A stretch of 64,000 bases of DNA from Hemiscyllium ocellatum (lineage: Eukaryota), in NCBI RefSeq assembly GCF_020745735.1, contig NC_083409.1:15285873-15349872 (forward strand), in the 5' to 3' direction. Position 1 is the first letter of the stretch; each line of letters opens with the position of its first letter. The notes under the pieces are model-generated. The model saw only the letters and a program-made list of their open reading frames with translations. It had not been told where the DNA came from and made no database searches. The position numbers and the translations under genes are program-made. Positions 1-64,000 of this stretch are shown one piece after another.

Positions 1-29
1 CAATTCAACAGCAGGGACCAAAGAACAAG

Positions 30-1120
30 GGACAATACAGCACAGGAACAGGCCCTTCGGCCCTCCAAGCCTGTGCTGATACATTTTGCCCTTCTATACT
101 GAAACTATCTTCATCGACAGGATTCATATCCCTCTATTCCCTTCCTATTCATGCATTAGTGCAGGAATTTCTTGAATACTTCTATTGTGTCTGCTTCCAC
201 CCCCTCCTCTGGCTGTGTGTTCCAGGTAGTCAACTTCCTCTGTGTGAAATACTTGGTTTGTACACCTCTTTACAATGAATTCCCCCAAACCCCTGCACCT
301 TGAACCTGCGTCCCCTAGTATTTGACCCCCTCCACCCTGGGAAAAAGTCTCATTATTTCCACTCTGCCTATCCCATTCACAACTCTGTAAACTTCTATCA
401 GGACGCACCTCATTTTCCTGCATTCCAGTGAAAACAAACTCAGTCTCTCCAACCTTTCTTCAGAACTACAATCCCCCCATACCAGACAATATCCTGGTAA
501 ACATTTTCTGCACCGTCTTCAAAACATCCACATCCTTCTTTTTGGACTGTGTGCAGTTCTATGCAACCAGAACTGTGTGCACTATTCCAAGTGTGGCCGA
601 ACTAAAGTTCTATAAAGCTGCAGCATAACTTGTCTGTCCTTACACTCAATGCCCCTTCCAATGAAGGCAACCAGGCCATCAGCCTTTTTTACTGCCTTAC
701 CTCCCTGTGCTGGCACCTTCAGTGATCTGTGAACATACACACCCAGATCCCTCTGCATATCAATACTCCAAAGGATTCTGTCATTCACTGTATAATTCCC
801 ACCTGTACATCACCTTCCAAAATGCATCACCTCACATTTGTCTGGATTAAACTACACCTGCCATTTTTCTGTCCAAGCATCTCTATCCTGCCATATCCTA
901 GATAATCCTTCTCATTCTCTGCACTTCTACCAATCTTTGTATCAATTGTAAAATTACTAATTAGACCAGCTACGCTTTCCTCCAAATCATTTATGTAGAC
1001 CATATACAGCAGAGTTCCCTGTGGAACACCACGAGTCACAGCCCTCCATTCTGAAAACCATCCCCCCATCACTGCCCTCTGTCTCCTCCTACTCAGCCAG
1101 TTCTGTGCCCAATGCTGGAA
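30..1120 (-). mobile_element. Degenerate CR1 LINE 3' portion (RT C-terminus + 3'UTR)
   Basis: Translated fragments NWLSRRRQRAV, VTRGVPQG, YINDL and QRDLGVYVH, with frameshifts. Confidence 0.85.
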
Positions 1121-2734
1121 ACATTTTAGACAAGACACCTTGTCGCCAGCTCTTACTGCAACTTGATCCAGTTCATTCAGAAAGAGGAAAAGGACAATGT
1201 GCAGATTGTTGAACAGGCCCCTACACCTGGTCCTGAGGCAGGAGCCCAATCTCCAACACACTGGCCTCACTTCACACCAACCTTCACACAGTGCGGGGTC
1301 ATGAACTCCGGCCATCAATCCCTCTGGGACCGGGACGGGGTGGGGGAACAGGGACAATTGTAGAAGAGTCAATAAGGAGTAAAGAAAGATGGAGAGAGTG
1401 TGTTGGAAAGTGTTCAATGGAGGGAACATACCTTGCGATACCCAATACTGACAGAGTCTCCATGTATCACAGAATGTACAAAACAGCACTCCAGTAATGT
1501 GGCTGACCCTTACCTGCCATTTAAAAGGCTAAAGAAGCCACTCAGTTTCAGGACAGGTAGGGATGGGGAACAAATGCTGGTCTTGCCAGTGACTCCCACA
1601 TCCCAGAAAAGAATAGATGGGTTCAGTGATAACACCGTCACCTGAACCTGCAGGTTTCAAGCCCACTCCAGACACTGGAGCACTGTCCTGAGGCTGGCAA
1701 AGGCAAAGACGCCATCTGCTGGATGATCGGTTAAACCACTGCCCTCTCAGGTCGATGTGAATATAAGGGCTTTGTGACCATCTCAGGGAAAATCTCCCCA
1801 GTGTGCTGACCAATGCTTCTCTTATAACCAATGGCATTAAAACAGATACATAAACAAAATACTGCAAATCTCAAATAGAAGCACGATGCTGGAGAAAGGG
1901 AACAGGTGCAGCCTCTGTGGGAGAGGAGGTTTAACTTTTTGGGTTCAGTGATGTTTTATCAAAAAGGCAGCAAAATTATATTTTATTTAATTTTATGCTG
2001 TTTTATATTATTTTCTTTAAATTTTGTTGAAAACAAGTTTACCCGCTTGATTGGAACCACATTCACACACATGCATTCCCCCCACACCGACGCTCAGTAA
2101 CAGCTCTGTGTACTATTTACAAGATGCACTGCAGAGATTCACCAAAGATCCTGAGACAACAGCTTCCAAACCCATGACCACTTATATTTGGACAAGGACA
2201 GCAGGTACACGGGACCATCACCCCAGCAAGTTCCTCTCCAAGTCATTCACCAGTTTGACTTGGAAATATGAAGCAGTTCCTACATCATCACTGGGTCACA
2301 ATCCTGGAATTCCCCTCCTATGACATTGTGGGTCTACCAACAGCAGACTGACTGCAGGGGTTCAAGATGGGAGCTAATCACCACCAGGTCCAGGGCAATT
2401 AGAGATGGACAGTAAAAAGCCTGGTACAAGAGAGTGTAAACGTGCTTAAGGACCAGAAAGTGAGACTGCGATGTTTCAGTTATTCCTGGACATTGGTGTG
2501 ACCACATCTCAAATACTGAGGGTAGTTTTGGTCTCCCTATTGAAGGAAGAATATAAATGCATCGGAGGTGGTTCACAGGAATTTTACCCGATTGATCCCT
2601 GGAATGAGTGGGCTGTGATGAGGAAAGATTGGAAAAGGAGATAAAGGGAATGGGGCGGAGCAGGGTGTTGAGGTAGGGATAGGTTGAGAATGGTAGAGAA
2701 TATGACCTGATTAGTCGATGGGAGAGTAATTTGT

Positions 2735-2980
2735 ATTCATCCCTCCCATCAACCAATCCTCTACCTACCTTCACCTATCCCCATCTCACCACCTGCCCCC
2801 CACTACTCCCTTTATCTGCAGCTCCCCCATCATTCCCCCACCTCCCAACCCACCCCCATTCCTGAAGAAGGATTACAGCCAAAACATTGATTTCTCCACC
2901 TCCTGATGCTGCCTGGCTTGCTGTGTTCTCCCAGCCTCCTGCTTGTCAACCTTGGATTCCAGCATTTGCACTTTCTTTTG
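2735..2980 (+). mobile_element. Penelope-like element 3' terminal fragment with a decayed hammerhead core
   Basis: CTGAAGAAGGATTACAGCCAAAACATTGAT followed by CTGATGCTGCCTGGCTTGCTGTGTTC, homologous to the end of the Penelope element at 42480-42595. A second copy lies at ~52190-52435. Confidence 0.7.
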
Positions 2981-3267
2981 TCTCTAATCTCTTCAGGGGC
3001 CTGGATGAGAGTGAGGGAATTGGGTTTTGATGGAGCTACCCACAGACTCAAGTCAAAAGAAGCAAAGCAAGAAAGGCAAGTGGATCGAATACAAGAGACC
3101 AAATTGTGAGCAAAAACCAATTATTACTAGTTTAGCAATTGCAAAGCAGAGAGTGACAACATTGAATTGCTTCTGGTGTCATCCTCTGTGCCCTAACATT
3201 TCACAGTGCCAGCTCCACATCCTTCCATTGGCTTTGTCATTGAGAGGCAACAGTTCCCTTCCCACAG

Positions 3268-4873
3268 CATAGAACATAGAACATAGAAAAATACAGCGCA
3301 GTACAGGCCCTTCGGCCCTCAATGTTGCGCCGACCGAATCCTACCTAACCTACACTAGCCCAATAACTTCCAAATGCCTATCCAATGCCCGTTTAAATGA
3401 CCATAAAGAGGGAGAGTTCACCACTGCTACTGGCAGGGCATTCCATGAACTCACAACCCGCTGTGTAAAGAATCTACCCCTAACATCTGTCCTATACCTT
3501 CCACCCCTTAATTTAAAGCTGTGTCCCCTTGTAACAGCTGACTCCATTAGCGGTAAAAGGTTCTCAGTGTCTACCCTATCTAAACCCCTAATCATCTTGT
3601 ACACCTCTATCAAATCTCCCCTAAACCTTCTTTTCTCCAATGAGAACAGCCCCAAGTGCCTCAGTCTTTCCTCATACGATTTTCCTACCATACCAGGCAA
3701 CATCCTGGTAAACCTCCTCTGCACTCGTTCCAATGCCTCCACATCCTTCCTATAGTATGGCGACCAAAACTGCACACAATACTCCAGATGAGCCGCACCA
3801 GAGTCTTATACAACTGCAACATGACCTCAGGACTCCGGAACTCAATTCCTCTGCCAATAAAGCCCAGTACACCATATGCCTTCCTCACAGCACTATTTAC
3901 CTGGGTGGCAACTTTCAGAGATCTGTGTACATGGACACCAAGATCCCTCTGCTCATCCACACTACCAAGTAGCCTACCATTAGCCCAGTAATCCATCTTC
4001 TTGTTACTCCTACCAAAGTGAATGACTTCACACTTAGCTACATTGAATTCCAATTGCCACCTTTCTGCCCAGCTTTGCAACTTGTCTATATCCCGCTGTA
4101 ACCTGCCACATCCTTCCTCACTATCCACAACTCCACCGACTTTTGTGTCATCCGCAAACTTACTCACCCAGCTTTCAAGCCCCTCCTCTAGATCATTTAT
4201 AAAGATAACAAAAAGCAATGGTCCCAAAACAGATCCTTGAGGTACACCGCTAGTAACTGCACTCCAAGATGAACCTATACCATCAACTACTACCCTCTGT
4301 CTCCTTCCAGCCAGCCAATTTCTAATCCAAACCTCTAATGCACCCTCAATGCCATACCTCCGTAGTTTTTGCATTAGCCTACCATGGGGTACCTTATCGA
4401 ACGCCTTACTAAAATCCATATACACAACATCTACTGCTTTACCCTCGTCCACCTCCTTAGTCACCTGCTCAAAGAACTCAATAAGGTTTGTGAGGCACGA
4501 CCTGCCCTTCACAAAACCATGCTGACTATCCTTGATCACGTTATTCCTATCCAGATGTTCATAAATCTTATCCCTTACAATTCTCTCTAAGACTTTGCCC
4601 ACCACAGAAGTCAGACTCACTGGCCTATAGTTACTCGGGCTATCCCTACTCCCTTCTTGAACAAGGGGACCACATTCGCCATCCTCCAGTCTTCTGGTAC
4701 TATTCCCGTTGACAATGACAACATAAAAATCCAGGCCAATGGCTCTGCTATCTCCTCCCTAGCTTCCCAGAGGATCCTAGGATAAATGCCATCAGGCCAG
4801 GAGACTTATCTATTTTCATCCTTTCCAGTATTCCCAAAACCTCTTCCCTACATACTTCAATGCCATCCATTCT
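3268..4873 (-). mobile_element. Young 5'-truncated CR1 LINE (RT domain) with a 1-bp frameshift
   Basis: ORFs 3685-4620 and 3350-3775 carry QHGF..GRSC, DFSKAFDKV, GVPQGSVLGP and FADD. The 3' tail is (TTCTATG)3. One G is missing at ~3792 relative to copy 2. Confidence 0.96.
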
Positions 4874-5859
4874 AAAATGCACTTTTAATATGTCCTGTCC
4901 CAGGGAATCACTGACAAAGAAAATATTTCACCATTTCTGGAAAGTTGGAGAAATGTTAGATGTCAAGGAGCTGTTTCTCAGCCTTCAGGGTCTGACAGAA
5001 GGATGTGTGTAGGCTGTGGATTCTGGAGACAGATCACTGAGATATTCCTCACTCCCATCAACACCTGACTTTATTCTGACATCAGTTTCTATTCTTCATT
5101 ATAAAGTACCCCCACCAGTTTCAGACTAGACATTTCACACCCAGCCCCCATTTCCTCACATTGGAATCAAGAACCAAACTTGCCCCATCTCAGGATTGCC
5201 CTCTGAATGTGGTGTCAGTGTGCTAATGCTGTGTTTGAATGAAAGAGCCACAGTGGAATCTGGGACTGAATCCAAGGGGTTTCTGATCCACCAGCAGCCT
5301 CCCCGCTGTGTATGAGATTCTGTTTGGATAAGATTTCAGCCCATGGTTCCCACTGATACGAGAACCATGGAGTGAGATTGCTGGAGCCACATGTGGACTG
5401 AGGAACACAAAGTCAGGACAATGAGCTGCTCTGGAATCCACCTGAGCCCTGGATGGTTGTCACTGAGATAGCCCAGGGGCTACAGAATATGACAGCAGAA
5501 AGTGGAACCAGTTTATCATTGACTGTCCTCCCCAGCCGTGACTCCCAGACTCCCCCGGACTGAACATTCTCAATCTGACTCCAGGGACACACGGGGCAAT
5601 TCCATCTCATTTGAAGAGTAAAGAAAACCCAGGTCTAATTTATGGAATATTTATTTCCCAAATTGTTCTTATGCAATTGTTATTCTGAGTAACAAGGTCC
5701 TGCTGGTCATATTCATCAATTTCGGGTTCCCAGTGGCTCTGGCTCCCAAACAGTTGATTTGAATTTCTTGGCTTTTGATCTTGCTGTGCCTAAGGGATGG
5801 GTGAGCGTTGATGGGGAATTTGCATCAGATTATTGTGTTCCCCATTGTCCCCTCCTGAT

Positions 5860-6310
5860 CATGATCCTGATTACAGCCTGGAGACCTGGACATAACTTTC
5901 ATCAGATTCTTTATTTCTTGCAGTTCCTCAACTCTACCCACCCAGATTCTACTTCTGACTCTATATCACTTCTTGCTATTGATTTAATTTCATTTCTTAC
6001 TAAAAGGCAACTCTTGCCCCTCTGCCCATCTGCCTGTCCTTTTGATAGGACATATATCCTTGGATATTTAGTTCCCAGCCCAGAGCCCCTGACAGCCATA
6101 TCTCTGTGATACCCACAACATCATACCTGCCAGATTCAATCTGCACTACAAGTTCATTCCTGCATTGACTGCACTTCTTCCCATCATTGTCCTCTTATCT
6201 CTTGTGTTTGATGTTCAACTCTTGATCCTTTCCGTACTCTCTGTCCTATTATATCTTCCAGAAACCTGAATAACTTCTCCTGAGCCCTCCTCCACTTTAA
6301 CTAGTTTAAA
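5860..6310 (-). mobile_element. CR1 endonuclease-domain fragment
   Basis: ORF 5911-6099 ...GVALLVRNEIK..ESGWVELRN; orthologous to the 34385-34895 fragment. Confidence 0.75.
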
Positions 6311-6774
6311 TCCCTTGGAAACTCAATTTACCTCAATTTGTGGCATCACTTTGTCTCCGTACTCGGAATGGTTCATGCATTTAGATAAAACCTCTTTAAG
6401 TTTGTTCTATTATTGATTTTCCCTGCACATGGTTCCTTTGATATTCAAAATTCTGCCCCTTCCTTTTATTTTCTGGTAACAATCAATCCCATCACTATTC
6501 ACCAACCTACCTGCTCCTTTCCACTCTATTTCCTCATTTTCCATCCAACTCAACCGAATTATTGGGTCTTTGAGTTGAGTTCAGGACAATATTTATCTTT
6601 GAACCAGCATCATTAACAGTGGTCTTTGATCTCATTGCTTTTTATGGGATCTTGCTGAGTAGAAACTGGCTGCCACTTTCCGACATTGTAACAGTGACTG
6701 GTTTTCAAACAAAACTGTCTATAAATGTCTTTGGGAGAGTCTGAGGTGTTAAGGGTTCAATTGAACTTCAGTTA

Positions 6775-7455
6775 GAGTCAGAGATTTGTACAGCACGGAA
6801 ACCAACCCTTCAATCCAACTCATCAATGCTGACCAGATATCCGAAATTAATCTAGTCCCCTTTGCCAGCATTTAGCCCATATCCCTCTGAACTCTTCCTA
6901 TTCATATACCCATCCAGATGCCTTTTAAATGCTGTAATTCTACCAGCCTCCACCACTTCTTCTGGCAGCTTATTCCATACATGTACCACCCTCCACATGA
7001 AAAGGTTGGCCCTTAGGTCCCTTTTAAATCTTTCCACTGTCACCTTCAACCTATGCCTTCTAGTTTTCAACAGCCCCACTCTGGAAAAAGATCTTCTCTA
7101 TTCACCCTATCTATGCCCCTCATGATTTATGAACCATTATATTGTCACCCTCAGCCTCCAAAGTTGCAGGGACAATAGCCTCAGCCTATTCAGCCTTCTC
7201 CAGATAGCTCAAACCCTCCGACCCTGGCAACATCTTTGTAAATCTTTTCTGAAGCATTTTAAGATTCACAACATTATTCCTGTAGCAGGGAGACCAGAAT
7301 TGCACACAGTATTCCAAAAGTGCCCTAACCAATGTCCTGTACAGCCGCAACAGCTCCCAACTCCAATACTCAATGCACTGCCCAATAAAGGAAAGCATAC
7401 TGAACAACATCTTCACCACACTATCGACCTGCAACTCCACTTTGAAGGAACTATA
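6775..7455 (-). mobile_element. CR1 LINE 3' end
   Basis: ORFs 7186-7440 (LYRTLVRALLEYCVQFWSP) and 6852-7079 (VWNKLPEEVV). Confidence 0.9.
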
Positions 7456-8819
7456 CTTTTTTTTGGATGAACTGGGAATCCTTCAGTTGTGAAAGATGCC
7501 ATTCCATGACACCATTGGAGGAAGAGCAGGCAGTTCCCCAGTGCCCTGGTTAATACTTATACCCCAATCAAAATCAATAAAAATCTATTTCCCTGCTAAT
7601 TATCATAATGTGTTTGGGATCTTACTGTGCACACTCTGCTGGAAAGAGCCATTGGGGCATCCTGAGTTGGGGACAGGTGCCACACAAATTCAAGTCTTTC
7701 TTTAAAGTTGGAGCTTCCTGATCCTGACCCTCACCCATTGTCCGTGTACTCTCACCTTCCAGGGGTCATTGAGTCATTAGGAGAAGTGACCTTGGCTGAC
7801 CCTGGGGCAGTGAGACTCTTTGTAGCCTCACCCTTGACCTCAGCCATTGGTGTGCAGCAAGGTTTGAAATGTAATCTGGAACCTTCCACATGGACACCCA
7901 ATGAAGTGTGTGGATCCAAGTCTGCTCCAATGTTCTCAGATAAAGTTCTCCTGATCTGTGGGTGATAGCAGGTTTGTTAAAGATGTATTGAGCTCCATCC
8001 TACTTTCCAGCTTTTCTCCATAGCTCTGGAGGTTTCGCTGTTTCAAGTGAATATTCAAGTGTTTTTCAATGTGATGATGGTTTTGGCCTCTCCCACCCTT
8101 TCAGTCAGTAAGTCCCAGATCTCACCAGCCTCTGGGTGGAAACAGTTACTCCTCAACTCCCCTCAAACCCTGCCCCAATTCATTTCAATCTCTCCCCATG
8201 GCTATTGCTTCTCTGCTGATGGAAATCAGTCCTTCCTACCCACTCTGTCCAGGGCCCTCATCATTTTTACACACCTCGAATGCTCCACCCTTCAATTGAT
8301 CACAGCCGATCATCCAACACAATCCCCTGTTCCTCCTTTCTCCCCACATTCTTTGATCCCTTTAATCCTAAGAACAATATTTAATTCCTTCTTGAACACA
8401 TACCACATCTAATTCCCTCATACTGGAAGAATGGATGAAATTATTGGGTTGCTATTTTTTTGACCAGTCTGGACACAATGGGCTGATGGGCCTTTTGGGT
8501 CTCTATGATTCTATGATTGTATATTATGAATAACTGGGTACCAAGGACTGACCCCTGTAGTATGACAATTGGTAACTACCTGCCATTCAGAAAAAGACTT
8601 GTTGTTTCTGTCCTGTCTGCCGACCAGTTCCCAATCCATGTCAGTACATGACCTCAATCCTCTTGTTCGTTGGGATTTCCTGATTCAGTTGGACATATTT
8701 CATCCTGTCAGTTCTTTGCCTTCTCAGGTCCTGTTCAATGTCACCCTGCATTTTCTATCCTCCTCTCAGCTTTCTGCAGGTTTGATCTCCAGATAACCAA
8801 CATCACCATCACTGTTTGG

Positions 8820-8832
8820 NNNNNNNNNNNNN
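8820..8832. other. Assembly gap (13 N)
   Basis: Run of 13 N. Confidence 1.
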
Positions 8833-9309
8833 TGCTAAGTTCTAAAGAAAGGCTATAATTCTTGAACTTTCAGCTTTATTTCTTCCATTTTCTACTTAAA
8901 ACTAAAAAGATCTGCAACGTGTAACTTTGAACTTTATTCTTTCTTTCTACCTTGTTCTTACGATTCTGTACTGAGGTCCTTGTACCTAATGATGGGCATT
9001 GTGAGGTGACGTTACACACTTTTCACTGTACTCCAATACTTTTGCACTCGAGTACATGTGACAATAAACTAAAATAAAAATCAAATCAATATCAATAACA
9101 CCACCAATTTATGTGGCCTCTGAAAACTTTCTAATTATACAATCACAGTCAATTTGTTAATGTACATTACAAACAGCAAGGGTCCCAGCCCCAATCCCTG
9201 CCTAAAACCACTGGTCACAGGCTTCCAATCACAAAGACAACCCTCCACCATCACTCTTTGCCTCATATTTGGATCCAATTTGCCAAAATGCCTTGGATCC
9301 CATGGGCTC

Positions 9310-12300
9310 TGACCATAACTTCAGGAAAGGCCAGAGAGGTGCAGGTGTCTTCTGTGGCTATTCCCATTTCAAACAAGTATGCTGCTTTGGAAAATGTAGG
9401 GAGTGATGGAAACTCAGGGGTACTTAGCATGAGCAGCCAAGTTCCTGGTATTGACACTGGCTCTAATGTAATGGGACGTACGTCGGGTTCCAAATGATCG
9501 ACTGTGTTAGGGGACTCTCGAGCCCGAGGAACAGAAGACGTTTCTGTGGCCAGCAGTGAAAAATCAGAATGGTGTGTTGCTTCCCTGGTGCCAGGATCAA
9601 GGATGTCTCAGGGAAGGTGCAGAATGTTCTTAAGGTGGAGAGGGACCAGCAGGAGGCCATTGTACACTTTGGAACCAACGACATAGGAAGGGAAAAGGTT
9701 GAGATTCTGAAGGGAGATTGCAGAGAGTTAGGCAGGAATTTAAAAAGGAGATCCTCGAGAGTAGTAATATCTAAATTACCCCCAGTGCTATGAGCTAGTG
9801 AGGGCAGGAATAGGAGGATAGAGCAGATGAATGCATGGCTAAGGAGCTGGTGTATGGGAGAAGGATTCACATTTTTGGATCTTTGGAAGCTGTTTTGAGG
9901 TAGAAGTGACCTGTACAAGAAGGACAGATTGCATCTAAATTGGAAGGGGACTAATATACTGGCAGGGAGATTTGCTAGAGCTGCTGGGAGGATTTAAACT
10001 AGTAAGATGGGTGGGAGGGACCAGGGAGATAGTGAGGAAAGATTTCAATCTAAGATTGGTACAGTTGAGAACAAAGGCAAGTCAAACAGTCAGGGCAGGC
10101 AGGGACAAAGCAGAGAACAAGGTAAGACTGATAAATTAAACTGCATTTATTTCAGTGCAAGAGGCCTAACAGGAAGGAAGATGAACATAGGGCGCGGTTA
10201 GGAACATGGGACTGGGATAGCATAGCAATTACAGAAACATGGCTCGGGATAGACAGGACTGGCTGTTTCATGTTCTAGGATACAAATGCTACGGGAAGGA
10301 CAGAAAGGGAGGCAAGAGAGGAGGGGGAGTGGCATTTTTGATAAGGGATAGCATTACAGCAGTACTTAGGGAGGATATTCCCAGAAATACATCCAGGGAA
10401 GTTATTTGGGTGGAACTGAGAAAAAAGAAGGGGATAATCACCTTCTTGGGATTATATTATAGCCCCCCTCCAGTAGTCAGCGGGAAATTGAGAAATAGAT
10501 TTTTAAGGAGATTTCAGTTATCAGTAAGAATAATGGGGTGGTTATAGTAGGGGATTTTAACTTTCCAAACATAGACTGGGACTGCCATAGTGTTAAGAAT
10601 TTAGATGGAGAGGAATATGTTAAGTGTGTACAAGACAATTTTCTGATTCAGTATGTGGATGTACTCCTAGAGAAGGTGCAAAGCTCGACCTACTCTTGGA
10701 AATAAGGCAGGGCAGGTGACTGAGGTGCAAGTGGAGGAGCACTTTTGGTCAGCGACCATAATTCTATTCATTTTAAAATAGTGATGGAAAGGATAGACCA
10801 GATCCAGAAGTTGAAGTTCTAAATTGGAGGAAGGCTAATTTTGCCAGTATCAGGCACGGTGGCACAGTGGTTAACACTGCTGCCTCACAGTGCCAGTGCC
10901 CCGGGTTCAATTCCCACCTCAGGCAACTGTCTGTGTGCAGTTTGCACATACTCCCCATGTCAGCGTGGGTTTCCTCCCCAGTCTAAAAAGTGCAGGTTAG
11001 GTGAATTGGCCATGCTAAATTGTCCATAGTGTTAGGTGAAGGGATAAACATAGGGGAATGGGTCTGGGTGGGTTGCTCTTCGGAGGGTCCGTCTGGACTT
11101 GTTGGGCTGAAGGGCCTGTTTCCACACTAAGTAATCTAATCTAAAACTCTGAAAAGCTGATTGGGGGAAGTTGCTCACAGGTAAAGGGACAGCTGGAAAA
11201 TGAGAAGCCTTCAGAAATGAGATAACTTGAGTCCAGAGAAAGTATATTTTAGTTCGGGTGAAAGGAAAGGCTGGTAGGTGTAGGGAATATTGGATGACAA
11301 GAAACATTGAGGGTTTGGTTAAGAAAAAGAATGGAGCATATGTCAGGTATAGACAGGATAGATCGAGTGAATCCTGAGAGGTATACAAAGGCAGTAGGAG
11401 TATTCTTAAGAGGGAAATCAGGAGGGCAACAAGGGGACATGAGAATGTTTTGGCAAATAAGGTTAAGGAGAATCCAGAGGGGATTTTACGAATACATTAA
11501 GGACAAGAGAGTAACTAAGGAGAGAATAGGGCCCCTCAAAGATCAGCAAGGCGACCTTTGTGTGGAGCCGCAGGAGATGGGGCAGATACTAAACGAGTAT
11601 TTTGCTTCTGTTTAACTGTGGAGAAGGATATTGAAGATATAGAACGTAAAGTAATAGATGGTGACATCTTGAAAAATGTTCATATTTCAGACGAGGAGGT
11701 GCTAGATGTCTTGAAATGCATAAAAGTGGATAAATCCCCAGGACCTAATTAGGTGTACCCTAGGACTCTGTGGGAAGCTAGGGAAGTGATTGCTGGGCCT
11801 CTTACTGTGATATTTGTATCCTCAATAGTCACAGATGATGTGCCAGAAGACTGGAGGTTCACTAATTGGTGCCACTATTTAAGAAAGGTGGTAAGGACAA
11901 GTCAGGGAATTGTAGACCAATGAGCCGGAATCCTGAGGGACAAATTGTCCATACATTTGGAAAGGCAAAGACTGATTAGGGTTGGGCAGCATGGTTTTGT
12001 GTGTGGGAAATCATGTCTCACAAACTTGATTGAATCTTTTGAAGAAGTAACAGAAAGAATTGATAAGGGCAGAGCATTAGACAGGATCTGAATGGACTTC
12101 AATAAGGCATTCGACAAGGTTCCCCATGGGAGACAGGTTAGCAAGGTTAGATCTCATGGAATACAGGAGAACTAGCCATTTGGATACAGAACTGGCTCAA
12201 AGGTAAAATACAGAGGGTGGTAGTGGAGGGATGTTTTTCAGATTGGAGGCCTGTGGCCAGTGGAGTGTCATAAGGATTGGTGCTGGGTCAACTACTTTTT

Positions 12301-13238
12301 GTCATTTACATAAATGATTTGGATATGAACATAGGCGGTAGAGTTAGTAAGTTTGCAAATGACATGAAAATTGGAGGTGAAGTGGACAGTGAAGAAGGTT
12401 ACGTCAGATTACAATAGGATCTTGATCCAATGGGCAATTGAGCTGAGGAATGGCAGATGGAATTTAATTTAGATAAATGTAAGGTGCTGCATTTGGGAAA
12501 GCAAATCTGAGCAGGACTTATACTCTTAATAGTAAGGTCCTCGGGAGTGTTGCTGAACAAAGAGACTTTAGAGTGCATGTTCATAGCTCCTTGAAAGTAG
12601 AGTAGTAGTTGGATAGGATAATGAAGAAGACATTCGATATGCTTTCCTTTAATGGTCAGATTATTGAGTATAGGAATTGGGAGGTCACCTAGGCCACTTT
12701 TGAAGTATTGCATTCAATTCTGGTCTCCTTCCTATCAGAAAGATGTTGTGAAACTTGAAAGGGTTCAGAAAAGATATAAAAGGATGTTACCAGGGTTGGA
12801 GGATTTAAGCTATAGGGAGAGGTTAAATAGGCTGGGGATATTTCCCCTGGAGTGTCGGAGGCTGAGGAGTGACCTTACAGAGGTTTATGAAATCATGAGG
12901 GGCATGGATAGGGCAAAGAGACCAAGTCTTTTCCCTGGGGTGGTGGAGTCCAGTAATAGAGGGCATAGGTTTAGGGTAAGAGGGGAAGATATAAAAGAGA
13001 CTTGAGGAGCAACTTTTTCATGCACAAGGTGGTGAGAGCAGAGGAAGTGGTAGAGGCTGGTACAATTGCAACATTTAAAAGGCATCTGAATGGGTATATG
13101 AATTGGAAGGGTTTGGAGGGATCTGGGCCAGGAGTTGGCAGGTGGGACTAGATTGGTTTGGGATGTCTGGTCAGCATGGACAAGTTGGACCGAAGGGTCT
13201 GTTTCCATTCTGAATATCTCTTTGACTCTGTGACTCTA
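9310..13238 (+). mobile_element. Near full-length degenerate CR1 LINE (ORF1 SGNH-esterase + ORF2 APE/RT), interrupted by a SINE
   Basis: ORF1 GDS...VCCFPGARIKDV...VHFGTND; APE GGGVAFLIRD and GDFN; RT motifs with stops; degenerate (GACTCT)-type tail. Confidence 0.92.
10853..11144 (+). mobile_element. HE1-like tRNA-derived SINE
   Basis: Head GGCACGGTGGCACAGTGGTTA (A box) and GGTTCAATTCC (B box), CR1-like 3' end and (TAATC)n tail. Confidence 0.9.
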
Positions 13239-14099
13239 GGAGGAGGCTGTTCAGCCCGTCATGTCAGTGCTAGCTGTTTACTAACCTCACTCACAATGAA
13301 CATCTCCGTTGAATGTCTATTGTTGGGAAGTAATTGAATCTGGTTTAGAGACAGAATGTCTGACAAATATGAACAGATCAGAGTAAGTCAGCATGGATTT
13401 AAAAAGGGTCAGACATTTTTAACTAACCTGGTTACATGTTTTAACGAGGTCACTAATGTGGGAGATAAGGGAATGTGTTGTTTATATGGACGTCCAGATG
13501 ACATTCAAGGAAGTTTCACATAAGTGTTATAATGTTATCGTTGGAACAAAGAGATGACAGATAAACATATTCTGGATCTTGCTGCACAAATGAATTCTCA
13601 AATAAATCTCAGACATGTTGGTGAACTTGGGGTTTTATCAGAGGAATGAGCTGAAGGAAATCAGTTGTTGAGGAAAATGGTTCTGGGAAAATTAAAGTGT
13701 GTTAAATCAGCAGGGCCAAATAATCTATTTTCAGGAGTGCTTCAGGAAGTGGGTTGTAAAATATTAGAAACATTGATGGTTATCTGTTTGTCGACTGTGG
13801 AATAGGTCAAACAGAGTGGAGGGAGCTAATTTAACACGATTATTGAAAGAGAGAGAGAGAGATAGAGAGGGGGAAAATCAAACATTTTAGACCAATTAGC
13901 TAGAAATCAGCAGTGGAGAAAATGCTCAAGTTCATTACAAAATATTTGATAGCTTAGCACTTTGAAAACAGTGACAGAACTGGAGATAGTAAGCATGAAT
14001 TTTCGAAAGGGAAATCATGCTTAAAAAATCGACTGGAATTGTTTGAGGATGTAGTGAGTGGATTTGATAAGGGGGGCCCATGGATATGGTTTGTTTGGA

Positions 14100-17000
14100 C
14101 TTTGTAAAGGGAGTAGATCGGCGGTTCTGTGGTCAAAGACAAGACTCACGAATAGCATGTTGCCTCCCAGCTGTACGGCTCAGGGATGTCTCAGATCGGC
14201 TACAGGACATTCTGAAGGGGGAGGTAAACAGCTAACTGTGACTGTTCATGTAGGCACCGATGATATTGGTAATAAATGGGATGAGGTTCCGACAAGCAGA
14301 ATTTAGGGAGTTAGGAACCATATTAAAATGTAGGATCTCAGAGGTAGTAATCTCAGGATTGCTCCCAGTGCCATGTGCTAGTCAGAGTCGAAATGAAAGT
14401 ATAGGCAGGATGAATGCGTGGCCTGAGAGATGGTGCAGGAGGGAGGGGTTCAGATTTTTGGGACATTGGGACTGGTTCCTGGGGAGGTGGGACAATTACA
14501 AATCGAGTGGTCTACACCTGGGCAGGACTGAAACCAGTGTCCTGTGGGATATGTTTGATCACGTTCAAAATAGTGTAGCAGAGGGATGGGAACCAAATGA
14601 GGAAGTTAGTGGACAATAAGGAGGGAGTAACTAAAGCCTGTCAGGAACTAGATATTGAAGTTAGCGTGACTAAGGTTAAGAGTAGGTCGGGGGCAGATGA
14701 TGAAAGCAAAGGGACAGATGGTCTGAGGTGTATTGTTTTAATGTGAGAAGTGTAGTAGGTAAGGCAGAGGAATTTTGGGCTTGGATTAGTATCTGGGAGT
14801 ATGATGTTATTGCTATTACTGAGACGTGGTTGAGGGAAGGGCAAGATTGGCAACTAAATATCCCAGGATACAGATGTATCCGATGGGTTTGAGAGGGAGG
14901 TAAAAGGGATGGAGGAGTTGCATTATTGGTCAGAGTGGTTATCACAGGTGTGCTGAAGAGAGGGCACTATGGAGGACTCGAGCAGTGGGGCAATATGGGC
15001 AGAGCTCAGAAACAGGAAGGGTGCAGTAACAATGTCGGTGCTATCCTACAAGGCTCTAAGAGTGAACGTGGGATAGAGGTACAAATATGTAAACAGATTA
15101 TGGAAAGATGTAGGAGTAACAAGGTGGTGGTGATGGAAGATTTTAATTTTCCCAACATTGACTGGGATTCACTCAATGTTAGAAGTTAAGATGGAGCAGA
15201 ATTTGTAAGGAGCATCCAGGAGGATTTTACAGAGTAATGTGGAAATAATCTAACTCAGGAAGGGGCCAGGTATTGGGGAATGAGCCCGGCCAGGTGGTTG
15301 AAATTTCACTAGGGGATTATTTTGGTAACAGTGACCACAATTCCATAAGTTTTAGAATACTCATGGACAAAGACGAGAGTGCTCCGAAAGGAAGATGGCT
15401 AAACTGGGGGAAGGCCAACTATAGCAAAATTTGGCAGGAGCTGGGGAATGTGGATTGGGAATAGCTGTTTAAGGGAAATCCATATTTGATATGTGGGAGG
15501 CTTTTAAAGAGAGGTTGACTCGAGTCAGGGCAGACATGTCCCTGTGAAAATAAGGGATTGAAATGGCAGGATTAGGAACGCTGGATGACAGATGAAATTG
15601 TGAGCATAGCTAAGAGGAAAAAGGATGCATACATATGGTCGAGGTAGCTGAAAACAGGCAAAGCTTTGGAAGAATATCGTGAAAGTAGGACCAATCTGAA
15701 GTGAGGAATTAAAAGGGCTAAAAGGGGTCACAAAATATCATTAACAAATAGGATTAAGGAAAATCCCAAATCCTTTTATTCATATATAAGGAGCAAGAGG
15801 GTGACTAGAGAAAGGGTTGGCCCACTCAAGGAAAAAGGAGGAAAGTTATGTGTGGAGTCAGAGAAAATTGATGAGATTCTTAATGAGTGCTTTACGTCGG
15901 TATTCACCAAGGAGGGGGAAATGACAGATGTTGAAGTTGGGGATAGATGTTTGTTTATTCAGGGTCAAGTAGGTTTAAGGAGGGAGGAAGTGTTGGGTAT
16001 TTTAAAAGGCATCCAGGTGGACAAGTCCCCAGGTCGGGATGGGATTGATCCCAGGTTACTGAGGGAAGCAAGAGAGGAAATAGCTGGGGCCTTAATCAAT
16101 ATCTTTGTAGCAACTTTGAACATGGATGAGGTCCCAGAGGACTGGAGAATTGCTAATGTTTAAGAAGGGTAGCCAGGATAATCCAGGCAACTATCAACCA
16201 GTGAGCCTGATGTAGTGGTAGGGAACCTGCTGGAGAAGATACTGAGGGATAAGATCTATTTACATTTGGAAGAAAATTGACTTATTAGTTATAGGCAGCA
16301 TGAATTTGTGCAGGGAATGTCATGTCTTACCATCTTTATAGAATTTTTTGAAGAAGTGATGAAGTTGATTGATGAGGGAGGGCTATGGATGTCATACACA
16401 TGGATTTCAGGAATGCGTTTGATAAAGTTCCCCATGGCAGCCTGATAAAGAAATTTAAGTCGCATAGGGTCCAGAGTGTACTCACTAGATGGATAGAGAA
16501 CAGGCTGGGCAACAGAAGACAGACGGTAGTAATGGAAGGAGTTTCTCAAAATGGAGAACAGGAATCTGTGCTGGTACCGCTCTTGTTTATGATATACATA
16601 AATGATCTGGAGGAAGGTATAGGTGGACTGATTAGCAAGTTTGCAGATGACTCTAAGATTGGTGGAGTAGCAGATATTGAAAGGGACCGTCAAAGAATGT
16701 AGCAGAATATAGACAGATTGGAGAGTTGGGCAGAGAAACGGACGGATGGAGTTCAAACCAGGCAAATGCGATCTGAAGAAATTTGGAAGATCCAAATCTG
16801 GAGTAAACTGTACGGTGAATGGAACACCCTGGGAAAATTGATGCCCAGAGAGACCTGGGTGTTCAGGTCCATTGTACCCTGGAGGTGGCAACACAGGTCG
16901 ACAGAGTGGTCAAGAAGGCATATGGCATACCTTCCTTCACCAGACGTGGTATTCAGCACAAGAGTTGGAAGGTCATATTAGAATTATATCAGATTTTGGC

Positions 17001-17560
17001 CTGGCCACATTTGGAATACTGCGTACAGTTCTGGTTGCCACATTACCAGAAAGATGTGGATGCTTTGGAGAGGGTGCAGAGGAGTTTCACCAGGATTGCC
17101 TGGTATGGAGGGTGCTAGCTATGAAGAGAGGTTTAGTAGATTAGGATTATTTTCATTAGAAAGTCGAACGTTGCGGGGGGAACCTGATTGGGGTCTACAA
17201 AATCATGAGAGATATAGACAGGGTGGATAGCAAGAAGCCTTTTTCCCAGAGTGGGGGACTCAATTACTCTGGGTCATGAGTTCAAGGTGAGAATGGAAAC
17301 ATTTAAGGGAGATATGTATGGAAAGTTCTTCACACAGAGAGTGATTGGTCCTGGAACACGTTGCCAGTGGAGGTGGTAGAGGCAGGTACAATAGCATCAT
17401 TTAAGATATATCTAGATAGATACATGGATGGGGAGGGAGCAAAGGGAGACAGACCCTTGGGAAATTGATGACAGGTTTAGATGGAGGATTTGGACCAGTG
17501 CAGGCTAGTAGGGCCGAAGGGCCAGTTCTTGTGCTGTAATTTTCATTGCTCTTTGGTCTT
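14100..17560 (+). mobile_element. Degenerate long CR1 LINE (ORF1 esterase fragment + ORF2)
   Basis: VHVGTDDIG, EDFNFPNIDW, VDKSPGRDGI, DFRNAFDKVPH, FADD and LEYCVQFW fragments. Confidence 0.92.
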
Positions 17561-17564
17561 TGAA

Positions 17565-18845
17565 CTGAGGAAGCTCAAAGGAACAGCGTGATCTTGGGGT
17601 GCTTCTCCACTGATCCCTGAATATGGTAAGACAGGTTAACAGAGCAGTTATGAAGGCATAGGGGACACTTGCCTTTGTCATGTCAGGTATCGGTTATAAA
17701 AGCAGGAGGAGATGTGGCAGTTAAGCAGAACATTGGTGAGGCCACAGCTGGAGTACTGTGTGCAGTTCAGGTCACCACACTGTAGGAAGGATGTGATTGC
17801 ACTGGATGGGGTGCAGAGGGGAATCACCAGGATGTTGTGTGGGATGGAACCTCTCAGTGATGAAGAGAAATTGGATTAGCTCGGGTTGTTTTCTTCAGAG
17901 CAGAGAAGGTGGAGGGGGGATCTGATAGAGGTGTATAAGGTTATGAGGGGATTGGACAGGGAGGAGAGAAAGCAGCTGTTCTCCTTCTTGGGAGGGTCAA
18001 TAACAAGTTGGCTCACATTCAATGTCAAAGATAGGAGGTTTCAAGACGTTTTGAGAAAAGTGTTTTTTACCCAGAGGGTGGTGGGGGTCTGGAACGCACA
18101 TCCTGGGAGGGTAGTTGACGTGGGAAACCTCACAAACTTTAAAAAGTAGTTGGGTGAGCAGTTGAAATATCAGAACATTCAAGCTATGGGCCTGATGTTG
18201 GAAAGTGGGACTGGTGTAGGTTTACTGTAGTTTGGCTAGTACACAGTTAATGGGCTGAAGGGCCTCTTCTATACTGTGTGATTTTATGTTTCTGTTGTGT
18301 GCAGTTTTGGTCTCCTTACCTGAGGAAGGATGTTCTGGTTGTGGAGGGAGGGCAGCGAAGGTTTACCAGACTGATTCCTGGGAGGACAGCACTTAGATCT
18401 GATGAGAAACTGGATCAGTTAGGATTATATTCACTGGAGTTTAGAAATTTGAGAGGAATCACATTGAAACCTGTAAAATCCTAACAGGACAAGACCAGAA
18501 AACACAGGAATTATGTTCATGATGACTGGAGAATCCAGAACCAGGAATTACAGTTTAAAGAAAATGGAAAGGCCATTTCGGACTGAGATAAGGAACAGTT
18601 CTTTAGCCAGAGAGTGGGAAGCTGGTGGAATATTCTGTCACAGAAAGCAGTTGAGCTCAAAACATTAAATGTTTTCAAGAAAGCGACAGGTATAGATCTT
18701 AGGACTAAAGGGATTAAAGGTTATGGAGAAAAAATGGGAACAGGAGACTAAGTTGGATGATCAGTCATGGTCATATTGACTGGCAGAGCTGACTCGAAGG
18801 GCTGAATGGCCTCCTCCTGCTCCTAGTTCCTCTGTTTCTATGTTT
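17565..18845 (+). mobile_element. Two tandem CR1 3'-end fragments
   Basis: Repeated YCVQF/ERVQRRFTR/VWN motifs, each ending in a GGGCTGAAxGGCCT 3'UTR. Confidence 0.85.
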
Positions 18846-18879
18846 GAGAGACTGTTCATAAACATGGAAACATGTGGAA

Positions 18880-19915
18880 TTGTAGAGTCATAGAGTCATC
18901 GAGTCCTACAGCACAGATACAGGCCCTTTGGCCCAAACCAGACCATGCTGACCAAAATATCCATCCACACAAACCCCATTTGCCCTGCACTTGGCCCATA
19001 TCCTTCAAATTACATACTATCTATGTATTTGTCCAAATACCTTTTAAATGTTGTTCATGTACCCTCCTCAATCATTCCATACGACTACCACCTTCTGTGT
19101 AAAAATGATGCCCCTCAGGTTCCCGTTTATTCTAACCTTCAACTGATGCCCTCTAGGCCTTGATTCCCCAACCCTGGGACAAAGACTGAGTGCATTCACC
19201 CTATCCATGTTTCTCAAGATCTTATACACTTCTAAAAGATTCCCCTTTAGTCTCCAACATTCTTAAGAAAAATGTCCTAGCTTGCCCAAACTCTCCCAAA
19301 AACTCAGATGTTGAAACCTGGCAACATCCTTGTAAATTTATTCTGCACTCTTTCCAGTTTAATAATATCCTTCATATAACAAGGTGACCAAAACTGAACA
19401 CAATACTCCAAGTGCAGCCTCACCAACGTCATGTACAATTGAAACATAACTTCCCAACTTCTACACCCAGTGCCCTGACTGATGACGGCCAGTGTGCCAA
19501 AAGCCTTCTTCACTGCCCTGTCTAACTGTGACTCAACTTTCAGAGAACTGTGCACCTGAACTCTGAGATCCCACTGTTTCACTACAGTCCTGAAGGCCTT
19601 ACCATTCACCATGAAACTCCTACCTTGATTTAACTTTCCAAAATGCAAGACCTCATACTTATCTACATTAAACTCAATTTATCATTTCTTTTCCCACTTC
19701 CACAGCTGATCAAGGTCCTGTTACAATATCTGATAACCTTCCTCATTGTCCACAATACCGGCTATTGTAATGTCTTCTAAATCATTGATATTGATAACAA
19801 ACAATAATGGGCCCAGCATCAATCCTGAGGCACTCCACTAGACTCAGGCCTCCAGTCTGACAAGTATCCTTCCACTATGTCCCTCTGCTTTCTCCCATTC
19901 TCGCCAGTTAGAGAA
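18880..19915 (-). mobile_element. CR1 3' portion
   Basis: ORF 19304-19648 (DLRVQVH...LEYCVQFWSP); (CTATGACT) tail seen as AGAGTCATAGAGTCAT. Confidence 0.9.
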
Positions 19916-20641
19916 AAGTATTTATCTTTGGTCAGAAATTAGTTTGGAGGTAGGAGACAGAGAGGAGGGATAATGTGTGTGCTCTCCAATGAGCAAAATC
20001 TGGATAGTGGTGTCCCCAGGGAATTGGGCTGGAACCTCAGCATTTCACGATATTTCTAAATGACTTGGATGAAGGAATAGACAGCCATATATCCAAGATT
20101 GTTGATCACACTGAGTGAGGCAGTTTGAAGGAGGTTACAGAGATAGGGAGAGTGGAGGACAGGGAGGGACTTGAGAACAAGGATGAGAATTTGAAAATCA
20201 AGGTGTTGCTGGACCAGGAGCCAATGTAGGCACAGGGCGCAGGGGGTTGGAGGAATGGGATTTGATACGAGTTTAGATATGGGGCAGCAGAATTTGGGAT
20301 GAGCTGAAGGTTACGGAGGGCAGTGGCTGTGATGTGTGCAAGCGCAACATTGGTATGGTCATGTTTGGAGTCCCATGCACATGACAGAGATTTTCAGTTG
20401 CTGATCTTTGTGAGATGGAGGATATGGTGCTCAGATCAGCCCCAAAGATGAGGCCAAGTTTGTAAAGAGTCTGGTTGAGCAGCAGGCAGTGCTCAGGGAG
20501 AGGGATGGAATTTGTACTGGGAGCTGAAGGGAATGGCTTTGATCTTCCCAATGTGTTTCCCAGTGAGCCTGGCTCCTCAGTCCTGACTGCTCTTAGCTGC
20601 TGTGATTGTCACTGATTGGACACTTATTATTAGAGATTCTG

Positions 20642-20835
20642 ACCACAGCAGAAAGCCCCAGTGTAAAAAATAACTGCAAAGACTGTCAGATCGCAAGGTT
20701 GAAACTTCACCAAAAGAGGAAGTGAAATAAAGAGCTCGGAGCAGCTGGATGTTTGTTACTGAGACGGGAGAAAACTGTGAACTGTCTGCACTCCCAAGAA
20801 CCTGACAGCACAGGAGGCTGGTTCTGGGATTTTTC
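20642..20835 (+). promoter_or_regulatory. Candidate B-cell enhancer/promoter island (RUNX + ETS-IRF composite + E-box)
   Basis: ACCACA 20642-20647, AAAAGAGGAAGTGAAA 20712-20727, CAGCTG 20742-20747 and kB-like GGGATTTTTC 20826-20835, in a stretch with no recognisable TE. Confidence 0.45.
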
Positions 20836-20994
20836 TTTTCAGAAACAGCACAGTGATGGGAAAAAGGACAGTCACTCTCTCACAAACACATACACCTGCA
20901 CTCGGAGATCAGAAACAGAATCCAGCAGCAGCTCTGTCTCCAAGCTGTAAAACCTGAATGGAATTGTTCCCTCATTCAGTTTTTAACTGGCAGG

Positions 20995-21510
20995 ATAGAC
21001 CAAGCAGGGGAGGCAACACAGTGGTGTGTACAGTCGGAAGGGAGTTGCCCTGGGAGTCCTCACCATTAACTATGGAACCCATGAAGCCTCATGACAGCAG
21101 GTCAAACATGGGGAAGGAAACCTCCTGCTGATTACCACATAGCACCGCCCTCCACTCCAACCTCAACTGAGCAGTCAGTCCTCCTCCATGTTGACCAACA
21201 CTTGGAGGGAGCACTGAGGGTGGGAAGGATGCAGGATATACTCTGAGTAAGGGACTTCAAAGCCCACCATCAAGAGCTGCTCAGAAGCATCACTACTGAG
21301 CAAGTTGGTCAAGTTCCACCTGATTCAGCTGCTAGACTGGACCTGGGCAAGTGGTGAGGGAACCAACAAGAGGGAAAATCATACTCACTATCACCCTCAC
21401 CAACCTGCCTGCTGCTGGTGTATCTGTCCATGACAGTATCAGTAAGGGTGACAACTGCACAGTCCGTGTGGAGACAAAATCCCATCTTCACATTGAGATT
21501 ACCTTGCATT
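20995..21510 (+). mobile_element. L2/CR1-clade APE endonuclease fragment
   Basis: Decayed RPP, GDF, VVREPTRGK.IL and S.GDN..V.VET motifs. Confidence 0.7.
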
Positions 21511-22468
21511 TTGTTGGGCAAGAGATATGGGATGTCAGGAAGAACTTTTTTTAGCAGCAATTGGTAATGACTTGGAAATTAGTGCCCATTCAGGTGAGGC
21601 AGGTGAAGACACTCAGTGATGGCAATGGCAGATTGGATGGGCTCTTGATGGAAATAAACCTGCAAGGCCCTGGCTGTCGAGTAGGGGAGGGGGTGGGACT
21701 GACTGGATTGCTCCATGAAATGACAGCATTTACACACTTAGTCTCACCTTTACACAAAGACTGGGAGAAACAGACAAACCAGTTCACAGAAATGTTTTCT
21801 CAAGCAAAACACTCTTGAACCAACTCAGAGAACACACCAGTCTAGATTTACTAGAATAAAGCAGCAAATCAATGGCAAGGGAACAGCGACCCAAAAGTGT
21901 TGGAACTGAACAGTATATTCAATATCACAAACAACGAGAGAGGGAGGGATGAAGGGCAGGAAGGCAGAGAGGATACTCTCGGGGTCTGAAGGCTCTGCTG
22001 TCAATGGTGGGATGGAGGAAGCAACAATGGGCAGGAGACCAGAGACAGAAGGTGGAAGGGGGAGGGAGGGAATGTGAGTCTACAGCAGGACACAGAGTGA
22101 GGGAGGAGGGAGGCCATGGAGGCAATTGGCTGGCAGTGAGGTCAGATTCTAGAACAACTGTAGTTGTGAGACAGGGAAGGGATCACTCCATATCAGACAA
22201 GTTGGGGTTTATGGAATGTGGCTTCAGGAAGCTGGGAGAGGACATTGAAATCATAGAGTCAGGAGGTGGGATGAGCAGGAATTGGGGTTTCTGTGGTCAA
22301 GAGAGTGAGGTAATGCAGAGACAAACAATGTTGTGCAGATTGAAATAAGAGACCTACGTAATGGACAGGATGTGGGGTTACAGCTCAGGTACTGGACAGT
22401 CCGGTGGGAAGGAGGCCCATGTTTACTGTTTATTGGTCCTATGGGAAGGTGCCCCATGTTTACATCAT

Positions 22469-23705
22469 CATAGAGTCATAGAGGTTTACAGCGTGGCAAC
22501 AGGCCCTTCTGCTCAACTCATCCATGCCGACCAAGTTTCCAAAACTGAACTAGTCCCATCTGCATGCGTTTGGCCCAATCCTCTCTAAATCCTTCCTATC
22601 CATGTTCCTGTAAAAATGTCTTTGAAATCTAGTAATTGTACTCCCCTCTACCATTTCCTCTGGCAGCTCATTGCACATACACACCAACTTCTGTGTGAAA
22701 AGATTGTCTCTCAGGCCCCTTCTAATTCTTTCCCATCTCAACTTAAAAGTATTCCTTCTCATACTAGACTCTCCTACCCTGGGGGAAAAAAAAACTTTGG
22801 CTATTCACCTTATCTATGGCCCTAATGATTCTATAAACCTGTCTAAGGTCACCCCTCAATCTCCTGCATTCATTGGAAAAATCTCTCGGACTATCCATCC
22901 TCGCCTTGTAATTCAAACTCACCAACCTTGGTAACATCCCTGTTAATCTTTCTTTTATCCAAACCAGTGTAATAACTTCCTTCCTATAGCAGGGTAAGCA
23001 GGAATGTACACAGTGTCCAAATGTGGCCTTACCAATGCCTTGTACAGCTGTAACATGATGTCCCAGCTCCTGTACTCCCTGCTTTGACCAGTGAAGGTGA
23101 GCGTGCCAAATGCCTTCTTCACCACCCTCTCTACCTGTGACACCACTTTCAAGGAACTATGCACTTGTACCCCTCAGTGTCTCTGTTCAACAACACTCCC
23201 CATGGCTCTACCATCAGTTGTGTAATTCCTGCCCTAGTTGGTCTTACCAAAATGCAACTCCTTGCATTTATCGAAATTAAGCTCCATCTGGATTTGTTGA
23301 CCCACTGGCCCAGTTGATGAAGATGACATTGCATTCTTAGATAATCTTCTTACCTGTCCACGATGCCAACAATTTTAATGTCAGCCACAAACTTACTGAC
23401 ATTCCTGCTATTTTCTCATACAAATTGTTCATGTAAATGATGAACAACAGTGGATCCAGGATCGATTCTTGTGGAAGATGGCTGGTCACTGGCCTCCAGT
23501 CTCAAGATCAACCCTCTCTCACCAGCCTCTGCCTCCTACCATCAGGCCCATTTTATATCCAATTGGTTAACTCTACCTGGATCCTCTGTGATATAATCTT
23601 ACTAAGCAGTCTACAATGGGGAACCTTGTCTAAGGCCTTGCTAAAGTCCATGTCGACGATGTGTACTGATCTATCTTAAGCTATCTATTTCTTCAAAAAC
23701 TCAAC
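22469..23705 (-). mobile_element. CR1 3' portion inserted into a minisatellite
   Basis: ORF 22955-23164 (QLYKALVRPHL); tail CATAGAGTCATAGAG at 22469. Confidence 0.88.
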
Positions 23706-23734
23706 TATCCACTTGTCACCATTAGAAGGACAAG

Positions 23735-23985
23735 TGAACAGGAGGCCCACATTTACTGGTCTTCTTGGAGTATCCAGTCAGAAGGAGGTCCATGTTTACT
23801 GGTTTCCTTTGGAGAGTCCATTACGAAGGAGGCCAACATTTATTGGAGGCTCAAGCAGGAACAATGCCCATGTTTACTGGTCTCTATTGGGAGCTCAGTG
23901 GGAAGGAGGCCCATGTCTCTCTATGGGGCACTCTCGTGAACTGACGTCCATGTTTACTGGACTCTGTTGGAGAGTCCAGTGCAGT
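23735..23985 (+). repeat. Degenerate ~40-45-bp minisatellite (GGAGGCCCATGTTTACTGG core)
   Basis: About six diverged units; two more units at 22405-22468. Confidence 0.8.
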
Positions 23986-24404
23986 GTGGACACCATGGTG
24001 GGTGTGGGGTTCAGTTCCTTTCTGTTGTAACTGTGTGATGGTCCAACCCTCATCCCAGTAAAACACACTGACTCAGAGACTGATCGTAGAAGGGGAAGGA
24101 GAGGGGAAGGGATTGGAACATGTTGTGAATGGACAGGATGGGTTAGTGGGTCAGAGCCTGTGCTGTCCCTCCAGCTCACACTGATGGCCTGAGGATCTCC
24201 TCTCTCTGCTGGGCCTTCATGGAATGAGGTTTGTGTCCAAACCAGTCCCCAGTGAGAATAGGCCAACAGCACAGAACTGCCCTTCATTTAACAAGAATCT
24301 GTCCATCTTCCTGAGAGATACCAAAACCTGGTCAATGTGGAAATGGGCCTTTACTCCAGGAGAAGACATGCTTCTGGGGTCAAGGGTTAACATCCATTAG
24401 TGGG

Positions 24405-24795
24405 GCAGAGCAGAGAGAGATATATCCTGAATTCAACTGTCACCACCTGGGACACTGTGAGAAAGAGAGAGAAGTGAGACAGAGAGAGAGAAATAGAGGC
24501 CGAGTGGGCTGCGGAGAATGAGGGAGAAACAGAGGGAGAAATAGAGAGGGGTAGATAACATTTGGAGGCTTTCAATTGAAGTGAGAGATGGAGCGAGTGA
24601 CGAAGACAGTGAGAGATGGAGAAAGATTATGAGACGGAGTGAGGAAGCGTGAGTGAGTTGGAGGGAGTGGCTATGAGACAGAGTGAGAGAGAGGGAATAT
24701 GAGAGAGATTAACAGTGGGAGAGAGAGAGAGATGTAGAGAGATCAAAGTAGCAGATGTGAGACAGAAAGGGGAAAAGAGAGAGAGAGAGAGAGAA
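24405..24795 (+). repeat. GA-rich low-complexity tract
   Basis: Purine-rich imperfect (GA)n and GAGAGAAA repeats. Confidence 0.85.
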
Positions 24796-24799
24796 AGGT

Positions 24800-25720
24800 C
24801 CTGATCACCACATTCTGGGAAGGATGTGATTGTACTTGAGAGGGGGCAGAGGAGATTTTCCCAGGATGCTGCCTGGGATGAAGGGTCAGCTATGAGGAAA
24901 GATTGGAAAGGTTGGGGCTGTTTTCCTTGGAGCATTGAAGGTTGAGAGGGACCTGATAGAGAGGTATAAGATAAGGCAGTGATATGTTGCATAGGAAGGC
25001 ACTTTATACAAGAGTAAAGGACTCAATAACCAGGGACAGAGATTGAAGGTAACACAGACATGGACACATTGAAACTTGGAGCAGGAGCAGGCCATTCGGC
25101 CCTTTGAATCTTATGTGTCATTCAGTATGATCATGGCTGATCCTCTCTCTCAATGCTGTGCTGCTGCTTTCTCCCTATTTCCTTCATGCTGTTAAAACAC
25201 AAAACAACTTTTTTTTTTCTCTTGAATAAATTCAGTTCCTTGTCCTCCACAGCCTTCAGTGGTAGAGAATTCATCAGGTTGACCATTCTCTGAGTGAAGA
25301 AATGTTTCCTCATCTCAGTCCTAAATGGTCTACCCTGTATCCCCCTGAGCCTGTGTCCCCTGGTTCCAGATTCTCCAACCAGGGGAAACCTCCTCCCTGC
25401 CCAGCCCTGTTACAATTTTATGTGTTTCAATCAGATCCCCTATCATCCTTCTAAACGCGAGTGAATCCAGGCCCAGTTGAGTTGCAGAGTGAGAGGAGAA
25501 TTGAGGAGAAATGTTTTCACCCAGAGGGTGGTGGGAGTCTGGAACTCACTGCCTAAAAGGCTGGTTGAGTCACAAATTCTCGTGACATTGGAGCAGTGTT
25601 TAGATATTCCCTTGTGTTGCTATAGCCCCCAGGGTAATGGGCCATGAGCTGGAGGATGGGATTAGTGTCATCACATCTTTGTTTACCAGCACAGATACAA
25701 TAGGACAAATGGCCTCATTC
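24800..25720. mobile_element. Mixed-orientation old CR1 3'-end fragments abutting the V promoter
   Basis: TTCACCCAGAGGGTGGTGGGAGTCTGGAACTCACTGCC-type 3' motifs on both strands. Confidence 0.7.
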
Positions 25721-25769
25721 AGTGTTGTTCACATCAATCACTCTCTGAGACAAAGAGAGAGAGAGAAGT

Positions 25770-25864
25770 GGAAGTGTGAGGGGCTGACGTGGCTCTCTCT
25801 ACCTGATGCCATTTACATACTGAGGAACACCCAGTCAGACTCTCACAGGCTGCAGCTTTATAAA
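25770..25864 (+). promoter_or_regulatory. V-kappa promoter region
   Basis: GGAAGT ETS site 25770, CRE half-site TGACGT 25785-25790, octamer variant ATTTACAT 25811-25818, GAGGAA 25822-25827 and TATAAA 25859-25864, about 60 bp upstream of the ATG. Confidence 0.7.
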
Positions 25865-25924
25865 GCAGAGCCCAGTGAAGGGAGAGTTTATCAGGAACCA
25901 GGCACAGGGACAGGAGCACACACC

Positions 25925-25973
25925 ATGATTTCACACATCCAGCTGATCTGGCCCCTGGCATTCTGTGTCGCAG
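25925..25973 (+). CDS. IGKV: Ig kappa light-chain leader exon (L-part1), MISHIQLIWPLAFCVA(G)
   Basis: CACCATG Kozak start at 25925; 16 mostly hydrophobic codons plus 1 nt, then a phase-1 donor CAG|GTACAA at 25974. The 186-bp intron ends in a pyrimidine tract and CTCAG at 26159, and the splice is in frame with the V exon. Confidence 0.93.
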
Positions 25974-26159
25974 GTACAAATCTCTCTCCTTCCGCCTTGA
26001 ATCTTTAGTTGCTCTCCATTTCACTCCAATTCCACTGACTTGTGATTGAAGGGAAAATGCTGAAACCAGAGGAATGCTCAGTGTCTCCAACAATCTCTCA
26101 TTTGACCGGCTCTTTCTGTGACAGTTCTGACTTCACTGTGTTTCTCTCTGATCCCTCAG

Positions 26160-26458
26160 GTATCAGTGGGGACATCATCATGACTCAGTCTCCCCCGGTG
26201 CTGTCAGTGGGACTGGGCCAGACCGCAACACTCACCTGTACGGCCAGTCAATCTGTTAGCAATGAGCTTTCCTGGTACCAGCAGCGAGAAGGTCAGAAAC
26301 CCTCTCTCCTGATCTATGCTGCAACAAATCGATTCACAGGAGTCTCCGATCGATTCACCGGCAGTGGATCAGGGACCAGTTTCACCCTGAAAATCAGCAA
26401 CGTTCAGAATGAGGATGTCGCTGACTATTACTGTATGCAGGATTACAGCTACCCTCGA
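26160..26458 (+). CDS. IGKV: Ig kappa (shark type III/NS4-like) V exon: (G)[99 protein letters not shown]
   Basis: Open frame with the conserved Cys, the Trp of WYQQ, the GSGSGT and DYYC motifs, and kappa-like FR1. It is followed immediately by a consensus 12-RSS. Confidence 0.97.
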
Positions 26459-26486
26459 CACAGTGACACAGAGCCATACAAAAACC
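26459..26486 (+). promoter_or_regulatory. V recombination signal sequence, 12-bp spacer
   Basis: CACAGTG (26459-26465) + ACACAGAGCCAT (12 bp) + ACAAAAACC (26478-26486); heptamer and nonamer are both perfect consensus. Confidence 0.98.
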
Positions 26487-26894
26487 TCAAAGCACACAGA
26501 ATCACCTCCTGTACTGACACATCCACGGTTATATAAAATGCATAATAATGGACACACAGTCCCACCGCCTGAACTGTCATATCCCACAGTTAGATCTAAA
26601 TGAAACTGATCAAATTACCCCATGCTGGGATTGTCACTGCCCACGACACACTCCAGTCCCTGTGGTGTCTCAACGCTCACTGAAGGCCTCAAGTTTCCCC
26701 CTTCCACTGCATGGCCACATGTGAAGAACAGCTGCAAGATTTAACAACAAAAAATGAAGTTCACAACCCAGAGGCAGAGACAGAAAGACACATGAATGAG
26801 GGAGAGACTGATAGGGGCAAAAAGAGGGTGAGAGTGACCGACAGACTGGGAAATAGGGAGAGGGTGAGAGTGACAGAGGGAAGCAGAGAGCTGA

Positions 26895-26933
26895 GGTTTT
26901 TGTACAGCCTCTACACTGGGAGCTCTCACTGTG
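26895..26933 (-). promoter_or_regulatory. J recombination signal sequence, 23-bp spacer
   Basis: GGTTTTTGT (26895-26903) + 23 bp + CACTGTG (26927-26933); perfect consensus, facing the V 12-RSS. Confidence 0.98.
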
Positions 26934-26968
26934 GCTTACGTTCGGTAAAGGAACCAAGCTCAGACTGA
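26934..26968 (+). CDS. IGKJ: Ig kappa J segment, LTFGKGTKLRL
   Basis: FGxGT motif directly after the 23-RSS. The phase-1 donor A|GTAAGT at 26969 splices in frame to the C exon (A+TC = Ile). Confidence 0.96.
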
Positions 26969-27338
26969 GTAAGTAAACCTCAATCCTCCGTTATTAACCC
27001 TTTCAATACTGAAACTTTCTAAATCACAAATGCTGAATTGATGCAGGTGTTAGTGGGGAGCTGCAGTGAATGAAATGGTTGAATGAGGAGCACTGTGTCT
27101 AACAGGGTGTCCAGCTGTATTTCTGTCGTCCTATTGCCCTGCTTAAGCAGCAAGATATAAGTCAGTAAGTTTTACTCACCGTGTGGAGGAGCTCTGTCCA
27201 TTTGCAGCCTGTGGTCCCATTCCTGCAGCATGGAGTGAAATCAGTGAGTAGCCTCCTGCCAGTCTCAGTGTGACGGACACGGGGCAGAGTTTGATGTGAG
27301 CTCTGGCTCCCTGTCCCAGTCTCTGATCTCACTGACCT

Positions 27339-27370
<32 letters not shown>
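27339..27370 (+). repeat. (CAG)10 microsatellite
   Basis: Ten perfect CAG units plus CA. Confidence 0.97.
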
Positions 27371-27419
27371 CAGTGAGACACCGAGCTCCCACCTCCCCCA
27401 GCTTTAACTCTGCTCAATC

Positions 27420-27895
27420 ACACAATCACAGAATCGTTTCAGTGCACAAGGAGGCCATTCAACTCATCCTGTCTGGACCGGCTCTCTGAATGAGCAATTC
27501 ACTGAGTGTCATTCTGCTGCCTTCTCCCTGTCACCCTGCACATTGTTCCTTTTTGAATAACAGTCTCATTCCCTTCGGAATGTTTTAATTGAAGCTGCCT
27601 CCACCACACTGTCAGGCAGTGCATTCCACACCTTAACCACCCACTGGCTGAAAATGTTTTTCCCCCATCTCACTTTCGCCTCTTTTACCAATTATTTTCA
27701 ATCCATGGCCTCTCCCTCTCAATTCTTTCTCAGGTGGGAACATTTTCTCCTGGTTTACTCTGTTCAGACCCCTCCTGATTTTGAATTTCTCGATCAAATC
27801 TCCTCTCTGCCTTCTCTTCTCTGAGGAAAACAGTCCCAATGTCTTCAGTCTATCTTCATAACTCACGTTCCTCATCCTCGATGGGTCAGATAGCC
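27420..27895 (-). mobile_element. CR1 3' end
   Basis: ORF 27633-27875 (YEDRLKTLGLFS...RGDLIE). Confidence 0.85.
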
Positions 27896-27999
27896 CACTC
27901 CTGCTCCTATTTCTAATGTTCTTATTATCTTATCTTCCTATGTGAGAGACACACATCAGATTTCCACTTAACACTCTGTGGCTGTACCTTCCCAGTCTT

Positions 28000-29060
28000 A
28001 TTCCCAACACTCCGTGCAGTCCCATCCTTACACAGTTACCCTGATTTAGAATTTATTACTCTCTCTCCCTCACTCTGAAACTGGGTAAGAAGTTCTATTC
28101 CTTATTCTGGTGCTATCTATCTCTCCCAGGATTCTGTGCACCTCTGTGTTCCTCTCTGGTATTCCCTCCTGGATCCCACAGGCCAAGATAGTTTAAACCC
28201 TCTCCAACAGCACGAGTAAATCACCCCAAAGGAACTCAGTCCCAGGTCTGTTCAGGAGCAACCCGTCTGGTCTGTACATGTCCATCTCCCCCCAAAGCCA
28301 GTCCCAATGTTAAAATAATCGAAATACCTTCCTCCTGGACTGTCTTTTCAGTTCCACAGTCACCTGTGCTATCCTCCTCTTTCTATTCTCAGTTGTGTGG
28401 GGCACTGGGGGTAATCTTGGAAATTCCTACTTTTGAGCTCCTGCTGCTAATTCCCTCTGGAACTCCCTAAATTCTGACTGGAGGACCACATCCCTTTTCT
28501 CCCGCTGTCACTGGGACCGATGTGGACCATGACTGCTGCCTGTTCCCCCTCTCCCCTCAGGGTGCTCTGCAGCAGCTCAGTGACATCCTTCACCTTGGCA
28601 CCAGGGAGATAACACACCATCCTGGATTCCCATCTGCAGCTGCAGAAACACCTATCGATGCCCTCACTCTCGAATCTCCTCTCACTCTCACTCTTCCAGT
28701 CTTCCTTGTGCCCCCCTATACAGCTGAGCCCCCCATGGTGCCATGGACTTGGCTCTGGCTGCACGCCCCAGATGAACCATCATTCTGATCAGGATTCTGA
28801 ACTGAATCCTGGTTGGAGAGTGAGATACACTCATGGGATTCCTGTACTAGCTGCCTGGTCCTTTTGGACTGTCTGCTGCTCCCCCATTCCCTCTCTCCCT
28901 GCATACTCTGAAGCTGCAGAGTGATCACATCTAGAAACGTGCTCTCTACGGAGCTCTCAGCCTCACGGACGCTCCTCACTGACACCAGCTGCTGCTCAAG
29001 CTCCGAAACCCGGAGTTCCAACTGCTGTCACTGACCACACTTCCTGTGCTCATGGTATTC
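28000..29060 (-). mobile_element. CR1 ORF1 (esterase) fragment
   Basis: ELRVSELEQQL coiled coil and RMVCYLPGAKVKDV...VMVHIG. Confidence 0.8.
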
Positions 29061-29188
29061 CAGGAAGCAGGACAAGCAGTTTCCTCATGCAACCTGATGC
29101 AACTCTCACCACTCCCTGATTATCTTTTGTCAAAGTTCTTTTGAGAAACAGCAACAGCAGGGCTCACAAACCAGTACTTTCAATGTCC

Positions 29189-29527
29189 ATAGAATCACAG
29201 AATTCCTACAGTATGGAAACAGGCCATTTGGTCCATCAAGTCCACGCTGACCCTCCGAACAATAACCCACCCAGACCCATTCCCCTACCTTTTTAACCTA
29301 CATTTACTCCTGACTAATGTACCTAACCTGCACTATGGGCAATTTAGCATGGCCAATTCACCGAACCTGCACAGCTTTGGACTGTGGGAGGAAACCAGAG
29401 CACCTGGAGGAAACCCACGCAGACACAGGGAGAACATGCAAACTCCACACAGACAGACGCCCGAGGCTAGAATCAAACCTGGGTCCATAGCGCTGTGAGG
29501 TAGCAGGGCTAACCACTAAGTGACCGT
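29189..29527 (-). mobile_element. Older HE1-like SINE
   Basis: Reverse complement of the SINE body (GGAGGAAACCCACGCAGACACAGGGAGAA). Confidence 0.85.
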
Positions 29528-29574
29528 ACTTCCAGTTTTCCAGGGTTTCAAGGAACCTCGACATAAACCCAAAA

Positions 29575-31205
29575 TACTTAAGATATAGGAGCAGAATTGG
29601 GCCAGTCAGAAGAGAGTCTGCTCTGCCATTTGACCTTGTGTGATGTGTTTCTCAACCCCATTCTCCTTTTAACATTTGATCTCCTTACTGACCAAGAACC
29701 TATCTGTCTCTGTTTTAAATATTCTCAACATCTTGGCATCCATAGACCTCTGTGACAATGAGTTCCACAGATTCACCACCCTGTGGCTGAAGAAATGCCT
29801 CCTTATCTCAGTTCTGACGGATCATTCTTCACTCTGAGGCTTTGCCTTCGGGCCCGAGATTCTTCTATTCGTGGAAACACCTTCTCCATGTTCTCCAGGC
29901 CTCTCAATATTCTGTAGTTTCAATAAGATTCCCCCATCATCTTTCTAAACTCAATTGCATACAGATCCAGAATCCTCAACCGCTCTTTATATGACACCCC
30001 CTTCATTCCCAGGATCATTCTTATTCTTTCTCACTTTTTCCTCTGGACCCTCTCCAATGACAGCACATCCTTCCTTAATAAGGAGACCAAAATTCCAAAT
30101 GTGGTCTGATTACAGACTTATACAAACTCAGCAGTACACCTCTGACGTTAAAGTTAATGCTAACACTGTAACTGCCTTTCAAACAGCCAATGGTGAACCT
30201 GCACGTTAACCTTCAGAGAAACCTGAGCAAGGACTCCCAATTCTCTTCGTGCTTCAGATTTCTGAAATCTTTCCTCACTCAGAAAACAGTCTGTGTCTCT
30301 ATTCTTCCCACCAAAGTATCTAGCCTCACAAGTCCCCGCATTGTACTCCACCTGCCACTTCTTTGCACATTCTCTCAGCCTGACCAAGTCCTTCTGCAAT
30401 CTCCCCCACTTCCTCAACTCCACTTGTCCTTTCACCAATTTTTGTGTCATCTATAAACATATGAACAATATCTTCAGTTCCTTATCCAGATTGTTAATGG
30501 ATAATATGAATAGTTGTGGTCCCAACACAGATCCCTGCAGATCGCCACAAAGCACCACCAGCCATCCAGAAAAAAATCCCTTTGTCCCTACTCTCGCCTT
30601 TGTGCCGGCCAGCCAATCCTCTACACTTCGCAGTGCCTTGCTCCTGACAGCATGGGCTCTGATTTGACTTAGCAGTCTCCTTTATTGTACCCTGTCAAAG
30701 GCCTGGTGGAAATCCAAATGGATCACATCCACTGGCTCTCCTTTGTCTAACTCACTTGTTACCTCCTCAAAGATTTCTAACAGATTTATCAGGCATGCCT
30801 CCCTTTGATGAAGCTGTGCTGACTCAGCCCAATTTTACCAGGCTGCAATTTTACCAGACTTAAGGGTGAGATTCCAAATACCTGCAATCTCACCCTTAGG
30901 TAGACCTCTAAAATCTTACCAATGACCGAGGTCAGGCTAACCAGCTTATAATGTCCCATCTCTGCCTCCCTCCTTTCTTAAACAGGGATGTTACATTCAC
31001 TATTTTCCAGTCTTCTGGGACCACTCCTGACTCCAGTGATTTCTGAAAGATCACAGCCAATGGCCCTACAATTACCTTAGCTATCTCCATCAGAACTCTG
31101 GAGTGTAGTCCATCGGGTCTGAATGATTTATCCACCTTCAGACCTTTCAGCTGCCTCAACCCCTCCACCTTAGTGATGCCCTTTCCACTCACTTCTGCTC
31201 CCAAC
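29575..31205 (-). mobile_element. Degenerate CR1 RT/3' portion
   Basis: VDKSFRPDGLHSRVL and VVPEDWKIVNV fragments, with stops. Confidence 0.85.
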
Positions 31206-32940
31206 TCTCTTGAAGGTCAGGTGTACTGGCTGATATTCAAGCATCATGGTTAGCCACAGGTGAGGTGCCAGAAGACTGGAGGATAGCGAAGACTGTGCCA
31301 TTGTTCAAAAAGGGCTGAAAAACAAAAGCCTGGGAATTATAAGCTTAACATTTGTGGTGGGTAGGTTGTTTGATAAGATAAGATACACATGCATTTGGAA
31401 AGAGTGGATTTGATTAGGAGTTGTCAGCATGACTTTGTGAGTGGGAGAATATGCCTCACAAATCTGTTAAGTTACTTTGATGAATTGACCAGGAAGGTTA
31501 TGAGGGCAGGATGGTAGACGTGGTCTATATGGGTTTCAGTGAGGCCTTTGATAAGGTTCCACATGGCAGGCTGTTATGGAAGGTTAGATTGCATGGAATC
31601 CAAGGTGACCTGGCAAATTGAATACACGATTGGCTTGATGGTAGAAAGCACAGGGTAATAGGGGAAGTATCCTTATTGTACTGGAGGCCTGTGACTAGTG
31701 GAGTGCCTCAGTGGTCAGTGCTGAGCCCATTGCTGTTTGTTATCTATAACAATGTTTTGGATGAGAATGTACAAGGCATGGTTAGTGAGTTTGCTGATGA
31801 CACTCAAATAATTTATGGGCGGCACGGTGGCACAGTGGTTAGCACTGCTGCCTCACAGCGCCTGTAGACCCGGGTTCAATTCCCGACTCAGGCGACTGAC
31901 TGTGTGGAGTTTGCACGTTCTCCCCGTGTCTGCGTGGGTTTCCACCGGGTGCTCCGGTTTCCTCCCACAATCCAAAGATGTGCGGGTCAGGTGAATTGGC
32001 CAAGCTAAATTGCCCGTAGTGTTAGGTAAGGGGTAAATGTAGGGGTATGGGTGGGTTGCGCTTCGGCGGGTCGGTGTGGACTTGTTGGGCCGAAGGGCCT
32101 GTTTCCACACTGTAAGTCTAATCTAAGCAGCATCGTGGACAGTGCGGACAGTTATCAGAAATTGCAGCAGGACCTTGCTCAGCTGGGGAAGTGGGCCGAG
32201 AAATGACAAATAGAGTTTAATACAGATAAATGTGAGGTCTTGTATTTTGGAAATTTAAAGCAAGGTAGGAGTTTCATGGTGAATGATAGGACCTTAAGGA
32301 ATATAGTGGAACAGAGGGTCCTTAGAATTCAGATAAGCAGTTCTCTGAAAATGGAGTCACAGTAAATAGAGCAGAGAAGAGAGCTTCATCAGTCAGGGCA
32401 TTGACTACAGATGTTGGGAAGTTATGTTGCAGTTATACAGGACACTGGTGAAGCCACACTTGGAATATTGTGTTCAGTTTTGGTCACCTTGTTCCAGGAA
32501 GGATGTTATTAAACTGGAAAGAGTGCAGAAGAAATTTGCCAGGATTCAATCGTTTGGGTTAAAGGGAGAGTACTTTTTTCTTTAGAGTGTAGGAGACTGA
32601 GGGAGGACCTCATAAGATTATGAGAGGCATGGATAGGGTGAATTCACTCGTTCTTTTCCCCAAGGTTTGTGAATATGAGCTAGAGCGCATCAGTTTAAGG
32701 TTAGAGGGGAAAGAAAAAAAGGGAACCTGAGGGGCAACCTTTTTACACATAGGATTGTTCGCATATGGAATGAGCTGCCAGTGGAAGTGGTTGAGGTGGG
32801 TACATTAATAACATTTAAAAGGCATTTGGACAAATACAGCAAAGGAAAGGATTCAGAAGGATATGGGCCAAGTGTAGGATTAGCGTAAATGGACCAGTTT
32901 GGTCCAAATGGCCTGTCTCCATGCTGTAGGACTCTGTGAC
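31206..32940 (+). mobile_element. Degenerate CR1 RT/3' portion containing a SINE
   Basis: VTSGVPQWSVLSPLLF and FADD immediately before the SINE; CR1 3'UTR at the end. Confidence 0.88.
31817..32126 (+). mobile_element. Young HE1-like SINE
   Basis: Full-length GGGCGGCACGGTGG...AAGTCTAATCTAA, nearly identical to the copies at 43455 and 57065. Confidence 0.93.
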
Positions 32941-32942
32941 AT

Positions 32943-33557
32943 TGTTATGGACCAGGCCAGACCCTTCAAAACATTTTAAGAATGCAGCCCAGACCTTACC
33001 TTTTCGAATTGTGTTCAGCAAATGTAACCTGGATATTCCAGGAATGATACAACTGGCCAAACCACTCAGCTTGAAGGAAAAGAGTATTTATTTACAATCA
33101 AAAGAAAACAGAATTTAGAATAACTTAACTATTTGAAAACCCAACTATTTGAAAAAATGTAACTTGACAAAGAGTTGTTCCAATTTGCTGTAATAGCCTT
33201 GGCAAAAAGGTAAATATAAACACAGGGGTTCTTACAGGAGAGGAATTTCAGAAAGTGAGTCCACTGGAAAATGTTGAATTGGGGAACCTTTCTCACCAGC
33301 AGCTTTCTTTATCCAGGAGCTTCCAACCGACTGTTTGTCAAAAACAGCAAACTGGAAGAACTGGCCATTCTCCTTTTATTGGACAAGTGTTTAATATAAA
33401 ACCTAAAAGCCTTTTCCCTGACTGTTGCCTTAGGCAGTATCTGTTAGCCATGAGCAAAGTCCCTAACCCAGACAAATTGGAACCTCTGCCTTTACAACCC
33501 CTCTTGAAAAAAAATCCAAGGACAACTCAAACTTGTGAAATGAGCAGCATTGCCACA
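32943..33557. mobile_element. Possible solo LTR
   Basis: About 615-bp non-CR1 stretch bounded by TGTTA...GCCACA between CR1 pieces; no target-site duplication found. Confidence 0.3.
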
Positions 33558-33559
33558 CT

Positions 33560-34895
33560 ACTGTGAAAGCTGATTTAAGGCACCGATGCAGTTTTTCCAC
33601 CATTTCTTTGTTCCCCATTACTACTTCTGCCTTTTCCAGTGGTACAATTTCTATTATTGACTCCCTCTTGCCTTTCATATATCTAAAGAAAACCTCTTGC
33701 AATATTCTTTTATGTTACTAACTCGCTGACCATTATATTTTATTTACACACCCACCCTTACTTTTTTTTAGTTACTCTCTGCTGTTTATTAAAGGCTTCC
33801 CAATCCTCCGGCTTCCCAATAATCTTCACCACATTGCCTGTTTTTTCTTTTGCTTTTATGCTGACCCTGACTTCCCTCATCAGCCATGGTTGCCTTGGCC
33901 TCCACTCAGTACCTTTCTTCTTCCTTGGGTTAACTTCCTGCTCTGCCTCCCAAATTACCCCCAGAAACTCCTGCCATTGCTGCTCCATTCTCTCTTATGC
34001 TCAGCTTCCTTTCTTACCAACTCTGGCCAGCTCCTCCCTCATGTCTTTGTAGTTACCTTAAGTTAATTGCATTACCGGTACAACTGACTCCAGATTCCCT
34101 GTCACAAACTGCAGGGTGAATTCTGTCATATTACGGTCAATACCCCCAAGGGATTCCTTCACCCTAAGTTCCCTAATCAGGTCTGCTTCAGTACACATCA
34201 CCCAATCCAGAATTGCCTGTTCCATAGTGATCTCTACCACAAGCTGCTCTAAAAACCATGTTGTAAACATTCCATTAATTCCTACCCATGAGATCCCCAA
34301 ACAATTTAATTTTCCAGTCTCCCTGCATATTGAAGTCCCTCATGACTATTGTAGCAGGGCCTTCTCTATCTCCTGATTTATTTTCTTCCTCATATCCTGA
34401 CTGCTGCTGGGGGGTCCTGTGCTAAGTTCTCATCATGCTCTTTCTCCCTTGCAACTCCTCAACTCTACCCACACAGATTAAATGCATTCCAACTCTAAAT
34501 CCCTTCTTGTGATTGATCTCATTTCATTTCTTACCAAGAAGGTAACCCCACCCCCATCTGCCCATCAGCATGTCCTGTCAATCGGATGTGCATCCTTGAG
34601 TATTTCATTCCCAGCCCTCAACCCCTTACAGCCAGGTCTCTGTGATACTCAAAACATCGTACCTGCCAATTCCAATCTGTGTTACAAGCTCATTTACCTC
34701 ATTTCGGATACGCCCTGCATTCAGGTACAACACCCTCAGTCCTGCACTGACTGTCCTCCTTTTCATAGTTGTCCCCTTATGCACTGTGCCTAAAATTAAT
34801 TTTCTGACCCTTTCCATAATCTATGTCCTATTAATTGTTTTGGGAACTTTACTAACCTCTCCTGAACCCTGCGTCACTTTAATGATTTTAAAGTC
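33560..34895 (-). mobile_element. Degenerate CR1 APE/tether region
   Basis: LRVLYLNAGRIRN...ITETWL, ILDWVMC and PWLMREVRVSIK fragments. Confidence 0.85.
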
Positions 34896-36357
34896 CTTGG
34901 GAACCTCAATTTGTGGCATCACTCTGTCTACCTTATTCCGAATGCGCTATCATAAAAAGATTTTAGGTTATTTCTACTGTCTGTATTGCCTTGTTACAAT
35001 ATGACATTCACAAATTCTGATCCTTCCTTTTATTTTCTGGTAACAATCAAACCCATCACTAACCACGACTCCCACCTTCGCCTGTGCCTTTCATTTTCTC
35101 ACGTTTTGTGCAACTGAACCCATTTGCTTTCTCTTTGGGTTGACTTCAGGTCAATATTTATCCCTGAAATATCACTGAACATGCTTCATAATCTCATTTA
35201 TTTTTGTGCGATATTGCTGTGTGCAAATTGTGTTTTCTGCATTACAACACTAACCAGTGTCCAGACAAGTCCCTGACTCTCTGTAAATGCTTTGGGAGAG
35301 CCTGACATACAAGTCTCTCTTTTGATGCACTGGGAACCTTTCAGATATCAGAGATGCCATTCCGTGGCTCTCCTAGACAGACAGCAGGACGGTGTCTCCT
35401 GGTGTCCTGGTCAATATTGATTCCCTAATTAGCATCACTAAAAATCTGATCCTCGCCTCATTGTCACCCAGCTCTCTGGGATCTTGCTGAGCACAGTCTG
35501 ATGGAAAGAGCCACTGCAACATCCTTAGGTGGAGGCAGGTGCAACATAAATGCAAGTCTTTCTTTGAGGTTGGAGTCTCCAGAACATGACCCTTGCCCGT
35601 TGGATGCACGCTTCCATCTTCCAGGGAACATGGGATCATTAAGAGCAGTGTCACTGTCTGATCCCAGGACACTGAGACTCTTTGCACCCTCACATTTGAC
35701 CTTACCCCAGTGCTGAGCTGGAAGACTTGAAACAAAATCTGGAACCTTCTACATGGACACCCAACGTGACTCCTTCCTGAAGTGTGCTGATCCAACTCTG
35801 CTCCAATGTTGTTGGATAAAGTTCTCCCGAGCTGTGAGTGATCGGAGGTTTGTTAAAGAGGTGTCGAACTCCACCCCACATACCAGCTCTTGCTCCATAG
35901 CTCTGGAGGCTTTGGTGTTTCAAGTGAATATCCAGGTGTTTTTTTCAATGTGATGAGGGTTTCTGCCGCTCTCACCCTTTCAGCTAGTGAGGTCCTGACC
36001 CCACCAGCCACTGGGTGAAACAATTACTCCTCAACTCCCCTCGAACCCTGCCCCCAATTCATTTCCATCTCTCTCCATGGTTATTGCCCTCTGTGCTGAT
36101 GGAAATCAGTTCTTCCTACCCACTCTATCCAGACCCCTCATCATTTTACACACCATCGATCAACTCTCCCCTCAGCCTCCTGTGTTCCAAAGAAACCAGT
36201 CCCAGCCAAACCAATCATTCCTCAAAGCTAATACTCCTCATTCCTGACAAAATCCTCCACTGTCCCCATCTCTCGGGGGATCACATCCTTCCTGCAATAT
36301 GGTGACCAGAACTGCACACAGTTCTCTCATTGTGCTCTAACGGGGCTTCATTTGAGG

Positions 36358-36533
36358 TCAGAAGTCACACGACACCAAGTTATAGTCCAACAGACTAATT
36401 TCAAATCACAAGCTTTCAGAGCTCTGTTCCTTCAGCACTGAAGTCACTTCACCTGAAGATGGAGCAGCGTCTCACAAGCTCGTGATTTTAAATAAACCTG
36501 TTGGACTGGAACCTGGTGTCATGTGACTCCTGA
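36358..36533. repeat. ~175-bp imperfect palindrome (tail-to-tail Penelope-type terminal repeats)
   Basis: Left arm TCAGAAGTCACACGACACCAAGTTATAGTCCAACAG is complementary to right arm CTGTTGGACTGGAACCTGGTGTCATGTGACTCCTGA; centre TGAAGT-C-ACTTCA at 36439-36451. Confidence 0.85.
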
Positions 36534-37156
36534 ACATGTCCACCCCAGTTGGACACCAGAGCCTCCACATCATATCGATAGTTTCACATCTTTGCCGAGA
36601 CTCTCTCTTTGGGAGTGTCACTCTTACTCTTTTGGGAAAAGATTCTGAATGATCTCTGTGCCTGTCTCATCCTTGGAGACCTCCCACTGCCCTGTCACTG
36701 ATCTCCCATCAAGGCGATGGTTCCAGTGCTCTTTTATCAAATTACCACACAGTTTGGTAAAATGGATTGTTCCCAAATCAAAACTTTTACACTTGCTCCA
36801 CGGTTCTCCATTTCCATCCCTATTCTCAATCTCACTGAGTTCCGATCACTGTCACTAAAATGCTCCCACATTGATAGCCCTTCCAGCTGCCCACATTCAT
36901 TCCTCAAATGGTGGTCACGGACTGTCCCTTATCTTTCTGCTGCGTCACCATCACCTTCTCAGAGACAGTTAGGGATGGGCAGCGACTGGCTCTGCCAGTG
37001 CCATACACGTCCTAAAAAGCAATGTTTAAAATGCCAGTGCTTTGTCAGGTCTGCTAGGTACTGGGTACAAATGTTCAAACGTTTTAGCAGTTAATGTTCA
37101 GAGAGTCTATGTACCTTCAAAAGGCAGGGATTAAAATTGTTTCTCTTGTCTTTCAG

Positions 37157-37485
37157 TCCGTGACAACTCTCAGCCCAAGCTGACCCTGCTGCCCCCCTCC
37201 CCGGAGCAGGTCAATGCCAAGGGCACTGCCACCCTGGTATGCCTTGCCAATCACTTCTATCCCGATGAGCTGGAGGTGCAGTGGAAGAAGGACGGTGCAG
37301 TCATTTCGGACGGGGTTCAGACCAGCAACTACCTGCGAGCTTCGGACAGCACCTACAGTGTCAGCAGCCTGCTGACCCTCTCTGGGTCTGACTGGGAGTC
37401 CAACGCTCACTTCTCCTGTGCCCTCACCCATGTGACACTCCCCTCTCCCCTCAGCAAGAGCATCAGGAGATCAGAATGTGTGTAG
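37157..37485 (+). CDS. IGKC: Ig kappa constant exon: (I)RDNSQPKLTLLPPSPEQVNAKGTATLVCLANHFYPDELEVQWKKDG...DSTYSVSSLLTLSGSDWESNAHFSCALTHVTLPSPLSKSIRRSECV*
   Basis: Acceptor TTGTCTTTCAG at 37156 and an intact C1-set domain (LVC, FYP, W, YSVSS, FSC..TH). The penultimate Cys fits the H-L disulfide; TAG at 37483-37485. Confidence 0.97.
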
Positions 37486-37976
37486 AGTGTTTGAGACAGT
37501 CCACAGAGGAGACACAACTTTAAATAGAACAGTGCTGAGCTGGCAGGTCAAAGGTCATTTTCAGCACTGAATTTCAACTCTCTTCCTTCTCAGGACTGGC
37601 TTGGAGATACTTCTGAGCTTCAGGGGTTAAGGCTGGTTGTTGGGATAGTGTAGAGAAAACTTTACTCTTTATCTAGTCCCATGCATTCCCTGACCTGGAT
37701 GTGTTTGATGGGGACAGTGCTAAAGACTGTCAGCTGTGCAAAAACAATGTGAACCTCAAAAGTCTCTGTTTCAGTAAAACAGACCTCCTTTCTGCTCAGC
37801 CGCCAGTTCCAATTTAAGGTTTTGTCACTGTTTAAAGGGACAGGATTCTCATGTTATTGAGAAATTCTCCACAAGTGTTTTCCTCAAGCTCCATTGTGGC
37901 TGTGAATTTGAGCAGCTTCCTCTGTCTGGGCTGTTAATTGCTGACTGTTTTCTGTCAATGTCAATCTGGAAAAGGG

Positions 37977-38025
37977 AATAAAGATGAAGAAGATTCAGTC
38001 TCTGTCTCTGTGTGTGCTTTGGGAA
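37977..38025 (+). terminator. Polyadenylation signal of the kappa transcript
   Basis: First AATAAA after the C stop (37977-37982), followed about 18-40 nt later by a GT/T-rich element (TCTCTGTCTCTGTGTGTGCTTTGG). Confidence 0.7.
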
Positions 38026-38306
38026 TGGCCCGAGCTGAAGCCTCAGGGATAGGTGTATGAAGTGAAAAGCTCCACCCCACCCCCAGGTATGGAGCAGGAA
38101 GGGGAGAATAGAGGGGGCAATGGGGAACACAATAATCTGATGGGAATTCCCCTGAACACCAACACATCCTTTCAGCACAGCAAGATCCCGAGCCAAGCAG
38201 TTCAGTTCGCATTTTATTGATCAATTTGACCAGCAGGATCTTACTACCCAGAATAACAATCCCACAGGGTTTGCAAAGTTAATATTCCATACAGCATTTG
38301 ATTTGT

Positions 38307-38415
38307 ATTTGGAGAGAATGTGCAAAATCCACATAGATATTTTCCTGAGGCAGGGATCGAACCCAGGTCCCTGGCACTATGAAGAAGCAGTGCTAACCAC
38401 TGAGCCACCTTGTCA
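38307..38415 (-). mobile_element. SINE 5' (tRNA-head) fragment
   Basis: Reverse complement of GGTGGCTCAGTGGTTAGCACTGCT...GGGTTCGATCCC. Confidence 0.75.
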
Positions 38416-38606
38416 CCCACTATACTAACTTGATCCATCCCTGGTACAAAATATTCTGATGGCAATTCCCCCTCCACACCAACCCATCCATCAGGGACAG
38501 CAAGATCCTGAGCCAAGCAATTCAGATCAGGGTCACTGGGGTCACTCTATTGATCAATATGATCAGCAGAATCTTGGAACTCAAAATAACAATTCCACAG
38601 GGTTTG

Positions 38607-39267
38607 GGTAATAAATATTCCATAAATTAGACCTGGGTTTTCTTTACTTTTCAAATGAGATGGAATTGCCCCGTGTGTCCCTGGGGTCAGATTGAGAATG
38701 TTCAGTCTGGGAGTCATGGCTGGGGGGGGTATAGTCAATGATAAACTGGTTCCACTTTCTGCTGTCATATTCTGTAGCCCCTGGACCATCTCAGTGACAA
38801 CCATCCAGGGCTCAGGGTGGATTCCAGAGCAGCTCATTGTCCTGACTGTTGTGTTCCTCAGTCCACACGTGGCTCCAGCAATCTCACTCCATGGTTCTTG
38901 TATCAGTGGGAACCATGGGGCTGAAATCTTATCCAAACAGAATCTCACACAGCGGGGAGGCTGCTGGTGGATCAGAAACGCCTTGGATTCAGTCCCAGAT
39001 TCCACTGTGGCTCTTTCATCAAACACAGCATTAGCACACTGACACCACATTCAGAGGGCAATCCTGAGATGGGGCAAGTTTGGTTCTTGATTCCAATGTG
39101 AGGAAATGGGGGCTGGGTGTGAAATGTCTAGTCTGAAACTGGTGGGGGTACTTTATAATGAAGAATAGAAACTGATGTCGGAATAAAGTCAGGTGTTGAT
39201 GGGAGTGAGGAATATCTCAGTGATCTGTCTCCAGAATCCACAGCCTACACACATCCTTCTGTCAGAC
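38607..39267 (+). promoter_or_regulatory. Candidate kappa 3' enhancer / highly conserved paralogous tract
   Basis: Near-identical inverted copy at 4990-5655. Motifs: EBF-like TCCCTGGGG 38678, IRF-like TTCCACTTTC 38750, PU.1 cores 38854/39100/39207, CACGTG 38866, RUNX ACCACA 39044, CAGGTG 39190. Confidence 0.4.
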
Positions 39268-41136
39268 ACTGAAGTCTGAGAAAGTAGCTCATCGACATCC
39301 AATATTTTTCCAACCTTCCCAGAAAAGGTGAAATATTCTCTGTCTGAGTGATTCCCTGGGCAGGGCATTTTAAAAAGGGCTGTGGGAAAGGAACCGTTGG
39401 CTCTCAATGACAAAGTCAATGGAAGGATGTGGAGCTGACACTGTGAAACGTAAGGGCGCAGAGGATGACAGCAGAAGCAATTCAATGTTGTCACTCTCTC
39501 CTTTGGTAATAATTAGTTTTCCCTCATAATGTGCTCTCTTGTATTCGATCCACCTGTCTTTATTGCTTTGCTTCTTTTGACTTGAGTCTGTGGGTAGTTC
39601 CATCAAAACCCAATCTCCTCACACTCATCCTGGCCCCTGAAGAGATTGGTTAGAGAAGACTGAATTACAGCAAGTGACACAGATATTTCTTATCTTACCA
39701 CATTGAATCAAACTATTGAGCCCATTAATCTTCAAAACAGATTCCAGCATTAAAGTCACATTTGTTGGTTATAAAAGTAACATATTTCTCAGGCTGAAAG
39801 AAGGAAGCTTCAGACTGAGAAATGATCTAACTTAACCCAGATCCTGAGCATTGGCAAGTGGAACTAGATTGCGTTGGGATATCTGGTCAGCGTGGACAAG
39901 TTGAACCAAAGGTTCTGTCTCTGTGCTGTCTCTATGACTTTAATAGCACGACAGAACAAAGTGATATCAATTAGCACCAGTATAAATACAGGGCAGCCTA
40001 TATCCTGCAGCTGGCACAGAGGGGGATGCTGGGAGGTTTGGTCAATGTGGGAGTTCGGTGAACTGTGGGAAGGAGGTCTACCTTTGCTTTTCCAAACTGG
40101 TTTGGAACTGTCACTTCAGCTGATGGGAGCCTGCACATGCACTTGGTTTGAAAATAGCAAAATAATAAACAAGGGGACAGGAGTCTGTTGACCAGATCAG
40201 CTGGGAAGAGCTTTGTGTAAGGAACCATATCAATAGTATGCTTAGGAAACCTCAAATAGGGAAATCCTAGAAATGAAAAGTACTGAAACATTGATCCAGA
40301 GACTGAGGACAATTACTAGTTCCATGAAAGAATTGATTTCTTTCATTTGTAAGTGGAATCAGCATTTGTTCATTAAACTGAAATGATTCAGGGTAAATAC
40401 ATCTGTAGTGACTGTACAAATCTACAGCAACTCCCACTCAGGGGGTTTGGATTGGAAGCTGAGTTGTAAGAATCCTGATACATCAGGGAGGGTCAGTGCT
40501 ACCTGGAGACTTTGTTCCAGATGGAAGGTGTAAGCCTCAGGACTGGGCAGTCCAATTCCATGTTAGTAAGGGGCAGGAGGGTATGACCCAAGAGGGGGTC
40601 AGATAAGGGTTTGGAGAATACAGTGGGACAGGAAAAACCCCCACTCTTCGAAACTCCAGTGAGATCAAGGCCAGCCTTTCCGATCCTTCCTCACCACACA
40701 GCCCCCTCATACCAGGGATCAGTCGGATAAAACTCCTCTGAAACACTTCCAATGGATTATATTCTTTCTGCAATTAGGAGACCAAAAGTTCATACAAACC
40801 TTGAGATGTCCAGGAAGAACTGAAACATCACATTCTCACTTTCAGATCCCTAATCAAACCTGCTCTTACTGTTCACCAGCCTTGTTACTGTCCATCTCTC
40901 ATTGTCATGGACACAGTGGCGCTGAGCTGCTTTCTCGAACTGTTACAGTCTGTGTGCTGTAGGTAGACCCACAATGTGCGGAGGAAGGGAATTCCATGAG
41001 CCTGACCCAATAACAATGTAGGAACAGCGATATATTTCAATGAGAGGAACTTGCAAAGAGTGGTGTTCCTGTGTATCTGCTACCATGTCCTTCTTGATGG
41101 ACGTGGTCATGGGTTTGGAAGGTGCTCTCTCAGGAT

Positions 41137-42595
41137 CTATGTCTGCTTGTTGTCGGCTACATCAAACAACACCTCACCAGTACATGCACAGGCACCATTC
41201 CCCAAATCATCCACCATTACATCAGCGACTGCATCAGTGCTGCATCCACCACCCAGGCTGAACTGGAGCAGTTCATCGACTTTGCTAACAACCTCCAACC
41301 TGCCCTTTAATTCACATAGTCCATCTTGGACAAATCCTTCTTCTTTCTTGATTGCTCCATTTCCATCTCCGGTGACAGTCTAGGATCAGACATTTACTGT
41401 AAATCCACAGACTCTCACAACGACCTCCTCCCAACCAGTATCCTGCAAGAACACCCTCCCGTTTTCCCAATTCTTCCATCTCCGTCATGTCTGCTCGAAC
41501 GAGGAGACGCTCCACTCCCAAGTGTCCCAGATGTCCACTTATTTTGAACAATGTACTTTTCCCACCTCTGCCATCCAGAAAGCCCTCCACCGCACCTCCT
41601 CCATTCTCTGCTCCCCAAATTTAAACACTCCCCTCCAAAATGCAATAAAGACAGGGTCCCCCTTGTCTTCACCTTACGTCCAATCAATCTCCGCATCCAA
41701 CGTATCATCCTCAAACAATTCTGACAACTCCAGCTCGACCCCACTATCAAGAACATCTTCCCCTCCCCACCCCTCTCTGCCTTCCACAAGGACTGTTCCC
41801 TTTGCCAATCCTTGGTTTTCACCACACTTCACACCTACCCCCTCCTCCCCCAACAAAACCCTGGTACCTTCCCCTGCAACTGTAAAAGATGCAAAACCTG
41901 CCCACACACCAAACCCTGTCATTTCCATCCAGGGCCCCAGTCCTTCCAGGTCAGACAGAGGTTCACCTGCCTCTCCTCCAACCTAGTTTATTGTATCTGG
42001 TGCACCCGTTGTGGTCTTCTCTGCATCGGTGAGACCAAACATAAACTAAGGACATGTTTTGATGAGCATCTCAGCCAGGCTCACAAAGGCTGACCTGGCC
42101 TCCCAGTCACTGCCTATTTCAATTCTCCTTCCTATTCCCTCTCTGACATGACTATCCTCTGCCTCCTCCATTACCATAAGCAATCAGACTGCAAATTGGA
42201 GGAACAAATAATTATCTTTTGCCCGGGGTTGCTTACAACCCAAAGGAATCAACATTGAGTTCTCCAGTTTCAAAAAGTCTCCCTTTTCCAACTTTCGACT
42301 CCCTTTCCAGTCCCCCTCCTCCATTCTATTCCACTTATGGACCCACCCTTCCAGCCATCAAATGGATTCATTCCTCCCATCGACTAAGCACTTCCAACCC
42401 TCTACCTGTGTTCATCCATCAATACCTTCCACTCCACCATTCCCCTCCACCCACGCAAACAACCGATCCCACCTTGATTTGCAGCTCCCCTTACCCCCAC
42501 CTGCAGTTCTGAAGAAGGGTTATACCCGAAATGTTGACTGCTCCACCTCCAGATTCTGCCTGACTTGCTGTGTTCTTCCAGCCTCCTGTAAGCCT
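41137..42595 (+). mobile_element. Penelope-like retroelement (RT C-terminal part + GIY-YIG endonuclease + terminal repeat), degenerate
   Basis: YVCLLVGYIKQ, YISDCI, FLDCSISI, DIYCKSTDSH and RFTCLSSNLVYCIWCTRCGLLCIGETK (GIY-YIG), plus a terminal hammerhead core. Confidence 0.9.
42503..42541 (+). ncRNA. Minimal type I hammerhead ribozyme motif in the Penelope terminal repeat
   Basis: Stem I GCAGTT/GACTGC; core CTGAAGA; stem II GGGT-TAT-ACCC; GAAA; GTT cleavage triplet at 42533-42535. Confidence 0.65.
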
Positions 42596-43454
42596 CCATC
42601 CCAGCCTGGTAACGATCTCGGACACTGGAAGGAAATGCCCAGGGCGCAGGTTAACGTGGTGCAAAAAGCCTTTCAGCTGAAGCTTCAGTGTTTGCCTTCA
42701 GTGTGGATTTTCAGTTACTGATTTACTCCCCTGTTATGTGACAGGAAGAAAGAACACTTGTTGGTGCAGTGTTTTTTTGTAATCGTCCCAGGATATTTAA
42801 AGCTGCCTGCACAGTGCAATCACCTTCACAAGACAAAATGCTGAGATCCCAAAATCAGCAAACGAATGATGAGACAAATCCTTTTGGTGGCATTAGTTGA
42901 ATATTGAGCAGGATGCCTGAGGGAATCTCTTCAGAATGGGATCTTGTCGAGCCCCCTGAGGTGGAGGGATTGGGGTCTGGGTGGTGCTGGTGGGGCTTTA
43001 AATGAACATCCCATACATAATATTGTGTCAGAGTTCACTGCAGTCTCAACCTGGATTCTGTGTTCTCATTTCTGAGGTGGCTTTCAATGCAATGACCATT
43101 TGACTCTGAAGCAGGAGCATTGCCCATGGAGTCACCGTCAGTAACAATGTAAACTGTGTGGCTCTGAAAGGATATCATCTCATTCATCAAATCTGTTTCT
43201 GCCCCTCTGCAGGCTGACCAGGCTGCTGATGCCTTTCCAATACTCCCAGGTTTTCCCATGTGCCACAGCTCATTCTCCTGAAGGATAGTTTACTCAGAGT
43301 CAAAAAGTGTGGTGCTGGAAAAGCACAGCTGGCCAGGCAGTTGTGCTCAGGCCGAGGACATGACCTTGTCCCTCTGTCAGATTCTCTTCGAGAAACTCAT
43401 GGCTCACCACCGCCCTCTCCAGGACAGTTAGGGAAGGGCAACAGCAAGGAGAGA

Positions 43455-43761
43455 GATTAGATTAGATTACTTACAGTGTGGAAACAGGCCCTTCGGCCCA
43501 ACAAGTCCACACCGACCCGCCGAAGCGCAACCCACCCATACCCCTACATTTGTCCCTTACCTAACACTACGGGCAATTTAACACGGCCAATTCACCTGAC
43601 CCGCACATCTTTGGACTGTGGGAGGAAACCGGAGCACCCGGAGGAAACCCACGCAGACACGGGGAGAATGTGCAAACTCCACACAGTCAGTCGCCTGAGG
43701 TGGGAATTGAACCCGGGTCTCAGGCACTGTGAGACAGCAGTGCTAACCACTGTGCCACCGT
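43455..43761 (-). mobile_element. Young HE1-like SINE, present only in Y copy 1
   Basis: (GATTA)n tail at 43455; the equivalent site in Y copy 2 (~58860) is empty. Confidence 0.93.
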
Positions 43762-45805
43762 GGTGGGGACGCGTTGCTCGCGTCGCTGCAAGTGCTGTAC
43801 TCTGCAGTTTGGTGACCCACTTTGATAGCTGTTTGTTCAATCTTTGAGTGCAATTCATTTTTTTGCTGATCCCAGCGTCAATCCAAAGGACTCTCCACCT
43901 TTCAATCTGACAAACCAGGTTCACCCATGTCATGGCTCTGTTTCTGACCGAGAGTCCAGTCTTTCAAAGAGATGAATTCAAGCCTCACCAATTTGATCAT
44001 TTTAATTTTACATCATTTCTCCTGATTTCTCCCGGGATGGGGCGGGCGTTGACGTGTTGGTTATTGGTTGCCTTCCCCTAATTGTCCTGGAGAGGGCGGT
44101 GGTGAGCCATGTAATATCTGGAAAGGAAGGCGCTGGAATTTGTACAAAAAAAGACATGAAATTCAATGTGATGTCCACAAATGTTCTTTTGGCGAGGGAG
44201 CCTGGTCTGTGACTCCTGCCCCACCGTGACATGATCCATTTTTAATGACCCTATGATCTGGCTCAGCAAAGAACTTAGTCCAAGCAACTGGGGGTGGGCA
44301 ATATTTATGAAGCTCACCAATGATGAAGCAGAAATAATAATGAGAAGGAATAATGCAGCTCCTTGCTCTCTGCCTTTTAGCCTCTGAGCCAGCACACTCT
44401 CACCGTTCTGGGTTTCTAATCCTCTAACATTAATTCATTAAAGTGTGGGAATATATGAAGAGGTTTTATTTTGAACTATAAGGTCTCTTTTCTCCGTGAC
44501 TCTCTCCTTTTCAACCCCCTACAATTCTGTCACCAGATGCTTGTGCTGACAGCCTTGTTGTGCAGAGTGAAAGCTCTCGGTGCTCTCTGAGGCCTCACTG
44601 CCTTGTGTCTGTCTCCACTGCAACATAAGACAAATGACGTGTTGCTAAAACCCTGTTGAAATTAAAAGCCAGCAAAGAAAATGACTGCAACAAGAATTGA
44701 GTTGGTCTTGTTCAAAAAAATAATTTTCATTTTAAAATTATATTTTTGTCAGTGAGTGACAAAGGAAAGATGGGGGTCCAGGATTGCTGCAGCCTCTGTC
44801 AGAACATAGGACCTAGGAGCAGGAGCAGGCCTTTTGGGAGCTGCTGTGCCAATGAAGAAGATCACTGCTCATCTGGTTATGGTCTCGCCCGTACGTTCTG
44901 CTTCCCCACCCCCTCCCATTATCCTTAATTGCCTTGTTCATCAAAAAGTCTGTCGACTGTAACCTTGTGCCAACTCCATGAGTGAACCTCCATCCCCATG
45001 TAGAGAAGAAAATTCCACAGACTATCAACCCTCAGCAAGAAAATCCCTCCTTCCCTTTAAACTGGAGACTGGTTTGTGTTAAACCTGCCCTCCAGTCCTC
45101 GTCTGCCCGATAACAGGAACCACCCTCTCAGTGTCCAGCCTGTGATGTCACCTTCAGATCAGAAACTGTTAATGAGAGAGAACAGGTTACATCAGTCAGA
45201 CTTTTCCCCAGAGATGATGAACAGTGTTGATGTAAATTGCTTTCTCCAGTCCGAGTCCAGAACAAGAGGGTTGTTAAAATTGTAATTCAGACGATTTCAG
45301 GAAAATTTCTTTCCGACAGAGTGATGGAAATCTGGAACCCTCAATCCAAAATAAAAAGCTGTTGAGGTTGGGTTTCAATATCCATTTTCTCAGGGCAGTA
45401 CGGTTTACAGGACAAAGGGAGAATGTATTCCAGGTCAGCCATGGCCTGATTAACTGGGGAACTAGGTCAAAGCAACTGATTGGTCATTCCCACTGGAATC
45501 CACTGGAATGACTACTGGTGTGTTTGCGGCTAATGGAAGGAGTCATTACCCATAGTCTTCAGCAGCTGTGCAAGTCCTCCATAGTAACTAGAAAGCAGCT
45601 GTTTCACTGTGCCTGAACAATACAAAGTCAGAGGACTCACTACACCAGGTTCTAGCCCAACTGATTCATTTGAAATCACAAGCTTCTGAAGCGCTGCTCC
45701 TTTATCAGGTGTACCCCAGTCCACCATCGACATTTCCACATTACTGAACAGTCCAAATAAACTGGGGCTCTGTGAGGATCGAACCAGCTGGATCTGTACA
45801 AACGA

Positions 45806-45806
45806 G

Positions 45807-45838
<32 letters not shown>

Positions 45839-45848
45839 GAGAGAGAGA
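45806..45848 (+). repeat. (GA)n microsatellite
   Basis: Near-perfect GA run; the paralogue at ~60864-60946 is roughly twice as long. Confidence 0.95.
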
Positions 45849-46319
45849 ACATCTTTTGAACCAGGATACCTAATTGCACCACAATAAAAATGCTCTGCAT
45901 GCTGTGATATATCAAAAATAAGCACTTTGGTGTAACTTTTGATTGTCCTCACAGTGTGCTATTTTATTCATGATGTGATACACGGAGACTATGTCAACGT
46001 TGGGTGGCAAAAAGTATATTTTCTCCACTAATCCCTTTCCAAAACGCGCTCTCCATCTTGCTTTAATCCTTATTGACTCTTCTACAATTGCCTCTATTTC
46101 CTCACTCCTTTCCGGTCCCAAAGGAACATATGGACAGACTTCATGACCCCACTCTGTCTTAAGTTCCATGTGTAGTGTATTGGAGCTTCGGCTCCTCCCT
46201 CAGGCCCAGGTGTAGGGGCCTGTTCAACAATCTGCACATTGTCCTTTGTCTCTTTCTGAATGAACTGGATCAAGTTGCAGTAACGATCTGGCAACAAGGT
46301 GTCTTGTCTAAAATGTTCC

Positions 46320-47290
46320 CAGCATTGGATACAGAACTGGCTGTGTCAGAGGAGAGAGCATAGTGATGGAAGGATGGATTTCAGAATGGAGGGCTGTGTC
46401 TTGTGGGGTTTTGCAGGGATCAATGATGGGACCTTTGCTGTTCATGGTCTCCATAAGTGATTTGGACGAAAACATGGCTAGTCTAATTCATGAGTTTGTG
46501 GATGCCACAAAGATTGCTGGAGTTGCAGTTAATGATCAGATTATCAGAGGATACAGCAGGACATAGATCAATTGGATGCGTGGATAGAAAATGGCAGATG
46601 AAGTTTAATCCAAATAAATGTGAAATGATGCATTTTGAAAGATGAAGCACGTGGCAGAATACCTGCACAGTGAATGGCAGAATCCATTGGAGTATTGAAA
46701 TGCAGAGGGATCTCGGTGTACATGTTCACAGATCACTGAGAGTGGCAGCACCGAAGGTAGTAAAAAAGGCAATGGCAGGCTTGGCTACATTGGGAGGAGC
46801 ACTGAGTATTAGGATAGACAAGTTATACTGCAGCTTTACTGAACTTTAGTTTGGCCACACTGGGAATATTGCATATGGTTCTGGTCACTATGACCAGAAG
46901 GATGTGGATGCTTTGGAGAGGGTACTGAAAAAATGTACCAAGAATGCTGTCTGATATGAGGGATTTTCCCAGGGTAGAGGGGTCAGTTACTAGGGGACAC
47001 AGGTACAAGGTGTGGGAGGGGATGGGTGGGTGCAGTGGGGAATTAAAACAGATGTGTGAGGTAAGTATTTCACACAAACGGTGGTGAGGGCTGGAACACG
47101 CTGCCAGTGGAAGTGGTGGAAGCAGACACAATAGCAGCATTCAAGAAATACCTGGATGAATACACGGAAAAGAAGGGAATAGAGGGATATGAATCCTGTA
47201 GGTGAATACAGTTTCGGTGAGGAAGGGCAAAATGTGTCAACACAGGCTGGGAGGGCCGAAGGGCCTGTTCCTGTGCTGTATAGTTCCTTG
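46320..47290 (+). mobile_element. Degenerate CR1 3' portion (inverted paralogue of 30-1120; second copy ~61420-62390)
   Basis: WISEWRAVSCGVLQG and EFVDATKI fragments. Confidence 0.82.
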
Positions 47291-47984
47291 TTCTTTGGTC
47301 CCTGCTGTTGAATTGGATTCAAACCAACAATGCAGGAAGACTCATGATGAAGTGGGTGTTTGTTTGATTTCTCACTTGTGTTAATACAGTTTTAAATGTG
47401 TCTGCGTACTTTCCCCTCTCTCTCTGTGGAGGGTGTCACTGTCATTGTCTCCACCCGACCTTTCCACTCTCATAGTGATAGCAGTTTTTGCATTCCTTCT
47501 GTTCGGGGGAGCTGTCATTCCCCCGCCCATATTACAACAATGACTAGACTTTGGAATTTCTCCATTAGCTGTAAAACATCTTTGAACATCCTGAGCTCAT
47601 GAACAGTGTAACAGAAGGGCAATTCTCTCTCCTTTTTGTTTCCTCTCCATGCCTTCCCATCTGTCTCCCCACAACATCCCTCCCTTGTTTAAAATCTGGA
47701 ATGAATTATGAATCTCTGGGAGAATTTAATCTGTGGCAACATTGAGACTAACAACAACCACCTCCTTGGTGGGCTTTGAGTGTGAAGGTCAATAACACTC
47801 TCACTGGGACTTGATCTGGGTTGTCTCCAGTCAGTCAGTGTTATTGTTCTGGGGCCAGACATTACTGACCCACCTTAGACCCTGTGATCTGATTGAGATG
47901 ACGGATGACCTGCACTGGGCTTTAACACACTGTTACCACAGCACAGAGTGAAATCATGTAGCGCTGGTTAGGCAGAATCCCTGG

Positions 47985-49135
47985 AGCAGGAGAGTCGACG
48001 TTTTGAGCATAAGCTCTTCATCAGGAATGGAGAGGAGGGAGTGAGGAGTCAGAGAGATAAATAGGAGGGAATTGGGGCTGGGGAAAATGTAATGAAGATT
48101 GCAATAGGTACGTGGAGGTGGGGGGTGACAGTGATAGGTCAGAGTGAAGGGTGGAGTGGATAGGTGGGAAGGAAGATGGACAGGTAGGACAGTTCAAAAG
48201 GGTGGTGCCGAGTTGGAGGGTTGGATCTGGGATAAGCTGGGGGAGTGGAGATGAGGAAACAAGTAACATCAACATTCAGAGTATTGAATACAGGAGTTGG
48301 GAGGTCATGTTGCGGCTGTACAGGACATTGGTTAGGCTACTGCTGGAATATTGCATGCAATTCTGGTCTCCTTCCTATCGGAAAGATGTTGTGAAACTTG
48401 AAAGGGTTCAGAAAAGATTTACAAGGATGTTGCCAGGGTTGGAAGATCGGAGCTACAGGGAGAGGCTGAACAGACTGGTGCTGTTTTCCCTGGAGCATCA
48501 GAGGCTGAGTGATAACCTGATAGAGTTTTACAAAATTACGAAGGGCATGGATAGGATAAATAGACAACATCTTTTCCCAGTGGTTGGGGAGTCCAGAACT
48601 AGAGGGCATAGGTTTAGGGTGAGAGGAGAAAGATACAAAAGAGACCTAAGGGGCAACTTTTTCACGCAGAGGGTGGTATGTGTATGGAATGAGCTGCCAG
48701 AAGATGTGGTGGAGGCTGGTGCAATTGCAACATTTAAGAGGCATTTGAATGGGTATATGAATAGGAAGGGTTTGGAGGGAGATGGGCTGGGTGCTGGCAG
48801 GTGGGACTAGATTGGGTTGGGATATCTGGTCGGCATGGACGGGTTGGACTGAAGGGTCTATTTCCATGCTGTACATCTCTATGACTCTATGACTCTATAA
48901 CATTCATTCCGTGTCATTGGAGGGTCTCAAGGTGGAAGATGTGGTGTTCTTCCTCCAGTTGTTAGATGGCTTCAATTTGGCGGTGGAGTAGGCCTAGGGA
49001 CTTGCATATCCTTAGCAAGTGGATGGGGAGTTGAAATGGTCGGCCACAGGGTGGTGGGGTTGTTTAGTGTGTGTGTCCTGAAGATATCATCTTCCAATCC
49101 TCCAATGAAGATGCACTGTCCTCACCAAAACATGT
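47985..49135 (-). mobile_element. Penelope-like 3' fragment split by a CR1 insertion
   Basis: Minus strand carries CTGATGAAGAGCTTATGCTCAAAACGTCGAC (decayed hammerhead) and a GIY-YIG-region remnant beyond the CR1. Confidence 0.7.
48279..48898 (+). mobile_element. 5'-truncated CR1 with 8-bp target-site duplication (second copy 63377-63996)
   Basis: Open C-terminal ORF (IEYRSWEVMLRLYRTLVR...RWD), (CTATGACT)n tail, and AACATTCA at 48271-48278 and 48899-48906. Confidence 0.93.
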
Positions 49136-49455
49136 TGGCAAATCTCTTCATAACACATAAAGGGAGAGAAACATTGAAAACTGTATTATCATGAGTGAGA
49201 GTCCATTTAAAACAAGGACTATGATGTTAAATGCTCCCAGCCGTAAAGAACACTGGTGTATTGATGTCATTATCTTATTAAACAATATTAAAACCTCAGC
49301 CAAACATTTTCCTGCAGACAGTGTATTTAAAATATCAAGAGGCTTTCCCCATTGTTGGTTTGATCAGTGACGTAACAAGGAAGCAGCAGCTGCCCCATGA
49401 ACTCCAACAAAAGAATGAGAACAGGCTCTTCATATGGAGCTGGCTCCCGAGAATC

Positions 49456-52400
49456 CAATTCAACAGCAGGGACCAAAGAACAAGGGACAATACAGCACAG
49501 GAACAGGCCCTTCGGCCCTCCAAGCCTGTGCTGATACATTTTGCCCTTCTATACTGAAACTATCTTCATCGACAGGATTCATATCCCTCTATTCCCTTCC
49601 TATTCATGCATTAGTGCAGGAATTTCTTGAATACTTCTATTGTGTCTGCTTCCACCCCCTCCTCTGGCTGTGTGTTCCAGGTAGTCAACTTCCACTGTGT
49701 GAAATACTTGGTTTGTACACCTCTTTACAATGAATTCCCCCAAACCCCTGCACCTTGAACCTGCGTCCCCTAGTATTTGACCCCCTCCACCCTGGGAAAA
49801 AGTCTCATTATTTCCACTCTGCCTATCCCATTCACAACTCTGTAAACTTCTATCAGGACACACCTCATTTTCCTGCATTCCAGTGAAAACAAATCCAGTC
49901 TCTCCAACCTTTCTTCAGAACTACAATCCCCCCATACCAGACAATATCCTGGTAAACATTTTCTGCACCGTCTTCAAAACATCCACATCCTTCTTTTTGG
50001 ACTGTGTGCAGTTCTATGCAACCAGAACTGTGTGCACTATTCCAAGTGTGGCCGAACTAAAGTTCTTTCAAGCTGCAGCATAACTTGTCTGTCCTTACAC
50101 TCAATGCCCCTTCCAATGAAGGCAACCAGGCCATCAGCCTTTTTTACTGCCTTACCTCCCTGTGCTGGCACCTTCAGTGGTCTGTGAACATACACACCCA
50201 GATCCCTCTGCATATCAATACTCCAAAGGATTCTGTCATTCACTGTATAATTCCCACCTGTACATCACCTTCCAAAATGCATCACCTCACATTTGTCTGG
50301 ATTAAACTACACCTGCCATTTTTCTGTCCAAGCATCTCTATCCTGCTATATCCTAGATAATCCTTCTCATTCTCTGCACTTCTACCAATCTTTGTATCAA
50401 TTGTAAAATTCCTCATTAGACCAGCTACGCTTTCCTCCAAATCATTTATGTAGACCATATACAGCAGAGTTCCCTGTGGAACACCACGAGTCACAGCCCT
50501 CCATTCTGAAAACCATCCCCCCATCACTGCCCTCTGTCTCCTCCTACTCAGCCAGTTCTGTGCCCAATGCTGGAAACATTTTAGACAAGACACCTTGTCG
50601 CCAGCTCTTACTGCAACTTGATCCAGTTCATTCAGAAAGAGGAAAAGGACAATGTGCAGATTGTTGAACAGGCCCCTACACCTGGTCCTGAGGCAGGAGC
50701 CCAATCTCCAACACACTGGCCTCACTTCACACCAACCTTCACACAGTGCGGGGTCATGAATACCGGCCATCAATCCCTCTGGGACCGGGACGGGGTGGGG
50801 GAACAGGGACAATTGTAGAAGAGTCAATAAGGAGTAAAGAAAGATGGAGAGAGTGTGTTGGAAAGTGTTCAATGGAGGGAACATACCTTGCGATACCCAA
50901 TACTGACAGAGTCTCCATGTATCACAGAATGTACAAAACAGCACTCCAGTAATGTGGCTGACCCTTACCTGCCATTTAAAAGGCTAAAGAAGCCACTCAG
51001 TTTCAGGACAGGTAGGGATGGGGAACAAATGCTGGTCTTGCCAGTGACTCCCACATTCCAGAAAAGAATAGATGGGTTCAGTGATAACACCGTCACCTGC
51101 ACCTGCAGGTTTCAAGCCCCATTCCAGACACTGGAGCACCGTCCTGAGGCTGGCAAAGGTAAAGACGCCATCTGCTGGATGATCGGTTAAACCACTGCCC
51201 TCTCAGGTCGATGTGAATATAAGGGCTTTGTGACCATCTCAGGGAAACTCTCCCCAGTGTGCTGACCAATGCTTCTCTTATAACCAATGGCATTAACACA
51301 GATACATAAACAAAATACTGCAAATCTCAAATAGAAGCTCGATGCTGGAGAAAGGGAACAGGTGCAGCCTCTGTGGGAGAGGAGGTTTAACTTTTTGGGT
51401 TCAGTGATGTTTTATCAAAAAGGCAGCAAAATTATATTTTATTTAATTTTATGCTGTTTTATATTATTTTCTTTAAATTTTGTTGAAAACAAGGTTACCC
51501 GCTTGATTGGAACCACATTCACACACATGCATTCCCCCCACACCGACGCTCAGTAACAGCTCTGTGTACTATTTACAAGATGCACTGCAGAGATTCACCA
51601 AAGATCCTGAGACAACAGCTTCCAAACCCATGACCACTTATATTTGGACAAGGACAGCAGGTACACGGGACCATCACCCCAGCAAGTTCCTCTCCAAGTC
51701 ATTCACCAGTTTGACTTGGAAATATGAATCAGTTCCTACATCATCACTGGCTCAGAATCCTGGAATTCCCCTCCTATGACATTGTGGGTCTACCAACAGC
51801 AGACTGACTGCAGGGGTTCAAGATGGCAGCTAATCACCACCAGGTCCAGGGCAATTAGAGATGGACAGTAAAAAGCCTGGTACAAGAGAGTGTAAATGTG
51901 CTTAAGGACCAGAAAGTGAGACTGCGATGTTTCAGTTATTCCTGGACATTGGTGTGACCACATCTCAAATACTGAGGGTAGTTTTGGTCTCCCTATTGAA
52001 GGAAGAATATAAATGCATCGGAGGTGGTTCACAGGAATTTTACCCGATTGATCCCTGGAATGAGTGGGCTGTGATGAGGAAAGATTGGAAAAGGAGATAA
52101 AGGGAATGGGGCGGAGCAGGGTGTTGAGGTAGGGATAGGTTGAGAATGGTAGAGAATATGACCTGATGAGTCGATGGGAGAGTAATTTGTATTCATCCCT
52201 CCCATCAACCAATCCTCTACCTACCTTCACCTATCCCCATCTCACCACCCTGCCCCCCACTACTCCCTTTATCTGCAGCTCCCCCATCATTCCCCCACCT
52301 CCCAACCCACCCCCATTCCTGAAGAAGGATTACAGCCAAAACATTGATTTCTCCACCTCCTGATGCTGCCTGGCTTGCTGTGTTCTCCCAGCCTCCTGCT

Positions 52401-54021
52401 TGTCAACCTTGGATTCCAGCATTTGCACTTTCTTTTGTCTCTAATCTCTTCAGGGGCCTGGATGAGAGTGAGGGAATTGGGTTTTGATGGAGCTACCCAC
52501 AGACTCAAGTCAAAAGAAGCAAAGCAGGAAAGGCAAGTGGATCGAATACAAGAGACCAAATTGTGAGCAAAAACCAATTATTACTAGTTTAGCAATTGCA
52601 AAGCAGAGAGTGACAACATTGAATTGCTTCTGGTGTCATCCTCTGTGCCCTAACATTTCACAGTGCCAGCTCCACATCCTTCCATTGGCTTTGTCATTGA
52701 GAGGCAACAGTTCCCTTCCCACAGCATAGAACATAGAACATAGAAAAATACAGCGCAGTACAGGCCCTTCGGCCCTCAATGTTGCGCCGACCGAATCCTA
52801 CCTAACCTACACTAGCCCAATAACTTCCAAATGCCTATCCAATGCCCGTTTAAATGACCATAAAGAGGGAGAGTTCACCACTGCTACTGGCAGGGCATTC
52901 CATGAACTCACAACCCGCTGTGTAAAGAATCTACCCCTAACATCTGTCCTACACCTTCCACCCCTTAATTTAAAGCTGTGTCCCCTTGTAACAGCTGACT
53001 CCATTAGCGGTAAAAGGTTCTCAGTGTCTACCCTATCTAAACCCCTAATCATCTTATACACCTCTATCAAATCTCCCCTAAACCTTCTTTTCTCCAATGA
53101 GAACAGCCCCAAGTGCCTCAGTCTTTCCTCATACGATTTTCCTACCATACCAGGCAACATCCTGGTAAACCTCCTCTGCACTCGTTCCAATGCCTCCACA
53201 TCCTTCCTATAGTATGGCGACCAAAACTGCACACAATACTCCAGATGAGGCCGCACCAGAGTCTTATACAACTGCAACATGACCTCAGGACTCCGGAACT
53301 CAATTCCTCTGCCAATAAAGCCCAGTATACCATATGCCTTCCTCACAGCACTATTTACCTGGGTGGCGACTTTCAGAGATCTGTGTACATGGACACCAAG
53401 ATCCCTCTGCTCATCCACACTACCAAGTAGCCTACCATTAGCCCAGTAATCCATCTTCTTGTTACTCCTACCAAAGTGAATGACTTCACACTTAGCTACA
53501 TTGAATTCCAATTGCCACCTTTCTGCCCAGCTTTGCAACTTGTCTATATCCCGCTGTAACCTGCCACATCCTTCCTCACTATCCACAACTCCACCGACTT
53601 TTGTGTCATCCGCAAACTTACTCACCCAGCTTTCAAGCCCCTCCTCTAGATCATTTATAAAGATAACAAAAAGCGATGGTCCCAAAACAGATCCTTGAGG
53701 TACACCGCTAGTAACTGCACTCCAAGATGAACCTATACCATCAACTACTACCCTCTGTCTCCTTCCAGCCAGCCAATTTCTAATCCAAACCTCTAATGCA
53801 CCCTCAATGCCATACCTCCGTAGTTTTTGCATTAGCCTACCATGGGGTACCTTATCGAACGCCTTACTAAAATCCATATACACAACATCTACTGCTTTAC
53901 CCTCGTCCACCTCCTTAGTCACCTGCTCAAAGAACTCAATAAGGTTTGTGAGGCACGACCTGCCCTTCACAAAACCATGCTGACTATCCTTGATCACGTT
54001 ATTCCTATCCAGATGTTCATA
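49456..54021 (+). repeat. Segmental duplication block X, copy 2
   Basis: Matches 1-4563 and ends abruptly inside the CR1 at ...CAGATGTTCATA|CACTCAGG. Confidence 0.95.
52725..54021 (-). mobile_element. Young CR1 LINE fragment with an uninterrupted 405-codon RT/C-terminal ORF, cut by the duplication junction
   Basis: ORF 52807-54024 with all RT motifs and the same (TTCTATG)n tail. Confidence 0.96.
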
Positions 54022-56177
54022 CACTCAGGGGGTTTGGATTGGAAGCTGAGTTGTAAGAATCCTGATACATCAGGGAGGGGCAGCGATACCTGGAGACTTT
54101 GTTCCAGATGGAAGGTGTAAGCCTCAGGACTGGGCAGTCCGATTCCATGTTAGTAAGGGGCAGGAGGGTATGGCCCAAGAGGGGGTCAGGTAAAGTTTTG
54201 GAGAATAAAGTGGGACAGGAAAACCCCCCACTCTTCGAAACTCCAGTGAGAACAAGGCCAGCCTTTCCAATTCTTCCTCATCACACAGACCCCTCATACC
54301 AGGGATCAGTCGGGTAAAACTCCTCTGAAACACTTCCAATGGATTTATATTCTTTCTGCAATTAGGAGACCAAAAGTTCATACAAACTTTGAGATGTTCA
54401 GAACAAACTGAAACATCACATTCTCACTTTCAGATCCCTAATCACACCTGCTCTTACTTTGCACCAGCCTTGTTACTGTCCATTTCTCATTGTCATGTAC
54501 ACAGTGGCGCTGAGCTGCTTTCTTGAACCGCTGCAGTCTGTGTGCTGTAGGTAGACCCAGAATGTGCAGAGGAAGGGGATTCTCGGATTCTGACACAGTA
54601 ACAATGTAGGAACAGTGATATATTTCCATATCAGAATGCTAAATGGCTTGAGGGGAACGTGCAAAGACCGGTGTTCCTGTGTATCTGCTACCATGTCCTT
54701 CTTGATGGAAGTGGTCATGGGTTTGGAAGGTACTCTCTCAGGATCTTTGCTGAACCTCTGCAATGTATCTTGTAGATAGTGCACACAGCTGTTACTGAGG
54801 GTCAATGTGGAGACAATGGATATATGTCGATGTGGTGCCAATCAAGCCGAGAGAAATTTGATAAACAAGATTTAAATAAAACAAAATAACATAAAACAGG
54901 TTAAAATTAAATAAAATCATCAAAAACTGTGGTGTCTTTTTGATAAAACATCACTGAATCCAAAACATTATTCCCTCCTCTCTCTAAAGCAGCTGCACCT
55001 GTTCCCTTTCTCCAGCATCTTGTTTTATTTGAGATTTGCTGTATTTTACTCTTGTATCTGTTTTAATGCCATTGGTTATAAGAGAAGCATTGGCCAGCAC
55101 ACTGGGGAGAGTTTCCCTGAGATGGTCACAAAGCCCTTATATTCACATCGACCAGAGAGGGCAGTGGTTTAACCGATCATCCAGCAGATGGCGTCTTTAC
55201 GTTTGCCAGTCTCAGGATAGTGCTCCAGTGTCTGGAGTGGGGCTTGAAACCTGCAGGTTCAGGTGACTGTGTTACTGAGGCCGTCTATTCTTTCCTGGGA
55301 TGTGGGTGTCACTGACAAGACCAGCATTTGTTCCCCATCCCTAACTGCCCTGAAACTGAGTGGCTTGCTGGGCCTTTCAAATGTCAGGTAAGGGTCAGCC
55401 ACATTGCTGGAGTCCTGGCAGAGTCAGATGTCTACAACAGGTCTACAAGAACAGGACCCTTCTGCCCAATGAGCCAAAGCCAGTCAAACAACCACCTCAC
55501 TATTCTAATTCCATGTTCCAGCACTCAGTCCATAGTCCTGTGTGCCTTGGTATTACAGCTGCACACCGAAATACTTCAATGATATGGGAGAGCTTCTGCC
55601 TCAACCATTCTTACAGAAAGCAAGTTACAAATTACCACCACCTACTGCACGAAAGTGTGTTTCCTCATATTCCTTCTTAATTTTCAGCCATTTCTCTTAA
55701 ATCTATGCCCCCGGTCATTGATCATGAAATAACTCCACATCATCAAGTCACCCTTTATTTACACATCAACCATCCTTGACTGTAATGTCTCAAATAGAGT
55801 TAGGCACCAGAGGCACAGGGTCCCTAACACCCAACCTGTTTGATGTCAGTAAGTCATCTCCCTGTTATATCCTTGTAAAGATTCGAGCTTTTCTTGTGAA
55901 ACTCCTTTGGGATTTTTTAATGGCACAGAGTCTCCCACACACTCCCATCTCTCTTGATGCACACCCTTGTCTGGTTAATTCTTCCCATTTCCTTCTCTTC
56001 TTTCAGCTCATCCCATTTCAATAAAGTCTGTGATATTTCCATGGAGGATGTGTACTTGAAACCGCCAGAGAGAAGTTCCTATGAAGAAGCACTACAATAG
56101 AAGGAAGGCTGATATTTGCAGGAAGCCTGGACTGTGCCCTTGTGAACCTTTTCCAAACATTTCCATGTGATCTGTCA

Positions 56178-58015
56178 GCCTCCTTCAACTCTTCCCATTT
56201 CCTCCAAATCCAGTGGGTGACCATGGGTCCCAGCTATGTCTGCTTGTTGTCGGCTACATCAAACAACACCTCACCAGTACATGCACAGGCACCATTCCCC
56301 AAATCATCCACCATTACATCAGCGACTGCATCAGTGCTGCATCCACCACCCAGGCTGAACTGGAGCAGTTCATCGACTTTGCTAACAACCTCCAACCTGC
56401 CCTTTAATTCACATAGTCCATCTTGGACAAATCCTTCTTCTTTCTTGATTGCTCCATTTCCATCTCCGGTGACAGTCTAGGATCAGACATTTACTGTAAA
56501 TCCACAGACTCTCACAACGACCTCCTCCCAACCAGTATCCTGCAAGAACACCCTCCCGTTTTCCCAATTCTTCCATCTCCGTCATGTCTGCTCGAACGAG
56601 GAGACGCTCCACTCCCAAGTGTCCCAGATGTCCACTTATTTTGAACAATGTACTTTTCCCACCTCTGCCATCCAGAAAGCCCTCCACCGCACCTCTTCCA
56701 TTCTCTGCTTCCCAAATCTAAACACCCCTCTCCAAAATGCAATAAAGACAGGGTTCCCCCTTGTCTTCATCTTACACCCCACCAATCTCCGCATCCAACG
56801 TATCAGCCTCAAACAATTCTGCCAACTCCAGCTAGACCCCACCACCAAAGCATCTTACCCTCCCCACCCCTCTCTGCCTTCCACAAGGACTGTTCCCTTT
56901 GCCAATCCTTGGTTTTCACCACACTTCACACCTACCCTCCCCCCCACCCCCCCCCCCAACAAAACCCTGGTACCTTCCCCTGCAACCGTAAAAGATGCAA
57001 AACCTGCCGACACACCACCCCTGTCATTTCCATCCAGGGCCCCAGTCCTTCCAGGTCAGACAAAGATTAGATTAGATTAGATTAGACTTACAGTGTGGAA
57101 ACAGGCCCTTCGGCCCAACAAGTCCACACCGACCCGCCGAAGCGCAACCCACCCATACCCCTACATTTACCCCTTACCTAACACTACGGGCAATTTAGCT
57201 TGGCCAATTCACCTGACCGCACATCTTTGGATTGTGGGAGGAAACCGGAGCACCCAGAGGAAACCCACGCAGACACGGGGAGAACATGCAAACTCCACAC
57301 AGTCAGTCGCCTGAGTCGGGAATTGAACCCGGGTCTGCAGGCGCTGTGAGGCAGCAGTGCTAACCACTGTGCCACCGTGCCGCCCAAGGTTCACCTGCCT
57401 CTGCTCCTACCAAGTTTATTGTATCCGGTGCACCCGTTGTGGTCTTCTCTACACTGGTGAGACCGAACTTAAACTAAGGGCATGTTTTGCTGAGCATCTT
57501 AGCCATGCTCACAAAGGCTGACCTGGCCTCCCAGTCACTGCCTATTTCAATTCCCCTTCCTATTCCCTCTCTGACATGACCATCTTCTGCCTCCTCCATT
57601 GCCACAAACAATCAGACTGCAAACTGGAGGAACAAATAATTATCTTTTCCCTGGGGTAGCTCAGAACCCAGAGGAATCAACATTGAGTTCTCCAATTTCA
57701 AAAAGCCTCCCTTTCCCAACTTTCGACTCCCTTTCCAGTCCCCCTCCTCCATTCTATTCCACTTACAGACCCTCCCTTCCAGCCACCAAATGGATTCATT
57801 CCTCCCATCGACCAAGCACTTCAAACCCTCTATTTGTGTTCATCCATCAATACCTACCACTCCACCATTCCCCTCCACCTACCCAAACAACTGATCCCAC
57901 CTTGATTTGCAGCTCCCCCTACCCCCACCTGCAGTTCTGAAGAAAGGTTATACCCGAAATGTTGACTGCTCCACCTCCAGTTCTGCCTGACTTGCTGTGT
58001 TCTTCCAGCCTCCTG
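56178..58015 (+). mobile_element. Penelope-like retroelement, copy 2 (longer at its 5' end, SINE-interrupted)
   Basis: SFNSSHFLQI..MGPSYVCLL RT motif, GIY-YIG region and hammerhead core at 57931-57969. Confidence 0.9.
57065..57385 (-). mobile_element. Young HE1-like SINE, present only in Y copy 2
   Basis: Inserted in the Penelope GIY-YIG region with AAG on both sides; the equivalent site at ~41960 is empty. Confidence 0.93.
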
Positions 58016-60902
58016 TAAGCCTCCATCCCAGTCTGATAACCATCTCGAACACTGGAAGGAAATGCCCAGGGTGCAGGTTAACGTGGTGCAAAAAGCCTTT
58101 CAGCTGAAACTTCCGTGTTTGCCTCCAGTGTGGATTTTCATTTGCTCATTGCTCCCCTTTTACATGATAATGGAGAGAGAACTCTTGTGGGTGCAGTTTT
58201 TTTTTAAATTGTCCCAGGATATTTAAAGTTGCGTGTGCAGTGCAATCACCTTCACAAGACAAAATGCTGAGGTCCCAAAATCAGCAAATGAATGATGAGA
58301 CAAATATGTTTTGGTGGCATTGGATGAATATTGAGCAGGATACCCGAGGGAATCTCTTTTAGAATGGGACCTTGTCGAGCCCCCTGAGGTGGAAGGATTG
58401 GGGTCTGGGTGGTGCTGGTGGGGCTTTAAATGAACATCCCATACATAACATTGTGTCAGAGTTCAATCCAATGACCATTTGACTCTGAAGCAGGAACATT
58501 GCCCATGGAGTCACCGTCAGTAACAATGTAAACTGTGTAGCTCTGAAAGCCTGAGTCTGTATTTCAGCTTAGAAGGATATCATTTCATTCACCAAATCTG
58601 TTTCTTCCCCTCTGCAGGCTGACCAGGCTGCTGGTTCCTTTCCCACACTCTCACGTTTTCCCATGTGCCACAGCTCATTCTCCTGAGGGATAGTTTGCTC
58701 GGAGTCGAAAAGTGTGGCGCTGGAAAAGCACAGCAGGTCAGACAGTTGTGCTCAGGCCGAGGACATGACCTTGTCCCTCTGTCAGATCCTCTTTGAGAAA
58801 CCCATGGCTCACCACCGCCCTCTCCAGGACAGTAAGGGAAGGGCAACAGCAAGGATAGAGATGGGGATACGAAGCTGCAAGTGCTGCACTCTGCAGTTTG
58901 GTGACCCACTTTGATATCTGTTTATTCGATCTTTGAGTGTAATTCATTTTTTTGCTGATCCCAGTGTCAATCCAAAGGACACTCCACCTTTCAGTCTGAC
59001 AAACCAGGGTCACCCATGTCATGGCTCTGTTTCTGGCCGAGAGTCCAGTCTTCCAAAGAGATGAATTGAAGCCTCACCAGTTTAATCATTTTAATTTTAC
59101 ATCATTTCTCCTGATTTCTCCAGAGCGGGCGTTGCCTTTCCCCAATTGTCCTGGAGAGGGCGGGGGTGAGCCATGTAATACCTGGAAAGGAAGGCGCTGG
59201 AACCTGTACAAAAAAGACATGAAATTCAATGTGATGTTCACAAATGTTCTTTTGGCGAGGGTGCCTGGTCTGTGACTCCTGCCCCACCGTGACATGATCC
59301 ATTTTTAATGACCCCATGATCTGGTTCAGCAAAGAACTTAGTCCAAGCAACTGGGGGTGGGCAATAAATATGAAGCTCACCAATGATGAAGCAGAAATAA
59401 TAATGAGAAGGAATAATGCAGCTCCTTGCTCTCTGCCTTTTAGCCTCTGAGCCAGCACACTCTCACCGTTCTGGGTTTCTAATCCTCTAACATTAATTCA
59501 TTAGAGTGTGGGAATATAGGAAGAGGTTTTATTTTGAACTATAAGGTCTCTTTTCTCCGTGACTCTCTCCTTTACAACCCCCTACAATCCTGTCACCAGA
59601 TTCTTGTACTGACAGCCTTGTTGTGCAGAGTGAAAGCTCTCGGTGTTCTCTGAGGCCTCACTGCCTTGTGTCTGTCTCCACTGCAACATAAGGCAAATGA
59701 CGTGTTTCTGAAACCCTGTTGAAATTAAAAGCCAGCAAAGAAAATGACTGCAACAAGAATTGAGTTGGTCTTGTTCAAAAAAATAATTTTCATTTTAAAA
59801 TTACATTTTTGTCAGTGAGTGACAAAGGAAAGATGGGGGTCCAGAATTGCTGCAGCCTCTGTCAGAACATAGGGCCCAGGAGCAGGAGCAGGCCTTTTGG
59901 GAGCTGCTGTGCCAATGAAGAAGATCACTGCTCATCTGGTTATGGTCTCGCCCGTACTTTCTGCTTCCCCATCCCCTCCCATTATCCTTAATTGCCTTGT
60001 TCATCAAAAAAATCTGTCGACTGTAACCTTGTGCCAACTCCATGAGTGAACCTCCATTCCCATGTAGAGAAGAGAATTCCACAGACTATCAATCCTCAGC
60101 AAGAAAACCCCTCCTTCCCTTTAAACTGGAGACTGGTTTGTGTTAAACCAGCCCTCCAGTTCTCATCTGCTCGATAACAGGATCCACCCTCTCAGTATCC
60201 AGCCTGTCATGTCACCTTCAGATCAGAAACTGGTAATGAGAGAGAACAGGTTACATCAGTGAGACTTTTCCCCAGAGGTGATGAACAGTGTTGATGTAAA
60301 TTGTTTTTTCCGGTCCCAGAGTCCAGAACAAGAGGGTTGTTAAAATTGTAATTCAGACGATTTCAGGAAAATTTCTTTCCGACAGAGTGATGGAAATCTG
60401 GAACCCTCAATCCAAAATAAAAAGCTGTTGAGGTTGGGTTTCAATATCCATTTACTCAGGGCAGTACGGTTTACAGGATAAAGGGAGAATGTATTCCAGG
60501 TCAGCCATGTCCTGATTAACTGGGGAACTAAGTCAAAGCAACTGATTGGTCATTCCCACTGGAATCCACTGGAATGACTACTGGTGTGTTTGCGGCTAAT
60601 GGAAGGAGTCATTACCCATAGTCTTCAGCAGCTGTGCAAGTCCTCCATAGTAACTAGAAAGCAGCTGTTTCACTGTGCCTGAACAATACAAAGTCAGAGG
60701 ACACACTACACCAGGTTCTAGCCCAACTGATTCATTTGAAATCACAAGCTTCTAAAGCGCTGCTCCTTTATCAGGTGTACCCCAGTCCACCATCGGCATT
60801 TCCACATTACTGAACAGTCCAAATAAACTGGGGCTCTGTGAGGATCGAACCAGCTGGATCTGTACAAACGAGGAGAGAGAGAGAGAGAGAGAGAGAGACA
60901 GC

Positions 60903-60948
<46 letters not shown>

Positions 60949-63900
60949 ATCTTTTGAACCAGGATACCTAATTGCACTACAATAAAAATGCTCTGCATGC
61001 TGTGATATATCAAAAATAAGCACTTTGGTGTAACTTTTGATTGTCCTCACAGTGTGCTATTTTATTCATGATGTGATACACGGAGACTATGTCAACGTTG
61101 GGTGGCAAAAAGTATATTTTCTCCACTAATCCCTTTCCAAAACGCGCTCTCCATCTTGCTTTAATCCTTATTGACTCTTCTACAATTGCCTCTATTTCCT
61201 CACTCCTTTCCGGTCCCAAAGGAACATATGGACAGAGTTCATGACCCCAATCTGTCTTAAATTTCATGTGTAGTGTGTTGGAGCTTGGGCCCTTCCCTCA
61301 GGCCCAGGTGTAGGGGCCTGTTCAACAATCTGCACATTGTCCTTTGTCTCTTTCTGAATGAACTGGATCAAGTTGCAGTAACGATCTGGAAACAAGGTGT
61401 CTTGTCTAAAATGTTCCCAGCATTGGATACAGAACTGGCTGTGTCAGAGGAGAGAGCATAGTGATGGAAGGATGGATTTCAGAATGGAGGGCTGTGTCTT
61501 GTGGGGTTTCACAGGGATCAATGATGGTACCTTTGCTGTCCATGGTCTCCATAAGTGATTTGGACGAAAACATGGCTAGTCTAATTCATGAGTTTGTGGA
61601 TGCCACAAAGATTGCTGGAGTTGCAGTTAATGATCAGATTATCAGAGGATACAGCAGGACATAGATCAATTGGATGCATGGATAGAAAATGGCAGATGAA
61701 GTTTAATCCAAATAAATGTGAAATGATGCATTTTGAAAGATGAAGCACGTGGCAGAATACCTGCACAGTGAATGGCAGAACCCTTTGGAGTATTGAATTG
61801 CAGAGGGATCTGGATGTACATGTTCACAGATCACTGATGGTGGCAGCACCTAAGGTAGTAAAAAAGGCAATGGCAGGCTTGGCTACATTGGGAGGAGCAC
61901 TGAGTATTAGGATAGACAAGTTATACTGCAGCTTTACTGAACTTTAGTTTGGCCATACTTGGAATATTGCATATGGTTCTGGTCACCATGACCAGAAGGA
62001 TGTGGATGCTTTGGAGAGGGTACTGAAAAAATGTACCAAGAATGCTGTCTGATATGAGGGATTTTCCCAGGGTAGAGGGGTCAGTTACTAGGGGACACAG
62101 GTACAAGGTGTGGGAGGGGGTGGGTGGGTGCAGTGGGGAATTAAAACAGATGTGTGAGGTAAGTATTTCACACAAACGGTGGTGAGGGCTGGAACACGCT
62201 GCCAGTGGAAGTGGTGGAAGCAGACACAATAGCAGCATTCAAGAAATACCTGGATGAATACACGGAAAAGAAGGGAATAGAGGGATATGAATCCTGTAGG
62301 TGAATACAGTTTCGGTGAGGAAGGGCAAAATGTGTCAACACAGGCTGGGAGGGCCGAAGGGCCTGTTCCTGTGCTGTATAGTTCCTTGTTCTTTGGTCCC
62401 TGCTGTTGAATTGGATTCAAACCAACAATGCAGGAAGACTCATGATGAAGTGGGTGTTTGTTTGATTTCTCACTTGTGTTAATACAGTTTTAAATGTGTC
62501 TGCGTACTTTCCCCTCTCTCTCTGTGGAGGGTGTCTCTGTCATTGTCTCCACCCGACCTTTCCACTCTCATAGTGATAGCAGTTTTTGCATTCCTTCTGT
62601 TCGGGGGAGCTGTCATTCCCCCGCCCATATTACAACAATGACTAGACTTTGGAATTTCTCCATTAGCTGTAAAACATCTTTGAACATCCTGAGCTCATGA
62701 ACAGTGTAACAGAAGGGCAATTCTCTCTCCTTTTTGTTTCCTCTCCATGCCTTCCCATCTGTCTCCCCACAACATCCCTCCCTTGTTTAAAATCTGGAAT
62801 GAATTATGAGTCTCTGGGAGAATTTAATCTGTGGCAACATTGAAACTAACAATAACCACCTCCTTGGTGGGCTTTGAGTGTGAAGGTCAATAACACTCTC
62901 ACTGGGACTTGATCTGGGTTGTCTCCAGTCAGTCAGTGTTATTGTTCTGGGGCCAGACATTACTGACCAACCTTAGACCCTGTGATCTGATTGAGATGAC
63001 GGATGACCTGCACTGGGCTTTAACACACTGTTACCACAGCACAGAGTGAAATCATGTAGCGCTGGTTAGGCAGAATCCCTGGAGCAGGAGAGTCGACGTT
63101 TTGAGCATAAGCTCTTCATCAGGAATGGAGAGGAGGGAGTGAGGAGTCGGAGAGATAAATAGGAGGGAATTGGGGCTGGCGAAAATGTAATGAAGATTGC
63201 AATAGGTACGTGGAGGTGGGGGGTGACAGTGATCAGTCAGAGTGAAGGGTGGAGTGGATAGGTGGGAAGGAAGATGGACAGGTAGGACAGTTCAAAAGGG
63301 TGGTGCCGAGTTGGAGGGTTGGATCTGGGATAAGCTGGGGGAGTGGAGATGAGGAAACAAGTAACATCAACATTCAGAGTATTGAGTACAGGAGTTGGGA
63401 GGTCATGTTGCGGCTGTACAGGACATTGGTTAGGCTACTGCTGGAATATTGCATGCAATTCTGGTCTCCTTCCTATCGGAAAGATGTTGTGAAACTTGAA
63501 AGGGTTCAGAAAAGATTTACAAGGATGTTGCCAGGGTTGGAAGATTGGAGCTACAGGGAGAGGCTGAACAGACTGGTGCTGTTTTCCCTGGAGCATCAGA
63601 GGCTGAGTGATAACCTGATAGAGTTTTACAAAATTACGAAGGGCATGGATAGGATAAATAGACAACATCTTTTCCCAGTGGTTGGGGAGTCCAGAACTAG
63701 AGGGCATAGGTTTAGGGTGAGAGGAGAAAGATACAAAAGAGACCTAAGGGGCAACTTTTTCACGCAGAGGGTGGTATGTGTATGGAATGAGCTGCCAGAA
63801 GATGTGGTGGAGGCTGGTGCAATTGCAACATTTAAGAGGCATTTGAATGGGTATATGAATAGGAAGGGTTTGGAGGGAGATGGGCTGGGTGCTGGCAGGT

Positions 63901-64000
63901 GGGACTAGATTGGGTTGGGATATCTGGTCGGCATGGACGGGTTGGACTGAAGGGTCTATTTCCATGCTGTACATCTCTATGACTCTATGACTCTATAACA

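What the first reader, a model, noticed from the sequence alone, without database searches (positions are those of the whole stretch)
54010..54040. Gene-less copy of the 49.5-kb kappa unit: a junction that removes an entire V-J-C cluster
X recurs at a period of 49455 bp. In the second unit the sequence jumps from the equivalent of 4563 (inside the young CR1, ...GATGTTCATA) straight to the equivalent of 40435 (CACTCAGGGGG...), with no microhomology. The skipped 35871 bp contain the upstream island, promoter, V, J, C, polyA site and candidate 3' enhancer. The simplest reading is a tandem array of X-[cluster]-Y units in which unit 2 lost its Ig gene through one germline deletion after the CR1 inserted, i.e. 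cluster death captured in place. It predicts another X block starting near 64550, just beyond the window, and possible copy-number polymorphism of kappa clusters.
Basis: partly seen in the sequence, partly recalled or inferred. Interest (0 to 1): 0.7.

Follow-up and report, generated by a model that had tools for sequence, protein, structure and literature searches.

The report
Shark kappa array unit missing its gene
In a shark antibody light-chain (kappa) gene array, one repeat unit keeps its flanking DNA but has no gene, most likely because a recent clean deletion cut it out, which is ordinary turnover in a very large gene family.

Summary
Bases 1-4563 recur at 49456-54021 (99.2%). At 54021|54022 the sequence jumps, with no shared or added base, to the equivalent of 40435 and follows 40435-48902 to the window end. 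The skipped 35,871 bp hold an intact V-J-C kappa cluster. Nothing Ig-like lies in 40435-64000.

A deletion is the best reading.
- **Polarity:** the break cuts a CR1-like LINE that runs about 310 bp further in unit 1, as the family does in thousands of copies.
- **Timing:** the LINE copy sits 1-2 bases from its family's majority sequence, so the break is recent. The first 3 kb right of the break differ by about 7% from unit 1 (4.5% over the next 1.5 kb), so that flank existed long before.

Identity is mosaic: 0.4-0.9% divergence in X, 7% falling to 0.6% along Y, plus a 462-bp exact tract. Unit 2 is therefore not a plain copy of unit 1.

Not shown:
- what was lost is inferred by analogy with unit 1;
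- the predicted next X block could not be checked;
- junction-specific words occur in one raw run of the probable source animal, which argues against misassembly but does not show polymorphism.

This is ordinary birth-and-death decay. Other notes of this scan record similar decay on other DNA of this genome, for example a J-less cluster.

The parts
1..4563 (.). X1: left flank block of unit 1. Its left end is unseen because homology starts at window base 1.
   Evidence: 99.2% to 49456-54021
3272..4880 (-). CR1-like LINE in unit 1. Its 3' end with short tandem repeats lies near 3268-3272, and its 5' end near 4850-4882.
   Evidence: RT reading frame on the minus strand. 3' end and family copy number from contigs. 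It carries a 1-bp loss at 3791 relative to X2.
4564..40434 (.). Interval of unit 1 with no counterpart in unit 2 (35,871 bp). It contains a 13-N gap at 8820-8832.
26160..26486 (+). Kappa V exon (26160-26458) with heptamer 26459-26465, 12-bp spacer and nonamer 26478-26486.
   Evidence: Pfam V-set 2.3e-18; sequence
26895..26968 (+). J segment: nonamer 26895-26903, 23-bp spacer, heptamer 26927-26933, J coding 26934-26968, then a GTAAGT donor.
37157..37485 (+). Kappa C exon including the stop codon.
   Evidence: Pfam C1-set 7.5e-23; acceptor site
40435..48902 (.). Y1: right flank block of unit 1. It starts 2.95 kb behind the C exon.
48903..49455 (.). Z: stretch between Y1 and X2. Its partners would lie outside the window on both sides.
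49456..54021 (.). X2: second copy of X.
52728..54021 (-). The same LINE in unit 2, cut at its 5' side by the junction. It has a 405-aa open RT frame.
   Evidence: Pfam RVT_1 1.8e-29. Summed contig depth falls from about 1e6 to about 1e2 at 54022.
54021..54022 (.). The junction: blunt, with no shared and no added base.
   Evidence: All 5 sampled junction words are held by run X2.
54022..64000 (.). Y2: second copy of Y, cut by the window end. It has no V, J or C.
54750..56233 (.). 1,484 bp present in Y2 and missing in Y1 at 41141/41142, with CT microhomology. Other copies carry the Y2 state, so this is a private loss in Y1.
   Evidence: contig 54720-54987 in run X1
41137..41598 (.). 462-bp tract identical to 56234-56695, set within about 7% divergence. 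It starts at the edge of the Y1 loss.
43454..43762 (.). SINE-like element private to Y1.
57069..57379 (.). SINE-like element private to Y2. The overlapping span 57077-57386 is 98.4% identical to 31816-32126.
47023..48902 (.). Distal Y, only 0.59% different from 62121-64000. With Z and X2 it forms a recently homogenised tract of 7 kb or more.

Best explanation
Unit 2 of a tandem kappa array lost the DNA between its left flank (X2) and its right flank (Y2) through one recent germline deletion, repaired by blunt end joining. The left break fell inside a young CR1-like LINE. The right break fell about 3 kb behind where a C exon lies in unit 1. Y2 was already an old, separate copy of the cluster's 3' flank. 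X2, together with distal Y, belongs to a tract that units have exchanged recently by gene conversion or unequal crossing-over. The lost DNA most likely held a V-J-C cluster. Shown: the junction, the polarity, the relative ages and the absence of Ig exons. Inferred: end joining as the repair route, the content and size of what was lost, and that the event occurred within one chromosome.
For: (1) Polarity. In unit 1 the LINE continues past 4563 in frame for about 310 bp. Contigs from thousands of family copies continue behind 54021 with the same text as unit 1, matching 21 of 22 letters (table 7). X1 and X2 share the LINE's 3' junction within one continuous alignment. Unit 2 is therefore the shortened state.
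(2) The LINE is the same insertion in both units. Both carry T at 4321/53779, where 94-100% of family depth reads C.
(3) Timing. X2's LINE differs from the majority letter at 1-2 of 1,294 sites. X1 and X2 differ by 0.39% in the LINE and 0.86% beside it. Y 40435-41141 and 41599-43457 differ by 6.6-7.5% (Fisher p 6e-51). Each Y copy has a private SINE, and Y1 has a private 1,484-bp loss. Y2 therefore predates the junction and must once have had another left neighbour.
(4) In all four runs, contigs fit from exactly 54022 rightwards and carry 153-312 other letters on the left. Their depth is about three times that of Y2-private contigs (table 8). Other copies of Y therefore have a different left flank.
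(5) The junction is blunt.
(6) All 5 sampled junction words are in Logan contigs of run X2. The junction is therefore in raw data.
Against: No listed contig bridges the junction. Only one run, from the probable source animal, holds the junction words. The undeleted state of this unit was not seen in any individual or species. Sequence beyond 64000 is unseen, so the array context downstream is unknown. The upstream context rests on unchecked notes. Contig depths are not copy numbers. A deletion and a non-homologous unequal exchange leave the same product.
Confidence: 0.62

Rival explanations
1. Spacer duplication with no gene lost. A tandem duplication of Y-Z-X (40435-54021) across a unit boundary made the X|Y junction. 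The final order of blocks is the same as after a deletion.
For: The two models cannot be told apart by block order alone. Distal Y (0.59%) and the 462-bp exact tract are as alike as a young duplication would be.
Against: The junction cuts a LINE that is 1-2 bases from its family majority, so a duplication that made it would be equally young. Yet 40435-45252 differs by 4.5-7.5% and carries private SINEs and a 1.5-kb indel. Rescuing the model needs a later conversion of about 5-6 kb that starts exactly at the junction.
Confidence: 0.07
2. Deletion by homologous recombination between two same-orientation copies of the young LINE. The second copy would have been 5'-truncated exactly where Y2 now begins.
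For: The family has roughly ten thousand copies at 95% identity or more, which makes it a good substrate. A LINE 5' junction is also blunt.
Against: Unit 1 has no LINE at 40434. X2 shares with X1 the rare T at 53779, 242 bp from the junction, and the last 346 bp are identical. The exchange would therefore have to lie in the last 242 of 1,294 bp. It also needs one more insertion event.
Confidence: 0.08
3. Assembly artefact: a false join inside the repeat, or two haplotypes laid in tandem.
For: No listed contig spans the junction. The left side is a very high-copy repeat.
Against: All sampled junction 31-mers are in the contigs of a raw run. A false join in a repeat would leave repeat sequence on both sides, but here the repeat stops dead. 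X1 and X2 differ at 36 sites. Y2-private text occurs in four runs from two studies. Y1 and Y2 are too unlike to be alleles.
Confidence: 0.05
4. A real deletion, but not of one live 35.9-kb cluster. It removed several units, or a cluster that was already dead or differently built.
For: X2 and proximal Y2 have different histories, so they need not come from one unit. Other notes of this scan report many decayed clusters in this genome (unchecked).
Against: Nothing speaks directly against it. Unit 1, and by unchecked notes the unit before it, carry one cluster each at about the same spacing.
Confidence: 0.2

Closest known systems
Birth-and-death evolution of immunoglobulin multigene families (Nei, Gu and Sitnikova 1997, as cited in PMC3308330). 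Includes the cluster-type VL-JL-CL loci of cartilaginous fishes (PMC3308330; PMC2193156).
   Same: There are many V-J-C clusters. Copies are gained by duplication and lost by deletion or decay. Gene conversion and unequal exchange occur within the loci.
   Different: Here one loss event is seen at base resolution, with both flanks kept and a paralogous undeleted unit beside it. The reviews read here describe gene counts and pseudogenes, not such junctions.
J-less kappa cluster noted elsewhere in this genome (scan note s1-195753, unchecked here).
   Same: A clean germline deletion disables one member of the same gene family.
   Different: That deletion is 230 bases and removes only J. This one spans tens of kilobases and leaves no Ig exon at all.
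Segmental deletion and duplication variants of mammalian Ig loci, such as human IGH and IGK haplotypes lacking blocks of V genes (from my own knowledge, not checked here).
   Same: Blocks of tens of kilobases are gained or lost within segmentally duplicated Ig loci.
   Different: Those are mostly repeat-mediated and known to be polymorphic. Here the joint is blunt and non-homologous, and polymorphism is not shown.

Membership tests
Cluster-type Ig light-chain array of cartilaginous fish | A self-contained V-J-C cluster with 12/23 recombination signals | tested here: met
   V with 12-RSS, J with 23-RSS and a C exon at 26160-37485
Cluster-type Ig light-chain array of cartilaginous fish | Repeated units in tandem | tested here: inconclusive
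   The X and Y flanks recur within the window. Only one cluster is visible. The unit upstream is known only from unchecked notes. Downstream could not be reached.
End-joining (non-homologous) deletion | A junction with no or very short homology between otherwise unrelated break sites | tested here: met
   0 bp shared and 0 bp inserted. The left site is a LINE and the right site is low-copy DNA.
End-joining (non-homologous) deletion | The undeleted ancestral state of the same locus is seen | not testable with these tools
   Only a paralogous unit (unit 1) is available. No allele or orthologue could be fetched.
Repeat-mediated (homologous) deletion | The same repeat, in the same orientation, at both break sites | tested here: not met
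   No LINE lies at 40434 in unit 1. The shared rare base at 53779 and the 346 identical final bases tie X2's LINE end to X1's. The lost unit itself cannot be inspected.
LINE insertion-mediated deletion | The LINE is absent from the undeleted state and its insertion coincides with the loss | tested here: not met
   The same insertion, with the same 3' junction, is in unit 1 and is about 310 bp longer there.
RAG/RSS-mediated germline deletion (as in germline-joined shark Ig genes, PMC2193156) | A heptamer and nonamer at the breaks | tested here: not met
   The left break has no CAC or GTG on either side. The right retained end starts CACTCAG but has no nonamer at 12 or 23 bp: about 3 of 9 bases match at the 23-bp spacing and the 12-bp candidate is equally poor. 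This was read. The breaks lie 21.6 kb before V and 2.95 kb behind C.

The most novel reading that the evidence does not exclude
The deletion still segregates. The junction words were found only in the probable source animal, while four other samples show Y2-private text. An undeleted allele with the 'lost' cluster might therefore survive in the population. That would give a live presence/absence polymorphism of a whole antibody gene cluster and a way to measure cluster turnover in sharks.
Probability: 0.15. Interest if true: 0.4.

Novelty: new member of a known kind. Interest (0 to 1): 0.2.

Why it matters
It gives a base-level example of how a shark antibody gene cluster disappears. One blunt deletion left the spacer DNA of a tandem unit behind. 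Spacer segments of neighbouring units are kept near-identical while the DNA next to the gene drifts. This is useful for annotating the roughly 200-copy kappa family, because gene-less units should not be counted as clusters. It is also useful as a marker for copy-number genotyping. It does not change how these loci are understood.

Tried and rejected
1. Reads across the junction. Only short Logan contigs were available. The LINE side is about ten-thousand-copy, and no listed contig bridges the junction, so this is neither support nor refutation.
2. Treating the contigs that start at 54022 as one real paralogue closer to Y2 than Y1 is. Rejected: they agree with Y2 at 54080-54086 and with Y1 at 54173-54196, so they are a collapsed majority path through several copies.
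3. Polymorphism from the junction-word search. Two of three DNA runs of the sample that has the junction also lack the words, so their absence from the four other-sample runs has no weight. That is roughly a 20% chance outcome even if the junction is present in all.
4. Reaching the sequence beyond 64000. Two exact look-ups of the Y2 open reading frame found nothing. A protein search found only LINE relatives at 75% identity or less from rays and sharks.
5. Looking for other gene-less units in the scan's notes: nothing. A sequence look-up of the 462-bp tract was blank, which means nothing by the operators' note.
6. Insertion of the cluster into unit 1 as the derived state. Rejected: the insert would have to begin with the exact continuation of the LINE.
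7. LINE insertion-mediated deletion, RAG-mediated deletion and a haplotype laid in tandem. Rejected, as set out under Membership tests and Rival explanations.
8. The LINE part of X (0.39%) differs less than the rest of X (0.86%), but not significantly (p 0.12). All 6 X1/X2 differences in the LINE are private to X1 (p 0.03). This is noted and not interpreted.

Full report
**Observation**

Bases 1-4563 recur at 49456-54021, over 4566 columns with 33 substitutions and 3 single-base indels, or 99.2%. The period is 49,455. At 54021|54022 the sequence passes from the equivalent of 4563 to the equivalent of 40435. From there it follows 40435-48902 in four blocks to the window end. The skipped interval is 35,871 bp. 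No base at the joint could belong to both sides, and none is added.

Homology starts at window base 1 and ends at base 64000. The true outer ends of both repeats are therefore unseen.

**What the window holds**

The skipped interval carries one intact kappa cluster:
- a V exon at 26160-26458 with heptamer, 12-bp spacer and nonamer;
- a J at 26934-26968 behind a nonamer, 23-bp spacer and heptamer, followed by a perfect splice donor;
- a C exon at 37157-37485. Pfam gives V-set 2.3e-18 and C1-set 7.5e-23.

tblastn with V and C finds nothing significant in 40435-64000. Open frames there are LINE remnants or low-complexity sequence. Unit 2 is therefore gene-less as far as Ig exons go.

The left break lies in a LINE on the minus strand, with Pfam RVT_1 at 1.8e-29. 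I call it CR1-like from its short tandem repeat at the 3' end. Its clade was not tested.

Earlier notes of this scan say the genome is a shark's, with about 200 kappa clusters. They place a V and a C-tail element about one period upstream of this window. These are unchecked leads.

**Read evidence**

- Summed depth over 52727-54021 is about a million, against about a hundred beside it. The LINE therefore belongs to a family of roughly ten thousand copies at 95% identity or more. This also explains why no listed contig crosses the joint.
- Behind 54021 the loose ends read on as the LINE does in unit 1.
- In every run a contig of 265-514 letters fits from exactly 54022 rightwards and carries 153-312 further letters that do not fit X2. 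Its depth is about three times that of contigs matching Y2-private text without a difference, such as 54242-54339.
- Comparison with Y1 shows that this contig is a collapsed majority path through several Y copies, not one real copy.
- It still shows that other Y copies have a different left neighbour, and that Y2-private text is present in all four samples.

A second search used only the 60 bases centred on the joint, so every 31-letter word crosses it. All 5 sampled words were found in one run of the sample marked as the possible source, and in no other run. The joint is therefore in raw data and not made by the assembler. It is not confirmed in a second animal. Two other DNA runs of that same sample also lack the words, so their absence elsewhere carries no weight.

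**Deletion, not insertion**

In unit 1 the LINE continues in frame for about 310 bp past 4563, as the family does. X1 and X2 share the LINE's 3' junction within one unbroken alignment. They also share a T at 4321/53779, where 94-100% of the family depth reads C. Both copies therefore descend from a single LINE insertion, and unit 2 carries the shortened form.

**Deletion, not spacer duplication**

A tandem duplication of Y-Z-X across a unit boundary would give the same order of blocks. Timing separates the two models.
- The joint cuts the LINE, so it is younger than the insertion.
- X2's LINE differs from the family majority at only 1-2 of 1,294 sites.
- X1 and X2 differ by 0.39% in the LINE and 0.86% beside it.
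- Y 40435-41141 and 41599-43457 differ by 6.6-7.5%, and 43785-45252 by 4.5%. The contrast with X has p = 6e-51.
- Each Y copy has a private SINE-like insertion (43454-43762 and 57069-57379). Y1 has a private 1,484-bp loss with CT microhomology. A contig shows the Y2 state across that point in other copies.

Y2 was therefore a separate copy long before the joint formed. It must then have had another left neighbour, which by analogy was a cluster tail. Something between X2 and Y2 was removed.

**Mosaic history**

Divergence along Y falls from about 7% to 2.0% (45253-47022) and to 0.59% (47023-48902). It is interrupted by a 462-bp exact tract at 41137-41598 = 56234-56695, which begins at the edge of the Y1 loss.

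Distal Y, Z and X2 together form a tract of 7 kb or more that matches the neighbouring spacers at over 99%. The young LINE lies inside this tract in both X copies. The tract must therefore have been copied between old units after the LINE landed, by gene conversion or unequal crossing-over.

A second sharply bounded near-identical tract lies at about 4981-5575, against an inverted copy of the cluster tail at about 38.7-39.3 kb. It confirms another note on this window and shows that patchy homogenisation is common here.

Unit 2 is therefore not a plain copy of unit 1. The 0.8% difference in X does not date the units.

**Mechanism**

A blunt joint between a LINE and unrelated low-copy DNA fits end joining of two breaks. 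This is inferred.
- **Recombination between two LINE copies.** This would need a second copy truncated exactly at the Y2 edge. It would also need an exchange within the last 242 bp, given the shared rare base and the 346 identical final bases. It is possible but unlikely.
- **LINE insertion-mediated deletion.** This fails because unit 1 has the same insertion, and a longer one.
- **RAG-type cutting.** This fails because there is no heptamer at the left break and no nonamer at the right one.

**What remains open**
- Whether the lost DNA was one live 35.9-kb cluster, a dead one, or several units.
- Whether another X follows near 64,554. Three attempts to reach beyond the window failed.
- Whether the deletion is fixed in the species.

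**Comparison and verdict**

Cartilaginous-fish light-chain genes are known to lie in many V-J-C clusters. Ig loci are known to evolve by duplication, deletion and gene conversion, the birth-and-death model (PMC3308330; PMC2193156). This finding is a clear, well-resolved instance of that process. It is a new case of a known kind and of modest interest.

Noticed in passing
window 41137-41598 and 56234-56695: A 462-bp tract is identical in Y1 and Y2 while both sides differ by about 7%. It begins exactly at the edge of the 1,484-bp loss in Y1, looks like a decayed transposon coding remnant, and lies about 3.7-4.1 kb behind the C exon. It may be a conversion patch or one of the 'conserved elements behind C' noted elsewhere. 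It survives in the gene-less unit.
   Followed up: partly
window 40435-48902 versus 54022-64000: Substitution divergence falls stepwise along Y: 6.9%, 0%, about 7%, 4.5%, 2.0%, 0.59%. It then sits at 0.86% in X. A tract of 7 kb or more (47023-54021) is kept over 99% alike between neighbouring spacers.
   Followed up: yes
window 4883-5841 versus 38443-39375 (inverted): An inverted copy of the cluster tail lies right behind the LINE in unit 1. It is 97-100% identical over about 4981-5575 and 78-86% at both ends. This confirms the sharply bounded tract in note s1-213779 and suggests a relic of an oppositely oriented cluster.
   Followed up: partly
window 52807-54024 (minus) and 3685-4620 (minus): The LINE copy in X2 keeps a 405-aa open RT frame and is 1-2 bases from the family majority. 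The X1 copy has a 1-bp loss, and all 6 X1/X2 differences in the LINE are private to X1. The family has roughly ten thousand copies at 95% identity or more, so it may still be active.
   Followed up: partly
window 31816-32126 and 57077-57386: Two copies of a roughly 310-bp SINE-like element are 98.4% identical, in opposite orientation. Further copies lie at 10853-11144, 29207-29517 and 43454-43762. This is a young family that inserted independently in Y1 and Y2.
   Followed up: no
window 8820-8832: A run of 13 N lies inside the interval that unit 2 lacks. It was left untouched.
   Followed up: no
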